Made by a program: the position numbers and the translations under genes
Part shown: piece after piece, positions 1-64,000 of the stretch
Layout: the number at the start of each line of letters is the position of its first letter
How positions within the stretch are numbered: position 1 is the stretch's first letter
Notes under the pieces: model-generated
Seen by the model: only the letters and a program-made list of their open reading frames with translations
What the model was told of the DNA's origin: nothing
Database searches by the model: none
NCBI GenBank assembly: GCA_000004985.1
Contig: GG738878.1
Length of the DNA: 64,000 bases
Strand: one strand, 5' to 3'
From: Naegleria gruberi
Lineage: Eukaryota

Positions 1-828
1 TACTTTTTTGGATTTTCCACACTTGTATACATTTCATTATTTATTTTCTTTTGTCTAGTTGCTGTCAATGATGCTATTCCAAAATCTGTAATTCCCAATT
101 GGCATCTTTATAGCTTTATTCCTCTGTGGTTTTTCTTTTTATTTGGATTTGGAACTTTGTTCTTTGTATTTTTTATGTATACATCTGCGAGTAGAGATTG
201 TGAGATACTAATACTGGGAGGTGTGATACTGTTGGTTGTTTTTGGTGGTTTGGCTTCTGCAATTTTATCATTTTTGAATGTGGCTGTTCTACCCGTGACG
301 TATAATTATGATCGGTTTTCAGATCAGTATGTTATATCGTGGTTTATTGTACTCATTCCAGCTTATATATTTGCAGTAGTGATGTTTATTGCTCAGTTGG
401 TTGCTGTAGGAATTGTATTGATTGAGGACTGGCTAAATCAAGCAACTGTCAAAAAGAAATGGAAGCATTTTGGAGTGGCAATGTTCTTTTCAACTATGAA
501 CCTTTTAATGATTGCAGGTATTGGAATGGTAGGCATTTCTCTTGAATATCCTACATTCTTTCCAATATATTATCCAGCCATTCCAGCCATTATTGTAGTA
601 TTAGGATTTATCGTTGTGGCTATTAAGGAATTGTGGAAAGATAGAAATAATCAATATTCAAGTGATAAGTACATTTTGAGTTTCGGTTTGGTATTTTTCA
701 TAGCACTGGCTATTAACATTGTCATCATTGGCTTGTATCCATTCTTACTGAGCTACTCGTGGTTCTCTTCTCTCTTACCGCTCACAGCTGCGTATGCCTT
801 TGTTTGTCGTGTGATATATGAAGGTTAA
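1..828 (+). CDS. Multi-pass transmembrane protein of unknown function, 5'-partial at the window edge
   Basis: The reading frame of the 157..828 ORF is open without a stop from nt 1, so the gene continues upstream of the window. The translation is hydrophobic with about 6 predicted TM helices (ILILGGVILLVVFGGLASAIL, VISWFIVLIPAYIFAVVMFIAQLVAVGIVLI, and others). The '157' start in the track is TTG. No recognisable family. Confidence 0.45.
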   Translation, partial: YFFGFSTLVYISLFIFFCLVAVNDAIPKSVIPNWHLYSFIPLWFFFLFGFGTLFFVFFMYTSASRDCEILILGGVILLVVFGGLASAILSFLNVAVLPVTYNYDRFSDQYVISWFIVLIPAYIFAVVMFIAQLVAVGIVLIEDWLNQATVKKKWKHFGVAMFFSTMNLLMIAGIGMVGISLEYPTFFPIYYPAIPAIIVVLGFIVVAIKELWKDRNNQYSSDKYILSFGLVFFIALAINIVIIGLYPFLLSYSWFSSLLPLTAAYAFVCRVIYEG

Positions 829-886
829 TGATAAAATGTATTTAATAATTTACTAATAGCTTAATATTTTCAATCGAAAAAATAAT

Positions 887-2851
887 TTATTCCAATGTAT
901 CATTATTAGAAACCAATTGTCTTTGTACCAATTCCTTATATCTACTACCATTAATCATGAGTTGATCGTGTGTACCCTCCTCCACAACCATACCTCCATC
1001 AATTACATAGATGTTATTGGCATTCTTAATTGTAGAGAGACGATGAGCAATTACCAAAACAGTTCTTCCTTCCATTAATCTTTGAAGAGCTTCCTGAACT
1101 TGATGTTCAGCATTGGAATCAAGGGCAGAGGTGGCTTCGTCCAAAATAAGAATCCTTGCTTGTTTCAATATGGCTCTAGCAATGGCAATTCTCTGCTTTT
1201 GTCCACCACTCAATTTAATACCTCTTTCACCGACAGGTGTATCATAACCTTCCGAGAATCCCATAATAAACTCGTGAGCATTGGCCTTAGTTGCAGCATC
1301 AATAATTTCTTCATTGGTTGGAGGAGTGCTTGATTCCCAACCATAACAAATATTCTCTCTAATACTGCAAGAGAACAGAGATGGTTCCTGTTGCACAACA
1401 GCAATATTCTTTCTCAATTCTTTTGGACTGAGTTCTCTAATTGACTTTCCATCAACTAAAATATCACCCTCATTAGGATCATAGAAACGTTGTAATAATG
1501 AGCTAATGGTTGATTTACCATTTCCACTCTTTCCAACCAGAGCATTTACTGTGGAAGGTAACATTTCAATATTAACACCCTTCAAAACAGTTTGTTCAGG
1601 TCGAGATGGATAGGCAAATTGCACATTTCTAAACTCTACATGACCAGAAACTGGTTGATTAGATTCATCCATATCATAATCCATAGTTTGTGCTGATTTT
1701 CCTTGTCTCTTTTCAATTACTGGCACTTGTTTCAATAATTCGTGAACTCTTGCAGTAGCACCAACAGCCTTAACTAATTCGAATAGAACAGAAGAAACAA
1801 CTCCTAAACTAGTGGCCACATAGAATGTATAAATAATAAAGCTGGTCAATAATCCAATTGTAATTTCCTTTTTCAAAACCAATGAACCTCCATACCACAA
1901 AACCAGAATAATACTAGCTGTTGCACAGAAGGTCATTGTACCATTGAAAAATCCACTGCTCACTGAAAGTTTTCTTGCCAATTTCAAAGTGTCATCAATT
2001 GAAACATTGTACTGAGAAACGTGAGTATATTCCTTTGAAAAACTTCTTACAGTTCTCAAATTTGAAAATGATTCCTCAGCAACTTCACTAGATTTAGCCA
2101 ACGCATCTTGAACTTGTTTTGATAATCTCTTTACAATTTTACCATAAATAATTGCACCGAATATAATTGGTGGAATTACTGACATGGTTACCAAAGTTAA
2201 TTTCCAACTTGTGTAAAATAAAAAGAAAACTCCACCAATTGCCTGTAAAACATTTCTCATAAAAAGAAATAGATTTGATGTTACAGCAGCTTCAAGAGAC
2301 TTCGTATCAGAACTCAATCTATTAAGTAATTCACCTGTTTTAGTGGAATCGAAAAAGCTCACATCCTGAATAATCATTGTCTCAAATAATTCCTTTCTCA
2401 ATCCAGCCACAACTCTCTCACCTGCAAATGAAAAGCAAAAGTGTTTAATTGCTGTTGTAATGGCAATTCCAAAAACTGCCAATAACAAGTAAAGAGCTGC
2501 AGTGTTCAAATATTTTTCTCCCTTCTCATCGCCATCTTCAGATGTCAATGCTTGTGGAATGACATCAACAAGGTTTGTCAAGAATAATGGTAAAACAAGT
2601 CCTAAAACTGTACTGATCAACATGGCAACCGTTCCTACCAATAGCAAATGCCATTGAGTGAATCCTAAACCGAGTAACCATTTTAATTGTGAAAGTGAAG
2701 ATCCTCGGAAGAAATTACTAATAAATTTAAGTGGTGATCTTGATGTTGGAATTGTTGGTGATGAAGAGTTATCTTTTTCATGGAGGTTGATATTTTCATT
2801 TGTTCCTTCATTGTTATTATCATCGTCTTCGGAGAGGTGTTGTGGAGGCAT
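887..2851 (-). CDS. ABC transporter, B-family half-transporter (N-terminal TMD + C-terminal NBD)
   Basis: 654-aa ORF. The N-terminal half has six hydrophobic helices typical of an ABCB TMD. The C-terminal half has Walker A (GKSGNGKST), ABC signature (LSGGQKQRIAIARA), Walker B (ILILDEATSALD) and H-loop (VIAHRLSTI). There is an in-frame stop just upstream of the ATG. Confidence 0.85.
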   Translation of the reverse strand: MPPQHLSEDDDNNNEGTNENINLHEKDNSSSPTIPTSRSPLKFISNFFRGSSLSQLKWLLGLGFTQWHLLLVGTVAMLISTVLGLVLPLFLTNLVDVIPQALTSEDGDEKGEKYLNTAALYLLLAVFGIAITTAIKHFCFSFAGERVVAGLRKELFETMIIQDVSFFDSTKTGELLNRLSSDTKSLEAAVTSNLFLFMRNVLQAIGGVFFLFYTSWKLTLVTMSVIPPIIFGAIIYGKIVKRLSKQVQDALAKSSEVAEESFSNLRTVRSFSKEYTHVSQYNVSIDDTLKLARKLSVSSGFFNGTMTFCATASIILVLWYGGSLVLKKEITIGLLTSFIIYTFYVATSLGVVSSVLFELVKAVGATARVHELLKQVPVIEKRQGKSAQTMDYDMDESNQPVSGHVEFRNVQFAYPSRPEQTVLKGVNIEMLPSTVNALVGKSGNGKSTISSLLQRFYDPNEGDILVDGKSIRELSPKELRKNIAVVQQEPSLFSCSIRENICYGWESSTPPTNEEIIDAATKANAHEFIMGFSEGYDTPVGERGIKLSGGQKQRIAIARAILKQARILILDEATSALDSNAEHQVQEALQRLMEGRTVLVIAHRLSTIKNANNIYVIDGGMVVEEGTHDQLMINGSRYKELVQRQLVSNNDTLE

Positions 2852-3059
2852 TTGTTTACGTATTCTAATTGAAACGAGTTGGGATTTATGCGATATTAAT
2901 AGAAGAATGCCGCACTAGAGGAACTTTTGCTACAGTCCGCTAATTGTACACCATCCAATAGAAAATCGAATGAGCACGAATTCTAATTGGTTCAGAATGT
3001 TGAAGAGGACAAAAACACATTGTTAAATTGAACCAACACGTATTAAAAAATTAGAGGAC

Positions 3060-4810
3060 TTAGAATTTATTTCGTTGAGCGAATTCAAATTGATAGGTTG
3101 TCATCATGTTTGAACCTGGTTGTTTTGTTGGTTGTGGTGTTGTGTTTAAATTTTTTCCAGATCTAGCGAGTGGTTGTTGTGAGGTTGATATCATATTCTT
3201 TCCAATAGTTATTGAGGAATTCATCTTAGGGGCGTCATCAGTTGGTCTTGATCCTCTGGAAGAACACAGTCCAACTCTGAGGTTATCTTCCAATGGCTGA
3301 ATATCAAATGTATTAGGGCTAAACACTTCAAATCTAAATTCTCCTTTTCTATTTGAATACATTGTACATGGAGTAATAACATATTCTCCTTGGTCCAAAT
3401 CAAGCTCAATAGAATTGTATCTAGCATAGACAGGATATTGGAGTAAAGCATTTGGAGAGTTATCAGTTGGAAGAATCTTGTAATTACTATCAGTTCCCTT
3501 ATATACAGCAAATCCAATACCTGATCTATAGTATTGAGCATCAGCATCTTGTGACAAGTATGGACGATAAATAATCAAGAAGAATCTTCCACTCTTTTGC
3601 ACTGTTAAACGGAAATGAGGATTCTTTGCAAAAGCCATATTATTCATCATTCCTCCAGCGCATTCGTTATCCCAAGCACCTTCAACTCTCTTTCTATTCC
3701 AATTTGCATAAGGGAAGGTAAGATTATTCTTCAAATTTGCTTTCAACTTTGATTCCATTGGGAAAGAGAAAATTGAGTCATTTAGCAATCTGCAACAAGT
3801 AATCTTGTCATAATAGGTGCAAAAGTCTTTGAATTCCATCCAGAAAATACCGTCATCCTTTGTATCGGCACCCATTTCCTTTCTATATTGGAAAGTCCAA
3901 TTACGAGAAGCATCACTCCAAGGACCCTTCCATTCAAATTGACCCCACGGATTTCTCAATTTTATCAATTTGAATTTCTTGTCACTAGTTTCTCTAACAT
4001 CAAGGATGGCATAGGCGTGGCCAGCAACCAAACCCTTAGATTCATCTGTTGTTTGTCCTCTTGAAGAAGAGATACCAGTTCCCATCAAGACATTCTCAGT
4101 ACTGTATTGAACAAGCTTATCCCACAAACGATCCTTTCTCCATGGTTGCTTACCTGGATTTTGTGACCAGTTATTGACATAGAGTCTTTCAGGTCTTCCT
4201 CCAGTGAGCATTACAACACCTTCTTCAAGATAACCACCATCAAGAGCTTCATAAGATCCCAACAATTTGGCAAGAGCCTTTTCAAGAATGCAAACCCAGA
4301 TTTCATTCTTTAATGTATTGTGACCGAATGCAGGAAGTCCATCCTTACCACACGGAATTCTGTCATCAATAGTAACTGTCTTCCATTCATGTTGATAGTA
4401 AAATCTGACAGTATATCTTCCTTCAGCTTCGTTAGCTTCAACAAAAAGTCTTTGAAGAACATCAGGAATTACAGAAACTACAGTTAAGGCTGACAACCAC
4501 CAACAATCACCTAATTAATTTTTTAAATAAATCGGGATGAAAGCAAAAAACATACCTAATTGCCCTTGTTCAACATCACCAGGATTAGTTGAGTCAACAA
4601 ACAAGGAAGGAGTTCTTGTCCATTGGCTCGGTCTTTTCCATGATGTTACGGAAGCAACAAATTCAGGAACAGTTCCATCAGGCTAATACAAGTTGTTTAA
4701 AAAATACAATAAATTATCATCAATAAGACCGTTATGATTCCTACTCGTCAACTTACATCATAGCAGAGAGAAGATTTATCTGCTGGAAAAACGTCGTCAA
4801 TGTAAGGCAT
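3060..4810 (-). CDS. Calpain-like cysteine protease (catalytic CysPc domain), three exons
   Basis: Exons are ~4810..4757, ~4682..4556 and ~4510..3060 (about 544 aa). The introns are gtaagt...tattag (~74 nt) and gtatgt...ttaattag (~46 nt). The second intron splits the calpain active-site motif QGQLG|DCWWLSAL. Downstream is the conserved block EIWVCILEKALAKLLGSYEALDGGYLEEGVVMLTGG and the His/Asn region (GLVAGHAYAILDV...NPWG). No EF-hand domain IV follows the catalytic domain. Confidence 0.8.
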
Positions 4811-5613
4811 TATTTTTTTTGATTTGATTTTTTTAAAGTTGCTACCAAACTGTAATTTTGATTTTAAAAATGGCGCCTTTTAATTGGCGGTTATGAACTT
4901 GACCATCAGCAATAGAAATTCCCTTATCATTCTCTATCCCTTATCCATAGAGAAACAGTAAGATTCAATATTGGTCATTGAGAAAGATGATACTTGAATA
5001 TTTCGATAATAACAAAGTAAAGTATAACACCTCCACCTCACTATTTGAACAAATATAAGGTGTTGAACCAACCCATTCCAATATTTACTCGCTATTCAAG
5101 AGCAGAAACTACATTGCTTAATGGTTGATGATGTGTTTATTGAAGAAATTTCTCGGTTTTCATCATTAATATAATTAATATTCAGTTCAAATTCCATCCA
5201 ACAATGAAGATATTTTATTATTAAAACGACAGTATTATTTTATTGAACATTAATCAATAATATGGGCCATATACAAACCAACAAATAATCAACGACCTAA
5301 TTGTTGGCCTATTACGGAAGCTTCACAAAATACCCATTGTAAAATAACAAAAACACTTTACAACAAAATTTGTTCGCGTTTGGCAATTTTCGTCATCACA
5401 CACCAGCTAATAACTCACTCTCTTCACATAAAAATTTTTTTGTAAAACTTTACGCATTTCAAACAAAAAGAGCAAAAGGCCAGCGCCAAATCTATTGTTC
5501 CCGAAGAAGAAACATTATTGTTCTCTCTCACACATAGTGTTGTTCATCAAACTACACACCCAACATCTCTTACAGTTTCACCCCAAGTTTGAAGTGTTGA
5601 TGAAGAATTTAAT

Positions 5614-8283
5614 ATGCTTCTCTCTACTTCCAACCCTACACCATCATCACAAGTGACGGTGAAAAAGAGTGGTGAAAATATGTTGTTCAACAATTCAACC
5701 TTCACCAACAACAGCAGCAATACCCCAAACTCTTCAGAAGAGCAAAAAAGTAGTACTAGCCATGTGATTTCATCCTCTTTATCACCTCTTGCACTCCAAC
5801 CAATAACTACAACACCCAACCATCAATCAAAGCCTATGTCTATGGAGGTTTTGTCATCTTCTTATCCACAACAACATGAATCAAAGCCTTCTTCCGATAG
5901 TATCATACCACCACCAAGAATGCAACCTCCAACAACAACAAACTTTCCCATCATTACAAGCTCTAACCCATCTATTCGTTCCACAACAACAGGTCATCCA
6001 ACTTTTCACAGTTCTTTCCCTATTATGACCAATAACTTTTTGGCTCCTCCTCTCTTCTCTTCTTCAAAAATTCATTCTACTAGTTCCGTTCCAACTATTA
6101 CCACCTTACAAAGCTCTTCTGTGAGTCCAAATTCACTAATTTCCTCTATCAATAATACACCAACAAAATCTAGTTTGGATAATGTACCAAAGCCTGTACC
6201 AACTGCTTCCTCAATTCTTGCACCATCACTTTCTCTCATTGAAACAGAGTCTATTTCACCTCAACCTATTAGAGTTTCAACAATTTTGTCCAGTTTTAAT
6301 ACCCCATCCGATTCAAGTAAATCAGCAATAGGTAATAGTAACAATAGTTCAAACTCTCAAACAGAGTCTGTTTCCACAACTACTACTCCAAAGATTACAC
6401 GTGTAAGGAAACTCACACCAAGAAGAGTTCCTGACCTTCCTCTGCAGCAGGAGCAACAAGCTGGTACAACAAAACAAGCAAGTGAGCCAACAACACCAAC
6501 CAAGGAACAACCTACAAGAACAGAAGCTGAATCAAACCCTTTCACTACACTTTATTCTAAACCTCTTTCCTCCTTTCCACTTCATCATCCTTCTTCCTCA
6601 ATGAGTGGCAGCAGTTTTTCACCATTTCCTCCTCCAACATCACATTCCAGATTAGTGAGTCCTTCAACGCCATCACCAATAAGCCTTTGGCCAAGCACTA
6701 CTGTTACAACTAGCACTTCGGCAACACCTAATAAGCATATAGTCCCTCCTCCACTATTACCACCTCTTAATGTTTCTCCTCCCAACACAAAGAAGAGAAG
6801 AACCAATAGCCAAGAAAGCGTAGGAGCCAGTCTTCAGCCATTAACACCATTAACACCACCAACACCATCAGCTCAATTTCCATTCCCTTCAGTTAGATTG
6901 TCAAGTGCTACACCACCACCAGGATATGTTCCTCCTCCTCCTTTCCCTATTTCATCAGCTTCACTTATTCCAGTAGTAAAATCAAATGTGATTGGACCTC
7001 CTGAAAGAAAGGTTTCTAGCAATACTCCACCGCCAGAGGCAAAACCAAAGAAAAAGGAAAATATGGTTGGTTGTAACAGTATCAGAATACCATTCAGATC
7101 TTGGATGAAGACTCTTGATACTCTATCAGCACCAAGCCTTAGAGCTGTACAGGAACGAGTCACCCAATTGTTGGAAAAGAAGGAAGAAGAAAAGAAGAAG
7201 AATCTACTAGCAAAGCAACAGAAACAAGAAACATCCTCTTCTTCAAATCGAACAACCAAATTGAGTTGTAGTAACGATACTTTGTCATTACTCTCTACAG
7301 ACTTATCTAGTATTGATACGCTTGCTATTCTTGCATTGGCTGATTCACCTCCTTCTCCTACTTTGGCTAAATCTAGTGAACTGATATCTGAATCTGTTGA
7401 ACTATTCTCTAAAAGTCCAGATAAATCAATGATGATTGAATCTGATGATTCTGAGGAGGAATCTGAGGAAGAAATTGATATTAATCTCAAGATTGCTCAA
7501 GCTGAACCTTTTGTTAGAGAATATTCTGGTAATGGATTTATCTATCCTGGTAGAAGGGGAGCCAAGTCACAACGAGTGAGACTACCAATTTGTTTCTACC
7601 CAAGCATGAAAAGTGTTTTAGCCTCAGAAAGCAGCGCTGAAACATTTGTTGAAGGTGAAGATTCTATCAATCCTGTCATTGATTTGGAGCATCATTTGGA
7701 ATTTTTCATTGACGATTCTGACAGAAAGTTGTATAACTCTATTAGGGGATTGCATCTCGTGCTGCTCAAGAGGATCAGTAAGACTGTCTATATTGAGGAG
7801 AGTAGTGTACTCGTTCAAAGAAGTTCTAGATCAGATGATGGTGGATATAACTTTTCCATTATCAATCAAACAAGTCTCCACCCTCCTTTACCAGGACAAA
7901 GACAAGCCGACTATTCTCTTCTCCTTGTTGAACCAAGAGGTAAACGTAGGAATGCTCAAGATGTCGATAAGGTCAATAGATATTGTGAAATTATTCATGA
8001 ACAAGGCAATCAATGCAAGATTCGTGTTGGATTTAGAATTTGTAAAGCTCAAAAGAAAAAGCATACTAAAGGTGTTTACTTGTTGAGACTAGTAGCTTGT
8101 ATATCCGATGAAGCAGAGATTAAATTTGATTCCTCAAATCAACCAATTAATGGTGTTATGAAAGTATTGGAAGAAAGTGAACTATTCAAGATTGTATCTC
8201 GAAGAGTTACTGCTAACAGTAAGCCAACAGCAAGTCTCAAACGGAAGATGGATGATGATGAAGTAGATTCATCTTCTGAATAA
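5614..8283 (+). CDS. Ser/Thr/Pro-rich low-complexity protein with an acidic stretch and a basic, more complex C-terminal region (about 7440-8283); function unknown
   Basis: 889-aa ATG-initiated ORF. The N-terminal 600 aa are almost entirely S/T/P/N repeats. The C-terminal ~270 aa (GFIYPGRRGAKSQRVRLPICFYP...KIRVGFRICKAQKKKHTKGVYLLRLV) have normal complexity and are basic, which could suggest nucleic-acid binding. No motif confidently recognised. Confidence 0.5.
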   Translation: MLLSTSNPTPSSQVTVKKSGENMLFNNSTFTNNSSNTPNSSEEQKSSTSHVISSSLSPLALQPITTTPNHQSKPMSMEVLSSSYPQQHESKPSSDSIIPPPRMQPPTTTNFPIITSSNPSIRSTTTGHPTFHSSFPIMTNNFLAPPLFSSSKIHSTSSVPTITTLQSSSVSPNSLISSINNTPTKSSLDNVPKPVPTASSILAPSLSLIETESISPQPIRVSTILSSFNTPSDSSKSAIGNSNNSSNSQTESVSTTTTPKITRVRKLTPRRVPDLPLQQEQQAGTTKQASEPTTPTKEQPTRTEAESNPFTTLYSKPLSSFPLHHPSSSMSGSSFSPFPPPTSHSRLVSPSTPSPISLWPSTTVTTSTSATPNKHIVPPPLLPPLNVSPPNTKKRRTNSQESVGASLQPLTPLTPPTPSAQFPFPSVRLSSATPPPGYVPPPPFPISSASLIPVVKSNVIGPPERKVSSNTPPPEAKPKKKENMVGCNSIRIPFRSWMKTLDTLSAPSLRAVQERVTQLLEKKEEEKKKNLLAKQQKQETSSSSNRTTKLSCSNDTLSLLSTDLSSIDTLAILALADSPPSPTLAKSSELISESVELFSKSPDKSMMIESDDSEEESEEEIDINLKIAQAEPFVREYSGNGFIYPGRRGAKSQRVRLPICFYPSMKSVLASESSAETFVEGEDSINPVIDLEHHLEFFIDDSDRKLYNSIRGLHLVLLKRISKTVYIEESSVLVQRSSRSDDGGYNFSIINQTSLHPPLPGQRQADYSLLLVEPRGKRRNAQDVDKVNRYCEIIHEQGNQCKIRVGFRICKAQKKKHTKGVYLLRLVACISDEAEIKFDSSNQPINGVMKVLEESELFKIVSRRVTANSKPTASLKRKMDDDEVDSSSE

Positions 8284-8379
8284 ATCATCTCTGTACATTT
8301 GTAACGGTAATAATAATAGATTGTTCAAACTGTTTTAAACCGCCTACATAATTTACAGTAATTAAATCAACTTAAAAAA

Positions 8380-8685
8380 ATGAGTAGAAAGCAAGGTATT
8401 GAACCAAAATTCATTGTCGATGATAGAGGACATATCATTGATAAGGAGAAACATGCAAAGCCCGGAACTTCATTCCCTCAAACTACTGGCCAACCACTTG
8501 CTCAATCAAGCTTTTCCTTTACTCCAGTCGGCTATCAAGGTTATGGCGTGAGACCAAATCATGTTATTCTTGGAACAAGACCTCAAGTTGGTGAGACTAA
8601 TCCTCAAGCCCACCACTTTCTCCACAAACATGAAAACAACAAGACATTTGGTTATTCCACTGCCAAGTTAAATTCTTTGAAATAA
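8380..8685 (+). CDS. Small hypothetical ORF (101 aa)
   Basis: ATG-initiated ORF in an intergenic gap, moderately complex sequence with no motif. It could also be UTR. Confidence 0.2.
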   Translation: MSRKQGIEPKFIVDDRGHIIDKEKHAKPGTSFPQTTGQPLAQSSFSFTPVGYQGYGVRPNHVILGTRPQVGETNPQAHHFLHKHENNKTFGYSTAKLNSLK

Positions 8686-8961
8686 TTATTTTGATATCAT
8701 TCAATACGGAATCACATTAATTTGAAGAGACAATAATATCAAATAGTATATTGAAAATTATTTAAATTTACTCATCACACCACCTAGGAAATTGTAGATA
8801 TTGTAAATAAAATTCTCACTACTTCATGATGAGTAATGAGAATGAATAACCCATGAATAGTTACTTTCGCATTTTCAACAATCGGTGTTTATTACCAAGA
8901 AAGTACTGGCCATGACAGAATATCCACACTAAAAAAAACAAAGAAGAAACACTCTGAGATC

Positions 8962-10767
8962 ATGCTTTCTCTAGATTCACCCAAACATCAGCAACAACAC
9001 CATGATGATATCTATCTGCAGGATTTCAACAATGATGGCGAACATTATTCGAATAATAGAAATCATCATCAACAACAATTTTATTACAATTCACCTCCCA
9101 TTACAACAACAAATATTCTCAACGAGTCGACAAGTAGTGTTGCCTCTAATTTAATAACATCATCACCCGATCACAATAATTTAAATGATGGAATAAGTGG
9201 CAGATTTTCCAACAAATCAAATTCCTCCTCTCAACAAGCTTTATTTTCCTCATCACCCCAAAACAATAAGAATAGAAAAAACAATTCAAAACAACAATCA
9301 ACGAAAGAATTTAAGGATCGTTTACTAAATTTAAAAGCAGCAGAATCCAAAGATCAACCCAGTGAAATTTATAGGAATCTCACAAAGCGAGAGAGGTTTA
9401 ATATAACGTGTTGTGGAGTGGTTGTGGCAGGTGTGGTGGTGATTGTCTTGACAATACTGACTGTATTTGTAGTTTATTATTTGGAGGTGTATCGGATTGA
9501 TTCGAATAGGAGGATGGGTTATGAGAAAGTGGAACTTGCTGAGAGAAATATTGGTAAACAACTTACAAAAACATTTAATTCATTGTTGGTAATGAGGGAT
9601 CAAGCGCAGAATTGGAATTATTCAATTAGTTTGGAAAAGTTTAATGGACTTTCGGCTAGATTAGCTTGGGGACATCATGAAGTTTACAATTTCGAATATG
9701 CAATTGGAGAAAATGCATCACTGGATTATGTCTATCCTCCAGTGGATGCTGTTTATGGATTACAAATGGGAGCTGACTCATCAACTCACAAATCAGCCAT
9801 GAATGAAGCCATCCAAAAAAACGAAACTACAATTTTTGGACCTATTTCACTAATTGAGGGTGGAGTAGCTGTCATTGCTCAACATCCAATATTTTATTTG
9901 AATGGAAGTTTTTTTGGATTTGCTGTCGAGCTCTGTAGAGTTGACCAATTATTCAATTCGATTAATTTTACAGGACTTTTACAAGGTTATCAATATCAAT
10001 TATTTGATTATTATAGAAATTCTGTGTTTTTACAAAGTTTGGATGGACATTCAGAGTTTGAACCAACGATTGAAAGAAATGTTTCAATCATTTCTGATAG
10101 TATTTATGCGAATATTTCAGTTTATAATTGTAGATGGAAGATTATTCTTCGACCTGTCAATGGATGGGACTCTAATTCAATTTTGTGGCTTGAGATATTG
10201 ATTGCCTTACTGATTATTTTTTTACCGTCCATAACTATTGGTGTTTTGGCATCAGTTGTTGTTAATTCATGTAATTGGTTAGGTAATCATGGAAAGGTGG
10301 CGGATGTTTTGGATAAAGTCAGAAATCAACACGTAAAAAAAGAGCAGAAAAAGGCCATGCTTAAGGAGGATTGGGAAGCATGTTGTGAGTGTTTTAATGA
10401 GAGAACTGACAAGATTCAAAGAATTGTTAATCATTTACCAATGGCTGCAATTTCAGCCTCTCTGGATGGAAAAATTTATTCTGTGAATGCGGCCTTGACG
10501 AAATATTTTGGCTATGATTCGAATAGAATCCTAGAAATTAAGCTCAATGATATGTTTGTGGATTTTAATATTAAGGAAATATATAATAATCGAAAGGGAA
10601 AAGGCCATTTCACACACTCGGCAACAATCATGTCAACAAATCAAGAAGCACACCAAGTAATAATTAATATTTTATTTAGCGAGAATTCTAAGGAAGTATC
10701 AGTTCTGATTTTCATTCCTTGCTTGGACAAGGGGGAAAAAAGTACAAGTTTGGAAACAGTTGATTAA
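8962..10767 (+). CDS. Membrane protein with CHASE-like extracellular sensor domain and cytoplasmic PAS-like domain; no output domain detected
   Basis: 601 aa. N-terminal N/Q/S-rich tail, then a TM helix (ITCCGVVVAGVVVIVLTILTVFVVYYL). A ~230-aa extracytoplasmic region follows, with CHASE-like hallmarks (FGPISLIEGGVAVIAQHPIFY, N-glycosylation sites). Then a second TM (ILWLEILIALLIIFLPSITIGVLASVVV) and a PAS-like segment (LPMAAISASLDGKIYSVNAALTKYFGYDSNRILEIKLNDMF). The domain calls come from motif memory, not a search. Confidence 0.5.
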   Translation: MLSLDSPKHQQQHHDDIYLQDFNNDGEHYSNNRNHHQQQFYYNSPPITTTNILNESTSSVASNLITSSPDHNNLNDGISGRFSNKSNSSSQQALFSSSPQNNKNRKNNSKQQSTKEFKDRLLNLKAAESKDQPSEIYRNLTKRERFNITCCGVVVAGVVVIVLTILTVFVVYYLEVYRIDSNRRMGYEKVELAERNIGKQLTKTFNSLLVMRDQAQNWNYSISLEKFNGLSARLAWGHHEVYNFEYAIGENASLDYVYPPVDAVYGLQMGADSSTHKSAMNEAIQKNETTIFGPISLIEGGVAVIAQHPIFYLNGSFFGFAVELCRVDQLFNSINFTGLLQGYQYQLFDYYRNSVFLQSLDGHSEFEPTIERNVSIISDSIYANISVYNCRWKIILRPVNGWDSNSILWLEILIALLIIFLPSITIGVLASVVVNSCNWLGNHGKVADVLDKVRNQHVKKEQKKAMLKEDWEACCECFNERTDKIQRIVNHLPMAAISASLDGKIYSVNAALTKYFGYDSNRILEIKLNDMFVDFNIKEIYNNRKGKGHFTHSATIMSTNQEAHQVIINILFSENSKEVSVLIFIPCLDKGEKSTSLETVD

Positions 10768-10784
10768 TTCAATTACAAACTTAT

Positions 10785-13700
10785 TTACCACCAATCAGAA
10801 CCAACATTGGAAACTTCTTCAGAGACTGAATTAAAGTTCTTTGTGACTGCCTTGCTTGCTGATGCAAATAAACCTTCGTTGAGTTCATTTTCCAAATCAC
10901 GATGGAAACGATCAGTGATTGGTCTTGTAACAAATTTGAGGTGGAAGGAATAAGTATCCTTTGGCATAACTTTGACCTTTTCTTGTGCCTCCTTTTGGAG
11001 AGTTGCAACTGGGTCAGGTAATAATGAGAACAAAATCTTTTCAAAATTCAAACAGAATTTTTCAAAAGCTTGCTTATTCTCTTTCGTCTTGGAGAACAAC
11101 ATTCCTTTCCACTTGAGTTCCTTTCTGTATTTAGTAATGACCAAGTAGAGAGTTTCAGCAATAACTTTGCAGTGTGGATGACTCTTATATTCGTTAATGT
11201 TTGTTTCAAAGTCCTTCAAGATGACGGATGTATATCTTCCAATTTCATTCTTATAGCTAATTTCCAAGAGCATGTAATAATTAAGGGACCAAATGATAGG
11301 ATGGACATAGTTAACAACAGCACCTCTTTCTTCAGTAAAGAGTGCAGTCTTTAACCATTCAGTTGGTTGTTTCAAAAGTTTCAACTTTCTTTCGAGTGGA
11401 AGTGAAAATATGATAGTATTGAACAATCTACCAAAGTTTGAGCTTACCAAAAATTGGTTGGAAGTCAAATTGTTTTGTGAATCGATAACCAAAAAGTTTT
11501 GAGAATTACCACCTGTTGAAGGGATAAAGAATAAGGAATCGCAAACTGTTGTTGGTAATTCCTTATATTTGGCAGTGCCTAAGGTTGTTTTAGAGAGAGC
11601 TCCACTCTTTTGAGGATTGAACTTGAGGGCATGTGAAGTGTATACTCTGCTTGGGGCCTTTTTCAAGAGTGTTTTTTGAATGTAATCAGTACACTTTCTA
11701 GCCAAGTTACTTTCACCTGGGGTTGAGAGTAAGAACATTTCTTTTAGTTCGGTTTGAGGAATGACATGACCCTTGCATGGCACAAAAAGTCTAGTCTTGA
11801 ACTTTTCAGCATCTACATTACCAATGAAAATTACACCACCTTCTGTTGGCTTTGTATTCTCCTCTTTCCAAGTTGGTCCTCTCAATAATTGTAACAAATC
11901 AGCAGAATCCATATATTGATCATCTCCTTGATTGAACATTGGATGAACAATGAGTTTACCTTCAAATCCACCATTTACCCATGTGATAGGATGTCTATCC
12001 TTTGTTCCTCTCACATAGGATATTCCACCATATCGCTCAATATCCCAAATGTTAACACTAAGTCCCAATCCTTCAAATATCTTGATGTAACATAAAAACT
12101 CAGGTCTTTGAATTTGCTTATCAGTAAAGAATAATACATCGAATGGATTTTGACCTGGTACAGTAGGGAAATAATTTGGAGTCAAACGGATCATACTTTC
12201 AAGGTTTTCAATTTTCTTTCCTCTAAGATGAAGACTAACTTTGAATGGAATAATTTCAAAGAATTGTGCAATATCATTAATTTCAACTTGGAAACTTCTA
12301 GAGTAGGTCATACCAGCTTGAATAAAAGGTATATCTTCTTCAATTCCATTTACTCCATTCAAACCAGGCTCATTATGAACAATAAATCTAGGATCAAATA
12401 CAATATTAAGTTTCAAGTGTTGTCTCTCGCCGACAGTAGAACCATAATTCATCATGGAAATATTCTTAAATGTAACAGTAACAGTGCCTCTCTCTGTTCT
12501 TCCCAACTGTGGTGGAGCAAAAATAGCCTCAAATTGAATTGGGTATTGAATAATGTAGTCATTCTTAAGGAAGGCACCTGGGAATGGTGATGTAAGAAGG
12601 GTTGCAGATGATTGGACTGGGAGAATTGACTTGTAAGGTCCAACACCCATAGGTTCTGGTGTATCAGAGATGGTACCAAAGAATTGGAATGGTATTGTGA
12701 AAATTCCTCCAGGAAGAATAGCTTGATCCAAAACATAAAAAGTATCTGCAGAGAGGAAAGATTGTTGACCTTGAGTACTAGGGAAGGAAATTACTGTTCC
12801 TACTGGCAAAATCATACCACCTTGGTTGGATAAAGTGACAGCAGATACAAATACAGTTTCACCAGGTTCAAAAACTCCATCATCTTCAGTTGCAAAGAGT
12901 TGGAAAGAAGTAACAAACAAATCAAATACAGATGTACCCTGATCCAAAATGTTATTAGTTATTGGATCATAGACACGGAAGAGTAAACTTCCAGGCATGC
13001 CATCTTGACCGTCTTGACCTCCCATACCCCTAAAATTTTTTGAAATTGAATAATGTTTGTTAATAGTTGATACTTACTGTCTTCCTGATTGACCATTTTG
13101 ACCTGATTGACCACTTCTACCATCTGAACCTCTTTCTCCAGAGCTAAGACTTTCACTATCAACAGGTTGCCCTGCAGAACCACCACTACCACCACTGCCT
13201 CCACTGCCACCACTACCGCCATGACCACCACTACCACCACATCCTGGATCACCTCCGTAACCTCTTCTACCAGCCCTACATTCAGCTTGAACAAATTTTA
13301 AAAGGGCTGGATTATGTGTTTCAATAACTACACTTCCACCACTTCCTCCATTTCCTCCACTATTGGATTTAAAATTAATTGAGTCTATAAGAAACTTACT
13401 TGGCTCCATTTCCACCACTAATAATTGTTGAATAAATTATATGCAACTTTCCAATACTTACTCTGCACCATCTCCACCACTATTAAAATAATAAAATTTA
13501 ATTGAACTAGCTCACAAATACTTACTTTCCACCACTATTTTCAAAAAATTAATATTCCAAAAATGAAAACATTTCCAAAACTTACTTTCCACCACTAAAT
13601 GCATTTCATTAGTAAACTTTGATTTCTAAATACTTACTCTCCACCACTAGATACATTTAAATTCACAACTAATTCTAGTAATACTTACTCTCCACCATCC

Positions 13701-14430
13701 CCTCCATTACAACCTTTATTACCAGATTTACCACTACCTCCACTACCACCGCTTCCACCACTTCCACCATTGCCACCACTTCCTCCACTACCACCATGAC
13801 CACCACTAAATTTTGAATGAATTATTATCATGCATGAATAGATTACCAGTACTTACTCGCCACCATCTCCTCCATTTGCCAAAAAGACCAAAACCTTTCC
13901 AGCTCCATCATCCAAACACAATGTTTCATTAGCAGTACCACTCACAACAATGGACTTGTGGTTAACTCCTTCAATTGTCACTTTAATATTACCAGCGCTC
14001 TGTGCACTAGTTCCACTTGTACCACTTCATGAAATAATGATCAATAAAAAGGGTGTCCCAATTACTGCTACTACTTACTGCTCACCATGTGTTGCTCTTC
14101 CTCCGCTGGAATATATTAGTATTTCAAACAAATCATTGCTACTTACTGACTACCATTGGTACCATTACCACCTCTCTGACCACTAGAACCCCAAGAACCA
14201 GAATTTCCACTCTATTTCATCATGATGATAAAAAAACAATGATATCCTATGGATGATACTTACACTTCCCCAACTTCCTGAATGCCCACTATTAATAATA
14301 AGAAAAATAATGATCATCATCAAATAGTATAAACATTTTCATGTTATCCAATAAAAACCCACCTAAAACCCGAAACACCCGAAATTCCAGGTTTCCCAGA
14401 AACGTCTACTATAATTGAATTTTTGAGCAT
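10785..14430 (-). CDS. Glycine-rich repeat protein with a micro-exon array and a large C-terminal domain of unknown function (multi-exon; 5' end uncertain)
   Basis: The 3' exon 10785..~13033 (746-aa ORF) is joined upstream to many small exons. These include 9-nt exons (TGGTGGAGA / TGGTGGAAA) at ~13637-13645, ~13586-13594 and ~13526-13534, and 18-nt exons at ~13462-13479 and ~13401-13418. Each has gtaagt donors (seen as 'acttac' on the + strand) and (t)ag acceptors. Larger Gly/Ser-rich exons lie at ~13069-13365, ~13690-13810 and ~13850-14030, with further small exons up to a candidate ATG near 14430. The encoded repeats are DGGE/DGGK/NGGDGAE/GGSGGSGG. The track ORFs 13074..13418 and 12959..13294 are pieces or alternate frames of this gene. 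Confidence 0.55.
13395..13700 (-). repeat. Tandem array of ~60-bp genomic units, each = one 9- or 18-nt Gly-codon micro-exon + ~45-nt intron (part of the Gly-rich gene)
   Basis: The + strand shows the periodic motif (a)tacttac-t(c/t)tccaccact at ~13401, 13462, 13526, 13586 and 13637. This is the reverse complement of ag|TGGTGGA(G/A)A|gtaagta. Confidence 0.6.
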
Positions 14431-14829
14431 TTTTTTTTGCTTTTTAAAAAATTGGATTTTCAACGATGAAACCCCGCCAATTTCCTTCTTTAGAACCGTA
14501 ATTCACAGGAACAAAGTAGGAACATTTACAGCCATTTGTTATCCTTTGCGAATATTTCAATTGTGTTGTGTGTAACACTTGCAAATGTGAGGACGTTGAA
14601 GTTCGCTTGGTTGTGGCAATAGATATATCTCCATGTTGGCCAGATTGTTATTTTTCAATTTCAAAATTGAATTATTGCTTAACTGTTCGCCTTACTTTGG
14701 GCTTGAATAAGGATTTACTGGTCATTAAAGCAAAGGAAAACTTAATTTCTCATCATCTGTTGTGGTTTTGAGTCTATTTCATCTTTGATTGTAAATTCCA
14801 TTAAAAAATAAAAATCAGAATTAAAAAAA

Positions 14830-16485
14830 ATGGATGCATTGTGTTTGGAATTGATCTTTTCCTACTGTTTACCTCATAGTATATTTTCGGTGTGTAGTTT
14901 GGTGTGTAGAGAGTGGTCCGAGTTGATCCGATCAAGAGATTTCTTCAAAAGATATTCGAAAATGAAAATGCGATCTGTGGTGGGACCTTTTAATTGGATT
15001 GAAATGATGAGTTGTGTCGATTATGAATTTTATGAATTAATTTCATCCTTTTTATATTCGGTCAAGTCTGAAAATTGTCGAATTTTACCAAATCACATTC
15101 AAATAATGGTTCCATCGAGTGATCACGATCGGAAATATTTAATTTTCTATGATCGGGAAGAGAAACTCTATAGAATATTGAAAGATGAGAAAGATGAAAT
15201 GATTCCCTATCATGAAGAGGATGATGGAATGGGTAAAATTAAAGAGCTTGTGAAGAGTGCAAAGGTAGTTTCGGCTAAAATTAATTCAGAAACTTTCTAT
15301 TCGGTTGATCTTATGCATACCCATACGGAGTGTCAGCAAGAAGGCTTGGAATGGTTGTTGCAACAGCAAACAAAATATTTCGACCATATTCCTACGGAAT
15401 TCTTTTTCAGTATTTTGGATTTTCACACAAATCCATCAAGTTTTAGGTTTGACAGATTTTGTATAGGAGGGGAGTTGTTAAATGCGTTGAAACATGAAAA
15501 AATTCTGCCTGAATCCCATAATACTCAATTCAAGCATTTCAATGTAACAAAAATTGGAACCAAAGCTTCAAATTTGTGGAATTATCCTTACGAAGGAGCA
15601 CTGGAGAGATTGTTCAATAGAGGTAAATTGAGTAATGAGTTGGGAATTGATTTGATTCATAGAGGATTTGAAATTTCAATGCGTACATTGATTTCAAAAG
15701 ATTCTCAATTGGCTCTTGATCTAACAGTTGAATATTGTAAAGTGAATCAAATTGATTTGTTGAGGAAGATTGCCATGAAAGATCATGTTCATATTACAAA
15801 CGCTGTGGAAATGTTTTACTATTTCACATGTTGCGTTTTTCAAATTCCTATCTGGCTCTATTCTCCTTCTAATAGATGGATTGATTATATCAAAAATTTG
15901 GATTCTAATATTCATTTTCCATTTGCTTCAAAATGTGAAACTCTATCAGAAGAATTACAAATGCCAAGAGTCTGCCTCCTTGCTAAGAAATCCCTTCAAG
16001 ATTCCTCTTATGGAAGAATTCAATTGGACAGACTATCTTACATTACGAAGAATTATGTAAAATCTGTGAATATTCAATATATCGAAGAAGATTTAGTGCA
16101 ATACGATAAACTCAATGAGGAATTTTCACACTATGACTGTATCATATATTGCGTGGAGAGATTAGATACCAGTACTAATAACAAAGAAGAGAAAGGAATT
16201 GATTTTAATGTGTTGAAACATTTGGCTGAAAGTGGAAAGAGAATTTGCTTTATGTTTAAAATAGAGAATTTGAAAAACTTCCCAAAATCACCAATTCCAT
16301 TACTGAAACATGTCAAATGTGGTCTATTTGAGTTTTCTGAACGAAACATTCACACTCTCATTACAGGACGAGATATAGACATTAAGGAAACTAAATATAA
16401 GGGTGTTGATCCTTGTCCACCTCCACCAACTCAAAACAATGATGATGATGAAGAAGAAGAATATTATTCTAGCATCTTTTATTAA
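14830..16485 (+). CDS. F-box-like domain protein with acidic C-terminus
   Basis: 551 aa. The N-terminal LELIFSYCLPHSIFSVCSLVCREWSELIRSRDFFKRY matches the F-box pattern (L..I...L....L..C..VCK.W). The C-terminus is DDDEEEEYYSSIFY. Its stop is 22 nt from the stop of the convergent NmrA-like gene. Confidence 0.5.
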   Translation: MDALCLELIFSYCLPHSIFSVCSLVCREWSELIRSRDFFKRYSKMKMRSVVGPFNWIEMMSCVDYEFYELISSFLYSVKSENCRILPNHIQIMVPSSDHDRKYLIFYDREEKLYRILKDEKDEMIPYHEEDDGMGKIKELVKSAKVVSAKINSETFYSVDLMHTHTECQQEGLEWLLQQQTKYFDHIPTEFFFSILDFHTNPSSFRFDRFCIGGELLNALKHEKILPESHNTQFKHFNVTKIGTKASNLWNYPYEGALERLFNRGKLSNELGIDLIHRGFEISMRTLISKDSQLALDLTVEYCKVNQIDLLRKIAMKDHVHITNAVEMFYYFTCCVFQIPIWLYSPSNRWIDYIKNLDSNIHFPFASKCETLSEELQMPRVCLLAKKSLQDSSYGRIQLDRLSYITKNYVKSVNIQYIEEDLVQYDKLNEEFSHYDCIIYCVERLDTSTNNKEEKGIDFNVLKHLAESGKRICFMFKIENLKNFPKSPIPLLKHVKCGLFEFSERNIHTLITGRDIDIKETKYKGVDPCPPPPTQNNDDDEEEEYYSSIFY

Positions 16486-17870
16486 TAGATATTAATGTGA
16501 AACAATATTATTGTTGATTGATTGTTTTGAATAATCTTGGTTTGATATCTTGGAAGAGATTACTATTGGAGCTTTCAACTCTTCTTCCTGAAATAATTGT
16601 CCATCTTAATTGCTCCAAAAGAATTGGAAATAATTCACTTGGAGAATTTAACTTTTCGGCAATTCTTTCTTGGATGGATTTAATCCAATCAGCTGCTGTT
16701 TGATCTTGTTTGAATTCAATATTTTCACCATGAATGAAATGAGCAATTTCCTTAACTGTCAAAGTGTCAGAAGCAACATTAATATCACCAACAATATCCT
16801 TTCTGATAGCAGCTTTAGCTACAAACTTTCCAATATCTTCTAAAAAGCTAACATCAACCTTTTCACTCAAATCACCATTGTAATGAACTGTCTTGGTTTC
16901 TGTGTCAAACTTGTTGAATAATAAGAAGGAAGCCATATGAGCAAAGATTCCAACATTCACTTGAGTCCATTCTAAACCACTTTGTTTGATAGTTTCAGTA
17001 ATTTTGAACTTGGCATCATTTAACATACTTTCCTCAGGTTTGAAAAGATTTAAATTCAAACCATAGGTTGTTGGAAGGTACTTTTTTACACCTGCCTTCT
17101 TGGAAGCTTCAATGAGTTTCAATTGACCTTGAAGCAATAGCTCAGGATTAGCTGCAAGAGCAGTGATGACTACCTCTTTACCAGACAATGCATTTACGAG
17201 CTCCTCTTCACTTGTTGAGAGAATATCCCCAACAATTACATTAGCTCCCTTTTCTTTCAAAGAGGCAACCTTTTCCTCATTTCTAACATGCAAGGTCAAC
17301 TTGACTTGTGGGTAATGTTCTAAGATTGCTTTGGCAATTTCGAGACCACAATTTCCACCAGCTCCAATAACAATTACAGAAGTGTATTGATTTTGTTGAG
17401 TAGAAGACATTATTATAGAATTCTAGGTAATAAATTACAAGAGATATTCAGTTGTTTTTTTGTTGTTGTTTTTTGGATCATGGTTTCAAAATCTCTTCCT
17501 TAAATACTGTGTCAGTATAGTTTGGCAATAGACACAAGTAATGATATTTGTGCGTCCTCGTTTAACAGCAAAACGGACACATATGTTGCTCTGTGTCGGA
17601 AATGAATCCCGACCAAGTAGTTTTACAAAATAAAAGATTTTCAAGTGAGAACTTTCAAAGATTTGAGCTTATTAATTATTTTCAAACCTTAGCCTTTTCC
17701 GAAAATATGGAAATTATTTATAAAATTTCAACATTACATGAATCAATTTGTTTTACAAAGTCAGATCCAAAACATAGGGATGGAGTGAGACAACCACTTT
17801 CAATCTTCAAATCGTGTCCAGTGAGAATCTTCAAAGCACTCAAAAGAGCTGATTCGGCAGTGAATAAATA
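16440..17870. repeat. Segmental duplication, copy A (inverted relative to copies B and C): F-box gene 3' end + NmrA-like gene + promoter + SDH-like 3' end
   Basis: The reverse complement of ~16440-17870 matches ~60490-61923 nearly base-for-base. This includes the intergenic sequence and the last codons of the F-box gene (cttcttcttcatcatcatc at 61897-61915). Confidence 0.8.
16508..17410 (-). CDS. NmrA-like / isoflavone-reductase-like NAD(P)-binding oxidoreductase (copy 1 of 3)
   Basis: 300 aa. The N-terminal Rossmann motif is VIVIGAGGNCGLEIAKAIL, and the length and architecture fit NmrA/PCBER-type atypical SDRs. It is about 98% identical at the protein level to the copy at 60949..61851. Confidence 0.65.
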   Translation of the reverse strand: MSSTQQNQYTSVIVIGAGGNCGLEIAKAILEHYPQVKLTLHVRNEEKVASLKEKGANVIVGDILSTSEEELVNALSGKEVVITALAANPELLLQGQLKLIEASKKAGVKKYLPTTYGLNLNLFKPEESMLNDAKFKITETIKQSGLEWTQVNVGIFAHMASFLLFNKFDTETKTVHYNGDLSEKVDVSFLEDIGKFVAKAAIRKDIVGDINVASDTLTVKEIAHFIHGENIEFKQDQTAADWIKSIQERIAEKLNSPSELFPILLEQLRWTIISGRRVESSNSNLFQDIKPRLFKTINQQ

Positions 17871-19055
17871 ACCTGCTTTTGTTACAGCTCTTCCAGAAAC
17901 CTTCTTATCACCACAAGTTAAACAACCAGAGATGTGAACTCTATCTTTTTCAGTTTCTTCTGGACCCTTTGGCATGAATATGTCAATAGCTTTGAACATG
18001 AGTGGTACAACAAATGGCAAATTGAATAAGAGGAAGAAGAGAATAGTCACAAACCAAATATTGTAAATTCTGGCAACAGTTGGAGCATTCTTTGAGGATG
18101 TGAAATAAACTCTAATATTTGGAACTTGAGTACTGACATAACCAGTTGCAATATCACCCCATGGAACTGACATGCAAGTTAAAGATTTGGTATTTTTGGT
18201 TGTTTCATCATAAAACTCAAAATCCTTAGCAACAAGTGGATGTGGACCAATCTTGTGATTAACTCTTTCTGGGAATCCCCAAGGAGCTTCCTTCATCATA
18301 TTGACTGCACTCTTAGTTGTACCTCTAGACATGCCAGATTTACCAGTATTAATTGCAAGTTCAATTTGAGCCTTAGAATCATGAGAAGCTCCCTCACCAT
18401 ACTTTTTATCAAAAGCTTCTTGAAGAGATTTGGCCAAACAATCAGTTGGAACAACATCGAAACCAACCTATGAAAATTAAAGATTTTTCAAAGTTAATTA
18501 TTCATCTACTTACTCCAGGCATTAAAATGATATTCTTTTGTTTGGCAGCAATTTTACAAGCTTCATTTTCGAGAATACTTTGGAATACAGTATCTATTCG
18601 AATTTCAAATAATTATTAGAAATTAATATCAACAAATCAAATGATATTAGAAAGGCTTAAAAAAACAATTCAAACCTACACTCTCCAGTAATATCAATAT
18701 AATGAACACCAGTTCTCAAACAACTATCAACAACTCTCTTTGAAGTATGAGCAAAAGGTCCAGCAACCAACATGACAAGATCAACCTTTCCAATATGTTC
18801 ATCCAAATCCCTATCATCCAAACCAAACACTTGATATTCAACACTATTTTCTTCAATTTGTTGTCTCTTCATCATACTTTTAAGTTGTTCTCCCGATCGT
18901 CCAGCCAAAACAACTCTATTCAATAAATTAAATTTCTTTACTAATTTTACAACAAGTTCTCCTGTATAACCATAGGCACCATAAATCATAAATTTCTGGC
19001 CGGCTGATAATTTGCCGATCAGAGTTTGAATTAATTGATCGTAATTTAAAGACAT
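17718..19055 (-). CDS. Saccharopine-dehydrogenase-like oxidoreductase (SCCPDH family), three exons
   Basis: Exons are ~19055..18680 (MSLNY...YGAYGYTGELVVKLV, a Rossmann/Sacchrp_dh NADP-binding N-terminus), ~18593..18514 and ~18467..17718. The introns are gtaggt..aatag and gtaagt..catag, and the product is about 400 aa. The last ~50 codons lie inside the duplicated block and reappear as fragments at 60485..60673 and ~62930..63130. Confidence 0.6.
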
Positions 19056-19224
19056 TTTTTTTGTGTTACTTTTTAAACTTCCGAAAAGTTTTTGGAATTT
19101 TTTTCTTTCTTTGCGGAAGGACTAATCGGAGAGAAATTAGGAGAATACTATTGAGATTCTCATGGATTCTAGAAAATAATGGTAAGGTTATGGAGATGGA
19201 GATGAAGGTATGTGAATGAATGGC

Positions 19225-20772
19225 TTAATGATGTTTGGATTTGATTTCTTTAAATCCTAATGTTCTCTTTGTTTGTTCGTAGACTGCAAAGCTTACTGCA
19301 TGAGCTGGAATTCCCTTAATGAGAGAAGGAATGAAACCTTTGAACATGGCAGAGTAACCTTCCTTTTGGACAATTTTAACACAGGCATCAATCATTCCAT
19401 TGTAGACCTTGGCTGTCTTGACTTGTCCATGCAAATCCTGTTGAACTGTTTTGGTTGTCACTTTGAGTTGATGAGCTCCTTGAGTAATCATACGAGTGTT
19501 CAATACATGGAGAGGATAGAAAATGATTTGACTCAATAGTGAGGAGGCACTACCACAAAACATGAGACCAGTCACTGAAGGATTATTCCCAAAGACTGTA
19601 GCACGAATCCATTCATAGCTCATTAAGGAGAATCCTGAAGACCAAATAGTTCCCAAAATGGATGGAGTTAAACCTCTAAAGAATGGTACGACATATCCCT
19701 CATGTTGGGCAATTGTCTTGATGGCATCCATAATTCCTTTATATTCATCAGCAGGTGCAACAGATAGTCTAGTTTTTACGACTTCGAGAGGATAGAGAGC
19801 CGTATGGCAAGTCACACCTGAAGCTGAACCAGCAATGAAAGTTTGCCAATTTGAACCATGTCCACCATTCATATCACTGAGAATCTTTTTAACTCTCTCG
19901 AAAACTGCAAATTTAATGGCCTTCTCTGGAGCAGATTTGAGAATATTTACACCATTACCTCTAAAGAGACCCTTAATTCCACTCTCCATGTACATTTCCT
20001 TGAAACCAACCAAGATTGAAGGTGGTTTCCTTGTTTGAACTTGATATAAAATCTTGAGTCTTTCCAATGGAGCTGTAACAGTTTTACTGATAGCACCTGA
20101 AAGTGCACCAGCTATCAGTGCTTTAGAAGTATTATTGAGATAGGAGAAATTATTAGTATTTTCTCTAATTGACTTGTCCATAATTATCAAATCGACGTCA
20201 TCTCTAATGAGAGAAGAGGCATCTCTCCAATATTCTACAATTGAAGCAATATTTACATCTGGAACAAGTGTCAATAAATTACACCACTCTTCAAATGAGA
20301 TTACTCCATCTCCATTCGCATCAATTCTCTTCATTAATTGTTTAACAACTTGTGGAGCTAGAGGATAATTAGCATTGGTGTCTGTTGATTTTTGAAAAAC
20401 TTGAGAAACACCCCTAGAAACCTCATCCATATCCAAGAAACCATCACCATTCTTATCCAAATCAGAAAAGATGACACGAAGCTCCGATCTCCTCTTTCTA
20501 ACATAATTTGAAAATTCCTCGAAGGTAATTCTTTGATCATGATTAAAATCCATCTGATCAAAGGCTCCATTTACATTGGCAGAAGGGAGTTGTAGTTCTC
20601 TGATCCCTTTTTCTAATTCTTCCTTATCAATAAAGTGATCATTATTTATATCTAGTTTTTTAAATAATAATTCGAGAGAGGCATCATCTGTGTTATTATT
20701 ACTACTAGGTGATGAAGAGGAATTTGATGAAATATTGTTGCTGATGGTTGATGGTTGTTCTGTACTCGTCAT
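19225..20772 (-). CDS. Calcium-binding mitochondrial carrier (EF-hand + 3x mitochondrial carrier repeats; SCaMC/Aralar-like)
   Basis: 515 aa. Three EF-hand loops (DINNDHFIDKEE, DKNGDGFLDMDE, DANGDGVISFEE) are followed by three Mito_carr signature repeats (PLERLKILYQVQ, PLEVVKTRLSV, PLHVLNTRMITQ). Confidence 0.85.
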   Translation of the reverse strand: MTSTEQPSTISNNISSNSSSSPSSNNNTDDASLELLFKKLDINNDHFIDKEELEKGIRELQLPSANVNGAFDQMDFNHDQRITFEEFSNYVRKRRSELRVIFSDLDKNGDGFLDMDEVSRGVSQVFQKSTDTNANYPLAPQVVKQLMKRIDANGDGVISFEEWCNLLTLVPDVNIASIVEYWRDASSLIRDDVDLIIMDKSIRENTNNFSYLNNTSKALIAGALSGAISKTVTAPLERLKILYQVQTRKPPSILVGFKEMYMESGIKGLFRGNGVNILKSAPEKAIKFAVFERVKKILSDMNGGHGSNWQTFIAGSASGVTCHTALYPLEVVKTRLSVAPADEYKGIMDAIKTIAQHEGYVVPFFRGLTPSILGTIWSSGFSLMSYEWIRATVFGNNPSVTGLMFCGSASSLLSQIIFYPLHVLNTRMITQGAHQLKVTTKTVQQDLHGQVKTAKVYNGMIDACVKIVQKEGYSAMFKGFIPSLIKGIPAHAVSFAVYEQTKRTLGFKEIKSKHH

Positions 20773-21128
20773 ATTTTTTTTGATTGTGAAAAGAATAATA
20801 TGAACTGATCCTTATCTCCTCCTATGATCCAACAAAATATAATTGAGCTTGTTCAGCTTTTCACAAGCAACAATAAATATAATATCATCATAAATATTAT
20901 GTAATGATATTGTTGAATATCAAAGGTAGTTATCATAGATTATGAACTTGAAAGTTCCAAAAACAAATTAATTGTTGTTTTTTTAGAATTTTATTTGATA
21001 TTTTGGAATATCCAAATAAGAGTGGAAGTCCAAATTTAAAGTCTAGAAGTGTAGGTGTGTTGATTTATAGTTGTGTGTACAAAATGTGGTGTTGTGGTTG
21101 GTGAAAATTGGTGTAATGATTGACAAAA

Positions 21129-23588
21129 TTATGCTGTATGGCATGTAAGGGTATAATTCTTGAATCCGGTTGCAATTGTACAATAGCTGCCTCTATTGGC
21201 AGTATCCAAATTCCAAAGCTTGACAGTTCTATCATAAGAACCGCTGCATAACCAAGTGTTTTGGTAGGATACAAGACATTTAACAGCATCAGTGTGTCCG
21301 ATAAGTTGTGACTCTCTATTCCAAGTCTTTGGATCATAAATTGAAATTGTTTGATCCTTACTACCACTACACAATAATCCAGCATGATAGCACAAGGAAA
21401 GAACGCCATTTGAGTGAGCCTTAATTTGCTTGATAAATTTAGTACCTGATCTAATATCCCAAATTCTGATATGTCCATCATAAGTACCAGCAACCAAACA
21501 ATTATAAACAGGATCATAAACCAAAGATAAAACAAAACTACTATTGTCCAATGTCATGATATTTTCAAAGTTTGGACCTGACCAAACTTTTACCTTTCTA
21601 TCTCCAGAACCACTGAAAAGAGTATTGTCACTTGCACATAAAACGTTAATCCAATCAGAGTGGGCATGAACACACTTTACACATTCTGCCTTTTCTACAT
21701 CCCATGCACGAATACGATGAGAATTTCCGTCCTTTGAACCACTGACTAAATTACCATAATAACTACATAATGCTCCGACTTTTCCTTCACATCCTGCCAA
21801 AACATGTTCACATTCGCCAGTATCAAAATTCCAAATACGAATAGAGTTATCTCCAGAACCACTGCAAATTCTTCCTTGATGGCTGTGTAATGCAGAGACA
21901 AATCTAGAGTGTCCCTTCAATGAAAGATAATAATCGGTCAATGCATGCTTATCATATCCTCTCTTGGCATGTTGTTGTTGATTGTCTTGGGCTTGAGTGA
22001 ATTCATCCTTTGATAAATCATAAACCTTGATAGAACCAACACCACCACCACTCAACAAGTATACAATTTCTCCTCCGGTCTTGTTATGATTAATTACAGG
22101 AACTGAAGTAGTGCTATTAGAACTAGCACCTCCTCCAGTACTTGTTGGAGTAGTACTAAGAACTGGGGATGAAGGTTTAATAAGAGAGGAAGGAAGTGTA
22201 CCATTACTTGCGTCACTTAGGGTTGGAGTACCACTAGATGCAGAACTGTTACTTGCAACACTGCTAGTTGTACTCTTTGGAGTAATGGCAATTGAACTAT
22301 TATAATATAAATTGTTTGGAGAAGGTGTTGTTGGAGTTGGGAAAATACGACCACTTCCAATATTTGGTGTAATAAATGGAGAGTTAACCAAAACATTATT
22401 AGTGCTATACTTTCTTGAACCAGAATTTCCACTTGTTGGAGTCATCATTATTGGTGAATCCATACCAATAGGATTAATCATTTGAATTCTATTTGGTGAC
22501 ATTTGATAATCATTAATATTTTGTGGGAAAAGTGGATCATTAATGGATGATAAACCATTTGAATTATTTACACCTCTATTTGGTGTTGCCAAAACACTCA
22601 ATCTGTTATTTTGCATGAGATTTGTATTTGGTAAATCATTACCACTTGAACCAAAGCTATTACTTCTATTGTATCTACCTGGAGTTGTTGTAACATTATT
22701 AGGAGTAGGAGATTTTCTTGGAGAAATTAATAATTGTTGGGCAGGATTGGTCATGTATGAATAAATACTATTCTCATAAGGAGATGATTTTTCAGGACCT
22801 GGGAATGTACTACCAATTGGATCATTATTATATCCAGTCCAAGATGAAGTAGTGCAACTAGATGCAGGTGATAGAGGTCTTTCAAGACCTACATTTGTAC
22901 TACCATTCATCATCATTTCAGTTGGACTTGGGCTATTACCAACAGTTGAAGTACTATTAACTTTAGTGTTATGCATCTCTTTTTGTCTGTATTCTTCTAA
23001 TTGATTTTGAAGTCTGGCAATTTCGCATTTGGCAGAATACAAGTCAGAGGATAACCTGGCAATTTTACTTTCCAAGAACATTTTTTCATTCATCCAAGTA
23101 TTATTTGCAATATGCATTGGAGGAGAACTTAATAACATTGGAGATGTAGAGTTTTGTTGTGGAGAAGTCATACCCATTGGATGATGTTGTTGATGATGTA
23201 CAGGTGTGCCTAAGATTTGTTGATTTGATTTACCAGAACTGTTACCCATTGACTTTCTACTTTTATGGATTGGTGATCTAATCATAAACTCTTCACTATC
23301 TAAATGTTGTGGTGGTGATGATTGATCATTTTCATTTTGATCAATCTCTCTGAGTAAATCCATACCGATAGCATTATTACCATTTGATGCTAGAACAGCT
23401 TGATCCATTTCTAACATGGAATTTCTGTCATAATGTTGTTCATGAGAGATTGTTTTACTATCCTCAAGTCTTGACAAGAGTGGTGAAGAGAGATGGTGTT
23501 GATGGTGTGGACTTTGGGAGAGACTATTAACTCCCCAAATATTTGTATTATTTACCTTTGATGGAGAGGAGTTTACAATGTTCATCAT
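21129..23588 (-). CDS. WD40-repeat protein with N-terminal low-complexity region and coiled-coil
   Basis: 819 aa. About 330 aa of S/T/N/P-rich N-terminus is followed by a coiled-coil (LESKIARLSSDLYSAKCEIARLQNQLEEYRQKEM). The C-terminal ~330 aa hold about 7 WD repeats (GHSRFVSALHS..SGSGDNSIRIWNF; SGSKDGNSHRIRAWDV; SGSGDRKVKVWS; AGTYDGHIRIWDI; SGSKDQTISIYD; SGSYDRTVKLWNL). Confidence 0.7.
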   Translation of the reverse strand: MMNIVNSSPSKVNNTNIWGVNSLSQSPHHQHHLSSPLLSRLEDSKTISHEQHYDRNSMLEMDQAVLASNGNNAIGMDLLREIDQNENDQSSPPQHLDSEEFMIRSPIHKSRKSMGNSSGKSNQQILGTPVHHQQHHPMGMTSPQQNSTSPMLLSSPPMHIANNTWMNEKMFLESKIARLSSDLYSAKCEIARLQNQLEEYRQKEMHNTKVNSTSTVGNSPSPTEMMMNGSTNVGLERPLSPASSCTTSSWTGYNNDPIGSTFPGPEKSSPYENSIYSYMTNPAQQLLISPRKSPTPNNVTTTPGRYNRSNSFGSSGNDLPNTNLMQNNRLSVLATPNRGVNNSNGLSSINDPLFPQNINDYQMSPNRIQMINPIGMDSPIMMTPTSGNSGSRKYSTNNVLVNSPFITPNIGSGRIFPTPTTPSPNNLYYNSSIAITPKSTTSSVASNSSASSGTPTLSDASNGTLPSSLIKPSSPVLSTTPTSTGGGASSNSTTSVPVINHNKTGGEIVYLLSGGGVGSIKVYDLSKDEFTQAQDNQQQHAKRGYDKHALTDYYLSLKGHSRFVSALHSHQGRICSGSGDNSIRIWNFDTGECEHVLAGCEGKVGALCSYYGNLVSGSKDGNSHRIRAWDVEKAECVKCVHAHSDWINVLCASDNTLFSGSGDRKVKVWSGPNFENIMTLDNSSFVLSLVYDPVYNCLVAGTYDGHIRIWDIRSGTKFIKQIKAHSNGVLSLCYHAGLLCSGSKDQTISIYDPKTWNRESQLIGHTDAVKCLVSYQNTWLCSGSYDRTVKLWNLDTANRGSYCTIATGFKNYTLTCHTA

Positions 23589-25687
23589 TGATAATACTTA
23601 GTAGTAATATATTCTTTCTTAGTAGATTTTAATAAGTTAAAACAATATTGATATGTATTTACTATCTAAATACTAGTTTGTTGTATATATCTATAAATAA
23701 TATTTTACTATTATTAAATATTTTTAAATACTTTTCAACAAGCTATTAAATTTCCTAAATAAAGAAATAATTTTTTTTTTCTAGTACTAACAAAATACTG
23801 TATTGTAGGATCTTCTCCTTCTTAAAGTATTGTTAGAGTTGGCTAGCAATAGTTACTAACTATTAGTTATTGATGATATCCAAATGTCATATTAGGTATA
23901 TAGTAGCATTATAGAAAATATGATAATGTTTGAGTGTGCACGATATAATTGGAAAGGAGTTTACCACAATAGGTAAGTGGTAAAGAGACAACATTTCCAT
24001 AGTACAATAATAGTGTATTATTATTTATAATATATAATTAATCAATTAATTTAAATAATAGTTATAGTTGTGATAATACAATAGTGGTAATAATAGTTGT
24101 GCACATTGTCCAGTATCGTGTTTGAATGGTCATAGAGTATGCATGTTACTATTGTTAATGTACGGAATATAATCAATTACTTACACTTGGGTTGAAAAAA
24201 TCTTCAACAAGCTGGAATATTAAAGAGGTGGATAATAGAGATTTGGTAATTTCATTGTCATAGTATTGTTGTTGAATGGATGGATCAGATATGGTTTGTG
24301 TTCCATTGAAGAATATTTGTTAGGTTGCCATCCGGAATTTGATCCAAGTGAGTGAGAGTATCAAATGATACAAGTAATGATGATTGGTAGTGAATCAAAG
24401 ACACCAAGATGGCCATACAGGGTCCAAGGTTCAAATAATAGAAGTCATGAGTAAACAGGGAATTAGAAATAATTTAGACAAACACACATTATTAAAAACA
24501 CATACCAATATAAAGAGATCTATTAAAATCACAATATACAATTAACAACTCAAAGACTTCCTATCAGAAGAGGAGCTATTGTTCTCTCTCCAATGAAACC
24601 AAAAATGAAATACAGGAATATAAATTGGATTGAAAATAGACTATTGATGATTCCGTATGACAATGTATCTGAATATATATTCAATGAGTACAACTACTAC
24701 TATTATCTATCGTCAGCACATCATTAAAACACACATTATTTAAAAACATACCTGCTTTGACGGTAGTCGTCGTATTGAATTGTCTTCTGCTACTATCAAA
24801 GGCCGGCTAGGAAATTGAAAGTACCTTGGACAGAGAATCGAGATTGTTTTTTTTTAGATGGGTTGTGTTGCAATCATCACTTATTCGCTCTCCCTTTGAG
24901 AATATTACACCTTGCAGTGGTCAGCAGCTGCTATTGTTCTTCAGCATTGAAGAGGGAGGTCAAACACAATGCAACAATGCTTGAAAATATTCCTTCTTCC
25001 TTCTTTCTGAGAAATCTTCCACCACAGGCCTTTACAGAGAAGTGAAGGAAGAAAAGCTGCAGTTCGATTTTTGCTTTTAAAAGAAAATCAACGAGTCCAA
25101 CCTCATCATGATAATGTGGTGTGAAGTTAGAGTGTATTATAAAGGTGGATTATCATATTTAATGGATGATGCAAATGTAACATGTTGTGATTCATTCACA
25201 TATTGGAAGAATCCTCGAAAGATCCGAAAATTCAAATATTAAACGTTGAAGATTTTCAATAATGCAACATCTCCTTTGCACTAACGAGTAATACAATTAA
25301 TTATTAACAATACTCAGTGGTGTAATATGTTGGTTCAATGAACCGTTTACATATCTCGACATGTTTCATGAATGTTGTAATGAAATGAAGCTTTGAGGGA
25401 CAAACAAAAACGGGTTGAGTCCAATTTGGAAAGCAGGGGGAAGAAAATTACAATGATCAAATATGATTGGTTCTATGAAATTTGAAAAGGTATTGTAATG
25501 TGTTCCAAGAAAATAAGTTCCTTGAAGTTGGTTGTTGTAGAGAAGATCGCTAATTGACTCCCAAACAGGTTACGTTTTTGGCAATCAAGAATACGGTAAA
25601 TTCTCTCTACTCTTAATGGATTCTGATAATAATTTAAAAACAAATTGCACAGAAGATTCTTAACGAAAGATAAATTTACAAAGTGAT

Positions 25688-27236
25688 TTATTTTGTGGAA
25701 ATTTCCTTAGAAACAACCAAACTGCCCATTTCATTCACCAAGGTACGATAGAAAGCATTATAGTCAAGGATGTTACCTTTACCTCTTCTTACTTCAACAA
25801 CTGAGAAACCACCACTTGTTTCTTCAATCTTAATACTAAATGTTATAGCAGCTTGATTTACAGTGGCCATACACTTAATTTCATCGTCACCCTTTGTGGT
25901 TGGTTTGGCCTTCATTTTATCGAGTTTTGAAACGATGGCTGTTTGACATTCTTGTTTCTTTCCTTTAGCCATAAATCTTGTTTGTCTCTTAATTTTAACA
26001 GATGCATCCGAAGACATGAGTGGATTCATAGAACCCATCATTAACATGGAAGCCAAATCGAAAGCATTCAGAGTATTGACCTTAGTTTGAGAATTTTGAG
26101 CTGGTTGTGTTGATGATTGAACTTCAGTAACATCTCCAGTACTTTTAACAGAAGCATCAATTTCCTTTTCAGTCAAACTGATCTTTGATGTAACTCTATC
26201 AAGTTTGAATCCAACCTTGAACCATTTATGTTCCATAATTTGTTCAACAGTAATTCTTTTTTCTGGATCTACAACAAGCATTCTACTAATAAGTTCAGTT
26301 TGGGCACTTGTAAAGTGAGGTGGATAAGAGAATTTTCCTGATTCAATCTTGGCAAACAATCCTTTCATTGTATCATCTTCAAATGGTAAATAACCAGCCA
26401 ACATGACATACAAAATAACACCACATGACCAAACGTCGGCCTTCTTTCCGTCATAACCCTTTTCCTTCAAAACTTCAGGAGCTATTAAGGTGGTTCAAAT
26501 ATATTACATTTTCGAAATTATTACTACTAGCAAAATTTAAAAAACATACCAACATAATTTGGTGTACCACAAGTTGTCATCAACATCTTTTGTTGTCCTG
26601 ATCCATCATTACCGGAGAGTGCAGATAAACCAAAGTCACTAATCTTTAAAACATCTTCACCATCCAACAATAAATTTTCTGGTTTCAAATCTCTGTGAGC
26701 AATTCCTTGAGAATGGCAATATTCAATACCTGAAATCAATTGTTGGAAGTATTTTCTTGCTGTTGTTTCATCGAATCTCTTGGCCTCAACTATTGATCAT
26801 ATTATGTTGTTTTATATAGTTTAATAATATTATCGTCATCATCATTAAATATTATTATTAATATGATTGGATATCCGTGTTGTGTGATCAAAAAGCAATA
26901 CAAATAATTATTAATATTGTATTGAATACAAAAAAGATACGTACCAATTCTGTCGAACAATTCACCACCAGTAATCAATTCCAATACAATATAAATATGT
27001 TTAGAGCTTTGAAGAACTTCTCTCAATTGTACAACGTGTTTGTGTTTTAAAATTTTCATGATGGCAATTTCTCTCTTGAGCTGGGCTTCCATGTTTTCTT
27101 GTTTGACCATCTTTCTATCGATAATCTTGATAGCCCAGTGAGAGTTATCAGTTGTATCTACAGCTAATTTAACCTTTGAAAAAGTACCTCTACCGAGGGT
27201 TTTTCCCAATTGATACTTTTCGATTTTCTTAGGCAT
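25688..27236 (-). CDS. CBL-interacting protein kinase (CIPK)-like Ser/Thr kinase with NAF/FISL motif, three exons
   Basis: Exons are ~27236..26946, ~26790..26550 and ~26481..25688 (about 442 aa). The introns are gtacgt..caatag (~155 nt) and gtatgt..cttaatag (~68 nt). Kinase subdomains: [33 protein letters not shown]. The activation loop is plant-CIPK-like: [36 protein letters not shown]-type motif follows the kinase ([16 protein letters not shown]), then a CIPK PPI-like C-terminus ([23 protein letters not shown]...[29 protein letters not shown]). Confidence 0.8.
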
Positions 27237-27664
27237 ATTTAATATCTACGGCTGATGAATTTTTTTGAGAGTAAAAATCAATACTGTGTAGCAGCTGATG
27301 ATTTTGAGTATTTTTTTTACTGTTGATTGGAGAGTTTTATTGTTGTTATTGTGTCTCTGTAAGTGAGTGAATTGTTGTTACCTTTCATTATCTAATACTC
27401 TCTGAAGCAATCAACAATGCAATGCAGGAAGAAGAGATATAATATCTTCTTGTGTTGGTTTCCAATGGAAAAGAGATTCGACTCAGTATTACAAGGACTT
27501 TGTAACAAATGTTTTAATATTCGTGCAGTCTAATTGGTTCATTCTATTTGACACCTGTTGCGAAACTTGACAAGTTGGAAGGGAAAAGTGTCCAAATCAA
27601 TTCTTTCACTGCACACAACCAAATTTGAGGGTGGTAAAAATTAATGTCATTGAATCGTAAAGGA

Positions 27665-28508
27665 TTAAAGGTACCTCAATACAGAGTGATTTTTCTGATA
27701 GGCTTGCAATATTTCATCAACTGTTAGGAGATTATCATTATTGGAATCAGCCATTTCCATCAGCTTGGTTGCATTTTCCTCAATTATTTGTTTGATATTA
27801 GGATCATTTACATCGTTTCCTCTCGCTTTAAATGCATGAGCTCTTTTGTAAATCCAATTATATTTGAATAAATAGCTTCCAAATTTAAACACTTACGTGC
27901 ATTCCATTATATTTTCCTTAGTCACCTTACCAATATTGTCTTTGTCATAAATTTGGAAGAAGAACCGTATTAATTGCTCAGGATCACTTTCTTTGGCAGT
28001 AGGTCTCTACTATTTGATCTAGTTCTTATTACTACTTATAATAACTTACAGTAATAGACATGAAAATCTATTATTTGTTATTAGTTTCCAAAATGTTTGA
28101 ATCACTTACAAGGTATTCCTCAAAATTGACAAATCCATCCTTGTTCGTATCCATGGCTCTAAACAAATCATCAACAATAATTTCTGGAGATGATATTCCA
28201 GGTTCTGATTTGAGAAATTCACAAAAATTATTCTTTTGAGCTTTCCCTGTTGGATACCACTTGTACCACTCTGCAAATGTCACAAATCCAAATCATAATT
28301 AATTATTGATTTCACAATATTCACATCAATTAATTAAAAATAGCATTTCCTATCACTAATACCTACGTGTGTACAATCTCTGAATTTCATTTATTGAAAA
28401 TGCGTTATTAACTTGTTTTTGATATTTTAACATTTCAATTTCGTCGTCAGCATCCGAAGAAGCTTGACTGTTACTTGAAATGTGATTGCTTTGAAGTATT
28501 TGACCCAT
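27665..28508 (-). CDS. N-myristoylated EF-hand calcium sensor, NCS/recoverin/CBL-like, four exons
   Basis: Exons are ~28508..28358, ~28270..28110, ~28006..27897 and ~27842..27665 (about 199 aa), all with gtaagt/gtaggt donors. It begins MGQILQS (an MGxxxS myristoylation consensus). Motifs track NCS-1/recoverin: EWYKWYPTGKAQ (compare QWYKGF...CPSG), the EF-hand loop DTNKDGFVNFEEY, FFQIYDKDNIGKVTKENIME and DSNNDNLLTVDEI. Confidence 0.65.
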
Positions 28509-28611
28509 TTTTTAATTGTAAAATAATAGAAGAGTTCCAACATAGCTCAATTCACAAATTGTCGAATATTTCGAATGAACAATAGATTTATCATAAAAGT
28601 GATAATTTTAA

Positions 28612-29121
28612 TTACTTTTGTTTTGATTGGTCAAACATTCGACGTGCTGACATATAGGAATCGTACATTGACTTGACTTGTGATTCTGAAGACCCATTTT
28701 GCTGTGAAACCCTTAAATCAATATCGGAAACAGTTTCGTGTGACTCGAAAAATTCTGTCAATACCCTTAAATTATCAACAACAAAATTGTAATCCCTGTA
28801 CACCACCTTTTTTTGATCTCGCTCAATAACATGAGCAAAATTTTCCACATCAAATACAGGAAGGTAATCACCAATGTGGCCACAATCAAAACCAAATCTA
28901 CCATCCTTTCCATAGGTCAAACCACCATGCACATGGCATTGAATGTTTTCGTAACATTTATTGAACATTGGGTGATGTTTTGGCAATTGAACATATCCTG
29001 TCCAACAAAGAAATGCATTTCTTTTCAAATAACAATCGTAACCACCTAACACAACGTGAAGTTCTCCATCCTTGCATGGATGTTCTTCGTTATCCCTTTC
29101 GAACAGCTCCTTATTATCCAT
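28612..29121 (-). CDS. Cys/His-rich hypothetical protein (possible metal-binding)
   Basis: 169 aa, ATG-initiated. The pattern is HPCKDGELHVVLGGYDCYL...CWTGYVQLPKHHPMFNKCYENIQCHVHGGLTYGKDGRFGFDCGHIGDY, with about 8 Cys and 8 His in 90 aa. No family recognised. It lies about 100 bp upstream of the EF-hand sensor gene. Confidence 0.4.
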   Translation of the reverse strand: MDNKELFERDNEEHPCKDGELHVVLGGYDCYLKRNAFLCWTGYVQLPKHHPMFNKCYENIQCHVHGGLTYGKDGRFGFDCGHIGDYLPVFDVENFAHVIERDQKKVVYRDYNFVVDNLRVLTEFFESHETVSDIDLRVSQQNGSSESQVKSMYDSYMSARRMFDQSKQK

Positions 29122-29912
29122 TTTTTTTTGTTATATGATAACGACTGCATAATTCGTGTCTATTTTAAATGTGCATTCCATGTACCAAACATTCGTTTTG
29201 ATTGATATTCAAAGTGTAAATGCAAAGAGGAATTTGCATTCGTTTCCTTGACAAGAATAGAACAATTTAACGAGAATGATCCTGTTTACAATGTTAAACT
29301 TCTTCAGTGGAAAAGCTTAATCATTTTGGATGACCAAACCATTAAATGATATTTTTTAAACCAGTGTATGTTTTTGAATTACTGTAAATGAGAACCTTCA
29401 AATAAATCTAATACGTCATAGGACAGTAGATGGATCTCTCAATCCAGAGCAATTTGCCAAATTAATATAAAATACCAACTAGGAAAAAAAAGTCACCAAT
29501 ATAAATTATCTAATGGACCAAACCAACAATTCAATATTAATACTTTTTACATAAAACTTTATTTTTGTAACCCAGAGGCAGTATTAAATCTGAAACATTT
29601 ATCCACTCAACTTCATCATTGCTGCAGAACTTCATCCAGGCGCAAGAATGTCGAAGGAAGCGTATTATTAATTTTCCAACACAAAAAAATATTGCACCCT
29701 CTACGCCCGCACGCAAGTGAAAGAAGAATCATTTAAAATTGGTTCATTCCAAACATCGAACCGTTTTATTTTTAAGTCATCACAAAAGAAATTTCATCTA
29801 TTGTTTGAATAGGTGCCCAACCTGAACAGCATTCTCTCATTTGTTTACCTTTACTCCGTATTAATCGTCATCAATATAACTTAGCCGCATCATCACACAA
29901 CTTTATTTTGAA

Positions 29913-32307
29913 ATGAATCAACAACAACAACAACATTTTGTACATGCTGCTACTTCCTCCTTTTCTAATTATCCATCCCAACAACAACAACAATCACTAA
30001 TGCGAACTCCATCATATCAATACCAAAATATTCCATCATCAGATTTAAATCAAATACCAATTCAACATCAACACTACACTACTCAGAGTAATAACACTAA
30101 TAATATATATTCTAACAATAGTAATAACATAATACAACCAACAACAAATAATGTTTTTGATTATAACACTCCACCACTAAAATCACATTTACATTCTACA
30201 GGGGGATCCAATAATTCTTCATATTTTCAAAATTCTCAATACAATAATTTTGGTCAACCACAACAATCTATGCACAATTACCATCATTATGGAGGAACAA
30301 CTAGTTATAAATCACCAACACACAATAATTCATCAGGGTTTAGTGTTCATCCCTCTCAAGACTTGTCATTCAAACAACAAGAAACATTTTCCAAACACCT
30401 AAATAATAATCAATCTCCAAATGTTGTACACAATTACTATCCTACTGCAACTGTTACACCTCAAACTTCTAAAATTTCTCTTGATAATTCTCCTAAACAA
30501 CATAGTCAACCAACAAAGGCCTCCAACAGATTCAGTGACAACTTCCTATCAATCACCTTCAACCGCCTTTACTCCAACAGAACTATCGAAAACCAAATCA
30601 CCTTCCAAAACTCCAACAAACTCCACTGAATCCAATGAAGACTCTGCAAGTGAGGAAGAATCTACTAATTCACCAAATGCAAGAAGAGCAAAGAAATCCA
30701 CACGTGCTTGTGAAGCCTGTAGAAGACATCACCGTAAATGTGACGGAGGTAGTCCTTGTCAAACTTGTAGTGGGAAGGGGATTAGTTGTGTATATACCGA
30801 AAGAAAAAAGAGAGGTCCAAAGAATGAGGCAACCAAACTTTTAAAGAAAGAAATTGAGGAACTCAAAGAAAAGCTTATGGTGAGTGAAAGAATGAAATGT
30901 GAATGGGAACAAAAATGTAAAGAATTGGCCAAAATGGCAGGTATTTCGATAACACTGAACGATCAGAATATGCCTATGTTTAGTAATTTACAAAACGATC
31001 AAAATAGTAATACTATGGCCTTCTCCAATACTCAGCAAACAACCATGCAGAGTAATGATCAAAGTTATCCTATTATATTCGATAGCAGTGGAGCTGTTGA
31101 TAATTCAAATCCTCTTTCCACAATTCCAGTCTTCTCAATTTCACTCTCTAATGAAGAGGAAAATAATAAGAAACGAAAGAGCGTAGAGAATAATCTTGAA
31201 AATCTGAAAAAGCAAAAATTTGACACCACTAACAGTAGTACAGAAATTGAACATTTGGATTTGTCACAGAAAAATACAGATCCCATTCCAACGGATGGTC
31301 AGAGGTTTGCCCTCTCTACAATGGTTACTCGTTTCATTAATATTTGGGATAAATTTGTCCATCCATTCCATTCCTTACTCCCTCCAAAATGGCAATCAGC
31401 AATGCCAGATCTTCTCTATGATATCATTAGAAATGATGGTGTCAACTCTGAAAATACCTTCTTCATGTACAGTTTATTATGTAATTCTGCTCGTTCTCTA
31501 GGAGATATCATGCTAAGTAGAGATTTGCACCATAAAGCAATGACATTGTACCCTCTTCATATGAACAACCCAGATCCTCGTGTAGGGTTTGCCTTGGTGC
31601 TTCTCTCCTATTACTCAATGTCTGTTGGTAGTTTGAGAAAGGCAATTGCTTATTGTAAGGATGCTCTTCGTATCTCTGAGGTGTTAGACAAACCACAACT
31701 CAATCTTCAAATGAACGCCTTCCTCTCTATTGCATCCATTTCAGATGACTATGAAGAAAGAAAAGTGAACTTTAGGCGACTGGGACAAACTAAACAAATT
31801 TGTGATGTAATCATGTCTGTCACGGGTGAAGTTCAAAATGAAATTACACACGGTGGTAATACCAATTATAAGGAATTGATTGCACAAATGGCTGACTTGC
31901 TTCGTCTCAAGAATATGTCCTCTTCTAATGTTACCTTAATGCATGAAATTGCCATTTATGGTATTTTAATATTGTGTCTTCATAAGGCAGGATACAGAGA
32001 TCTTGCCCTTAATTACGGAAGAAAATTATTGGAAATTTCAAAAGACACTAACTTTAAACATTGTTGTATTGGTACAAGCTCAAGTGCCATCGCTCAAGCA
32101 GCCACAATGTTCCTAGACTTTGAAGGATATCCAGAATTTTATGAGTGTATGTCCATTATGGATGAGTTATCAGTGAGGTATGAACTTGCTGGACTCATGA
32201 AAAAGGATGTTGAGGAAAGATTTGTACTCATGTCGAATCATCTTTCCTCAGGAGGTAGCAGCAGTGGAAGCTCTCATACCAATAGCCCAAACATGCAATT
32301 CTTGTAA
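29913..32307 (+). CDS. Zn(II)2Cys6 binuclear-cluster transcription factor with Q/N-rich N-terminus
   Basis: Two overlapping track ORFs (29913..30629 and 30421..32307) in different frames both look coding, so a small intron or a frameshift near 30500-30560 joins them. The zinc cluster is ACEACRRHHRKCDGGSPCQTCSGKGISCVY (CX2CX6CX5CX2CX6C), followed by a basic linker and coiled-coil (EIEELKEKLMVSERMKCEWEQKCKE). The C-terminal ~400 aa are a regulatory-type domain. Confidence 0.65.
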
Positions 32308-32686
32308 ATATTAAACAATAGGAGTCCAATCTAGATTTGTAGTGTGAATCAAAGTATTGTAAATTGAATAGTGCTTATTCCAAACAATCCAAATTCGAAT
32401 TTAGTGGTTGACTAGTCTGCAATGTTGTTCAACATGATCAACTAATGGGCGTTAATAAAAGAGGGAATATTCATCAACAAATTAAACCAGATATCAATAA
32501 TCAAAGTTCTAACTCACCAAAAACAAAAATTATTCAACACATTCCTGTCAAGTATTTTGAAGATTCCTTTTTAGAACCACTTACCATAAAGATATGGGTT
32601 TCTTGCCAATTTAACATAGTGACAATACAACACGAATACACAATCAAAAAAAATCAAACAACAACCAAAACCTCACAACCACAAAC

Positions 32687-33088
32687 ATGTTTATTTCAAC
32701 ATCAACTGAAAACGACTTTGTCCCTCAAACTGAAAGAAGAAAATCCCTCAGAAAATCATTGAGACTCTCAGTCAACCTTTCGAATAGTGGCTCTGCTTTC
32801 GAAGATAAACTTTTAATATTCATCAGAGGAAAACAACAACGAAATATTTCACTAGGCGTCTACCCAAAGCAAGGTCTCTTACTTCAAGTATTGAGAGAGG
32901 AATTTTCTGATAATAGACTTTCGTATTTTTATGATCCAGTGGAAAGGAAAGAATTGGACTATAACGGACTATGGGAAACTACAACTAAAACTATTCTAGT
33001 ACTAGAGGATGGTGATGATGTAAATGCTCATGTCTATGCTTTCCAAAAAGGTGATTCAACATTTGGCATTCATCACACAAATCAATAA
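32687..33088 (+). CDS. Small hypothetical protein (133 aa)
   Basis: ATG-initiated ORF of normal complexity in an otherwise gene-free 1.2-kb gap. No motif. Confidence 0.25.
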   Translation: MFISTSTENDFVPQTERRKSLRKSLRLSVNLSNSGSAFEDKLLIFIRGKQQRNISLGVYPKQGLLLQVLREEFSDNRLSYFYDPVERKELDYNGLWETTTKTILVLEDGDDVNAHVYAFQKGDSTFGIHHTNQ

Positions 33089-33575
33089 GAACAACAATTC
33101 TTACACTTTATTCGAAACTAATCATATATAAACAAAATACATTCCTTGCACAAAACATTCACAATACATATTACTATCGTTTACTTGCATGTTCATCACC
33201 CTTTCGAATAGATAACAACAACTATTTCTAATAACCCAGGAATGGAACATTCAACTCGTTCCCTCTCTTTTCTCAAGAGTTGACTGAAAACTCAAAAAAA
33301 AAAGCCTTTTTCGTCTGATTTTCCGACATCCATCACAACAACACAGCGAATTTATTAATAATCATCATCAACACAATATTGAAATTCCATAGCCATTATC
33401 CATCATCATCATCATACAATTAAAACAATCATTAACATCATCAATTAAATTGTTTTTATTGTTGTTGTATTATATTGGAAAAATAGAAGAATTTTAAACT
33501 TCATCATCATCACCATCATTATCTTTATAAAATTCATTCTAAATTTTGAAAAGATTGAAGAATCAATTGGATCCA

Positions 33576-36500
33576 ATGGCAGCTCTTGGACTCATCTATT
33601 TTGTATGTACACTCTTTATTGGAGTGGCTGCTTTTGTTTGGAGAAAATTCTTTTCTTCGAATGCTAATAATACGACAACAACGACTACAACTTCTTCATC
33701 ATCGACATCGACATTGGGTGATGAGTTGGTTCAGAAAGATGTTTCTTCTAAAGTTTCACCTAGAGTATTGGAAACTGGAAGAAAGGAAGAGGAAATATTG
33801 GATGAAACATTGAAATCTGTATTGGAGGAATCTGGTATATTTATTGAAACTAATGATGTGAAGGAGGAACCAATTAGTGTGGAAGAATCATCAGACGAAA
33901 CCTTGTCGGAAGTAAAGACAGACGAAATTCAAGAAGAATTGGAAGAAGTTTCTACACCACAACAAGAAGAAGAATATCAAGAAACATTTACTGAAGAAAA
34001 ACAAATTTCCATACCAGAAGAGTTATCGGAAACTTGTCAAGAGGAAATTCTGTCCCAAACCAAAGATATTACCGACATGAAAGAGGAAGAACATTTGACT
34101 GATATCACAGAAAGTCAGCAAAAGGACATCACAGAAGAAGAAATAGTGGAAGATTCTACTACAGCAGTGGAGGACAATGCTAAGGAGAGCATTGTTGTTC
34201 CAACAATTGTTACAGAAGTAAAAGAGGAGAAATCAGAACCTAGTGAATTGTACATAACTTGCCTGATTGTATTGCAGGCAATTATTCGAGGATACTTACA
34301 AAGACATTCAATGGGACAAGTGAAAGAAACTCTCTCAATGATAACACAAGGACTGTTAAACTCTTTCAATATCAGAAGTGAACTTGAAGAAGAAAAGAAC
34401 AGTTTGACAACAATGCAATCAATTGTGAGAAATTCCAACTCTGTTAGGAAATTTATGGATGAAAAACAAAAAGTACAACTCATTCAAGCTTTTATTCAAT
34501 CCAAGTTGGAATTTGTGAAATCTTCGGAACAAAAAGACAAGGTAATAGAATTGCAATCCATACTCAAATCAAAGCTCTTAATGAAGAATCTAAAGAGTTT
34601 ATTAGAAAGTGTATCTACATTACAGAGCTTTTTGCATTCTAAAATAGTAGAGGAGAATTATGTGAGTACTGTATCAACAATCCAATCTCTGCAAGCAAGA
34701 GTTCGATCAAACTATGAATCCAAACAAGTGGAAGAAGGTTTAAAGAGCTTGGAGATTTTGCAATCCAGATGCTTGAAATCTATAGTAGAAAAGGATTTAA
34801 GGAATCAATTAGAAAAAATCACCATCCTACAATCAAAGGCACGCACATTTATTATTGGTAAAAAGTTAAGAAATGAAATTGAGAATTGTAAATTAATTCA
34901 AAGTGCTTGCACAGCATACTTGAAGCAAAAACAAATTCTCCATTTAGAAAACTTATCATCAATGATTCATTCATTTGCTGCTAGTAAGCAAGATAGACTC
35001 AACTATAGAAATAATGTGGATAATGTCAAAACTTTGGAATCCGTTATGAGAGGATACTCCCAAAGAAACAGTATGACAAATGTATTGCACGCCATTACAG
35101 ACCTGCAATCTCATTTAATTGGACAAAATTCAAGAAAGTCGTTGCATAAGAGTATTGACAGAGCCAACACACTATTGGCTCTTTCTAAGGCAAAATGCTA
35201 CAAGAAATCATTAATGGTTGACAAGTCACGACTCGTAATATTACAAGCACTTGCTAGATCGAGCATTACCAATAGAAAACTGAATGCCAAACAAGCAAGC
35301 GAAGAGGACTTGGCATTATTAGTCCAATCTCTACATAATGGTTCAAAGTTGAGATCAGAACATTCCGAGAAAGTGAGGAGTGTAAACCTCATTAATAGTT
35401 TACTCTCAGCAACTAAATCAAGAAATACTTTCAACAAAGAAAAGCTCTCAATTCAAACCATTCAAGCAGCTCTCAACAGCCACAAAGTCCAACATTTACA
35501 CTCGAACGACATGTCCAACATTGGCCTTATTCAATCTGTGATAATTGCAAAAAAGGCAAATGATGTCAAAACTACAGCAACCAACAATATAATTCTCCTA
35601 CAATCATTAATAAGAGGAAGGCAAATTCAAAAAGAAAAGTCTCACAACCTTGATCATGCACATGTTTTGACAGCTTTCAGCAAAGGAAGATTGATGTTAC
35701 ACCTTTTCGAGTCACAAGTAGCTACCACCACCAAAATCCAAAGTTTTACTAGACAATACACATCCCGAAAACAAATGATGAAAGAGATTGATAATGTTTG
35801 TCTCTTGGAATCTTTGTGCACTGGGTTTGTGGAAAGAAGAAATCTTTCAACAGAAATTTCTAATATTTTGCAATGTCAAAGTTTGATTAGAGGATTTATG
35901 ACAAGAAAAGTCAGAGTTTCGGATGATCAAATTGATCAATTAGAGAAGAAAACACATTTCGTCTCCATGATACAATCATCTATGGATGGTAGAAATATTC
36001 GAAAGATTAGAGAACAAGCAGCTGCTCATGTGAAACTTTTCCAAGCTGTTTCTAGGGCCTTTTTAACACTAGACAGCTATCAACAACAACAAATCATCTC
36101 CTTGCACTTGCAATCTATTTGTAGGAGTGTTATGGAAAGGAAAGCACTTTCAACTGACTTGAATAATCTTCTTGGGTTGCAAGCTCTGTGCAGGAGTAGA
36201 TTAATTACTAACAGGTCCAAAGTTGACAAAAATAGAGTTCAAATAGTGCAATCAAATATTAGAAGATATTTGGCACACAAACACTTGGATCAAGAAAAAT
36301 TGAGAGTAGCCAATTTACAAAGTTTGATTCGTGGATTTGCTAACAAACAATTTGTCAAGGATCAAATTGCTAGAGTGACAGTTATGCAATCCATGACTAG
36401 GGCATACTCTTACAGAAAACAAATGAAAAATTCACAATCTAGAATCAATATATTACAAGCTAAGATAAGAGGATATTTAGAAAAAACAAGAATTGAAGGA

Positions 36501-39500
36501 CAAAACTCTCTTTCTAACAATCTAGGATCTGTCATGAAAGGATTTGCCCAAAGAGTCAAGCTATTCAAGGCAATAACCAGCACTATACCAACTATTCAAT
36601 CCTCTGTAAGACAATTTGCATTGCGTAAAGGAATTAGTGAATCATTGGGTGCTATCATAAATATTCAATCACTGTGCAGAAAACACTTGCAAAGTGAAAG
36701 CAAGCCCCTCTCTTTGAATAGAATATTATCCCTTCAAGCACTAATTAGAACATACTCTAAGGGAAAACACACAAATCAACAGTTGGGCAAGATTCCATAT
36801 ATTCAAGCTCTTTTCAGAGGAAAGCAGGCAAGAAAAACCATTGTCAAATCCTCAGATGTTTCACCTATTCAAGCAGTTGCTAGATCACTCAAACAGAGAC
36901 GTGTTATGGAACAATCCGAACAAGGTATTACCAAAATTAGTGCAGCTCTTCTTGGTTATTCCAAGAGAAGAGAACTATTCCAAAGTATGAAGAACATAAC
37001 TCACTGTCAAACTATTCTTAAAACAGTGCTTTCATCCAATGATTTGAGAAGCCAAACGAAACAGTCTCTTGATTTGATATCTAATTTGCAACAAAAGCTT
37101 AAAACTAGATTGGAATTGGAACGTTTTGAAAAGAAAAAGAAAAGTAGCCTACTTTTACAATCTTTGGCTAGAGGCTGCACTATACGAAAGTTTATTAGAA
37201 ACTCTGTCAAACCTTCAGTTGAACTTATTGATTCACTCTGTATTGGTCACATAGAAAGAGAAAACCACAGAGACAAAGTTGAAAAAGCAACATTATTACA
37301 AAGCATCAGCAGAAGAGCCCAAGCATGCAACCAAATTTCTGAACAAAGACAAAAGTTATTACTTCTTCAAGCAGCTTTCAAATCATGGAAAACTCGAGAT
37401 ACTTTCAAGAAGGAACTAGAGGATAAAATTATTCACGAGCTTGAAGATAAAATTAAGAGAGTTGTTGTCATTCAAGGCTTTGTAAGAGGTTACCTCTTCA
37501 GAAGAGATAACTTACTCTACACAAAGAGGAGACAGGAATCCCCAACTCAACAAATTAGTGAACTACCTTCCACTGCTGAAATTTTACGTCAACTCTATCA
37601 AAATGATGAGTTTGGAGACAATGAAGATAGTGAGGAAGAAGTACAACTGGAATATCCAGAAGAAGCTGATGACATTCCAGAGCCAGTTATAATTGAGGAG
37701 CCACATGTTGAAGTAACTGTTAATAGTTTCCTGGATACTCCATCTTCTCCTGAGGAGCTACCAAGTATTATTCCAATTCCTCTTCACAGAAGGACTTCCA
37801 ATGCACCACTTCCTGCTATCAATATTACAGCATCCACCCCAACACCAACAACAACCGTAACTCCTTCTGTATTCTCTAAAGAACCAGTTGGTATTACCTC
37901 CTCAACTAAAAATACTCGTCTTCCAAGTCAAAAACCTCCAACCAGAAGACAACTCATTCAAAATATTATTGAGGAATGTAAAAGAACAAAGAATCCAGTC
38001 TTGAATCTGTCTGGTTATGATTTGGAAACTTTACCATACTCTGCCATTGATTGCAAACATGTCACAGAACTCATTTTGTCTCAAAATAATCTTGTCACTT
38101 TACCTTCATGGTTTGTTGATACATTTAGTGATTTGAAAGTGTTAGACTTGAGTGGAAATCAACTTTATGAGCTTCCAATTGATTTGGCAAGGCTTTCATT
38201 GACAAGTATTAATTTGAGTAATAACAAGTTGGAATTTTTACCTCAAGCATTGAACGAAATGAACACATTGACCAAGATTGATATTAGCGAAAACGTGCTT
38301 CTCAGTTTACCAAGTACTATTAGTCATTTGGTTAATGTTGAAGAGTTGGATATTTCCAACAATTACCTAATGACATTGCCTGATGATATCAAAAAATTGA
38401 AAAAGCTCAAGAACTTCCAATATTATAATAATGAATATCTTCAATCTGAAATTTCTAAAATTGCAGAGGTCATTAGCGCAGTATCTGGAGAAAAAGCAAA
38501 GACCATTATTCAAAAATTGAGAAATGAAGACAGCATGGGATATAAGGAAATTGGCTTATCCAACAAACATAAGGAAAACAACTTATTCTTGGATCCTTAT
38601 GATCTGACAGATATGTCAGAGGCAACTGAAATGTATAATGGTGAAGATGGTGAATCAGATTATAGTATGACAGATGATGTTGTACTGTCTCCAAGATTAA
38701 TGAGAAATAATTCCTCTGCCACTATGGTAGAAACAGACACCACTTCAACTCCAATGACACCAATATCTGGAAGAAATAATGACTATCTGGATACACCTCC
38801 TACTCATACACTTTCTGTAACAACAGAAGAATATGGAACACCATGTATCACCCCACCAGCAATTTCAGATTCAGATTCTGAATCTGATGTCACCCCACCA
38901 AAATACAATCCACCTGTCACTATTCCTCAAATCAAATTAGAAGTTATTGAAAATTTGGATTCACCTTCATCATCTCCTGCTGAACATTCTCCAATTTCTA
39001 TGCATCCTCCAAAAGTAATCATGACTGAAGAGGATAAGAAGGTCAACTTTGGACAACTCAACAAGGAAGGAAATGAAAAATCCTTGACAGATGTTGTTCA
39101 CATGGAGCATCCACTATTTGCTACTCCAAAGATTAGACCAGTTAGTGCCTCCTACAAGAAGGTAGCACTTGAAGAGTCTGAAGAAGAAAGAAAAGAAAGA
39201 GAAGCAAAAGAAAACAAAAAATCAAAGGAAAGAATTAACATGGTTCTTGAAATTCTTGAAAGTGAAAGAAAATATGTCAAATATCTGGATGTTTTGTGGG
39301 ATTTATTCTATGAACCAATTGTAAATAACTACTTCCCAGCTGATAAAAATAAGAATCCAGAAGAAAGTGAACGATTGGTACCTAAAATGATTGCCAAGAA
39401 TTTCTTCCCTAATGACTTGCTTACCATCAAGACTTTCAACAAGAACTTCCTTGTCAAACTTGAAGACAGATTTAAGATTTACAAAGGTGATCCAACAAAG

Positions 39501-40604
39501 ATTTATGACATGTTGATTGGAGACTTGTTTGAAAAGATTGCTCCATTCTTTAAAATTTACACTTCCTATCTGAGTTCATACGAATCTACAATGAATAAGA
39601 TTAGAGAATACAGAGCTGAAGACAAGATTTTTGACAAGTGGCTTGACAAGAGGAAAACCCATCCAAGATGTGCAGGTTTGGAAATTGGTAGCTTTTTAAT
39701 TATGCCAGTCCAAAGAATTCCAAGATACAAGTTGCTATTGGAAAATTTGTGCAAGAATACACCCCCAGATCATGCCGATTACTCCAACTTGATATCAGCC
39801 ATTGAGAAAATTACAGAATCTGCCACTACTCAAAATGCTAAAATTAAGGAAACCAACAATCGTATCAAAGTTTATCAATTATCCAGACTAATGAAATTGA
39901 GTGATTTAGTCCAACCACACAGAAGATTGATCAGAGAGGGTGAAATTGTTTTTGGAGATCAACCAAAGATTGAATATAAGGCCTATCTCTTCAATGACAT
40001 TTTCGTATTCAGAGAAAAGAAGAGACAAAAGACCAAAGTTGCCAAATCAGTGAAAGCTTACTCACTTCTCGATGCATTCATTAGTGGAGGTGGTCAGAAT
40101 AGACTCTCCATGATTCTACTCAACGCAGAAAAGAACAAGACAGTAGAAAAGGAAATCCTATTCCCTTCACATGAGGTTAAAATGGAGTGGGTATTGGAAA
40201 TTGAGAAGGCACTCGAAGAGGTCAGAGAAAAACGTGAACTCATCTCGAAAGGAACAAAGGCCATCGTGAGAACTAGTAGTAGAGCTGGTAGATTTTTCAG
40301 AGCTCTCAAATCACCAGGTAGAAAGGGTGATCTCTCTCCAACCTCTTCAAATCTTTCCTCCACCACTATTGGTCAACCTTCAACTCCATCAACATCTGCT
40401 CCTGAGCTAAGAGGCGTTACCAGAACCAATTCCACTGTTTCAGATCAATCCACAACAAGTGTTGTCTCCAATTTGTCGGTCATTTCATCAACCTCTAATG
40501 TTGCCTCTTCCTCAACTTCCTCTCTCAGCAGTAGTAGTGATGGAAAGAAAAAGTCAATCCTCGGTAAAATCATGATGGGATTTGCCACCAACAAGAAAAA
40601 GTAA
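33576..40604 (+). CDS. Giant multidomain protein: N-terminal TM anchor, acidic region, about 40 tandem IQ-like motifs, leucine-rich repeats, RhoGEF (DH) domain and PH domain
   Basis: The track ORF starts at TTG 33546, and the first ATG is at ~33576 (MAALGLIYFVCTLFIGVAAFVW, hydrophobic). About 1000 aa hold repeated [ILM]QxxxRGxxxR-type IQ motifs (LQAIIRGYLQRHS, LQSLIRGRQIQKE, CQSLIRGFMTRKV, LQAKIRGYLEKTR...). LRRs follow (LNLSGYDLETLP...LDLSGNQLYELP...INLSNNKLEFLP...LDISNNYLMTLP). The DH domain is ERINMVLEILESERKYVKYLDVLWDLF...FLIMPVQRIPRYKLLLENLCKNTPPDHADY. A PH-like region follows, and the tail is S/T-rich. Confidence 0.75.
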   Translation: MAALGLIYFVCTLFIGVAAFVWRKFFSSNANNTTTTTTTSSSSTSTLGDELVQKDVSSKVSPRVLETGRKEEEILDETLKSVLEESGIFIETNDVKEEPISVEESSDETLSEVKTDEIQEELEEVSTPQQEEEYQETFTEEKQISIPEELSETCQEEILSQTKDITDMKEEEHLTDITESQQKDITEEEIVEDSTTAVEDNAKESIVVPTIVTEVKEEKSEPSELYITCLIVLQAIIRGYLQRHSMGQVKETLSMITQGLLNSFNIRSELEEEKNSLTTMQSIVRNSNSVRKFMDEKQKVQLIQAFIQSKLEFVKSSEQKDKVIELQSILKSKLLMKNLKSLLESVSTLQSFLHSKIVEENYVSTVSTIQSLQARVRSNYESKQVEEGLKSLEILQSRCLKSIVEKDLRNQLEKITILQSKARTFIIGKKLRNEIENCKLIQSACTAYLKQKQILHLENLSSMIHSFAASKQDRLNYRNNVDNVKTLESVMRGYSQRNSMTNVLHAITDLQSHLIGQNSRKSLHKSIDRANTLLALSKAKCYKKSLMVDKSRLVILQALARSSITNRKLNAKQASEEDLALLVQSLHNGSKLRSEHSEKVRSVNLINSLLSATKSRNTFNKEKLSIQTIQAALNSHKVQHLHSNDMSNIGLIQSVIIAKKANDVKTTATNNIILLQSLIRGRQIQKEKSHNLDHAHVLTAFSKGRLMLHLFESQVATTTKIQSFTRQYTSRKQMMKEIDNVCLLESLCTGFVERRNLSTEISNILQCQSLIRGFMTRKVRVSDDQIDQLEKKTHFVSMIQSSMDGRNIRKIREQAAAHVKLFQAVSRAFLTLDSYQQQQIISLHLQSICRSVMERKALSTDLNNLLGLQALCRSRLITNRSKVDKNRVQIVQSNIRRYLAHKHLDQEKLRVANLQSLIRGFANKQFVKDQIARVTVMQSMTRAYSYRKQMKNSQSRINILQAKIRGYLEKTRIEGQNSLSNNLGSVMKGFAQRVKLFKAITSTIPTIQSSVRQFALRKGISESLGAIINIQSLCRKHLQSESKPLSLNRILSLQALIRTYSKGKHTNQQLGKIPYIQALFRGKQARKTIVKSSDVSPIQAVARSLKQRRVMEQSEQGITKISAALLGYSKRRELFQSMKNITHCQTILKTVLSSNDLRSQTKQSLDLISNLQQKLKTRLELERFEKKKKSSLLLQSLARGCTIRKFIRNSVKPSVELIDSLCIGHIERENHRDKVEKATLLQSISRRAQACNQISEQRQKLLLLQAAFKSWKTRDTFKKELEDKIIHELEDKIKRVVVIQGFVRGYLFRRDNLLYTKRRQESPTQQISELPSTAEILRQLYQNDEFGDNEDSEEEVQLEYPEEADDIPEPVIIEEPHVEVTVNSFLDTPSSPEELPSIIPIPLHRRTSNAPLPAINITASTPTPTTTVTPSVFSKEPVGITSSTKNTRLPSQKPPTRRQLIQNIIEECKRTKNPVLNLSGYDLETLPYSAIDCKHVTELILSQNNLVTLPSWFVDTFSDLKVLDLSGNQLYELPIDLARLSLTSINLSNNKLEFLPQALNEMNTLTKIDISENVLLSLPSTISHLVNVEELDISNNYLMTLPDDIKKLKKLKNFQYYNNEYLQSEISKIAEVISAVSGEKAKTIIQKLRNEDSMGYKEIGLSNKHKENNLFLDPYDLTDMSEATEMYNGEDGESDYSMTDDVVLSPRLMRNNSSATMVETDTTSTPMTPISGRNNDYLDTPPTHTLSVTTEEYGTPCITPPAISDSDSESDVTPPKYNPPVTIPQIKLEVIENLDSPSSSPAEHSPISMHPPKVIMTEEDKKVNFGQLNKEGNEKSLTDVVHMEHPLFATPKIRPVSASYKKVALEESEEERKEREAKENKKSKERINMVLEILESERKYVKYLDVLWDLFYEPIVNNYFPADKNKNPEESERLVPKMIAKNFFPNDLLTIKTFNKNFLVKLEDRFKIYKGDPTKIYDMLIGDLFEKIAPFFKIYTSYLSSYESTMNKIREYRAEDKIFDKWLDKRKTHPRCAGLEIGSFLIMPVQRIPRYKLLLENLCKNTPPDHADYSNLISAIEKITESATTQNAKIKETNNRIKVYQLSRLMKLSDLVQPHRRLIREGEIVFGDQPKIEYKAYLFNDIFVFREKKRQKTKVAKSVKAYSLLDAFISGGGQNRLSMILLNAEKNKTVEKEILFPSHEVKMEWVLEIEKALEEVREKRELISKGTKAIVRTSSRAGRFFRALKSPGRKGDLSPTSSNLSSTTIGQPSTPSTSAPELRGVTRTNSTVSDQSTTSVVSNLSVISSTSNVASSSTSSLSSSSDGKKKSILGKIMMGFATNKKK

Positions 40605-40778
40605 CAAGATCACAACATTCCCAAAAATGTAAGGGTTTTGAAGGTTTTGCTTCTAATTGACAATTCCAAATCAAAACAGAGAAAAGGAATTGCACCTTAT
40701 GACGACTGTAAAGTCAAAGTCCATGGTCGTCCACGGAGTTGAAAAATTCAATGTTGTGAAGAAGAAAAAAAAACAAAA

Positions 40779-41631
40779 TATGAACATTTACATTGTCTCA
40801 CTACTTGTTGCCATGATATTGGGAGCTGGGTGTTTGGTGGAAGGAAATAAACCATTTTTATTGGGTTTCTATGAGGAGAATTATGAGAGATTCGTTGGCA
40901 AGTTTGACGTGTTGGATTTTGATAAACTAAGAATTTCACAAATGAAGGTACCTTCATTCTTGGATTTCAAGTGGTCAATTGGTGTTACTAACACAACGGC
41001 AGCTCCATTGTGGCATTTGATTGATGTTGGCGAAGTTGATTATGGACAAACTGTTGTTTTCAACAGCAAGTTGAATATTGTTGAAAAGCAAAAAAGCCAC
41101 TTTCCACCACATGACACAATTATTGATACTGCATTCGAGGTTCCTTCTTTTGAAGGAGTAGGATACATGCTTATTAGAAATGCCTCATCTAATAGCATGA
41201 GAGTAGACAGAGTCAATTTGAAGTTGAAAACACATACAGTGGCGAATGTAATTCCAACACTAAATGCAACTCATATATCAATTATTTATATGAATAGAGA
41301 ACGTTATCTTATCACCTCAAATCTCAAACAATTGTCCTTTTATCACATTGAAAAGCAATTCCAAAAGATTGCTGACATTGTCACTGATTATCCAGTGCAA
41401 GGAAAGTTTTTCTATAATGCTAATGATGATGCAATCTATGGTGGTTTGTTTAGAAATGAGTTGTTTTGGGTTGTTAGGTTTACCCTGGACTTGGTTAAGA
41501 AAACTTCAAACTTTGATCCTTACTATGTTTGGAAAACTCAATCCAACAATGTTAATTTATTGGGAATTGTAGAGGAAGTTGATCACATTTATTATACTCC
41601 ATTAATGTTGAAATGTTTACAAGTACACTAA
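40779..41631 (+). CDS. Predicted secreted protein of unknown function
   Basis: The in-frame ATG at ~40779 gives MNIYIVSLLVAMILGAGCLVEG, a classic signal peptide. The track start at 40657 is non-ATG. About 283 aa with N-glycosylation sites. It converges on the IP3R-like gene with about 36 nt between their stops. Confidence 0.45.
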
Positions 41632-41667
41632 TTTCAAATCCACAACAATAAACATTTGAAAACTATT

Positions 41668-44600
41668 TTACTTGGCTGATTGACTTTGTTTTTGAGAGCC
41701 TCCTTGTTGAGTGGAATTGGAAGATTCCTCTCTCAATCTAGCTCTATATTCTACATTTTCCAAAGTAATGGAACGAAGAATAGGGAAGAAGGAAACATCT
41801 TGCTCATGAACACAATTACTCACATATTGTTCAGAACCTGTATATTCTGTCTTTGGTTTTCTATTCAAGTGAATGAGGAAGAAGAGATAGTTCCACATGT
41901 TGTGTTCCTTTCTGACGTGATTGTTAAAAGTAATACCTTCGTTGGCCTTTTGGTCAAATCTAGCCCTCTCAATATCGCAAATGAAACACTTATTCTTGAG
42001 ACGATCTTCAGTCTTTTCACGATTTTCTCTCAACTCGGCAAATGATTCCAAAATAATACCGAAAACTACTTCAAACAATACGACAATAACAACCAAGATG
42101 AAGAGCATGTTGATAATTTCTCTTGTCCAGATTCCCCAACTTGGTGTGAACTGATCTTCGAAGAAACCACCTGTTCTCAAACCATAATTCAACGTATTTA
42201 GCATACAGTCAGCTGCTGAATCACATAAGAATTGCTTATCAGAGTTATCACTCTTGAGATAGAATGTTTCTGGTACAAAGGCGAATATCATGAGGGAGAA
42301 GAACCAAATTGCCACAATCATGAGCATGCTTGTTAAAACGAAACGTTCTGCTGTTGTTTGAATACTGAGCACAATATCATACAGTGTATCAAAACGAACT
42401 ACAACTTCAAACAAGTGAATGGCATAGACAATAGGATTAACTGTCAGACCCAATACTGAAACTACCCAATAGACCACAAGGAAGGAAACGTAAAAGTCTT
42501 TGGCTAGATATTTGAGGTAATTCTTATAGAATTGTCTATCTCTTGGTAAATCTTCCCACTTCTCTCCCATTTTCAACTTGAATTTCTTCTTAACTTCCAA
42601 AGTTGCAAAGAAGTATAAATAGGTACCAAAAAGCAAGGACGTAGTTACTAATTGAATGACACCGAGAACTGTCTGAACGTAATCTAGCCAATCTGTTTTC
42701 CAATCACCTTGATATTGGAAACTACCAGTAGTGGAATCATCTGGATCGGAATAACCAGGAAGTGGAATATCTCCAGGAGTGACGGCATACATTTTCTTAA
42801 AACCAAACAATACGAAACAGTTAATAATGAGAGAAAGTAAGAAACTCAAAAGCTTGATCTTACTCCAATTGTCCTCTCTCAAAAACCTCCACAAGAAGGA
42901 AACTATGAAATTACTACTTAAAACCTTTTGATTTCTATCAGATTCAAATTGTTTGTAGTGAACAATTTCTGTATAGAAGGTATCAGTTTGATCGAAAAAG
43001 TTACGAATCTTTTCTTGTGCTGTGTACTCCTCAGAGTTGACAGAGGTGAGGAAATTCTTACGGGATTTTTCTGAGAGGAAGCTACTTTCATTTGGAATTC
43101 GGTAGTAAACATTTTCTATAGTATTATTTCTAACAATTTCCATTCTTCCTGTTTCTTTTTCAACTGGTACCAGGTATCTGGAATATTCTGGAACTTCCAA
43201 CAAGTGTGAAATTTTCTTGTTACTATTTTCAGAGAATGTACTCTTTGAGCTACTTTGGCTGTCATTAACAAATATATTCTCACCATCAGATAGGGTATTC
43301 AATAGGAAGTAAATTTGGAAAGCAATCTCTTCGTATTGTTCGGTAGCCTCACAAATTCTCTTTTGCTTTTCTTTGGTGAGCTGTTTATCTCTAAAGCTGT
43401 CTCTGAATCCATCTTGGGTAACTTCAGCCTGTATTCTTGAAGTCATTTCTTCCTTTGCACCAATATTCAGGTCAATCTTGGGCAAGCCTTTACCTCTACT
43501 TTCATCAATGAATTGGGTTGGTGTGAAAGAAATAACGCAACACTTCTTTAAAAATTCCATAATGTCTGGGAAATTCAAACTGTCTCTCATGATCATTGCA
43601 ATCTTGTGATTGTTGCTTCCTTCCAACAAAGAAGTCAAACAAATAAACATGGCTCCCTTCAATTCCAAGCACTTGTCCAACTTGAAAACACCCTTATAGT
43701 CCTTTGACATAATTTCATTACAAACAAAGTAGAATTTTGGAGACATGCCAATAACTTGTTGAGTGGTTAGGCAGGGGCCTTGTACAAATTCAGTGAGTGA
43801 ATCAAAACATTGGATAGCTGTTTCAATATTATCAGCTGTAATGTCTTTTTCTAGAGCTACAATAAAATTCAGGCACTCTTCAACAATATTGAAACTTTGA
43901 GTATTGTACTTTTGTTCTGCCAAATAGTGCTGCAAGTCATTGTTGTGACCTTCTGTCATCAATTGGAGGAAACGTAGAATTTCTTCAATATGTCCCTTTT
44001 CTTCAAACTCTTCTTGGAATGTTTCTTCATTTTCTTTTTCATTATCATCTGTTTGATTACTACTAGATGATTGAGCAGTTGGGGTAGCAGGAACAGTTCC
44101 AGGATTGTCTCCTCTTCTCAACTTTTTGGCTCTGTACTGTTTGAAATCTTGCTTCTTTTCCTGTTGTCTCTTGTAGTAGGCTTTTCTTTCCTTAATTTCA
44201 TCAATAGATAATCTGATTCTGTCACGAATGGACAAGAAGAATCTTTCCGTGCTTCCCTTCTTGAAGAGGGAGTAAATATAGCCCTGAACAATATTGTTAC
44301 CTTCAAAGAGCATGGAAACACCAAGCTCAATGGAAGACTTCATAATTTTGTGATCTTCACTGCAAACCATTTCCAAAACCAGTTCTGGTATTTTGGCCTT
44401 TGCCAAGTCATGGTGGAACTTGTTTAATTTTCTTTGTCTCTGCTCAGCATTCAACTTTTCCAAAACAGATTCATCTTGTTGAGTATTCATAATTTGCTTT
44501 AACATTTCAATGGAATAGAGGGCTAAATTACTAATACTGCCTGCCTTTCCAATAATTTCTCCGTCTTTACTTGAAGGAGCTAATTCTGATATTCTTCTAA

Positions 44601-47600
44601 TAACATTTACAATCATATCAAGATAGCCTCTATATTGTTCATAGAGCAGAATACCCAAATTGGCAAAGTTAGATTCTTGGGTTAGGATTGTAGTAAATCC
44701 ACTCACATAGACCTTGTATTGTTTCATGTACTTTTCGTCTTCATCCTCTTTCTTTTGAGCAAGAACTAATTGCTTGTTTTGTTGTTTTTGCATGTGTTGC
44801 TTGAATTGAGTTGCTTTGGTGGAAGAAGCTTCCTTCAAGAATTTGAATATTTCTTGAGTAAATTCTTGTGGCATTGATTTGGATTGATTTCCACTCTTGC
44901 TAACTTTACACATGGCTTGCAAGCATTTTATAACAGCCTCCTTGTGTGCAGCTTCTGCAACTGTTTGATAGAGATTGAACAGATTTTCAATAACAGCCTT
45001 GATTACTTCTAATTGTTGAGGTTCTCCAGTAAAATCGTTAGGAGGGAACTTCAAGTGGAAGTAATGGTGAATGAATGGAATCATAAGTTGGAAGATGTAC
45101 TTGATTTCTACATAAAGCTTTTCCTCTGGATCGTGTCCCATTAATGAATCATCCCCTTGACCCTCCAATGGCTTCTTCAATCTCAATACGAAAGAAGTTT
45201 TGGCCAACTCTAATGGGTTAGAATCTTGAGAACTGGTATTTCTTGGATGCACACCAACCCCTATTGGAGTGGCTACAGATCTGGCATCAAGTGGATCAGT
45301 TAGAATAATTTCGGTACTTCTTCTATTGTTGGAATTACCACCACTATTAACAAACATATCGAGCTCTCTTGCCATCTTGGCCAATAAACGGAATATTGGA
45401 GAGCTACTAGACATTTGCTTTTCATCTTGAACCTTATCTGCGTTGATGTAAACTTCATCCAAAAAACGGAGGAGTGGATTTCTCAACTCTGGGATTGTAT
45501 TAGGACTCAGCAATTGTTTCAAAATATCTTCAATAGATAATAAGGATTGAAGTTTAACTTCAGCAACATGATTTCTTCCATCACCACACTCTGCCAACAA
45601 ACTTAAAAGCTCAATATGGTAACAAAGGATACCATCAGGTTGTGTTTCGTGTTCCTTATTCTTGATTCTTCTATCTCTTTCCTTGATTCCTTCTTCATCG
45701 TTAAAAAGAACAATAACATCCTTCTTACGATCCAGTAAATTTTGAGTGACCAGTGTTTGGTTTCTCTTGATTGGATTTCCATCAGTACCCATGAGAATAA
45801 TCTTCAAAAAGTTGAGATAGCGAGCCTTTAAACCATGTTCTGCAATAAGATCGATAAGGTATCTAATGTGTCTTTCTTCCAACATACTACACAAGCCTCT
45901 GTTATTTCTAACAACTTCACAGATGAGTGTTGACATGCCCAAATCTTGACCAATCTTTGACATGAAGAATTCAAGATAAGGGAAGAGGATAGTTTGGTTT
46001 TCTGCATTCTTTCTCACAAAATCTGAAAGGAAGCGAACACATGCCTTGTGAATTCTTTGTTGGGATCTATTATCATCGAATGACATGGTAAGAGTTTCAA
46101 TAGCCAATTCGTGAGCACTCAAGTTTCTTAGGATTCTCTGGGTTCTTGAGCCATTCTTTTCATAATCGTCTTCAACTCGTTTGAAACTTTGTTGAATACT
46201 CTTTGAGTATTGCTCCAATGATGTTCCTGATGAAGAGTTAGCAGCATTGATAAAATTTTTAAGATCTTTCAAAATTTCGAGAATGTTATCATAACTTTTC
46301 ATGACGGCACTGGAAACTAATAATTCGATTCGTGGCAACAAGTCTTTAAGCTCTTCCTTCTCTCTATGAATACGAATCAATAAGTTAAGTGCCTTTACGG
46401 CCAATGAAGCATTTTTACACTTGGTCAAATCAATAAGAATTTTTGTAAGGTTTTGAACGGATGCAGATTCGTTAAATATGGAATCTTTGAAAAGTGAATT
46501 TTTAACAAAATCTTGACGCTTGTCTTCTGATTTGTCACTAACAGTGAAACTGTACTTGAAATTAATCAAGAAAAAGTCCACTCTAACGTTCAGTTGTTGA
46601 GATTTGATAATATCGAAAATTTCACAAACTTCTTGCTTGATTCTTGTAGTAATCATAGTTTGCTCATTCTCCTCATAAATTGCATCAAGTGCTGGTTTTC
46701 CATTAAGCTTGTCATTTGTACAATCCAAAAGCTTTAGCAATTCAACGACAACTCTGTGGGTTGGATAAATATTTGACAAATCAAACATGCCCAATTCAAA
46801 CATCTTTTTGGTCATGAAAACAAGGTTATAAATGAATAAATTCTTTTGAACACTTGTAATATCATTACCACAATCTAATTGATAGTTTTCCTTGTAAAAG
46901 TCTGTCAAGAAGGTACGAAGCTCTTTGATCTTTTTGTCGTCTTGAGTCTTTTTCATCTTTTCAATTTCTGTCCACTTTCTTGTGAAGGAAATTGTTGGAT
47001 TGGCTTCATAAGGATCAACATCCAAGAAACAATTCAAAAGAAGTGTACAAAAGCTGGATCTAATTTCAAATGGTAAATTCTTCTCCTTGATGCATGCCAA
47101 AATAAGCTCATAGCTGAACTTATTCTGAATGTATTGGATAGCTTCCTTATTTCTTCCTAAACACAAGAGAGACAAGAGTTCAATTTGTTTTTGGAAAAAG
47201 TTGAGCAAAATTAAAAAATCATCCTGTCCATCAAAGTTTGCAGTATTCGCAGAAAGTGCCTGAGACATTGCCTTTGACACAAATTCCAACAAACCATATT
47301 CAGTTCCATTAACCTTGATGCAAAGTTTGTTCTTTGGATCATTATCTACAAAGTAAGGGAACATGAGAGAGTTTGTAACCTTTTCGTCTTCGAAAAGCAA
47401 CTCGGTAATGTAGCTTTGGTTCTTCTTGATTGGTCTATTACCACAAGCACACAATGCACTAAGGAAGGAAAGATAGATTGAATTTTTAGCACTCAAATAC
47501 TCAGTGGCTGTTTCTTCTGATGATTCTTCTTTCTTTGGTGTCATTTTCTTTGCTGGAGAAGAGGAAAAACCTCTTGGGGTAACCATAAGTTTCCGTGGAG

Positions 47601-50600
47601 ATGTTAAATTTTCATCAAATCCGCCACTTTCCTCATCTACCAACAATCTTACAAAGTATCTTATTTGCTCTTTTGGCATTCTGTTCAATAGTCCATAGTT
47701 ATTTGTTAAAATTTCAATTAGGGCAACACTGGCTCCAACATCCATTTTGATATGTTGCTGAATTTCGGTAATATATTTTGACATGTACAATCCATTGTCA
47801 CTGTTCAATTTGACAGATTGTTTGATCACTCTGTACAAGTTACGGAGCAAGTAGTGATAAGATGCCAGATCTGACTCTGTCCATGTATTTTCATCTCCCA
47901 ATTTAGCAGGACTTTCTCCAAAAACTGAAAGTGAAACAATATCTGGAACATTATCAACTAACTCTTCTATAAGTCTCATTACTAAATCAATTACACCTCT
48001 TTCTCTGAGAATATTTTGTCTGCTCTTGAATGGAATACCTTCTCTCTTGAGTGGATCCTCTTCATCAGAGTCAGTCAAAAAACAAACCAATTGTGCAAGG
48101 GCAGGCAAGAGTGTTTGAAGTAACACTTTGAAATCGTCTGGTCTCTTGATAGATCTGGATTGAACTCTCCTCATAAAACTTTCAATTAATGGATAAATAC
48201 TTTGAACAAGAAGTAAGTCTTCGAGCTCCTGTTGAGGAACCTTGTAAACGGAGAATACATCCTGTTCATATAATACATTGGTAGCATAGAGTCTGAATTT
48301 CTTACGAGAGGACTTCTTTTCTGGTTTAATCATTCCAGCATTGGCAGCATTGTTTTGAGTGAGAGCTTGTTTTCTAAGATTGAGAGTTGGTTTGTTGGTG
48401 GTTGTACTACTTGGAGTTGATGGAGTTGTTTCATTCTTTCCCTTGAGTGGCGTATCATCTGCCTTCATAAGACTTGAACCAATACCAGAATCACTACTCA
48501 CACCATGAACCCAAGTCTGACTGTGGGCATGTTTCAAACGGAAATAGCTTTGCAAAGGTATTGGAGCAGTATTATGATGATTATCATGTCTCGATTGTAC
48601 ATCATGTTGACAAATAATGAAAGTGGTATCATCACTTCCCAATCCATCTTTTACAGCCAATTCAAGAGAGACACCAATTTGCTCCTTCTTTACAGCAGCC
48701 AATAGCTTTCGCTTCAACAATTTCCAATATTGATCTGTTGCTGAATTACCTGGAGATGATGTTGTTGATGAAAGTGAAATACTACTCTCATTGAATACTG
48801 AAATATTGACTTGGGATGCACTGGCAACAGATGATCTATCAAAGTCTTCAGTGTTGGCTGTAGTTCTTCTGGAAAGTTTAGAGAAGAAGGAATTTGTAAT
48901 TCCAAATTCATCATCTGAATCACTGGAGAAATCATCAAAAATATCTTCATTCTCCTCTACAAAATGACTATCCTTTGAGGCATACAGATATTTTCCACTG
49001 GAAACATGTTTAAATCTATACTTCTTATTCCACATCAAGGCACCACCTCTAGTAGGGTCAACCATTTCTACTTCCCACAAACTATCTGTGAATGCGTACA
49101 TTTTATCATTCTTTGATTGGCTCGTATCGTCATCTGTTGACTTTTTGTTGGATTTGATTGGGAGAAGAGCCTTATCGGCTGTTGAGGAAGAGGTCTTGTT
49201 GGCACTGCCAACACATTCTACTCTACCAGTTTTAGAGTTGACCGATAAAAAACTATTCAATTCTGTATGGAAAAGCCTAATAACATCACCAGCCTTTAAC
49301 ATGTTACCTGAATGAATACTTAAATAGGGAGAAAATAGACGAATTCTCCAATTGGTATATGAAAAAGATGAGGTAAATGTTGTACCTGGTATCATGTTGA
49401 TTTCTCTTCTGTCATCTTCATCAAGGGAAACCTGAGTTGATGTTGAGATGAGTTGATTATTCGAGGACAAAACCGTTGAGTAAGTAAATTGACCCAAATG
49501 AAGGAAGGTGTTACTCTTCCTGTTAAAAAATCTGACTTGATCACTCAATTTTACAGCATCACCCTCCGATCTGAATTTGTAATAAGGTAATACAATAACA
49601 TGAGATGTCGAATCTATAGCTTCTTCTGAAACAAGTGTTAGCTTGAGACAATCTTTTTGCTTTTCTGCTTTTTCTCTTGGATTTACACACAAGTATTTCT
49701 TAGTTTTCAAATGCATGAGTTGGATTGGTTGACCATATAATATTTCTTTACCAATATTTCTTTCATATTCAATATTGTTTTGTTGTTTTTCTCTTTCCAT
49801 TTTTCTTTCCAATTCTTCAATTTGAGCTCTTTGTTCCTCAGTCAAATCTAGAAAATGATATTGATGAGATTTGATGAAAGTTTTTACAGAAGGAGCTTGA
49901 ACATATTGTGTTCGAGTGGCTGCACTTGTGGAAACAGCTCCTTCTTCGTTATTTACGGCTAATTGTCCACTACTGGTATTCATGTCATTGGTGCTTTTTG
50001 ATGTTAAAATTCCACTCATGTTTGCACTTGATGATATTGTCATGGCAATAGAGCTGTTGGCAAGATTGACCGTGGTAGTAGAAGCATTGGCAGCATTTGT
50101 TGTGCTAACGGCAGCTGTTGCAGTTTTTGTAACTTTGGCCGACTGATTCATGGTCCTCAATTTTACATTTAATTGTTCCAATTTTTTGTAGAATTCTTTG
50201 TGGGCATTATAGGAAAATGCTTGTTGAACAACAAATACACATGACTTGAAATTGGATGGCAGATTCTCATCGGAAATACTTTCTAATCCACATCTAGCAT
50301 TAGCAGTAAATCTATTATTTTACATGATCACAACATAAAACAATTAAATACAATGTTCAAAAACTCTGAGAGATGAATATTTAAAACCTACCCTTTCACA
50401 CTCATGAATCCAATTTCCTCACCATTTTCATCAGTTGCCTGTTCATCATCATTTTGATAATAGACCGAAATTAAATCACCCACACAAAGCGACCTCTGAT
50501 TGAGTTGAGGTTGTTGCAACAGAAGGCTCTGAGAGGGAAGCGCTGATGATGTTCCGTTGTTTTTATTTGTTGTGTTTCCTGCCGAAACTGAGAAGAGAGA

Positions 50601-50639
50601 ACGAAGTGATTTTTTAGAGTGATTGGATGGTGGTAACAT
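41668..50639 (-). CDS. iplA: Inositol 1,4,5-trisphosphate receptor-like Ca2+ release channel (iplA-type), two exons
   Basis: Exon 1 is ~50639..50392 (MLPPS...CVGDLISVYYQND...GFMSVKG, the IP3R suppressor-domain start). An 80-nt intron (gtaggt..aataatag) leads to exon 2 at ~50311..41668, about 2960 aa in total. MIR/beta-trefoil region: YGQPIQLMHLKTKKYLCVN, RSEGDAVKLSDQVRFFN. Long RIH/armadillo regions follow. The C-terminal channel domain has 6 TM helices, a pore region and the IP3R/RyR tail NKCFICDIERARFD...EHNMWNYLFF. Confidence 0.85.
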
Positions 50640-51114
50640 CCCGAGATGAGAAAGATGATGCTATGGGTTGTTATGAGGTTGTTGTGAGTTTACGTTGTTT
50701 TCTGAAACTTGTCCAAGTGGCAGTGATGAATTTTTTTTTTAAATCTGTTCTTGACGTTTGACTGTGGATGGCTTTATGATTAGACAATCCTTCTGGTTAG
50801 TTGAAACTTGTTATCATTTTGTTAGTATTGAATTTTAAAATAAAGAAATTAAAGATTTGGTTATTTGAATGCGATAATTCATGTTAAAGAATAAATTGAT
50901 TAACATAGTGTTATCAAAGGTTTGATTATTTGGATTTATTTGACTGCTGTCTCCAAAAACTGGCGCCAAAATCTTCCGTTAAATCAATAAATTCACTCAA
51001 AAAAAACAACAAAAAACACAAACAGGTAGGCGCTGCCTGCAATCGCTACAATTTCATCAAGAATATTCACAACAATTTAAACAAACAACAATATAGTACT
51101 AAGAGGCGAGCAAT

Positions 51115-53424
51115 ATGAACCTATCCAACAAATTATATGTTGGAAAGGAAAATCTAACACCCAGCCATATGAATATTCTTTCTCCCCAAACAATTCCCTC
51201 ATCAAGAACATCAGCAACACAACAACCATTTAGCAAATCGATATCATCATCTAGTCTCTCGAAACCAACTATTGGAACTTATTCGAGAAGCAAGGCACTC
51301 ATTCAAATTCCAAGTTTTGAAGAATTAAAAAGCAATCAACAACCATTCCATACATTGTCCGAACTCTTCTCCAAGCTTGATACATTTCCAAATCTGCACA
51401 ATGATCAGAAAATTGAATTTATCAAATTATGTATTACTTGTATTGATAAGAGTTTTCTTAAAGTTCACGAGAGGGATATCTACATGTTTTGGATAATATT
51501 GGCCATTCAATTTGTTGGTAATAAGGATATTCCTAACTGGGATGAGGAAGTTAGAAAACGACTCGCCGAACATTTTGAATTCTTATCAAACTATAATCAT
51601 CCTGTTAAAGATGAGGAAAATTTCTACATTTTGAACGCCTTATTCGAGTGGAAAACCAATGAACAACCTGACAAAATATTCAGAAGTATTTCTAAGGTAC
51701 AACAGGGTATTAACCGATTGGGTGAAACTCCAATTTTGGCTGAAATCAAAGGTTCTCTTTTACAGAAATCAATATTTCCACAAGTTGAAATTTCTTACAA
51801 ACCAACCACAATGATTCCATCTTTTCAAAATTTACAAGTACCATCTAGCACACCAACAACTAAATCTACCTCTCCTCAAGATGTTAGTAATTCAGGTGCA
51901 GGATTATTTACTGGAAATAGAAGAAGAAGATCAAATTCAAATAATGACTTCCAACTCATACAACAAAATTCAACAAGGCAGTCAAGTCGTTCCAATCTCT
52001 TTGCCGGTAGTAAGCAATCATCGATCAATATTAATGCTGAAATGCCAAGCATTTCCTCTAGTCCATTTATTTCCTCTACTTCCCTTTCTTCCAACTCGGT
52101 TAGTGCAACACCAACTACTGCACTTTCCATCAAAACTACTAGTGTGCCCCCAACACAAAGCACACCTCAACCACTCCCAACACTCACTTTTCCAACTCCT
52201 ACTTCCATTAACACAGAGAATGTAAATAAGAGACCTAGAGAAGAAGTTGTCTCTACACCATCTGCAACTCCAAATACCAGTACTGCACCAAACAGTACTT
52301 CAACATCTGCTGTCTCTGAGGATGGCAGTGCCAAAAGGTCTAAGCCTACAGTATTTGTACCAATTAACAATAGAGAATACCAAGTATTAAAAAGGATTGG
52401 ATCAGGTGGAAGTTGCACTGTTTACAAGTGTGTTGATACCAATACCAAAGAAGAGGTTGCTATAAAACATATCAAGATTGACAGGACTAAAAACGATAAA
52501 ACTGTCCTTGATGGGTTTCTAGCTGAAGCTACTCTTTTAGAACAATTAAGAGCTGATGATATTGGAGAGAATATTATTAAATTAATTGATTACGAATATA
52601 GACCTCATAACAAGAGGGATGAAATCCTTCTTGTTATGGAGCTAGGTACCACTGATTTTAATAATATTATCAAGAAGAAGAGTGCCAACCAATCATTTAC
52701 TACAGATGAATTGAGAGTTTACTGGAGACAAATGCTTGAAGCAGTTTCCTTTATCCATTCGAAAAAGATTGTCCACACAGACATTAAGCCTGCCAACTTT
52801 TTACTTGTCAATGGTAAATTGAAACTTATCGACTTTGGTATTGCTAAAGTTCCAGATCATGAACAAACTCTAAGCATTTGTAGAAATTCTATTGTTGGTA
52901 CTCTTAACTTTATGCCACCTGAGAGTTTTATTAATCACAATGCCAATGATCCAAAATATAAGTTTGGTCCTCCTGGAGATATTTGGAGTCTTGGAATTAT
53001 CTTTTATCAGACAATTTACCAAAAGACACCATTCTCTGATTTTGAAGATCACCTCACCAAGATTGCACAAATTACAGATAGGAATAAGGAACCATATTTC
53101 CCACCATGTGAAGAGCAATACCAAGAGGCAGTTGACTTGCTGAAAACCATCTTGGTTAAAGATCCAAGTCAAAGACCTTCTATCCGAACAATTTTAGAAC
53201 ATCCATTTTTTGCTCAACCTTTACAACTTTCTATTAATACCAACGAAGAACAAGAAGCATTTTGTAAGAATGTGTTGAAAACTTTTGAATTCTTACTTGA
53301 AAACCTTCCATCTCAATCCGTTCCTCCCCAAAAAGCAGCTTTTAGATTATTAAAGCTTTGTCACGATAATAAGAATGGCGAAGAAATGTCAGAAGATGAC
53401 ATTACTAATTGCCTTTCACAATAA
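51115..53424 (+). CDS. mps1: Mps1/TTK-family dual-specificity protein kinase
   Basis: 769 aa. The N-terminal ~400 aa are S/T/P-rich. The C-terminal kinase domain matches Mps1 hallmarks closely: YQVLKRIGSGGSCTVYK, VAIKHIKIDRTKNDKTVLDGFLAEATLLEQL, IVHTDIKPANFLLVNGKLKLIDFGIA, GTLNFMPPE. It is divergently arranged with the IP3R-like gene, about 475 bp of shared upstream DNA. Confidence 0.7.
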   Translation: MNLSNKLYVGKENLTPSHMNILSPQTIPSSRTSATQQPFSKSISSSSLSKPTIGTYSRSKALIQIPSFEELKSNQQPFHTLSELFSKLDTFPNLHNDQKIEFIKLCITCIDKSFLKVHERDIYMFWIILAIQFVGNKDIPNWDEEVRKRLAEHFEFLSNYNHPVKDEENFYILNALFEWKTNEQPDKIFRSISKVQQGINRLGETPILAEIKGSLLQKSIFPQVEISYKPTTMIPSFQNLQVPSSTPTTKSTSPQDVSNSGAGLFTGNRRRRSNSNNDFQLIQQNSTRQSSRSNLFAGSKQSSININAEMPSISSSPFISSTSLSSNSVSATPTTALSIKTTSVPPTQSTPQPLPTLTFPTPTSINTENVNKRPREEVVSTPSATPNTSTAPNSTSTSAVSEDGSAKRSKPTVFVPINNREYQVLKRIGSGGSCTVYKCVDTNTKEEVAIKHIKIDRTKNDKTVLDGFLAEATLLEQLRADDIGENIIKLIDYEYRPHNKRDEILLVMELGTTDFNNIIKKKSANQSFTTDELRVYWRQMLEAVSFIHSKKIVHTDIKPANFLLVNGKLKLIDFGIAKVPDHEQTLSICRNSIVGTLNFMPPESFINHNANDPKYKFGPPGDIWSLGIIFYQTIYQKTPFSDFEDHLTKIAQITDRNKEPYFPPCEEQYQEAVDLLKTILVKDPSQRPSIRTILEHPFFAQPLQLSINTNEEQEAFCKNVLKTFEFLLENLPSQSVPPQKAAFRLLKLCHDNKNGEEMSEDDITNCLSQ

Positions 53425-53533
53425 ATCTTATTAATTTATTACTACTAGGAAATTTATTCACCAATCCCATCACAAAATCAACTTTATTCCCGCCCATTTA
53501 TCTTGTTTTAAATATTTAAAAAAATTAAAAAAA

Positions 53534-55767
53534 ATGAATCCACTGGCCGAAAAGCACAAAAACGAAGGAAACGAATTTTTCAAGAAGAAGGACTTTGATA
53601 GTGCTGCCACATGTTATCAAAAGGCAATCGATTTGGATCCTAACAATGCAATTTACCACTCTAATTTAGCTGCTTGCAGTCTTGCCGTTAATGACTATGA
53701 AGATGCCATCGAACACTCCGAGAGGGCTGTTAAACTCTCACCACAATATGAAAAGGCACATTTTAGATTGATTCAAGCCTATTCAGAATATTATAATATA
53801 AACAAGGCTTTAGAAGCACTGAGGAATTGTCATCAAATGTTGGTGGAAAAATATAACAATTCAATTCCTGCTGATATGCAAAAAATTATGGAACAAAGAA
53901 GTATGGAAGTTAGGAAACGAATTATTGAGAATAACAACTCAAAGAAGGTTAAGAAAATTATTTTACGTGATGGTAAATTCAATGCAGATAATGTAGAATC
54001 AATTGCTCAATTGATTGACAGGGCTGCTCTCAAAATGAATAGTAAAACTCTGAACATGGAGGAAATATTTGATTTGATTTCTGATTTTGAATTGGAAGAT
54101 TTGACTGAAGTTGACTCATATTGTACTGCAAAAGAAATTGTGACAGCTTGTTTGAAACCTGGAAAGCAAAATGACACAAATATTGGTTTGGAAAGAGTTG
54201 TGGATGACAAGTATATTAAGAAGGGGCTTATATGGCATTTATTATATGTTCCTACACATGGTACGTATCTTTAATATTCATAATATTTATTAGAAATGAA
54301 ACCTTTTCCATAATTATCATATTATAACCTTTAGGAGTTAGAGATGCTTCAGATTGTAAAAAGCTAAAATATTGTCCAAGTCCAGAACTCAGAGATTATG
54401 CTATTCATGTTTATGAAGTATTTGATTCATGTAGTCCAATTGTAATTGAACGAGCCACCTACAAACAGAAACATGAAAAGTTTGGATTCGGTCTTGAACT
54501 TTTACGTGGATTATGTGTGGCCATTATCCAGGCAAAATCCAACACTACTCCACAAAGACCACAATTTTTACCTGACAAGCTAATGATTTATGGTGTGGAT
54601 TACTTCCGTAGTAAGGCCGAAGCTGTTTTAAACTATGGATTGATAACTAAATTACCTGCTTTTAACAATGTCATGCTTCTCTCCAGAGATGAGATTCCTG
54701 GAATGATTACCATGAGTTTAGAGTTAGCTAATTCAATGGCTTCACCAGAACATCCATTTATCAAGTCCCCAGGATTGAGATCTGCTCTCATCTCAAGAGG
54801 TGAAAACTTTTCATTGGAATTTGGAAGAAATTTGTTTGAAGCTATGGCTGAATTAGCATCACTGGAACCATGGAAATACATTTCCATCATTTATCCACTT
54901 CATGTTTCAATTACTCATTCAAAATTCTCTAATAATATGGAAGTAAATCCAAGTGAAACCTTGAAACGTTTGTTAAAGAACGACGATTTAAGTTTAGAAG
55001 GTTTAGAGTATATGAATGGAAAGGAGAGAGTAGTGTGTGTGATGGGTTGTACAGATCCGAATGCAACAGGATTCTCCATTCTCAAGAATATGAGTGAATT
55101 TTCAAAGTTTGTAAGAAATCCAAATTTGATTTCTGAAATTCCATCCGTACAGTATGGTCCAATTACAAATATCAGTTTCCAAGATTTGGATGATATTAAG
55201 GCTTATTCTTGGCCTATTCATAAGGGAAGAACCTATAGCTATTATCCATTTGTTGTTACAATTCTGAAGAATTTCTTCATTACTATGGATAGAACTCTTT
55301 TGAGAAGAACAGAGTTGAAGGACTTGAAATGGATTGAAGCATTCTGTAGAGGTTTATCACAATTTATTAGAAAATGTGTCAAGCATCCACCTCTCAGTGG
55401 TTTGGAAGACAAAACCAACTTTTTGGTTACTGATGAATTTTCAAAAACTGGAATCAAAATCCAAACAACTGATGGAGAAGCTTTTGTAAAAATTATTGTT
55501 GGAAGAGATAAGGATGATGTGGTAAAGAAGTATCAATTCCATGCTGAGGATGAAGAAGAAGCAGAACAAAAGATGGTTGAAATTACCAAAGAATGGAAGA
55601 GGGAAGCTGAAAATGAAAAACCAAAAGTATGTGCTGTTTGTGGAGCTACCCAGGCTGAAGGTTCAAAGAAACTCCTCGTTTGTGGCAAATGCAAGAAGGT
55701 TCACTATTGTTCACGTGAATGTCAAGAGAAGGATTGGAAAACTCACAAGAAGGAATGTCAAAAGTAA
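53534..55767 (+). CDS. TPR-repeat and MYND zinc-finger domain protein, two exons
   Basis: Exon 1 is ~53534..54260, the intron is gtacgt..cctttag (~74 nt), and exon 2 is ~54335..55767 (about 719 aa). The N-terminal TPRs are Hop/SGT-like (AEKHKNEGNEFFKKKDFDSAATCYQKAIDLDPNNAIYHSNLAAC...). The C-terminal MYND finger is CAVCGATQAEGSKKLLVCGKCKKVHYCSRECQEKDWKTHKKEC. Confidence 0.65.
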
Positions 55768-55914
55768 TGAATTCAATAAACCAGATCAAATTCAATATTC
55801 TTCTTGGTTGGCTTTACATTGAAAAATAGCTCATAAAAAGAAACCATAGTTGTTTTGAAGTTTTGTATTTTTTATGGAGCTTTTTTAGTTTTTTCTTGTA
55901 AGTTTAATCAACCT

Positions 55915-56382
55915 TTAGTATCTAGTCTTTTTACGATCATCCTCAAAATCATCCTCCGAATAGTAATCATCATATTCACATCTATTTCTTTTACCATAAA
56001 ATGAACTATCCAAGAGGAATAGTGGACATTCTTCTTCAGCATCAGAATCTTCATCTTCTGTTTCATCTTCACTGCTACTTTCACAGCTATAATCAGCATC
56101 GGAATCTTCTTCCGAGATGAATTGCTCATCAAATTCAAGACCCTTTCTAATGACTTCATAGATCTTATCATCTGAGCAGCAGTCATTGAAAGTTTGCTTT
56201 GCTAACATTGACTCACAATTCATCAAAGCAGTCAATGGAGAAAAGGCTTCACCATCATTGGTCGTACGAACACAATTACTAGTATCAATAATTCTTCCAT
56301 CATCGACTTCATCAACCATAATAAGAGTCAACATGTTGGCGATATATATTGTTAGATAAAAACTTACCCAAAATTTTAACAT
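55915..56382 (-). CDS. Acidic (Asp/Glu/Ser-rich) hypothetical protein
   Basis: 155-aa ATG ORF. The C-terminal half is highly acidic (SEEDSDADYSCESSSEDETEDEDSDAEEE). A further open frame continues upstream across the AT-rich 56395-56660 segment, so a 5' exon may exist. Confidence 0.35.
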   Translation of the reverse strand: MLKFWVSFYLTIYIANMLTLIMVDEVDDGRIIDTSNCVRTTNDGEAFSPLTALMNCESMLAKQTFNDCCSDDKIYEVIRKGLEFDEQFISEEDSDADYSCESSSEDETEDEDSDAEEECPLFLLDSSFYGKRNRCEYDDYYSEDDFEDDRKKTRY

Positions 56383-56661
56383 TGAAAATTATCATCTTCA
56401 GATTTAAAATTAATTAAATTAATTTCATCTGATAAATTTGTTTCATCAATATGTTCTCTAAAATTTTCATTTGTTGTAAAAATTAAAAATGAATTTGAAT
56501 TATGAATTATATCTTCTCCTAATTCATCTGAAATTTCACTAATTCTAATTATTTGTAAATTTTTAATTATTGAATATAATCTTCCAAAATTAATACAAAT
56601 TGGTGAATGTTTACAATTTGATTTAATTATAAATGTATCATTATCTTTTAAATAATAAAAT

Positions 56662-56729
56662 TAGGTAGGGTTGCGCGTAGGTCTCATAATCCTAAGGTCG
56701 TGAGTTCGATCCTCACTGACCCCAACTTT
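56662..56729 (+). pseudogene. tRNA-like element: intact anticodon arm (CAU, Met-type), variable loop, T-arm and 3' acceptor strand followed by a T-run terminator, but missing the 5' acceptor/D-arm (truncated tRNA or tRNA-derived remnant)
   Basis: The sequence ...taggt-ctcataa-tccta-aggtc-gtgag-ttcgatc-ctcac-tgacccc-a is followed by actttttat (Pol III-type T-run). The T-arm GTGAGTTCGATCCTCAC is canonical. Only 14 nt precede the anticodon arm instead of the ~27 expected, and no sequence complementary to tgacccc is present upstream. Confidence 0.35.
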
Positions 56730-56787
56730 TTATCTTGTTGCAGTTATTTCAATTTACATTGTAAAACTTAAAATTTTAAATTAAAAA

Positions 56788-58440
56788 ATGCCTGAAATTG
56801 CACTTCAGGAGGAGGTGGTTATTATTTATGATTCTGGATTCAGAAATTATTCAAATATTCAAAATGATGCCTCAACTGATCTTTCTCCCATCAATCTTCC
56901 AAGAGAAATAATTTCATCAATTTTTGAATATTTAGACGAAACAACACTAATGCACTCAATCCGATTAGTTTCTACGGGTTGGAATGCCATACTCGAAGAT
57001 GATCTCATGATCGGACCAGTTTCTTTATTTTCCAACCATCAAATTATTCAACATCAACAATTGACTGATCTTTCGAATAGAAACACATGTATTGATCATC
57101 AAATAATTTCAATATTCAAGAACTTCGTTAGATATCACAAATCATACATTTTGGAATTTAAAAAATTCACTCTAGATTCGTATTTGACTTTCACAATTGA
57201 CCGAAAACAACGTGAAAAGTTTTTTTCTGTAAAATCGACTCCAGATGTGGAATGGCACAATTTGGATTTCACAGACGATACCAATGATTCAGATTATTTA
57301 AAATCATTAGTTTTGGAAAATATTGGAAATTGTAATTCGAATGACAAGATTAATTGGTTTACCATATTTAGAAATGCCAAGAATGATTGTATTTCTTTCC
57401 ATACTTTTTTGGAAAAGAGAAAACAATCAATGGATAGAACGAATTTATTATATAGAAAATTGTACTTTCCATTAATGATATTTTTATTTATTATTTTTGG
57501 AATTTTACTTTTATGTAATTTTAACTATTTCCAAAAAGGGGAATTTAATTATTTTCTACTAATTTGCTTTTCTCCCTTATTCATGATACTAGTTCTATTA
57601 ACTAATATTCCATTCACTTTAATTGGAATATTAATTAAGGATTACAATGTACTTCAAAAAGAATTACAAAAGAGAGATTTCTATTTTAGGACATCTCCTT
57701 CCAGTGAAACTTACAAAGAATTAAGAATTAGAATACTCACTCGATTATTTTCCAAAATTGCGATTCAAATTTCCTTATTCTCACTCTTACTTTCCATTTT
57801 AGCATTTGCCATTTTACAATGCTTTGCACTGGTATTTCCATTAAAAATCGAACCATACGAATATGCAAGCATTTACAATTTTAGAGCTTTACTTTCACAT
57901 GGAATATTCGTAACTGCTCCGTTTTTCATAGCCTCACCAATTACCTCCCTATTCTTTGTGGCAACAGATTCGGTTTTCATTCAATACGTTATTCTAAACA
58001 AACACTATATTACTTTGTTAGTGGATTATGTTGTACATCTGGGAGCAGGTTTGCTTCCAGTTGGAATTCTCATTACTGACATTTATGTAACAGGGTATTT
58101 GATTTCTTTCGTATTGTTGAGTTGTTTCTTTGGAGCAATGGACATGTTTCTTTTTGTTGGGCTTGTGGATTATTTCAAAAGGAAGAGATTAAGTTTATTG
58201 ACATTTATTAGATCTGAATATTTGCTTTTATTGGATAGATTATGCTTGATGGTTGCTTTCTTAATACTAATTGGATTTCCAATTGGTTGTTTTGTAATGG
58301 CATTTGACGTCTATCAAAATGGAGTGATTTATGCAAGCTTTTTGATTGGTGGCATGTCAATACTGTTATGTTACATTGGATTCTCATTTTGCTTGAAAGA
58401 ATCAGTTTACCTAATGGCCAAACCTACAGCATTACTTTAA
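56788..58440 (+). CDS. F-box-like domain protein with C-terminal polytopic membrane domain
   Basis: 550 aa. The N-terminal INLPREIISSIFEYLDETTLMHSIRLVSTGWNAIL is an F-box pattern. The C-terminal ~330 aa contain about 8 hydrophobic helices (LMIFLFIIFGILLLC, LLICFSPLFMILVLL, IQISLFSLLLSILAFAILQCFALVF, and others). Confidence 0.5.
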   Translation: MPEIALQEEVVIIYDSGFRNYSNIQNDASTDLSPINLPREIISSIFEYLDETTLMHSIRLVSTGWNAILEDDLMIGPVSLFSNHQIIQHQQLTDLSNRNTCIDHQIISIFKNFVRYHKSYILEFKKFTLDSYLTFTIDRKQREKFFSVKSTPDVEWHNLDFTDDTNDSDYLKSLVLENIGNCNSNDKINWFTIFRNAKNDCISFHTFLEKRKQSMDRTNLLYRKLYFPLMIFLFIIFGILLLCNFNYFQKGEFNYFLLICFSPLFMILVLLTNIPFTLIGILIKDYNVLQKELQKRDFYFRTSPSSETYKELRIRILTRLFSKIAIQISLFSLLLSILAFAILQCFALVFPLKIEPYEYASIYNFRALLSHGIFVTAPFFIASPITSLFFVATDSVFIQYVILNKHYITLLVDYVVHLGAGLLPVGILITDIYVTGYLISFVLLSCFFGAMDMFLFVGLVDYFKRKRLSLLTFIRSEYLLLLDRLCLMVAFLILIGFPIGCFVMAFDVYQNGVIYASFLIGGMSILLCYIGFSFCLKESVYLMAKPTALL

Positions 58441-58896
58441 TTTATTTTGTAATCGAAAACTTATTTTTTCGTCAAATAATCCCGTACAAGGTATAACAGT
58501 GTTATAGATCTATTTCCATTGTGATTATTATTTCCATAATGTTGATAAAGTTCACATTCAATGATTTGATTCCAACATTATTTTGAAGACAAACATCTTT
58601 ACATTTTCTTGTTTCAAGGATTGTTTTTAGTTTGGGTATTCTCTTGTTGATGATTGTGAATAATGTGTTTATGTTGGCTTTTGAACTCTTTGATTCAGCA
58701 AAGTATTTGGTTGGATATGTCTGTGCAGGTATGTTCTGATCCTTTGAAGAGAGGTTTGACAATGAAGTGAGTCTCTAGCCTTCTTTGTTCGAGCAAAGAC
58801 ATAATCTATGGAGAGAGTAGATAGTCCACTTGTGTTGAATTGGAAATGGAAAGAAATTAGCCATTTCTCTTCGGCTCCAAGAATCTAGGTCGTGAA

Positions 58897-59881
58897 GTGG
58901 CCACACAGAAAATCAACAAGAAAAAAAAAATGGATGAAGTTACAACTCTCTACCCTCATGTTGAAAAGTGGCTGAAATCAATAGTGCACAATTTCCAAGA
59001 TTTCAAAGAGGCCATGTCGGCACTAACCACTATTAAAAGTATTTGTCAAAATATAATTTTACAACCTTCAGATGAAAAAGTTAAAAAGATACGATTGACC
59101 AATCCACGCTTTGTTGCGAGTGTAGGAAAATTGCCAGGTGCCATCAATCTTCTTTGTTTAATAGGATTTGATAAAGTTATACAAGACAAGGAAGAATATT
59201 TAATATTTGGTTCAAATGATTTGACACCCCTCAAGACCATGCAATCAGTAATTTCTGCCATAATCAAAAGTAACGATCTCAACACTGAATCTACCAATCC
59301 AATTATTGAGCAAGTGTTAACCATGGCAAACAAGAGTATCGAAGAGCAAAAATTATTCTTACTGAAACGTACAGTAACTGATCGTTGCAATATGACAGGA
59401 ATGTTTTTTCTTGGGTATGCTTCTGGGTGTTTTGCTGATGGTAGAAATCTAGAATGGAAGAAAGAAGTTATACGAATTGCCATCAACTGTTTCAAATTTG
59501 ATTGGTTGCAACCAGTTATGAAAGATATCGAGTTCTTTCCGTGCTTGTCTTCTGAATTGGAGAAGAGTAAATATTTGGTGACATGGCTCTGTATTGGTAG
59601 ACTATTCGAATGCTATGAGTCTGTAGTGGTAAGGATACAACAGCTGCACAGTATTGCTGGAAGCATGGCAATGTTTTTGAAAAATAGGAATGATGAATAT
59701 TTTTCTTCTTGGGGTCCTAAATGGATAGATCATTTATTGGAATGCATTGATGATGCTGGCATTTGTAAAAACTTTTTATTGACACTCACATGTTTGATTG
59801 AGGATTTCAATGTCATTGACAACTTCTTGCATGGTACTAAGAAAGTTTTTGTTAGAACAGAAGAAATAGGGACAAATATCT
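58897..59881 (+). CDS. PUB (PNGase/UBA or UBX)-domain protein, 3'-truncated by scaffold gap
   Basis: The ORF runs into the N gap at 59882. It carries a PUB-domain signature (KIRLTNPRFVASVGKLPGAINLLCLIGF, compare NPKYR.IRL.N..F...V.....G...L...GF). It is unclear whether it is an independent gene or the 5' part of the downstream kinase. Confidence 0.45.
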
Positions 59882-59931
59882 NNNNNNNNNNNNNNNNNNN
59901 NNNNNNNNNNNNNNNNNNNNNNNNNNNNNNN
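59882..59931. other. Scaffold gap (50 N); a second identical-length gap lies at 61924-61973
   Basis: Runs of exactly 50 n. Both fall at boundaries of the tandemly duplicated unit, which is typical of unresolved repeat assembly. Confidence 0.95.
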
Positions 59932-60488
59932 GGATATTATTGAACAGATCATTGAACAAGTTGGAATTGGAATTCATTCTTTGCATTCAAAGGAATTAGC
60001 TCATCGTGATAGCAAATATTTTGGTCAGTGGTTCAAACAAGCTCTTCATTTGCTTGTGTGATTTTGATTTTGTCAATGATAACCTCACAACATCCTTATC
60101 TATTGTGGGGACTCCAAAATATCTTCCTCCTGAAATGATTAGTCAGGGGATCCTTTTAAAGAAGAATAGTACAAAGATTGACATTTGGTGCTTTGGAATA
60201 ATCATTTTTAGAATATTGTGTGAATTACTTGGTATTGATTGTTTTTCAGATTGTCCTGAAGAGATACTCGTAGAAGATGATATAAGATTAGGAAGAGCAA
60301 AGGATAGCGAACAATTGAGACAATATCTGGATAAGAAACTTTCAACATCAGAGCTATTGATCAATTATACTTTGGGAGAAGGAAGAAGAATCACCCGATT
60401 TATTGAACTTACGAGGCAATTACTCGAATACCAATATGAGAAGAGGCCAAATGCTTCCACATTAATTGAACTCATTCAGACTCCTTGA
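59932..60488 (+). pseudogene. Protein kinase C-terminal fragment, copy 1 of the 62196..62930 gene, with a frameshifting 8-nt deletion in the catalytic-loop codons
   Basis: 59932-60488 aligns with 62373-62930. Copy 2 reads gctcatcgtgatttgaaggaagcaaat (HRDLKEAN). Copy 1 reads gctcatcgtgatagcaaat, which loses the HRDLK frame. The 5' part is hidden by the 50-N gap. Confidence 0.45.
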
Positions 60489-60673
60489 TAAAAATTCGAA
60501 TTAGTAATTTTTCCATTAGCTCTTTTGAGAGCTTTGAAAATTCTCACTGGACACAATTCAAGATTGAAAGTGGTTGTCTCACTCCATCCCTATGTTTTGG
60601 ATCTGACTTTGTAAAACAAATTGATTCATGTAATGTTGAAATTCCTATTATTCTAAGGTTTGAAAATCATTAA
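60485..60673 (+). pseudogene. Fragment of the saccharopine-dehydrogenase-like gene 3' end, carried inside the duplicated block (a second fragment lies at about 62930-63130)
   Basis: Its translation ...FKIESGCLTPSLCFGSDFVKQIDSCNVEI matches the C-terminus of the 17718..19055 gene, and the nucleotide sequence is the reverse complement of ~17718-17870. Confidence 0.5.
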
Positions 60674-60948
60674 TAAGCTCAAATAGTTGAGTGCTTTGAA
60701 CTCTTTTTGAAAGTTCTCATGCTGGTTATTTTGTAAAACTACTTGGTCGGGATTCATTTCCGACACAGAGCAACATATGTGTCTGTTTTGCTGTTAAAAA
60801 AGGACGCACAAATATCATCATCACTTGTGTCTATTGCCAAACTATACTGACACAGTATTTAAGGAAGAGATTTTGAAACCATGATCCAAAAAACAACAAC
60901 AAAAAAACAACTGAATATCTCTTGTAATTTACCTAGAATTCTATAATA

Positions 60949-61851
60949 ATGTCTTCTAATCAACAAAATCAATACACTTCTGTAATTGTTATTGGAGCTG
61001 GTGGAAATTGTGGTCTCGAAATTGCCAAAGCAATCTTGGAACATTACCCACAAGTCAAGTTGACCTTGCATGTTAGAAATGAGGAAAAGGTTGCCTCTTT
61101 GAAAGAAAAGGGAGGTAATGTAATTGTTGGGGATATTCTCTCAACAAGTGAAGAGGAGCTCGTAAATGCATTGTCTGGTAAAGAGGTAGTCATTACTGCT
61201 CTTGCAGCTAATCCTGAGCTATTGCTTAAAGGTCAATTGAAACTCATTGAAGCTTCCAAGAAGGCAGGTGTTAAAAAGTACCTTCCAACAACCTATGGTT
61301 TGAATTTAAATCTTTTCAAACCCGAGGAAAGTATGTTAAATGATGCCAAGTTCAAAATTACTGAAACTATCAAACAAAGTGGTTTAGAATGGACTCAAGT
61401 GAATGTAGGAATCTTTGCTCATATGGCTTCCTTCTTATTATTCACCAAGTTTGATGCAGAAACCAAGACAGTTCATTACAATGGTGATTTGAGTGAAAAG
61501 GTTGATGTTAGCTTTTTAGAAGATATTGGAAAGTTTGTAGCTAAATCTGCTATCAGAAAGGATATTGTTGGTGATATTAATGTTGCTTCTGACACTTTGA
61601 CAGTTAAGGAAATTGCTCATTTCATTCATGGTGAAAATATTGAATTCAAACAAGATCAAACAGCAGCTGATTGGATTAAATCCATCCAAGAAAGAATTGC
61701 CGAAAAGTTAAATTCTCCAAGTGAATTATTTCCAATTCTTTTGGAGCAATTAAGATGGACAATTATTTCAGGAAGAAGAGTTGAAAGCTCCAATAATAAT
61801 CTCTTCCAAGATATCAAGCCAAGATTATTCAAAACAATCAATCAACAATAA
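60949..61851 (+). CDS. NmrA-like NAD(P)-binding oxidoreductase (copy 2 of 3)
   Basis: 300 aa, differing from copy 1 at about 7 residues. It has the same promoter-proximal sequence, including the element ccgacacagagcaacatatgtgtc. Confidence 0.65.
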   Translation: MSSNQQNQYTSVIVIGAGGNCGLEIAKAILEHYPQVKLTLHVRNEEKVASLKEKGGNVIVGDILSTSEEELVNALSGKEVVITALAANPELLLKGQLKLIEASKKAGVKKYLPTTYGLNLNLFKPEESMLNDAKFKITETIKQSGLEWTQVNVGIFAHMASFLLFTKFDAETKTVHYNGDLSEKVDVSFLEDIGKFVAKSAIRKDIVGDINVASDTLTVKEIAHFIHGENIEFKQDQTAADWIKSIQERIAEKLNSPSELFPILLEQLRWTIISGRRVESSNNNLFQDIKPRLFKTINQQ

Positions 61852-61973
61852 TATTGTTTCACATTAATATCTATTAATAAAAGATGCTAGAATAATATCT
61901 TCTTCTTCATCATCATCGTCATGNNNNNNNNNNNNNNNNNNNNNNNNNNNNNNNNNNNNNNNNNNNNNNNNNN

Positions 61974-62930
61974 TATTTTCCTGTCTTTCTTAGTCAATAC
62001 TTGCGTGACAATTACAAAGATCCAAGATATATAGGAAATGGTAACTTTGGAACTGTTTATTTGGTAACTCATCAATATTTCGATGAAAGAAAAGCAATCA
62101 AACAGTTTTCATTGAGGCAAGAGATAGAAATTGATGAACTAATGAAATGTGTAAGTGTCTTGTCATTTTGATAGTGCTAAAAAGCAAAGTATGAATTGAT
62201 TGGCAAAGATTCTCCTCATGTTCTTCCTGTGGAAGGAGTTTTTAAAACTAAAATTAAGGATGACCTTTTTGGCCTGGAAGTTTTGACACCAAAAATGGAA
62301 ATGTCATTAGATGTTTATTTACGAAAGCACTTGTTTGCAAATTCAAAACCACTGTCAACAAAATTGGATATTATTGAACAGATCATTGAACAAGTTGGAA
62401 TTGGAATTCATTCTTTGCATTCAAAGGAATTAGCTCATCGTGATTTGAAGGAAGCAAATATTTTGGTCAGTGGTTCAAACAAGCTCTTCATTTGCTTGTG
62501 TGATTTTGATTTTGTCAATGATAACCTCACAACATCCTTATCTATTGTGGGGACTCCAAAATATCTTCCTCCTGAAATGATTAGTCAGGGGATCCTTTTA
62601 AAGAAGAATAGTACAAAGATTGACATTTGGTGCTTTGGAATAATCATTTTTAGAATATTGTGTGAATTACTTGGTATTGATTGTTTTTCAGATTGTCCTG
62701 AAGAGATACTCGTAGAAGATGATATAAGATTAGGAAGAGCAAAGGATAGCGAACAATTGAGACAATATCTGGATAAGAAACTTTCAACATCAGAGCTATT
62801 GATCAATTATACTTTGGGAGAAGGAAGAAGAATCACCCGATTTATTGAACTTACGAGGCAATTACTCGAATACCAATATGAGAAGAGGCCAAATGCTTCC
62901 ACATTAATTGAACTCATTCAGACTCCTTGA
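61974..62930 (+). CDS. Protein kinase (divergent; Gly-loop GNGNFGTV, AIK, HRDLKEAN, DFDF in place of DFG, GTPKYLPPE), 5'-truncated by scaffold gap, at least two exons
   Basis: Exon a runs from after the gap at ~61974 to 62150 (...YIGNGNFGTVYLVTHQYFDERKAIKQFSLRQEIEIDELMKC). A ~39-nt intron (gtaagt..aaag) is the only splice that keeps the frame, and exon b is ~62190..62930. The second half duplicates 59932..60488. Confidence 0.55.
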
Positions 62931-63261
62931 TAAAAATTTGAATTAGTAATTTTTCCATTAGCTCTTTTGAGAGCTTTGAAAATTCTCACTGGACACAATT
63001 CAAGATTGAAAGTGGTTGTCTCACTCCATCCCTCTGTTTTGGATCTGACTTGTAAAACAAATTGATTCATGTAATGTTGAAATTTTATAAATAATTTCCA
63101 TATTTTCGAAAATTCCTAAAATTCTAAGGTTTGAAAATCATTAATAAGCTCAAATCGTTGAGTGCTTTGAAAGTTCTCACTGGAAAATCTTGTATTTTGT
63201 CCAAACAACAACAACAAAAAAACAACTGAATATCTTATAATTTATTACCTAGAATTCTAAA

Positions 63262-64000
63262 ATGTCTTCTAATCAACAAAATCAATACACTTCTGTAATT
63301 GTTATTGGAGCTGGTGGAAATTGTGGTCTCGAAATTGCCAAAGCAATCTTGGAACATTACCCACAAGTCAAGTTGACCTTGCATGTTAGAAATGAGGAAA
63401 AGGTTGCCTCTTTGAAAGAAAAGGGAGCTAATGTAATTGTTGGGGATATTCTCTCAACAAGTGAAGAGGAGCTCGTAAATGCATTGTCTGGTAAAGAGGT
63501 AGTCATCACTGCTCTTGCAGCTAATCCTGAGCTATTGCTTCAAGGTCAATTGAAACTCATTGAAGCTTCCAAGAAGGCAGGTGTAAAAAAGTACCTTCCA
63601 ACAACCTATGGTTTGAATTTAAATCTTTTCAAACCTGAGGAAAGTATGTTAAATGATGCCAAGTTCAAATTACTGAAACTATCAAACAAAGTGGTTTAGA
63701 ATGGACTCAAGTGAATGTTGGAATCTTTGCTCATATGGCTTCCTTCTTATTATTCAACAAGTTTGATGCAGAAACCAAGACAGTTCATTACAATGGTGAT
63801 TTGAGTGAAAAGGTTGATGTTAGCTTTTTAGAAGATATTGGAAAGTTTGTAGCTAAAGCTGCTATCAGAAAGGATATTGTTGGTGATATTAATGTTGCTT
63901 CTGACACTTTGACAGTTAAGGAAATTGCTCATTTCATTCATGGTGAAAATATTGAATTCAAACAAGATCAAACAGCAGCTGATTGGATTAAATCCATCCA
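63262..64000 (+). pseudogene. NmrA-like gene copy 3, partial at the window end, with a 1-nt homopolymer deletion causing a frameshift at about 63668
   Basis: Copy 2 has gccaagttcaaaattactgaaact; copy 3 has gccaagttcaaattactgaaact (one A fewer). The ORF then terminates (…AKFKLLKLSNKVV*), but the downstream sequence in the -1 frame still encodes the NmrA-like protein. This could be real decay or a homopolymer sequencing error. Confidence 0.45.

Follow-up and report, generated by a model that had tools for sequence, protein, structure and literature searches.

The minus strand of the Naegleria gruberi contig GG738878.1 carries a genuine protein-coding gene between positions 14430 and 10785 of the 64-kb stretch that was analysed here as a whole (the window). 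Its product belongs to DUF7932, an uncharacterised family of eukaryotic proteins, and five consecutive exons of only 9 or 18 nt encode the middle of a long Gly-X-Y tract. We give a probability of roughly 0.8 to the joint reading that this is a real DUF7932-family gene with constitutively spliced micro-exons in its Gly tract, that the array is old and that the product is probably intracellular.

Gene model and DUF7932 membership

The gene model has 13 exons, which are joined in frame at consensus splice sites and encode a product of 1019 amino acid residues (Table 1). This agrees with the original prediction that one gene joins tandem 9- and 18-nt Gly-repeat micro-exons to a big C-terminal region. 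Its expectation that small exons go on to about 14400 was also borne out, since upstream exons of 27, 65, 25 and 68 nt lead to the start codon. The introns of the gene are 40-74 nt long. For its genome, the gene is an outlier in the density of introns, and the remaining window consists mostly of long uninterrupted ORFs. The assignment to a dictyostelid had to be abandoned, because an ABC transporter of N. gruberi matches the ORF at 887-2851 from end to end with 100% identity.

Table 1 Positions of exons, tract and predicted domains in the window
Feature	Position	Strand	Description
Exon 1	14363..14430	(-)	68 nt; ATG at 14430; encodes MLKNSIIVDVSGKPGISGVSGF; donor GTGGGT; phase 2
Exon 2	14264..14288	(-)	25 nt; ends in phase 0
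Exon 3	14147..14211	(-)	65 nt; Gly-X-Y tract
Exon 4	14079..14105	(-)	27 nt; phase 2
Exon 5	13857..14024	(-)	168 nt; conserved beta-strand segment (IKVTIEG...VLVFLAN) and start of (Gly-X-Y)25 tract
Exon 6	13689..13805	(-)	117 nt; GGx repeats
Micro-exon 7	13638..13646	(-)	9 nt, TGGTGGAGA; encodes GGD
Micro-exon 8	13586..13594	(-)	9 nt, TGGTGGAAA; encodes GGN
Micro-exon 9	13526..13534	(-)	9 nt, TGGTGGAAA; encodes GGN
Micro-exon 10	13462..13479	(-)	18 nt; encodes GGDGAD
Micro-exon 11	13400..13417	(-)	18 nt; encodes GGNGAN
Exon 12	13078..13359	(-)	282 nt; end of Gly tract, conserved strand/helix VVIETHNPALLKFVQAEC, second GGx tract, collagen-like Gly-X-Y tract
Exon 13	10785..13029	(-)	2245 nt including stop codon; C-terminal region with 746-aa ORF
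(Gly-X-Y)25 tract	13332..13873	(-)	genomic span, six introns crossed; residues 113-187
Tandem beta-sandwich (Ig-like) domains	12156..12980	(-)	ORF residues 16-290
DUF7932 (PF25560) domain	12543..12920	(-)	residues 309-434; E 3.7e-14, 53.7 bits against a cut-off of 27
Alpha/beta domain	11736..12137	(-)	ORF residues 297-430; AlphaFold2 model
C-terminal helical domain	10830..11438	(-)	ORF residues 530-732; AlphaFold2 model

The gene was compared with two metagenomic orthologues (L002 and L003), with the N. lovaniensis orthologue (L019) that encodes XP_044550565.1 (C9374_002317; 37-38% identical to the window protein) and with the N. gruberi paralogue XP_002679508.1 (NAEGRDRAFT_79042; about 29% identical), whose gene structure was read from the near-identical metagenomic contig L020. 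The start of exon 1, its phase-2 intron position and its N-terminal peptide have counterparts in L002, L003, N. lovaniensis and L020, and the matching peptide of the N. lovaniensis protein P0005 is MDLRVVIDKSGRKGQDG. A counterpart of exon 2 was found at the same place, with 25 nt in L002, L003 and L020 and 28 nt in L019. The P0005 model also predicts strands homologous to those of exon 5. A divergent neighbouring gene begins at 14830, just 400 bp upstream of exon 1. On the plus strand, this region has short ORFs, which overlap coding exons, and an Rfam scan of 10000-15500 returned no RNA family.

An exact look-up in the protein collection found neither the spliced model nor any of three window ORFs, and word-indexed protein searches with a single ORF and with a 10-sequence profile returned three proteins only. 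Since the protein collections searched contained no counterpart of the window protein with more than 55% identity, the public protein set of N. gruberi probably lacks this gene. In the papers searched, neither DUF7932 nor nuclear micro-exons of Naegleria were mentioned.

The 746-aa region had at first been regarded as unassignable, but an HMM search placed it in DUF7932, with a match that covers profile positions 2-130 of 130. PF25560 was present in all seven relatives tested. At E<=1e-3 the profile search collected 657 cluster representatives, of which 127 reached E<=1e-30, and the alignments of many covered profile positions ~3-660. AlphaFold2 modelled the C-terminal region with a mean pLDDT of 91.3 and a pTM of 0.85, and the order of tandem beta-sandwiches, alpha/beta domain and helical domain is predicted confidently. 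The alpha/beta domain contains the family-invariant polar residues E309, D328, S336, R344, H345 and D376; it had no PDB match by sequence or among the fold matches listed. For the helical domain, PDB fold searches returned nothing informative.

The Naegleria DUF7932 proteins XP_044550565.1 and XP_002679508.1 have the same domain order as the window protein. A short strand, Gly-X-Y tracts, a strand segment and a GGx tract are followed by a 'VVIETxNPxLL' strand/helix, GGx and a collagen-like tract, and then by the DUF7932 beta-sandwiches, the alpha/beta domain and the helical domain.

The micro-exon array and its splicing

The five micro-exons measure 9, 9, 9, 18 and 18 nt in the order of transcription. 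As predicted, each has TAG directly before it and GTAAGT directly after it, and all junctions are in phase 2. The motif AG-TGGWGGARA-GTAAGT was found three times in the window, with 0.00 expected from 100 shuffles. GTAAGT hexamers number 25 on the minus strand of the window, and 11 of them lie inside 13077-14263. The exon starts are spaced by 52, 60, 55, 62 and 58 bp across the array, and the introns that flank the micro-exons are 40-62 nt long. The predicted spliced string of 63 nt is TGGTGGAGA-TGGTGGAAA-TGGTGGAAA-TGGTGGAGATGGTGCAGA-TGGTGGAAATGGAGCCAA, with the flanks ...GGGGATGGTGGAGA and TGGAGGAAATGGAGG... on its two sides. The sequence of the 9-nt exons, TGGTGGARA, is near-invariant, and two synonymous sites are fixed in 14 of 15 exons. 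The encoded peptides had been given as DGGE, DGGK and the like; read in phase, they end in D or N (Table 1) and not in E or K, because the last two bases of an exon form GAT (D) or AAT (N) with the T that opens the following one.

Together the micro-exons account for 21 central residues of the 75-residue tract, which sits between two conserved beta-strands. The sequence had been described as not strictly Gly-X-Y, but this tract consists of 25 uninterrupted Gly-X-Y triplets; in the whole protein, the Gly-X-Y tracts count 15, 25, 12 and 12 triplets. Tandem Repeats Finder detected the 9-bp periodicity at 13730-13808 (exon 6). In distant relatives the same Gly-rich module is encoded by one uninterrupted ORF, showing that the module is coding sequence.

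The tract is 75 residues long in the window, L002 and L003 and 67-78 residues long in distant relatives, whereas it would have only 54 residues if the micro-exons were skipped. The five micro-exons are therefore most likely spliced constitutively, and from the comparison of loci we infer that they are included in the N. gruberi mRNA. The short flanking introns and the near-consensus GTAAGT...TAG would make the splicing of 9-nt exons plausible. The spliceosome may recognise whole introns (intron definition), and the length of the exon would then not be limiting.

The symmetric micro-exons could also form an array of cassettes that are alternatively included, so that the Gly tract would vary by 3 or 6 residues and the isoforms would tune the length of a module of the polyproline-II (PPII) type. 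All five run from phase 2 to phase 2 in multiples of 9 nt, and skipping any subset would preserve the frame and the Gly-X-Y register. The N. lovaniensis gene models were made by BRAKER1 with RNA-seq hints (PMC6125883), and the annotated model contains 9-nt and 5-nt exons and omits one in-frame 18-nt candidate exon (L019 2727-2744), which lies inside a 180-nt intron. The model probably lacks one 18-nt exon, and the omission could be real skipping or an annotation miss. Against alternative inclusion, the exact tract length in three orthologues and the narrow range in the family fit full inclusion only, and the donors are all consensus GTAAGT, unlike those of weak, regulated exons. We consider the cassette array unlikely and prefer constitutive splicing.

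Runs of very short symmetric exons that can be skipped in frame are also found in the micro-exon genes (MEGs) of Schistosoma, whose exons have 3-81 bp (bioRxiv 10.1101/2023.06.21.545858). The products of MEGs are secreted, most of such a gene is made up of micro-exons, the introns are long (up to 5 kb), and variants are thought to be made by skipping. The window gene differs in that only 63 of its 3060 coding nt are in the five micro-exons, its introns have 40-74 nt, it encodes no signal peptide, its product looks intracellular and the conserved length argues for constitutive inclusion.

The Gly-rich module and its cellular location

The Gly-rich module was modelled by AlphaFold2 with the N. 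lovaniensis orthologue. Most Gly tracts of this model had a pLDDT of 82-97, with a drop to 53-54 around residues 241-260, and DSSP assigned neither helix nor strand to them. For the micro-exon-encoded residues 157-176, the mean pLDDT in 10-residue blocks was 90-97. The PDB fold matches for the model were dominated by beta-sandwich domains. The high pLDDT in the absence of a DSSP helix or strand suggests a PPII geometry, and the N-terminal module is most likely folded and built from PPII-type helices, not a disordered linker. Such a helix has three residues per turn, so that each turn would correspond to a single 9-nt exon.

Gly-rich PPII helix-bundle domains have been listed (bioRxiv 10.1101/2023.11.25.568672). 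The Obg N-terminal domain, the snow-flea antifreeze protein and the glycine-rich domain of ALK/LTK resemble the window module in their GGxGGxGG-type sequence, their three-residue periodicity and the interleaving of Gly tracts with short beta-strands; the window tracts are much longer (25 triplets). The window motif GGxGGxGGxV-x-x-E...L-x-x-[LF] resembles a stretch of Obg. A relationship to Obg was not supported by hhalign against residues 1-158 of E. coli ObgE, which gave a probability of 3.8% over 25 columns. PF01018 (GTP1_OBG) had no match at E<=1 in the window protein, and the PDB profile search returned no Obg chain.

A signal peptide was looked for, and the N-terminus MLKNSIIVDVSGKPG is not hydrophobic. 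A transmembrane segment was not found either, the maximum Kyte-Doolittle hydropathy over 19 residues being 1.3. Relatives of the protein carry fused PH, C2, FYVE, SH3, SAM and WWE domains. Because these are intracellular modules, the window protein is probably intracellular rather than an extracellular collagen. Our results point to DUF7932 as a widespread, unstudied family of intracellular proteins.

The original prediction had likened the gene to those of collagens, and an extracellular collagen-like structural protein, with an exon pattern mirroring collagen genes, has some observations on its side. The Pfam Collagen repeat (PF01391) matches residues 12-69 just over the cut-off (29.7 bits versus 27.2), the family profiles match PDB collagen chains across the Gly-X-Y parts and the exon lengths are multiples of 9 nt. 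Fibrillar collagen genes likewise have exons in multiples of 9 bp that encode whole Gly-X-Y triplets. However, the collagen exons, of 54, 45 or 108 bp, are in phase 0 and begin with a complete Gly codon, and they are 5-12 times longer; the window gene has exons of 9 or 18 nt in phase 2. Fibrillar collagens are Pro/Hyp-rich secreted trimers, whereas the first 290 residues here contain about 5 Pro (roughly 2%), with mostly Gly at X and mostly D, N or S at Y. Together with the missing signal peptide or hydrophobic segment and the cytosolic domains in relatives, this makes the likeness superficial and an extracellular collagen very improbable. We keep to an intracellular DUF7932 protein.

Intron positions and the origin of the array

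All four comparison loci contain a micro-exon array in the same phase as the window. The exons measure 18, 9, 9, 18 and 18 nt in L002 and in L020, which matches the paralogue, 9, 9, 9, 9, 18 and 18 nt in L003, and 9, 9, 9, 9 and 18 nt plus 5 nt in N. lovaniensis. Counted in residues before the conserved strand, the introns are at 30, 27, 24, 21, 15 and 9 in the window, at 33, 27, 24, 21, 15 and 9 in L002 and the paralogue, and at 33, 30, 27, 24, 21, 15 and 9 in L003. Two further introns, at 18 and 7, are present in N. lovaniensis, and the latter gives rise to the 5-nt exon. Position 33 is absent from the window gene, and the last intron of the array is 9 residues before the strand in five of five loci. 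Micro-exons 7-11 have homologous intron positions in four other loci, and single introns differ in the genes of XP_044550565.1 and XP_002679508.1. The exon sequences, phases and positions were kept in the five loci, whereas the introns have diverged.

The shared intron positions in orthologues and paralogue suggest that the array is ancient. Its introns are spaced by 3 or 6 codons, each of them in phase 2 within the motif GGA-RA|T-GGT-GG, and single intron losses or gains account for the differences between the genes. The array had been proposed as a substrate for exon-number variation. This was not borne out: relatives do vary in their number of exons, yet the tract keeps a constant coding length of 75 residues. 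The exon-number differences reflect introns that are present or absent at homologous positions and not a change in repeat copy number.

It had further been claimed that the unit of exon plus intron was amplified at the DNA level. Such a ~60-bp unit would be a young tandem duplication with a copy number varying by strain or species, and direct-repeat families with a spacing of 51-64 bp were indeed found. The 3' ends of window introns 6 and 7 are similar, and in L002 there is significant similarity between introns 8 and 9, which follow its two 9-nt exons (score 32 versus a shuffled maximum of 26). The claim has some support from this one intron pair of an orthologue and none from the window, where the mean identity of the intron cores was 0.58 versus 0.52 +/- 0.065 for shuffled sequences and no pair was significant. 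Tandem Repeats Finder reported only the 9-bp coding periodicity and no ~60-bp period, and the ~60-bp repeat in the window is detectable solely via the exon and splice-site consensus. Given the constant coding length and intron sites shared even with the paralogue, we regard a recent amplification as highly improbable. Direct splicing of exon 6 to exon 12 would also be in frame, but it is scarcely credible that 13360-13688 is a single intron with relics or chance matches of micro-exons, since the splice motif exceeds expectation, the exons are conserved in five loci despite diverged introns, the tract would fall 21 residues below every family member and 329 nt is atypical for introns of this gene.

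For the old, constitutively spliced array that we prefer, one origin can be put forward tentatively. Introns may have propagated along a coding repeat of the (GGT GGA GAT)n type every 9 nt, which equals one turn of a PPII helix. Pooled over the five loci, introns are found at 33, 30, 27, 24, 21, 18, 15 and 9 before the conserved strand, so that propagation would imply an ancestral run of at least 6 or 7 consecutive 9-nt exons, thinned by single losses. An intron would have been copied into identical junction motifs via reverse splicing or gene conversion between repeats, and the near-invariant TGGTGGARA would reflect selection on the exon as a splicing signal. If this is true, the array would let one study in nature how small an exon can be under intron definition and how introns are gained at particular motifs.

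Most work on micro-exons has dealt with single, regulated cassettes of animals and plants or with the exons by which schistosome MEGs generate variants. Here, an intron-poor protist has consecutive 9-nt exons with introns of ~40-60 nt between them, and this run is conserved across species and paralogues. For gene finding, the locus is a gene that was apparently missed in the N. gruberi protein set. For splicing, it offers a compact natural substrate with consecutive exons shorter than the spliceosome footprint, and for intron evolution a case for intron birth or spread within coding repeats. For protein structure, the N-terminal module is a candidate for a new fold of the PPII type, long and rich in glycine.

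Micro-exons in a Naegleria gene of the DUF7932 family

The minus strand was read from 10500 to 15500 and GTAAGT donors, eleven of which lie between 14263 and 13077, were chained to the nearest AG acceptors. The resulting model has 13 exons, runs from the ATG at 14430 to the TAA at 10785 and is open throughout its 3060 nt (1019 amino acids). Exons 7 to 11 are all preceded by TAG, followed by GTAAGT and in phase 2, with flanking introns of 40-51 nt, which confirms the 9- and 18-nt pattern of the original prediction. The motif AG-TGGWGGARA-GTAAGT was found three times in the window where 0.00 were expected, and of the 25 GTAAGT hexamers on the minus strand of the 64 kb, 11 lie in this 1.2-kb stretch. 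The pattern is therefore not due to chance; the array is real and stands well above it. Plus-strand ORFs in the region are short, and no Rfam match was found at the locus. Additional 5' exons were ruled out because a divergent gene starts only 400 bp from the start of the target gene.

The two bases at each exon end are completed to a codon by the T that opens the next exon, so the micro-exons encode the peptides listed in the table and the earlier reading as DGGE/DGGK was wrong. Residues 113-187 form 25 unbroken Gly-X-Y triplets spanning six splice junctions, contrary to the view that the repeat is not strict Gly-X-Y, and three further tracts have 12-15 triplets each. There is little proline, and most X residues are Gly.

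The C-terminal region, previously left without a family, matched Pfam DUF7932 (residues 309-434, 53.7 bits, cut-off 27); a marginal match to the collagen repeat covers residues 12-69. The gene thus belongs to this family as its representative in Naegleria DNA, and an exhaustive profile search returned 657 cluster representatives at E<=1e-3. The members that carry a name are XP_044550565.1 of N. lovaniensis, XP_002679508.1 of N. gruberi and a transcript of Paradermamoeba levis; two metagenomic proteins, at 55% and 53% identity, come closest in the collections searched. Neither the spliced model nor the raw ORFs had an exact entry in the protein collections searched, where two other N. gruberi proteins do occur. 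The gene therefore seems to be missing from the public set of N. gruberi proteins and may be unannotated in the reference set. A search of the literature library found no published description of these micro-exons or of the family.

The window had been taken for dictyostelid DNA. This was wrong throughout, since the minus-strand ORF at 887-2851 (654 aa) matches NCBI 'abc transporter [Naegleria gruberi]' at 100% identity along its full length; proteins of N. lovaniensis and N. fowleri follow at 67%. The GC content of about 35%, the long intron-free ORFs and the compact spacing are consistent with Naegleria. The GC skew, strongly negative at 5-7 kb, is explained by an 889-aa Ser/Thr/Pro-rich ORF at 5614-8283 (+) that has no bearing on the micro-exons. 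A CHASE-like gene at 8962-10767 (+) converges on the target gene with 18 bp between the stop codons.

Conservation of the array in related loci

Gene models were built for two orthologous metagenomic loci, L002 and L003. The CHASE-like gene is syntenic in L002 (4486-6675, 38% identity) and was not detected at the N. lovaniensis locus. The annotated N. lovaniensis protein was threaded onto its own gene (L019). The N. gruberi paralogue was threaded in the same way onto L020, a near-identical contig with a mismatch at 1 of 330 residues. All four loci contain a micro-exon array.

Micro-exons of the target gene and of related loci; intron positions are residues counted back from the conserved strand
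Feature	Coordinates	Strand	Micro-exon length (nt)	Peptide	Intron positions
Exon 7	13646-13638	-	9	GGD	
Exon 8	13594-13586	-	9	GGN	
Exon 9	13534-13526	-	9	GGN	
Exon 10	13479-13462	-	18	GGDGAD	
Exon 11	13417-13400	-	18	GGNGAN	
Window					30, 27, 24, 21, 15, 9
L002			18, 9, 9, 18, 18		33, 27, 24, 21, 15, 9
L003			9, 9, 9, 9, 18, 18		33, 30, 27, 24, 21, 15, 9
L019 (annotated model)			9, 9, 9, 9, 18 + 5-nt exon		27, 24, 21, 18, 15, 9, 7
L020 (paralogue)			18, 9, 9, 18, 18		33, 27, 24, 21, 15, 9

From one strand to the other, the Gly tract measures exactly 75 residues at three loci (the window, L002 and L003) and 67-78 residues in distant relatives. Removing the five micro-exons would leave the window tract with 54 residues, which is the strongest argument for their inclusion short of cDNA. 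Since the tract length is fixed, differences in exon number come from introns that some loci have and others lack at homologous sites, and not from copy-number change. From these comparisons the array is judged ancient and conserved, and the micro-exons are most likely spliced constitutively, by intron definition.

Such micro-exons are already contained, implicitly, in the public models of one paralogue and one orthologue. The N. lovaniensis annotation used RNA-seq hints (PMC6125883). Because ab initio prediction of 9- and 5-nt exons is unusual, these are likely backed by reads, which would give indirect transcript support only. The annotated model demands the 5-nt exon TGGAG (L019 2912-2916, between introns of 47 and 84 nt). 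Inside its 180-nt intron (2667-2846; PYSW02000015.1, gene C9374_002317) lies a candidate in-frame 18-nt exon, TGGGGGCTCAGGTGGCGA (2727-2744), with acceptor cacAG and donor GTAGGT. With it the Gly tract grows from 69 residues to the 75 of the other three orthologues, and the intron positions become the same as in L003. The public model probably omits this micro-exon by error, or the exon is skipped.

Origin of the array

The original prediction suggested that the exon-intron unit had been amplified at the DNA level. In L002 the two introns that come after the 9-nt exons resemble each other significantly, so copying of the unit, or conversion between units, does occur in the family. In the window, however, the intron cores were no more similar than shuffled controls, with no significant pair, and direct-repeat families spaced 51-64 bp apart are carried chiefly by exon and splice consensus. 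L002 introns 1 and 3 (940-976 and 1101-1141) both contain the 20-nt motif AATCATTGTGTTGA(C)CAATT, with a local score of 33 where shuffling reached at most 26.

One N-terminal layout is common to all members of the family. In order, it has Gly-X-Y tracts and a strand segment, then a long GGx tract and a 'V-x-I-E-T-x-N-P-x-L-L' strand/helix, followed by further GGx and a collagen-like tract. In several distant relatives this whole Gly-rich module is a single uninterrupted ORF and is therefore coding; the Gly-rich region is without introns in the distant homologues L005-L007, L009 and L012. Another distant homologue, L008 (about 28% identity, GC 0.38), has by eye apparent exons of about 19 and 12 nt in its Gly-rich region (4100-4480). 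Because the tract length equals that of the intron-less relatives, the comparison favours addition or spread of introns within a pre-existing repeat over unit amplification that lengthened the protein.

The sequence TGGTGGARA is shared by fifteen 9-nt exons of the five loci, and two synonymous sites are fixed in 14 of them. The exon sequence may be under constraint, or it may have been homogenised; as the exons are not independent of one another, this is only a lead.

Predicted structure and location of the protein

In the full-length N. lovaniensis model most Gly tracts, including the residues encoded by micro-exons, have pLDDT 82-97 and no DSSP helix or strand. The model fits an ordered polyproline-II-type structure like the known class of glycine-rich PPII bundles (bioRxiv 10.1101/2023.11.25.568672); similarity to Obg was not significant. 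The alpha/beta domain (11736-12137, minus strand; ORF residues 297-430) had no structural match among the matches listed. Its family-invariant polar cluster (E309, D328, S336, R344, H345 and D376) may form a site for catalysis or ligand binding.

The target protein has neither a signal peptide nor a transmembrane segment, and relatives are fused to PH, C2, FYVE, SH3, SAM and WWE domains. Together these indicate an intracellular protein and not an extracellular collagen. The family proteins P0049, P0059, P0045 and P0149 include among them three C-terminal FYVE fingers, PH with SAM, or WWE with SH3 and C2, which suggests that the role of the family is intracellular and membrane- or phosphoinositide-associated.

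Follow-up and report, generated by a model that had tools for sequence, protein, structure and literature searches.

The locus considered here raises three linked questions. A block of DNA holding an NmrA-like gene recurs about 43 kb away, in the opposite orientation, in the draft genome of Naegleria gruberi NEG-M, and it has to be asked whether the repeat is real, which copy is the source, and how many copies there are. The window analysed is the whole 64-kb stretch that contains them all.

The source locus and its genes

The block at the first locus (locus A) extends from 16441 to 17853 on the minus strand, as delimited by self-BLAST and by three- and four-way alignments. It comprises the 3′ end of a saccharopine-dehydrogenase-like (SDH-like) gene, a 307-bp intergenic or promoter region, the NmrA-like gene, and the 3′ end of an F-box-like gene. 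The NmrA-like gene (16508–17410, minus strand) is intronless and encodes 300 residues; the open reading frame, a Pfam match and exact identity to P0007 equate it with EFC42704 (NAEGRDRAFT_69423). Membership of the family is clear, with the PF05368 profile scoring 89.6 bits against a cut-off of 27 over residues 11–256, and the N-terminal Rossmann motif GxxGxxG is present as VIGAGGNCG at residues 14–22 in copies A, B and C and in P0001. Lateral transfer of the gene was rejected, as paralogues and orthologues are found in N. lovaniensis, in Willaertia and in N. gruberi itself.

The last exon of the SDH-like gene is a 239-codon reading frame at 17718–18437 on the minus strand, placed by its reading frame, Pfam evidence and the block boundary, and an upstream exon (18657–19055) carries the Sacchrp_dh_NADP domain. 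The first-pass annotation put about 50 codons of this gene within the block; the piece is indeed there, but it amounts to the last 45 codons only (17718–17853; 136 nt). On the other side the F-box-like gene (14830–16485, plus strand; model EFC42611) runs convergently to the NmrA-like gene, and its last 15 codons (16441–16485) lie within the portion of the block seen in copy B. The F-box-like profile gives 23.4 bits on its 551-residue frame, just below the cut-off of 24.3.

All three NmrA-like genes are already annotated in the NEG-M draft, as EFC42704, EFC42618 and EFC42620. Exact-protein look-ups of the NmrA-like proteins A and B, the F-box protein and a neighbouring carrier protein found no record, and thus yielded no second assembly of this strain for comparison.

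The repeat is real

Self-BLASTN confirms that the block is repeated in inverted orientation. Copy A aligns with copy B (16441–17853 against 61917–60515) at 94.3% identity over 1430 columns, with 38 mismatches, eight gap openings and an E value of 0. It aligns with copy C in two pieces, at 98.4% over the NmrA-like gene (16671–17477 against 64000–63200) and at 87.4% over 17625–17853 against 63200–62957. The distal copies match one another at 97.5% (60885–61688 against 63200–64000), and a second match between them (59932–60700 against 62366–63171) covers the 3′ half of a kinase gene and the junction. Apart from one 54-bp pair, self-BLASTN found no further sizeable repeats in the window. At more than 1 kb and more than 90% identity, with copies 43 kb apart on opposite strands, this is a segmental duplication. 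It was proposed to be recent, with proteins about 98% identical, and this is borne out: seven substitutions distinguish the 300-residue A and B proteins (97.7% identity), among them A56G, the expected KGANV/KGGNV difference. Other substitutions diagnostic of the copies are Q94K, N166T, A200S and S283N.

Copy B (60515–61917, plus strand) contains an SDH remnant at 60515–60643, the upstream region, an intact NmrA-like gene at 60949–61851 (EFC42618, carrying the seven differences), and an F-box tail at 61874–61917. Copy C, also on the plus strand, begins at 62957 and runs off the window end at 64000, with an SDH remnant at 62957–63090 and the NmrA-like gene from 63262. Earlier estimates placed the two starts near 60490 and 62935, but the additional 25 nt or so belong to the kinase-side flank. 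The association with a protein-kinase gene stands: in both B and C a contig runs without a break from the kinase stop through a 30-nt spacer into the SDH remnant.

This contiguity bears on the simplest objection, that there was no duplication and that the distal copies are misplaced reads from locus A. Assembly gaps do flank copy B, as such an error might lead one to expect, but the copies differ from A by 1.5–6% and by many indels, both are joined to unique kinase sequence inside contigs, and the same junction occurs in contigs of an independent metagenome sample. The in-contig junctions at 60489–60515 and 62931–62957 already refute a pure assembly artefact, and we give the idea a negligible chance.

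Source and single origin

The SDH-like fragment indicates the direction of copying. At locus A it completes an unbroken frame of 239 codons, downstream of the Sacchrp_dh_NADP exon; in B and C it is an orphan with a broken frame. Locus A is thus the source, as had been proposed. The last exon has no Pfam, NCBIfam or PDB family match, and the polarity therefore rests on continuity of the reading frame and not on conservation of the C-terminus.

Copies B and C, together with a metagenome contig designated L001, have a common kinase-side junction, a 1-bp deletion at A position 17808, and about nine substitutions relative to A. The junction lies 30 nt after the kinase stop in B and C and has little or no microhomology. 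The common junction and deletion point to a single transfer from A to the distal locus, and taken alone, a single inverted dispersed duplication with A as its source is very probable, and no observation speaks against the dispersed duplication.

Capture by a mobile element (of the Helitron or Pack type) or retroposition would be another way to move such a block. Captured segments often carry fragments of several genes, as this one does of three, and a 6-bp hairpin, AGCTCT-TTTG-AGAGCT, was read by eye at the distal junction. Against this, the fragments form one contiguous piece of locus A, complete with intergenic DNA and a convergent neighbour; the alignments inspected contain no poly(A) and no obvious terminal repeats or target-site duplication; and the window holds no further copies, and just three N. 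gruberi proteins belong to the 90% cluster, which is not the pattern of a high-copy transposable element. A processed retrocopy was rejected, given the 307 bp of upstream DNA, the parts of both neighbours and the lack of poly(A). Transport of either kind is very improbable.

Copies B and C: alleles or tandem paralogues

The two distal copies had been described as a tandem pair. The only two gaps in the 64-kb window bracket copy B, each written as 50 N, a figure that may be a measured floor or a fixed placeholder. Gap 1 (59882–59931) forms the left edge of a contig of 1,992 bp (59932–61923, plus strand) that contains the whole of copy B, and gap 2 (61924–61973) separates it from copy C. Both the start of B and the join from B to C are thus gaps and not continuously sequenced DNA, and the tandem arrangement is unproven, although not disproven. 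The contig fits a collapsed tandem repeat and also an allelic haplotig inserted by the scaffolder; as assembled, a tandem pair is indistinguishable from split haplotypes. The first-pass annotation had itself warned of an assembly duplication here.

The contig opens in the middle of a kinase gene and is colinear with the next one (59932–61923 against 62366 to 64000), so that a short, gap-bounded contig lies beside a neighbour that it parallels, the form that a haplotig takes. From alignment and sequence, its kinase 3′ half (59932–60488, plus strand) equals 62366–62930 except for an 8-bp deletion after 60009, within the HRDLKxxN loop, which shifts the frame. The kinase gene adjoining copy C (61974–62930, plus strand; reading frames and Pfam Pkinase) is open from the edge of gap 2, has a short intron at about 62151–62189 and a stop at 62928–62930, and is represented by the partial model EFC42619. 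Searching with this kinase recovered just the NEG-M model; one further match, an 898-bp ENA contig, was reached through a cluster listing.

Copy C was called the less perfect copy, and in part it is. It has a 1-bp deletion after 63666, which shifts the frame of its NmrA-like gene, and it is without 148 bp of the upstream region, at 63199/63200. The annotated model EFC42620 (293 residues) skips the frameshift region, apparently by means of an intron, and is seven residues shorter than A there. Its coding sequence is nevertheless the closest to A, with 4 substitutions in 739 nt, and substitutions unique to C number zero against eight unique to B.

N. gruberi is reported to be heterozygous in PMC9928731, which cites Fritz-Laylin 2010; B and C may consequently be alleles, or they may be true tandem paralogues.

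We consider it an even chance that they are alleles. Copy B reaches 557 bp into the kinase without a substitution relative to C, a length of about one Sanger read. A PUB-domain reading frame (58897–59881, plus strand; Pfam PUB, 74.3 bits) has no stop before gap 1, and the kinase frame emerges open from gap 2, so that the two face each other as parts of one gene would if the intervening contig were removed; with that contig a misplaced haplotig, the PUB frame may represent the 5′ portion of the kinase gene. Tandem order, by comparison, needs gap 1 to conceal at least 0.4 kb, yet the gap is written as 50 N. It would also make the kinase of C begin directly after an F-box tail, without its upstream part, and leave no intact kinase, that of B being frameshifted, whereas strains hardly differ in the kinase sequence, with 1 substitution in about 750 nt. 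Short contig islands colinear with a neighbour are, moreover, a typical haplotig artefact of heterozygous Sanger assemblies.

If the copies are instead tandem paralogues, a unit of about 2.4 kb (the kinase 3′ part, SDH remnant, NmrA-like gene and F-box tail) would have been duplicated head to tail after the insertion. The identical kinase parts would then reflect a very recent event or gene conversion, and the gaps a collapse of identical kinase sequence. The scaffold order as assembled agrees with this. So does the point at which homology to A ceases, 6 nt from the end of the contig, as would be seen where a tandem unit ended and collapsed repeat sequence came next. The lesions are complementary, with the 8-bp frameshift in the kinase of B and the frameshift and 148-bp upstream deletion in the NmrA-like part of C, which is classic for redundant tandem paralogues. 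Substitutions between B and C rise from 0 of 557 in the kinase to 22 of 995 past the junction (Fisher p = 6e-5), a sharp mosaic, and an abrupt change to find between alleles. In a single metagenome sample the same kinase sequence is followed by two versions of the junction; this too agrees with tandem units, but it fits multiple units per genome, alleles or mixed strains equally well. Tandem paralogy is a serious contender, with somewhat under an even chance.

The F-box-side boundary and the metagenome contigs

The copies were thought to carry a truncated F-box 3′ end. The tail is present in copy B, but homology to A ceases at 61917, only 6 nt short of the contig end and of gap 2; the truncation coincides with the end of the contig, and the boundary on this side is uncertain.

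It is made more so by L001. The junction of kinase and SDH remnant is present in this contig and in a second one (L002), both assembled from a single, independent ENA metagenome sample; the sample holds two differing junction variants behind one and the same kinase sequence. L001 starts with 22 nt of distal flank, has the distal-specific 1-bp deletion, and then continues colinear with A to 15090, through at least 465 codons of the F-box gene. Scans of JGI metagenomes found no relatives by protein pattern; a 21-nt junction pattern matched only two AT-rich stretches of about 40 nt, by chance.

Taken at face value, L001 would imply that the copied segment is at least 2.76 kb long, or that the 43 kb in between were inverted by ectopic recombination of A with the oppositely oriented distal copies, so that in a close relative the distal junction leads into the full F-box gene. 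Besides the path itself, the divergence of L001 from A declines along the contig, from 6.7% in the SDH remnant through 5.4% in the intergenic region and 1.1% in the NmrA-like gene to 0.57% in the F-box gene, where only 2 of 465 aligned residues differ; pN/pS in the NmrA-like gene is about 1. But L001 comes from a de Bruijn metagenome assembly with k=127, and the copies share exact runs of 151–315 nt, so that a chimeric path forms easily. In addition, copy B shows no homology past 61917, no reciprocal junction turned up, and searching for homologues of the F-box protein recovered nothing beyond its own gene model, with no paralogue annotated in NEG-M. Both versions are unlikely.

A bolder extension is that the inverted NmrA copies recombine ectopically, with gene conversion keeping C nearly identical to A in the coding region, and that a crossover inside the NmrA-like gene inverted the 43 kb in at least one natural N. 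gruberi lineage, L001 being one of the junctions. This is distinctly improbable; if true, it would be repeat-mediated structural polymorphism in N. gruberi with direct sequence evidence. To our knowledge, a sexual cycle has never been observed in this species.

Proposed history and significance

Returning to the single inverted duplication, we suggest that one copying event took a contiguous stretch of locus A, at least 1.41 kb long, and placed it in inverted orientation 30 nt downstream of the kinase stop about 43 kb away. This stretch would have spanned the last 45 SDH-like codons, the NmrA-like gene with its upstream region, and the convergent F-box-like 3′ end, and the copying would be a DNA-level dispersed segmental duplication and not retroposition or transposition. 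The NmrA copy brought its own upstream region and is thus predicted to be able to remain expressed, while the fragments of the neighbouring genes would be dead passengers. Both B and C would descend from that one insertion, slightly more probably as two haplotypes of one distal locus than as a tandem pair. Several indels between them would lead a Sanger assembler to keep the haplotypes apart, and the scaffolder would then set them side by side between placeholder gaps. We put the probability of this whole account, duplication and split haplotypes together, at roughly one half.

The duplication is young and ordinary, involving N. gruberi genes that are already annotated, and beyond housekeeping its importance is small. 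The finding documents one young gene duplication, flags a probable redundancy in the reference scaffold, and draws attention to two gene models, EFC42620, with its apparent intron across the frameshift, and the partial kinase EFC42619. Should B and C prove allelic, the NmrA-like gene is present in two copies instead of three, and the present scaffold has a misplaced contig dividing a PUB-kinase gene. A genuine mosaic in L001 would mean that recombination or inversion takes place through the inverted copies, a matter of modest interest to the population genetics of Naegleria. A literature search found no mention of these locus tags, of N. gruberi segmental duplications, or of the ENA project.

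Comparison with known systems

The encoded protein resembles the NmrA-like, atypical short-chain dehydrogenase-reductase family (PF05368) in its full-length Pfam match and its dinucleotide-binding GAGGNCG, and it has paralogues, 30–36% identical, within N. gruberi, N. lovaniensis and Willaertia magna. Beyond the N. gruberi group, identity to the nearest named relative is only about 35%, and the unnamed sequence P0011 reaches 40%.

The distal locus resembles the split-allele redundancy of heterozygous draft assemblies, in that a short contig sits between placeholder gaps, runs colinear with its neighbour and extends 557 bp into substitution-free flank, in a host reported to be heterozygous. The difference is that homology to the source stops 6 nt short of where the contig finishes, a position equally compatible with a true unit boundary.

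The closest parallel for the event as a whole is with the young dispersed intrachromosomal inverted segmental duplications of eukaryotes. The present case is small (1.4 kb seen), its far boundary is hidden by an assembly gap, and its setting is the compact genome of a protist, for which the literature searched yielded no such catalogue. In other respects the likeness is close: more than 1 kb is repeated at 94–98% identity, a whole gene has been copied with its promoter and truncated pieces of both neighbours, and the redundant parts decay, with some evidence of uneven rates or gene conversion.

The NmrA-like block and its copies

A block with an NmrA-like gene has been duplicated in this window, dispersed and in inverted orientation; the duplication is real, and it is young. 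At the source locus, A (16441-17853), the block consists of the last 45 codons of a saccharopine-dehydrogenase-like (SDH-like) gene (17718-17853), 307 bp of intergenic DNA, an intronless NmrA-like ORF of 300 codons (16508-17410; Pfam NmrA, 89.6 bits) and the last 15 codons of a convergent F-box-like gene, itself a marginal match (F-box-like, 23.4 bits). The first-pass annotation described an inverted repeat of about 1.4 kb, and self-BLASTN finds it at both distal copies. Copy B (61917-60515) matches 16441-17853 at 94.3% identity over 1430 columns (E = 0). Copy C matches in two parts, with 98.4% identity between 16671-17477 and 64000-63200 and 87.4% between 17625-17853 and 63200-62957; its upstream region lacks 148 bp matching A 17625-17478. 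The window has 34% G+C. Apart from the block, self-BLAST detects a single repeat, a direct pair of 54 bp with 89% identity (13180-13233 and 13755-13808).

The proteins of A (EFC42704 / NAEGRDRAFT_69423) and B (EFC42618 / NAEGRDRAFT_69438) are identical to their Naegleria gruberi GenBank entries, and the counterpart of C is EFC42620 / NAEGRDRAFT_69440, on a scaffold of 395,411 bp. These identities place the window in the JGI Sanger draft of strain NEG-M, with which its base composition agrees. All the genes concerned are already annotated as 'predicted protein', and no mention of them was found in the literature searched. Between the A and B proteins 7 of the 300 residues are different, A56G among them, in agreement with the earlier estimate of about 98% identity and the KGANV/KGGNV difference noted with it. 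The GAGGNCG Rossmann motif is retained in every copy. Relatives with 30-36% identity occur in N. lovaniensis, in Willaertia magna and among other N. gruberi paralogues; the family is native to heteroloboseans, and nothing suggests lateral transfer.

Origin of the distal copies

The distal NmrA copies adjoin a protein-kinase gene, as first described. In both, the junction is identical: the kinase stop codon is followed by 30 nt and then by an SDH fragment whose first base corresponds to A 17853. Relative to A, B and C also have about nine substitutions in common and both lack 1 bp, at A 17808, and the implication is that one A-type segment was inserted, once. A perfect 6-bp hairpin, AGCTCT-TTTG-AGAGCT, lies exactly on the distal breakpoint (60509-60524 and 62951-62966); the site at A is imperfect (AGCTCT-TTTG-AGTGCT).

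At A, the SDH piece is the end of an unbroken ORF of 239 codons, with an exon carrying a Sacchrp_dh_NADP domain upstream, while the distal version is an orphan fragment of 130 nt whose frame is broken. The last SDH-like exon matches no curated family, and the polarity from A to the distal site therefore rests on continuity of the ORF, from which we soundly infer, rather than demonstrate, that A is the source, the ancestral locus of the first-pass annotation. The duplicated segment carries promoter DNA together with parts of both neighbouring genes, has no poly(A), and has no further copies in the 64-kb window beyond A, B and C. These features point to segmental duplication at the DNA level, and on the same grounds retroposition or a transposon was rejected as the copying route. 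A single A-type segment would have been copied as DNA into the distal site behind the kinase.

Related metagenome contigs

L001 and L002, both ENA contigs from sample ERZ929261, belong to a very close relative. They establish that the distal junction exists in nature and did not arise in the NEG-M assembly. L002 (898 bp) covers the 3' part of the kinase with one substitution in ~750 nt and a 20-bp insertion just before the stop. Its junction is a variant unlike that of B and C, with a 30-bp tandem duplication (GTAATTTTTCCATTAAAAGTGCTTTGAAAA x2), and its SDH remnant retains A-like states; positions 740-898 represent either an earlier form of the distal junction or one that was converted separately.

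L001 (2,756 bp) begins with 22 nt of distal flank and carries the 1-bp deletion of the distal copies. The NmrA version that it encodes, P0001, is a fourth one, with 8 differences relative to A; past this gene, L001 is colinear with A across 465 F-box codons. Measured against A, it diverges by 6.7% in the SDH remnant, by 5.4% in intergenic DNA, by 1.1% in NmrA (pN/pS ~1) and by 0.57% in the F-box gene, where 2 of 465 aligned residues differ; it is a mosaic. It may be a chimera of the k=127 assembly, which is feasible given exact runs of 151-315 nt common to the copies; it may reflect a longer original duplication; or it may be a recombination product of the inverted copies. No F-box paralogue is annotated in NEG-M, which favours chimera or recombination. 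The sole mildly unusual reading, that the inverted copies recombined ectopically or that an inversion took place between them, is faintly suggested.

Divergence and state of the copies

In B, NmrA is intact and the upstream region is kept, with small indels; in the adjoining kinase half the frame is shifted by an 8-bp deletion after 60009, within the HRDLKxxN catalytic loop. Beside C the kinase ORF is intact over its assembled extent, and NmrA (63262-64000) is frameshifted by a 1-bp deletion after 63666, within a run of A residues. In the GenBank model EFC42620 (293 aa) the residues on either side of the frameshift are absent, and it looks as if an intron was introduced to bypass it. Copy C is either a pseudogene or the result of a base-calling error in that run.

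Nei-Gojobori values of pS and pN for the NmrA coding sequence are 0.037 and 0.010 for A-B, 0.013 and 0.0035 for A-C, and 0.026 and 0.007 for B-C; outside coding sequence the difference from A is 4-7%, with indels in addition. Unique substitutions in the NmrA coding region number 8 in B and 0 in C (binomial p = 0.008), although C has the same distal junction as B. Between B and C, substitutions number 0/557 in the kinase half and 22/995 past the junction (Fisher p = 6e-5). Both patterns are un-clock-like, and either can arise from gene conversion (between A and C, or between the two kinase halves), selection or read partitioning. Codon 283 of NmrA (16562-16564 / 61795-61797; ~1282-1284 in L001) has been hit more than once, in a set of copies with very few differences: A and C encode Ser there, B encodes Asn and L001 Thr.

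One distal locus or two

The only N runs in the 64 kb (59882-59931 and 61924-61973, each exactly 50 N) flank a contig of 1,992 bp containing all of copy B. This contig starts in mid-kinase, at the point matching 62366 in the contig that follows, and ends 6 nt beyond the loss of homology to A, so that the 'truncated F-box end' (16441) is essentially at the contig end. The join from B to C falls in the second gap, and the putative tandem pair is thus the scaffolder's choice of arrangement; B and C may well be allelic redundancy in a draft assembly.

We give a probability of about 0.5 to B and C being haplotypes of one distal locus. The contig with B is an island bounded by gaps, is colinear with its neighbour, and extends 557 bp into the flank without substitutions, approximately the length of one Sanger read. 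A PUB-domain ORF (58897-59881; Pfam PUB, 74 bits) is open into the first gap and the kinase ORF (61974-62930) is open from the first base past the second; these may be one PUB-kinase gene interrupted by the contig, which again favours haplotypes. So does heterozygosity in N. gruberi, as reported in PMC9928731 with citation of Fritz-Laylin 2010; PMC9928731 describes the genus as mainly heterozygous diploid. The GenBank kinase model EFC42619 is a fragment of only 211 aa. Just upstream of the PUB gene is a second F-box-like protein (56788-58440; 550 aa, F-box-like 29 bits); by eye, the C-terminal two-thirds of this protein look hydrophobic and like a multi-pass membrane protein.

A true tandem pair of paralogues is credible at rather less than even odds. 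It would suit the loss of A homology shortly before the contig end, the complementary lesions in the B and C units, the sharp jump in B/C divergence at the junction, and the presence in the metagenome sample of one kinase sequence with two junction variants behind it; against it, at least 0.4 kb must hide in a 50-N gap. Other arrangements take the small remainder. The duplication itself is an ordinary case of a well-known process, in a genome that is already annotated.

Follow-up and report, generated by a model that had tools for sequence, protein, structure and literature searches.

Sensor and kinase genes adjoin in Naegleria gruberi

The kinase NgrCIPK1 of Naegleria gruberi and the EF-hand protein encoded directly upstream are very likely the products of two separate tandem genes, that is a kinase of the CIPK type and an independent NCS-like sensor, whose adjacency is incidental. 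A first-pass annotation of this DNA had described the locus as a plant-type CBL-CIPK module, in which the physical neighbourhood of kinase and sensor was taken to suggest a co-regulated pair. The window, that is the whole stretch of 64,000 nucleotides that was analysed, carries both genes on the minus strand in tandem orientation, with the sensor gene upstream. The features relevant here are the following:

25688..27236, minus strand: NgrCIPK1 gene (XP_002675451 / EFC42707, JGI 80321); spliced model, exact protein match, Pfam Pkinase
26006..26077, minus strand: NAF/FISL motif region of NgrCIPK1, ~residues 313-336; alignment with the NAF regions of CIPK23 and CIPK24/SOS2
25718..25996, minus strand: C-terminal regulatory domain of NgrCIPK1 (PPI-like, KA1-fold), ~residues 340-432, starting with KRQTRF; PDB matches and model
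27237..27664, minus strand: intergenic spacer of 428 bp, reaching from the stop codon of the sensor to the ATG of the kinase; computed coordinates
27665..28508, minus strand: NCS-like EF-hand gene NAEGRDRAFT_69428 (XP_002675452), 202 aa; translation of the five exons is identical to the annotated protein
28612-29121: Cys/His-rich ORF, 169 aa, 103 bp further upstream of the sensor gene

This layout largely bears out the annotated one. The kinase gene was confirmed at 25688-27236 with three exons on the minus strand, and the EF-hand gene, which had been placed about 430 bp upstream on the same strand, begins with its MGQILQS start at 28508 and is separated from the kinase gene by the 428-bp spacer. 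The Cys/His-rich gene, annotated about 100 bp further upstream, is likewise present. Searches with this ORF yielded neither a Pfam match nor a significant PDB match (best E-value 0.17), and its homologs are three weak metagenomic ones. An Rfam scan of the whole window returned zero matches.

The upstream gene encodes an NCS-like sensor

The sensor gene comprises five exons (28508-28367, 28270-28110, 28067-28050, 28006-27897 and 27842-27665). It had been annotated with four exons and 199 residues, a model that misses the third exon, a micro-exon of 18 nt, which is flanked by AG and GTAAGT and encodes IFMSIT, residues that are kept in homologs. From the junctions proposed at the time, 27897/27842 was retained, whereas ~28358/28270 had to be corrected to 28367/28270 and 28110/28006 is interrupted by the micro-exon. 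The expected EF-hand assignment was obtained with Pfam (EF-hand_7, 9.2e-17). Reading of the individual loops revealed a canonical EF2 (DTNKDGFVNFEE) and a near-canonical EF4 with Asn at position 6 (DSNNDNLLTVDE), while EF3 (DKDNIGKVTKEN), with Ile and Asn at positions 5 and 12, respectively, is probably impaired. EF2 and EF4 alone of the four EF-hands look Ca2+-competent, and EF1 and EF3 look degenerate. The usual N-myristoylation pattern is MGxxxS/T, from which the N-terminus MGQILQS departs by Gln at position 6, followed by Ser at position 7. Gly2 is conserved in 7/7 full-length members of the sensor family, and the protein is possibly myristoylated.

Judged by its sequence, the sensor is an NCS-like protein and not a CBL. 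Its best PDB matches are NCS-1 (2l2e; 1.2e-15, residues 35-192), followed by hippocalcin and recoverin, and no CBL appears among the best 60 PDB matches. Pairwise scores amount to 59-60 bits for NCS-1/recoverin as compared to 20-43 bits for CBLs, 33-34 bits for calcineurin B and 34 bits for calmodulin. An HMM built from the heterolobosean sensor family scores NCS-1 with 124.6 bits and recoverin with 100.1 bits, whereas CBLs reach 33-70 bits. The published CBL of this organism, NgrCBL1, is a protein distinct from the sensor and scores 89-151 bits against the CBLs of other species in the set.

The EF-hands of the sensor are spaced 25/28/36, as compared to 25/24/36 in NCS-1 and 20/25/32 in NgrCBL1, and thereby fall outside the CBL spacing criterion of ~19-24 / 25 / 32-35. 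As a further criterion, CBLs are described to possess an extended EF1 loop of at least 14 residues with Ser or Leu at X (Beckmann et al. 2016, Sci Rep 6:31645). The EF1 region of the sensor (KWYPTGKAQKNNF) aligns gap-free with that of NCS-1 (KDCPSGHLNKSEF), showing neither an insertion nor a Ser at X, and therefore the CBL-type extension is absent. At the position of CPSG in EF1 of NCS-1, which corresponds to the CPxG of NCS proteins, the sensor has YPTG. The FPSF motif of CBLs is also lacking. Thus, the assignment of the protein to the NCS/CNB/CBL superfamily stands, but its CBL character does not, as it fails with respect to EF1 extension, spacing and relative similarity. What it has in common with CBLs including NgrCBL1 is membership in this superfamily, four EF-hands and an N-terminal Met-Gly.

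With the NCS family (NCS-1/frequenin, recoverin, hippocalcin), which provides its best sequence matches, the sensor shares a degenerate EF1 with Pro-x-Gly, the EF1-EF2 and EF3-EF4 spacings of 25 and 36, respectively, and the Met-Gly start. It differs from this family by four extra residues between EF2 and EF3 (28 vs 24), an insertion that is present in 5/8 aligned heterolobosean family members, and further by its degenerate EF3, YPTG in place of CPxG, Gln at residue 6 and a long Ser-rich N-terminus. Identity to NCS-1 is low, with ~60 bits in all. We assign NAEGRDRAFT_69428 to a subfamily of NCS-like sensors (recoverin/frequenin-type) that is heterolobosean, and it is probably an independent Ca2+ sensor. 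A search of the window for NgrCBL1 was negative and returned one weak EF-hand match, in a mitochondrial-carrier gene at 20260-20643. The annotated plant-type CBL-CIPK module is therefore not found at this locus, as the sensor is NCS-like and NgrCBL1 is encoded outside the window.

The adjacency of sensor and kinase genes is not conserved

The neighbourhood of the sensor and CIPK1 genes is not conserved in Willaertia magna. In this species, the sensor homolog ABK040_010800 is the positional ortholog at a syntenic locus, where the downstream WD40 gene is 75-80% identical (tblastx) and no kinase is present. The CIPK1 ortholog ABK040_004692 (76% identity) resides on a different contig, a separation deduced from contig sizes, locus tags and the lack of a kinase at the syntenic sensor locus. 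Two other loci encoding CIPK homologs (61-64%) lack an EF-hand gene in the surrounding 10 kb. In N. fowleri, the homolog search found no CIPK1 ortholog, the sole match being the CIPK2 ortholog. The sensor family itself is spread over Heterolobosea, with members in Acrasis, strain BB2 and Willaertia; a word-indexed search returned the sensor alone, and its relatives were obtained by an exhaustive HMMER scan.

These data bear on the alternative that the neighbours indeed form a co-regulated Ca2+ sensor-kinase pair, in which the NCS-like protein would bind the NAF segment of NgrCIPK1 as a Naegleria-specific second sensor. Such a pair is unlikely, since the sensor came out negative for each CBL-specific feature that was examined, although NCS, CNB and CBL proteins hold a target helix within a hydrophobic groove, as seen in solved complexes, and the conserved Gly2 of the sensor family fits membrane targeting as in CBLs. 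The tandem arrangement on the same strand at a distance of 428 bp would also suit a pair, but this adjacency is missing in Willaertia despite an otherwise syntenic locus, as well as at the two other CIPK-homolog loci, and the missing N. fowleri CIPK1 ortholog and the wide distribution of the sensor family, whose positional ortholog in Willaertia does without an adjoining kinase, likewise argue against it. Also in favour of a pair, NCS, CNB and CBL proteins were reported to form one EF-hand clade, and the published table lists two CIPKs for N. gruberi but yielded only a single CBL entry (Beckmann et al. 2016), so that an extra sensor partner is conceivable. This numerical difference between the table entries would also be explained if a rearrangement in the N. 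gruberi lineage had set the NCS sensor upstream of CIPK1 and both now cooperated as an NCS-CIPK pair, a scenario that we consider, if anything, slightly less probable still.

Rather, the adjacency of the two separate genes is most likely incidental, and the 428-bp arrangement would most likely have arisen by rearrangement in a compact genome and not reflect a conserved functional pairing. As a side note, a gene of the NCS/CNB/CBL superfamily located directly upstream of a CIPK gene on the same strand is judged an uncommon coincidence, which was counted against this explanation.

NgrCIPK1 is a kinase of the CIPK type

The kinase gene consists of exons 27236-26945, 26789-26550 and 26481-25688 (stop included), separated by introns of 155 and 68 nt that both follow the GT..AG rule. 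The annotated junction 26550/26481 was reproduced, and the one given as ~26946/26790 is now placed at 26945/26789. The annotated length of 442 aa is correct as a number of codons, but includes the stop; the protein has 441 residues. Pfam detected Pkinase at residues 8-265 (1.5e-78), in agreement with the annotation, and both the DFGLSAL activation loop and the NAF/FISL motif noted at first pass are present. In addition to the NAF tripeptide (316-A-F318), the protein carries KRQTRF, which is identical in CIPK24/SOS2. Across 51 homologs, F318 does not vary and A317 hardly does. The AlphaFold2 model predicts a helix at residues 317-329 and a confident beta/alpha domain at 346-432. By homology, the NAF/FISL region is a putative autoinhibitory, CBL-binding segment.

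A PDB search aligned NgrCIPK1 over its full length with Arabidopsis CIPK23 and CIPK24. CIPK23 was the best match (1.7e-105, 356 bits, aligned 4-432), and CIPK24 reached 333 bits, while Snf1 and AMPK matched in the kinase domain only (245-262 bits), leaving the CIPKs ~95 bits above Snf1. Identity in the kinase domain is 48-52% to CIPK23/CIPK24 vs 27-30% to AMPK/MARK1. Compared with the Arabidopsis proteins (PDB 4czt, 4d28, 2ehb), NgrCIPK1 is collinear throughout and has in common with them the Ser, Thr and Tyr of the activation loop, the NAF tripeptide, KRQTRF and the C-terminal domain; its junction is shorter and its NAF region has diverged enough to escape the plant-centred Pfam model. The close homologs come from heteroloboseans and other discobans and include proteins named CBL-interacting kinases.

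Indeed, Pfam NAF (PF03822), which had been expected alongside Pkinase, gave no match with full-length NgrCIPK1 at E<=1, and a 65-aa fragment scored 13 bits (E-value 0.12) and thus remained below the cut-off of 25. Among the 51 protist homologs, 15 showed weak NAF matches, the best at 0.0019. The model appears to be tuned to plant sequences, and it was dropped as a discriminator, being below threshold in NgrCIPK1 and nearly all protist CIPK homologs. For this reason, homology of the C-terminus alone to the SOS2 regulatory domain was used instead. With the C-terminal 176 residues as query, PDB matches were limited to CIPK24 (2ehb_D, 7.5e-7; 4d28, 4.2e-6) and CIPK23 (7.7e-4), and AMPK or MARK C-terminal domains gave no match. 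Two of the outcomes that the first-pass annotation had named as speaking against its module were observed in part, namely a Pfam NAF result that is not significant and an EF-hand protein that is NCS-like and without CBL affinity.

The sub-threshold NAF result could also be taken to mean that the kinase is AMPK/MARK/SnRK1-like with a KA1 domain and has its 'NAF' tripeptide by chance. Weak Pfam KA1 matches in 21/51 homologs would agree with this, as would a Foldseek search of the PDB with the AlphaFold2 model, in which full-length AMPK-alpha and KA1-autoinhibited MARK1 ranked above CIPK entries and aligned over 437-483 columns, reaching through the C-terminal domain. The clean contrast between NAF and KA1 drawn at first pass can therefore not be upheld. 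The PPI domain of CIPKs is reported to have a KA1-like fold itself, and similarity in fold to AMPK/MARK is expected for this reason. Moreover, the CIPK chains matched by Foldseek are short (277-302 resolved residues, with entry titles naming the kinase domain), and the ranking, which does not separate CIPK from AMPK/MARK, was dropped as a test. Given the identities in the kinase domain, the full-length alignment with CIPK23/CIPK24, the C-terminus that matches these two alone, and the shared KRQTRF, an AMPK/MARK-like kinase is very improbable. The published Bayesian tree, which sets newly identified CIPKs, among which NgrCIPK1 is listed, close to plant CIPKs, also argues against it (Beckmann et al. 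2016, Fig. 2). On sequence grounds, NgrCIPK1 is thus a genuine CIPK-type (SnRK3) kinase, and in this respect the first-pass annotation as a plant-type CIPK was right.

Known CIPK systems and a proposed explanation

The kinase is already known. It was published as NgrCIPK1 (JGI 80321) in Supplementary Table 1 of Beckmann et al. 2016, with which the sequence XP_002675451 agrees as far as the table text shows; it is the same gene with no difference, and that publication contains no discussion of the genomic neighbour. There, CBL-CIPK pairs are reported in excavates, the module occurring in Bikonta and, in general, not in Amoebozoa or Opisthokonta, and NAF-dependent binding and activation by Ca2+-bound CBLs were demonstrated for Trichomonas and Arabidopsis proteins. 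The attribution of the locus to a social amoeba or dictyostelid was wrong: kinase, five-exon sensor model and Cys/His-rich ORF are identical to the N. gruberi NEG-M proteins EFC42707, EFC42708 and EFC42709 (exact look-up), which are all encoded on one 395,411-bp scaffold, and N. gruberi is an amoeboflagellate of the Heterolobosea, an excavate. That the locus could represent an amoebozoan CBL-CIPK module, against the reported general absence, has practically no chance of being true, as the low G+C content (34.6%) and short introns resemble social-amoeba genomes only superficially, and both genes have their nearest relatives in Heterolobosea (Willaertia, Acrasis, Percolomonas, N. fowleri).

For the two independent genes, we propose the following explanation. 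NgrCIPK1 combines a kinase domain, a junction and a NAF/FISL motif with a PPI-like domain of KA1 fold at the C-terminus. By homology to plant CIPKs and the Trichomonas CBL-CIPK pair, the NAF segment may keep the kinase autoinhibited until a Ca2+-loaded CBL binds to it and frees the enzyme, and phosphorylation of the activation loop may raise activation further. The expected partner would be NgrCBL1, encoded elsewhere in the genome, and the NCS-like protein would act apart from it.

A CBL-CIPK module in a dictyostelid, if true, would have been notable, as it would have contradicted the published distribution. What is left over is minor, namely a corrected structure for the NCS-like gene, the placement of this gene in an NCS-like subfamily of Heterolobosea, and an adjacency that is not conserved and could motivate one interaction test at most. 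Should the NCS-like sensor and NgrCIPK1 nonetheless turn out to cooperate, this would represent a CIPK that is decoded by a non-CBL sensor.

Locus and gene structures

Three genes lie in tandem on the minus strand of the window (34.6% G+C), encoding a kinase, an EF-hand sensor and a Cys/His-rich ORF:

Tandem genes and their exons
27236-26945, 26789-26550, 26481-25688, minus strand: three exons of the kinase gene NgrCIPK1, 441 aa
28508 (start, MGQILQS) to 27665 (end of stop codon), minus strand: EF-hand sensor gene, five exons, 202 aa
28067-28050, minus strand: 18-nt micro-exon of the sensor gene, encoding IFMSIT, with AG and GTAAGT at its borders
28612-29121, minus strand: Cys/His-rich ORF, 169 aa, further upstream than the sensor

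By exact sequence match, the kinase corresponds to EFC42707.1/XP_002675451.1, annotated as 'serine/threonine protein kinase [Naegleria gruberi strain NEG-M]', the sensor to EFC42708.1/XP_002675452.1 (NAEGRDRAFT_69428) and the Cys/His-rich ORF to EFC42709.1 (NAEGRDRAFT_80322), all on a single 395,411-bp scaffold. The closest relatives of NgrCIPK1 are found in Willaertia magna (76% identity), Percolomonas, N. fowleri, Diplonema (annotated as 'CBL-interacting protein kinase 23'), Bodo and Andalucia, that is in Discoba and not in Amoebozoa. Since the three proteins are N. gruberi NEG-M entries and the kinase relatives are discoban, the social amoeba named as host in the first-pass annotation is wrong.

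NgrCIPK1 is interrupted by introns of 155 and 68 nt, both GT..AG, and the spliced protein contains the motifs quoted earlier, i.e. the DFGLSAL... activation loop, the NAF tripeptide (residues 316-318, with A317-F318) and KRQTRF. The sensor gene, predicted ~430 bp upstream on the same strand, is located there, with 428 bp between its stop codon and the kinase ATG, and the Cys/His-rich gene anticipated ~100 bp beyond it was found after a gap of 103 bp. As to the predicted sensor gene model, the MGQILQS start and the EF-hand gene as such held. A four-exon model yields 196 aa, six residues (IFMSIT) short of the database protein, and the five-exon model is identical to the annotated protein throughout. 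Because of this match, and because the micro-exon residues are kept in sensor homologs, the proposed four-exon, 199-aa model was slightly wrong. The sensor introns measure 96, 42, 43 and 54 nt; the micro-exon, flanked by those of 42 and 43 nt, illustrates the small size that both exons and introns may have in Naegleria.

Assignment of the kinase

Judged by its sequence, NgrCIPK1 is a CIPK kinase. Its top PDB matches are Arabidopsis CIPK23 (1.7e-105, residues 4-432) and CIPK24/SOS2, whereas Snf1, AMPK, MARK and related entries aligned with the kinase domain alone and scored ~95 bits below the CIPK matches. When the C-terminal 176 residues were compared separately with the whole PDB, four matches were obtained, every one a CIPK: the SOS2 regulatory domain 2ehb_D (7.5e-7), CIPK24 4d28 (4.2e-6) and two CIPK23 sequences (7.7e-4), with NAF and KRQTRF both aligned. 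These matches confirm the earlier reading as a CIPK-type kinase. The significant Pfam NAF match that had been expected did not appear: full-length NgrCIPK1 gave no NAF match at E<=1, and a 65-aa fragment reached 13 bits (E 0.12), below the cut-off of 25. Among 51 protist homologs, weak matches to NAF were seen in 15 and to KA1 in 21. In the alignment of these homologs, the tripeptide consensus is DAF (xDAFDL) instead of NAF in most discoban sequences, the conserved positions being solely Ala (nearly invariant) and Phe (invariant). This DAF consensus may be part of the reason why the Pfam model misses them.

An AlphaFold2 model of NgrCIPK1 (mean pLDDT 82) contains the kinase domain; its NAF segment forms a helix (317-329), and residues 346-432 fold into a beta/alpha domain predicted with confidence. 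With this model as query, the leading Foldseek matches were full-length AMPK-alpha and KA1-autoinhibited MARK1 (27-30% identity); CIPK23/CIPK24 chains, which are short (277-302 resolved residues, titled kinase domain), came next at 48-52% identity. This order, set against the identities, indicates that sequence and not fold discriminates between CIPK and AMPK/MARK. The distinction drawn earlier between 'NAF+PPI' and 'KA1' architectures is not clean, because full-length AMPK-alpha and MARK1 chains align through the C-terminal domain of the model and because of the weak KA1 matches among the homologs.

The decisive point on the kinase is provided by the literature, as NgrCIPK1 is already published: JGI protein 80321 is 'NgrCIPK1' in Supplementary Table 1 of Beckmann et al. 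2016 (Sci Rep 6:31645, PMC4990929), and the table sequence equals the present one over the portion compared. This paper and its predecessors reported CBL and CIPK sequences from N. gruberi and Trichomonas vaginalis, and described both families as generally absent in Opisthokonta and Amoebozoa.

Assignment of the sensor

The neighbouring sensor had been proposed as a CBL-like partner; its PDB ranking, reference scores, EF-hand spacing and EF1 region identify it as NCS-like, not CBL. Pfam returned generic EF-hands and nothing more specific. In the PDB, the NCS family leads (NCS-1, 2l2e, 1.2e-15), followed by hippocalcin, recoverin, KChIPs and GCAPs; the best calcineurin B reaches ~7e-9, and no CBL is among the best 60 matches. 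With the reference sequences used by Beckmann et al. (CBLs, NCS, calcineurin B, calmodulin), the sensor reached 60.0 bits for recoverin and 59.4 bits for NCS-1, as compared to 20-43 bits for CBLs, 33-34 bits for calcineurin B and 34 bits for calmodulin. As a control, the N. gruberi protein NgrCBL1 scored 89-151 bits with other species' CBLs. NgrCBL1, which starts with MGNQPGKNKQ... in Beckmann et al. (PMC4990929), is distinct from the sensor and is not encoded within the window (tblastn).

When 1.84 billion representatives were scanned exhaustively with HMMER and the matches looked up by name, a small heterolobosean sensor family emerged, including Willaertia ABK040_010800 (43% identity) and ABK040_008221, Acrasis kona AKO1_008209, Heterolobosea sp. 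BB2 and several metagenomic members. Its profile scored 124.6 bits with NCS-1, 100.1 with recoverin, 33-70 with CBLs and 52-56 with calcineurin B. The EF-hands of the sensor are spaced 25/28/36, those of NCS-1 25/24/36 and those of NgrCBL1 20/25/32. Genuine CBLs are recognized, in Beckmann et al. (PMC4990929), by an EF1 loop extended to 14 residues with Ser at position X. The extended loop is absent from the sensor, whose EF1 region KWYPTGKAQKNNF aligns without gaps to the CPxG-type EF1 of NCS-1. Read from the sequence, the EF2 loop is canonical and EF4 nearly so, while EF1 and EF3 are degenerate.

Conservation of the adjacency

The Willaertia sensor-homolog locus (contig JBEGDK010000059.1) carries, in this order, the sensor homolog, an unknown gene of 300 aa, a 291-aa EF-hand gene and a WD40 gene. 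The latter is the ortholog of the WD40 gene at 21129-23588 in the window (75-80% identity, tblastx) in like order and orientation, so that both loci are positionally orthologous. No kinase was found in this Willaertia locus; the CIPK1 ortholog ABK040_004692 (76% identity) resides on a 374,697-bp contig and the sensor homolog on a different one of 275,040 bp, their locus tags being ~6,000 apart. Likewise, in two JGI-sample loci with CIPK homologs of 61-64% identity, neither annotation nor tblastn showed an EF-hand gene within 10 kb. The sole N. fowleri match is an ortholog of NgrCIPK2, another N. gruberi protein (81.5% identity). The proposed sensor-kinase module is thus not a conserved linkage, and the adjacency appears to stem from a rearrangement specific to this lineage, whose genome is gene-dense. 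That the sensor nevertheless acts directly on NgrCIPK1 is very improbable, the proximity of the two genes being the one argument in favour and the non-conserved pairing speaking against it.

Between the WD40 and kinase genes, the ~2.1 kb at 23589-25687 contain no ORF >=90 aa and no Rfam match. The 300-aa and 291-aa genes occupy the Willaertia counterpart, neither with tblastx similarity in this interval, which could contain an intron-rich or fast-evolving gene.

Other features of the window

Further ORFs
19225-20772, minus strand: single-exon ORF, 515 aa, EF-hand and mitochondrial carrier (EF-hand_7 1.3e-24; Mito_carr 1.3e-66)
30421-32307, plus strand: Zn(2)-Cys(6) binuclear cluster ORF, 628 aa (Pfam Zn_clus 6.8e-10)
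33546-40604, plus strand: giant ORF, 2352 aa, with many IQ calmodulin-binding motifs, leucine-rich repeats and a RhoGEF domain

Besides the sensor gene, at least one further EF-hand gene is present in the window (19225-20772), in which N-terminal EF-hands are fused to three mitochondrial-carrier repeats. In architecture, its predicted product is similar to Ca2+-regulated mitochondrial carriers of the SCaMC/APC type, and its EF-hands explain a weak NgrCBL1 tblastn match in the window. Four Ca2+-related genes (EF-hand carrier, CIPK1, NCS-like gene and IQ/LRR/RhoGEF ORF) occur in ~21 kb. The Zn(2)-Cys(6) cluster DNA-binding domain is mostly fungal, and its presence in a heterolobosean genome may merit a look. 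The Cys/His-rich ORF is nearly an orphan, with no Pfam match, no significant PDB match (best E 0.17) and three weak homologs of 31-38% identity over partial length in metagenomic or read-archive assemblies. A 3349-bp ENA metagenome contig (ERZ929261, PRJEB11402) contains a 260-aa ORF of NgrCIPK1 exon 3 at 100% identity, which indicates N. gruberi or a near-identical strain in that sample.

Proposed mechanism and meaning

What both proteins are and which domains they contain is established, and so is the absence of a conserved linkage. By homology with plant CIPKs and Trichomonas CBL-CIPK (Beckmann et al. 2016, PMC4990929), NgrCIPK1 would be autoinhibited via its NAF-containing regulatory region, and binding of a Ca2+-bound CBL to the NAF motif would activate it. 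Homology suggests NgrCBL1, encoded elsewhere in the genome, as the expected partner. The NCS-like protein is probably an independent Ca2+ sensor, which may be acylated given its conserved Gly2. Taken together, the first-pass observation was largely real, its dictyostelid premise aside, and NgrCIPK1 is not new: it has been published, and it belongs to a known family whose occurrence in this organism was already established.
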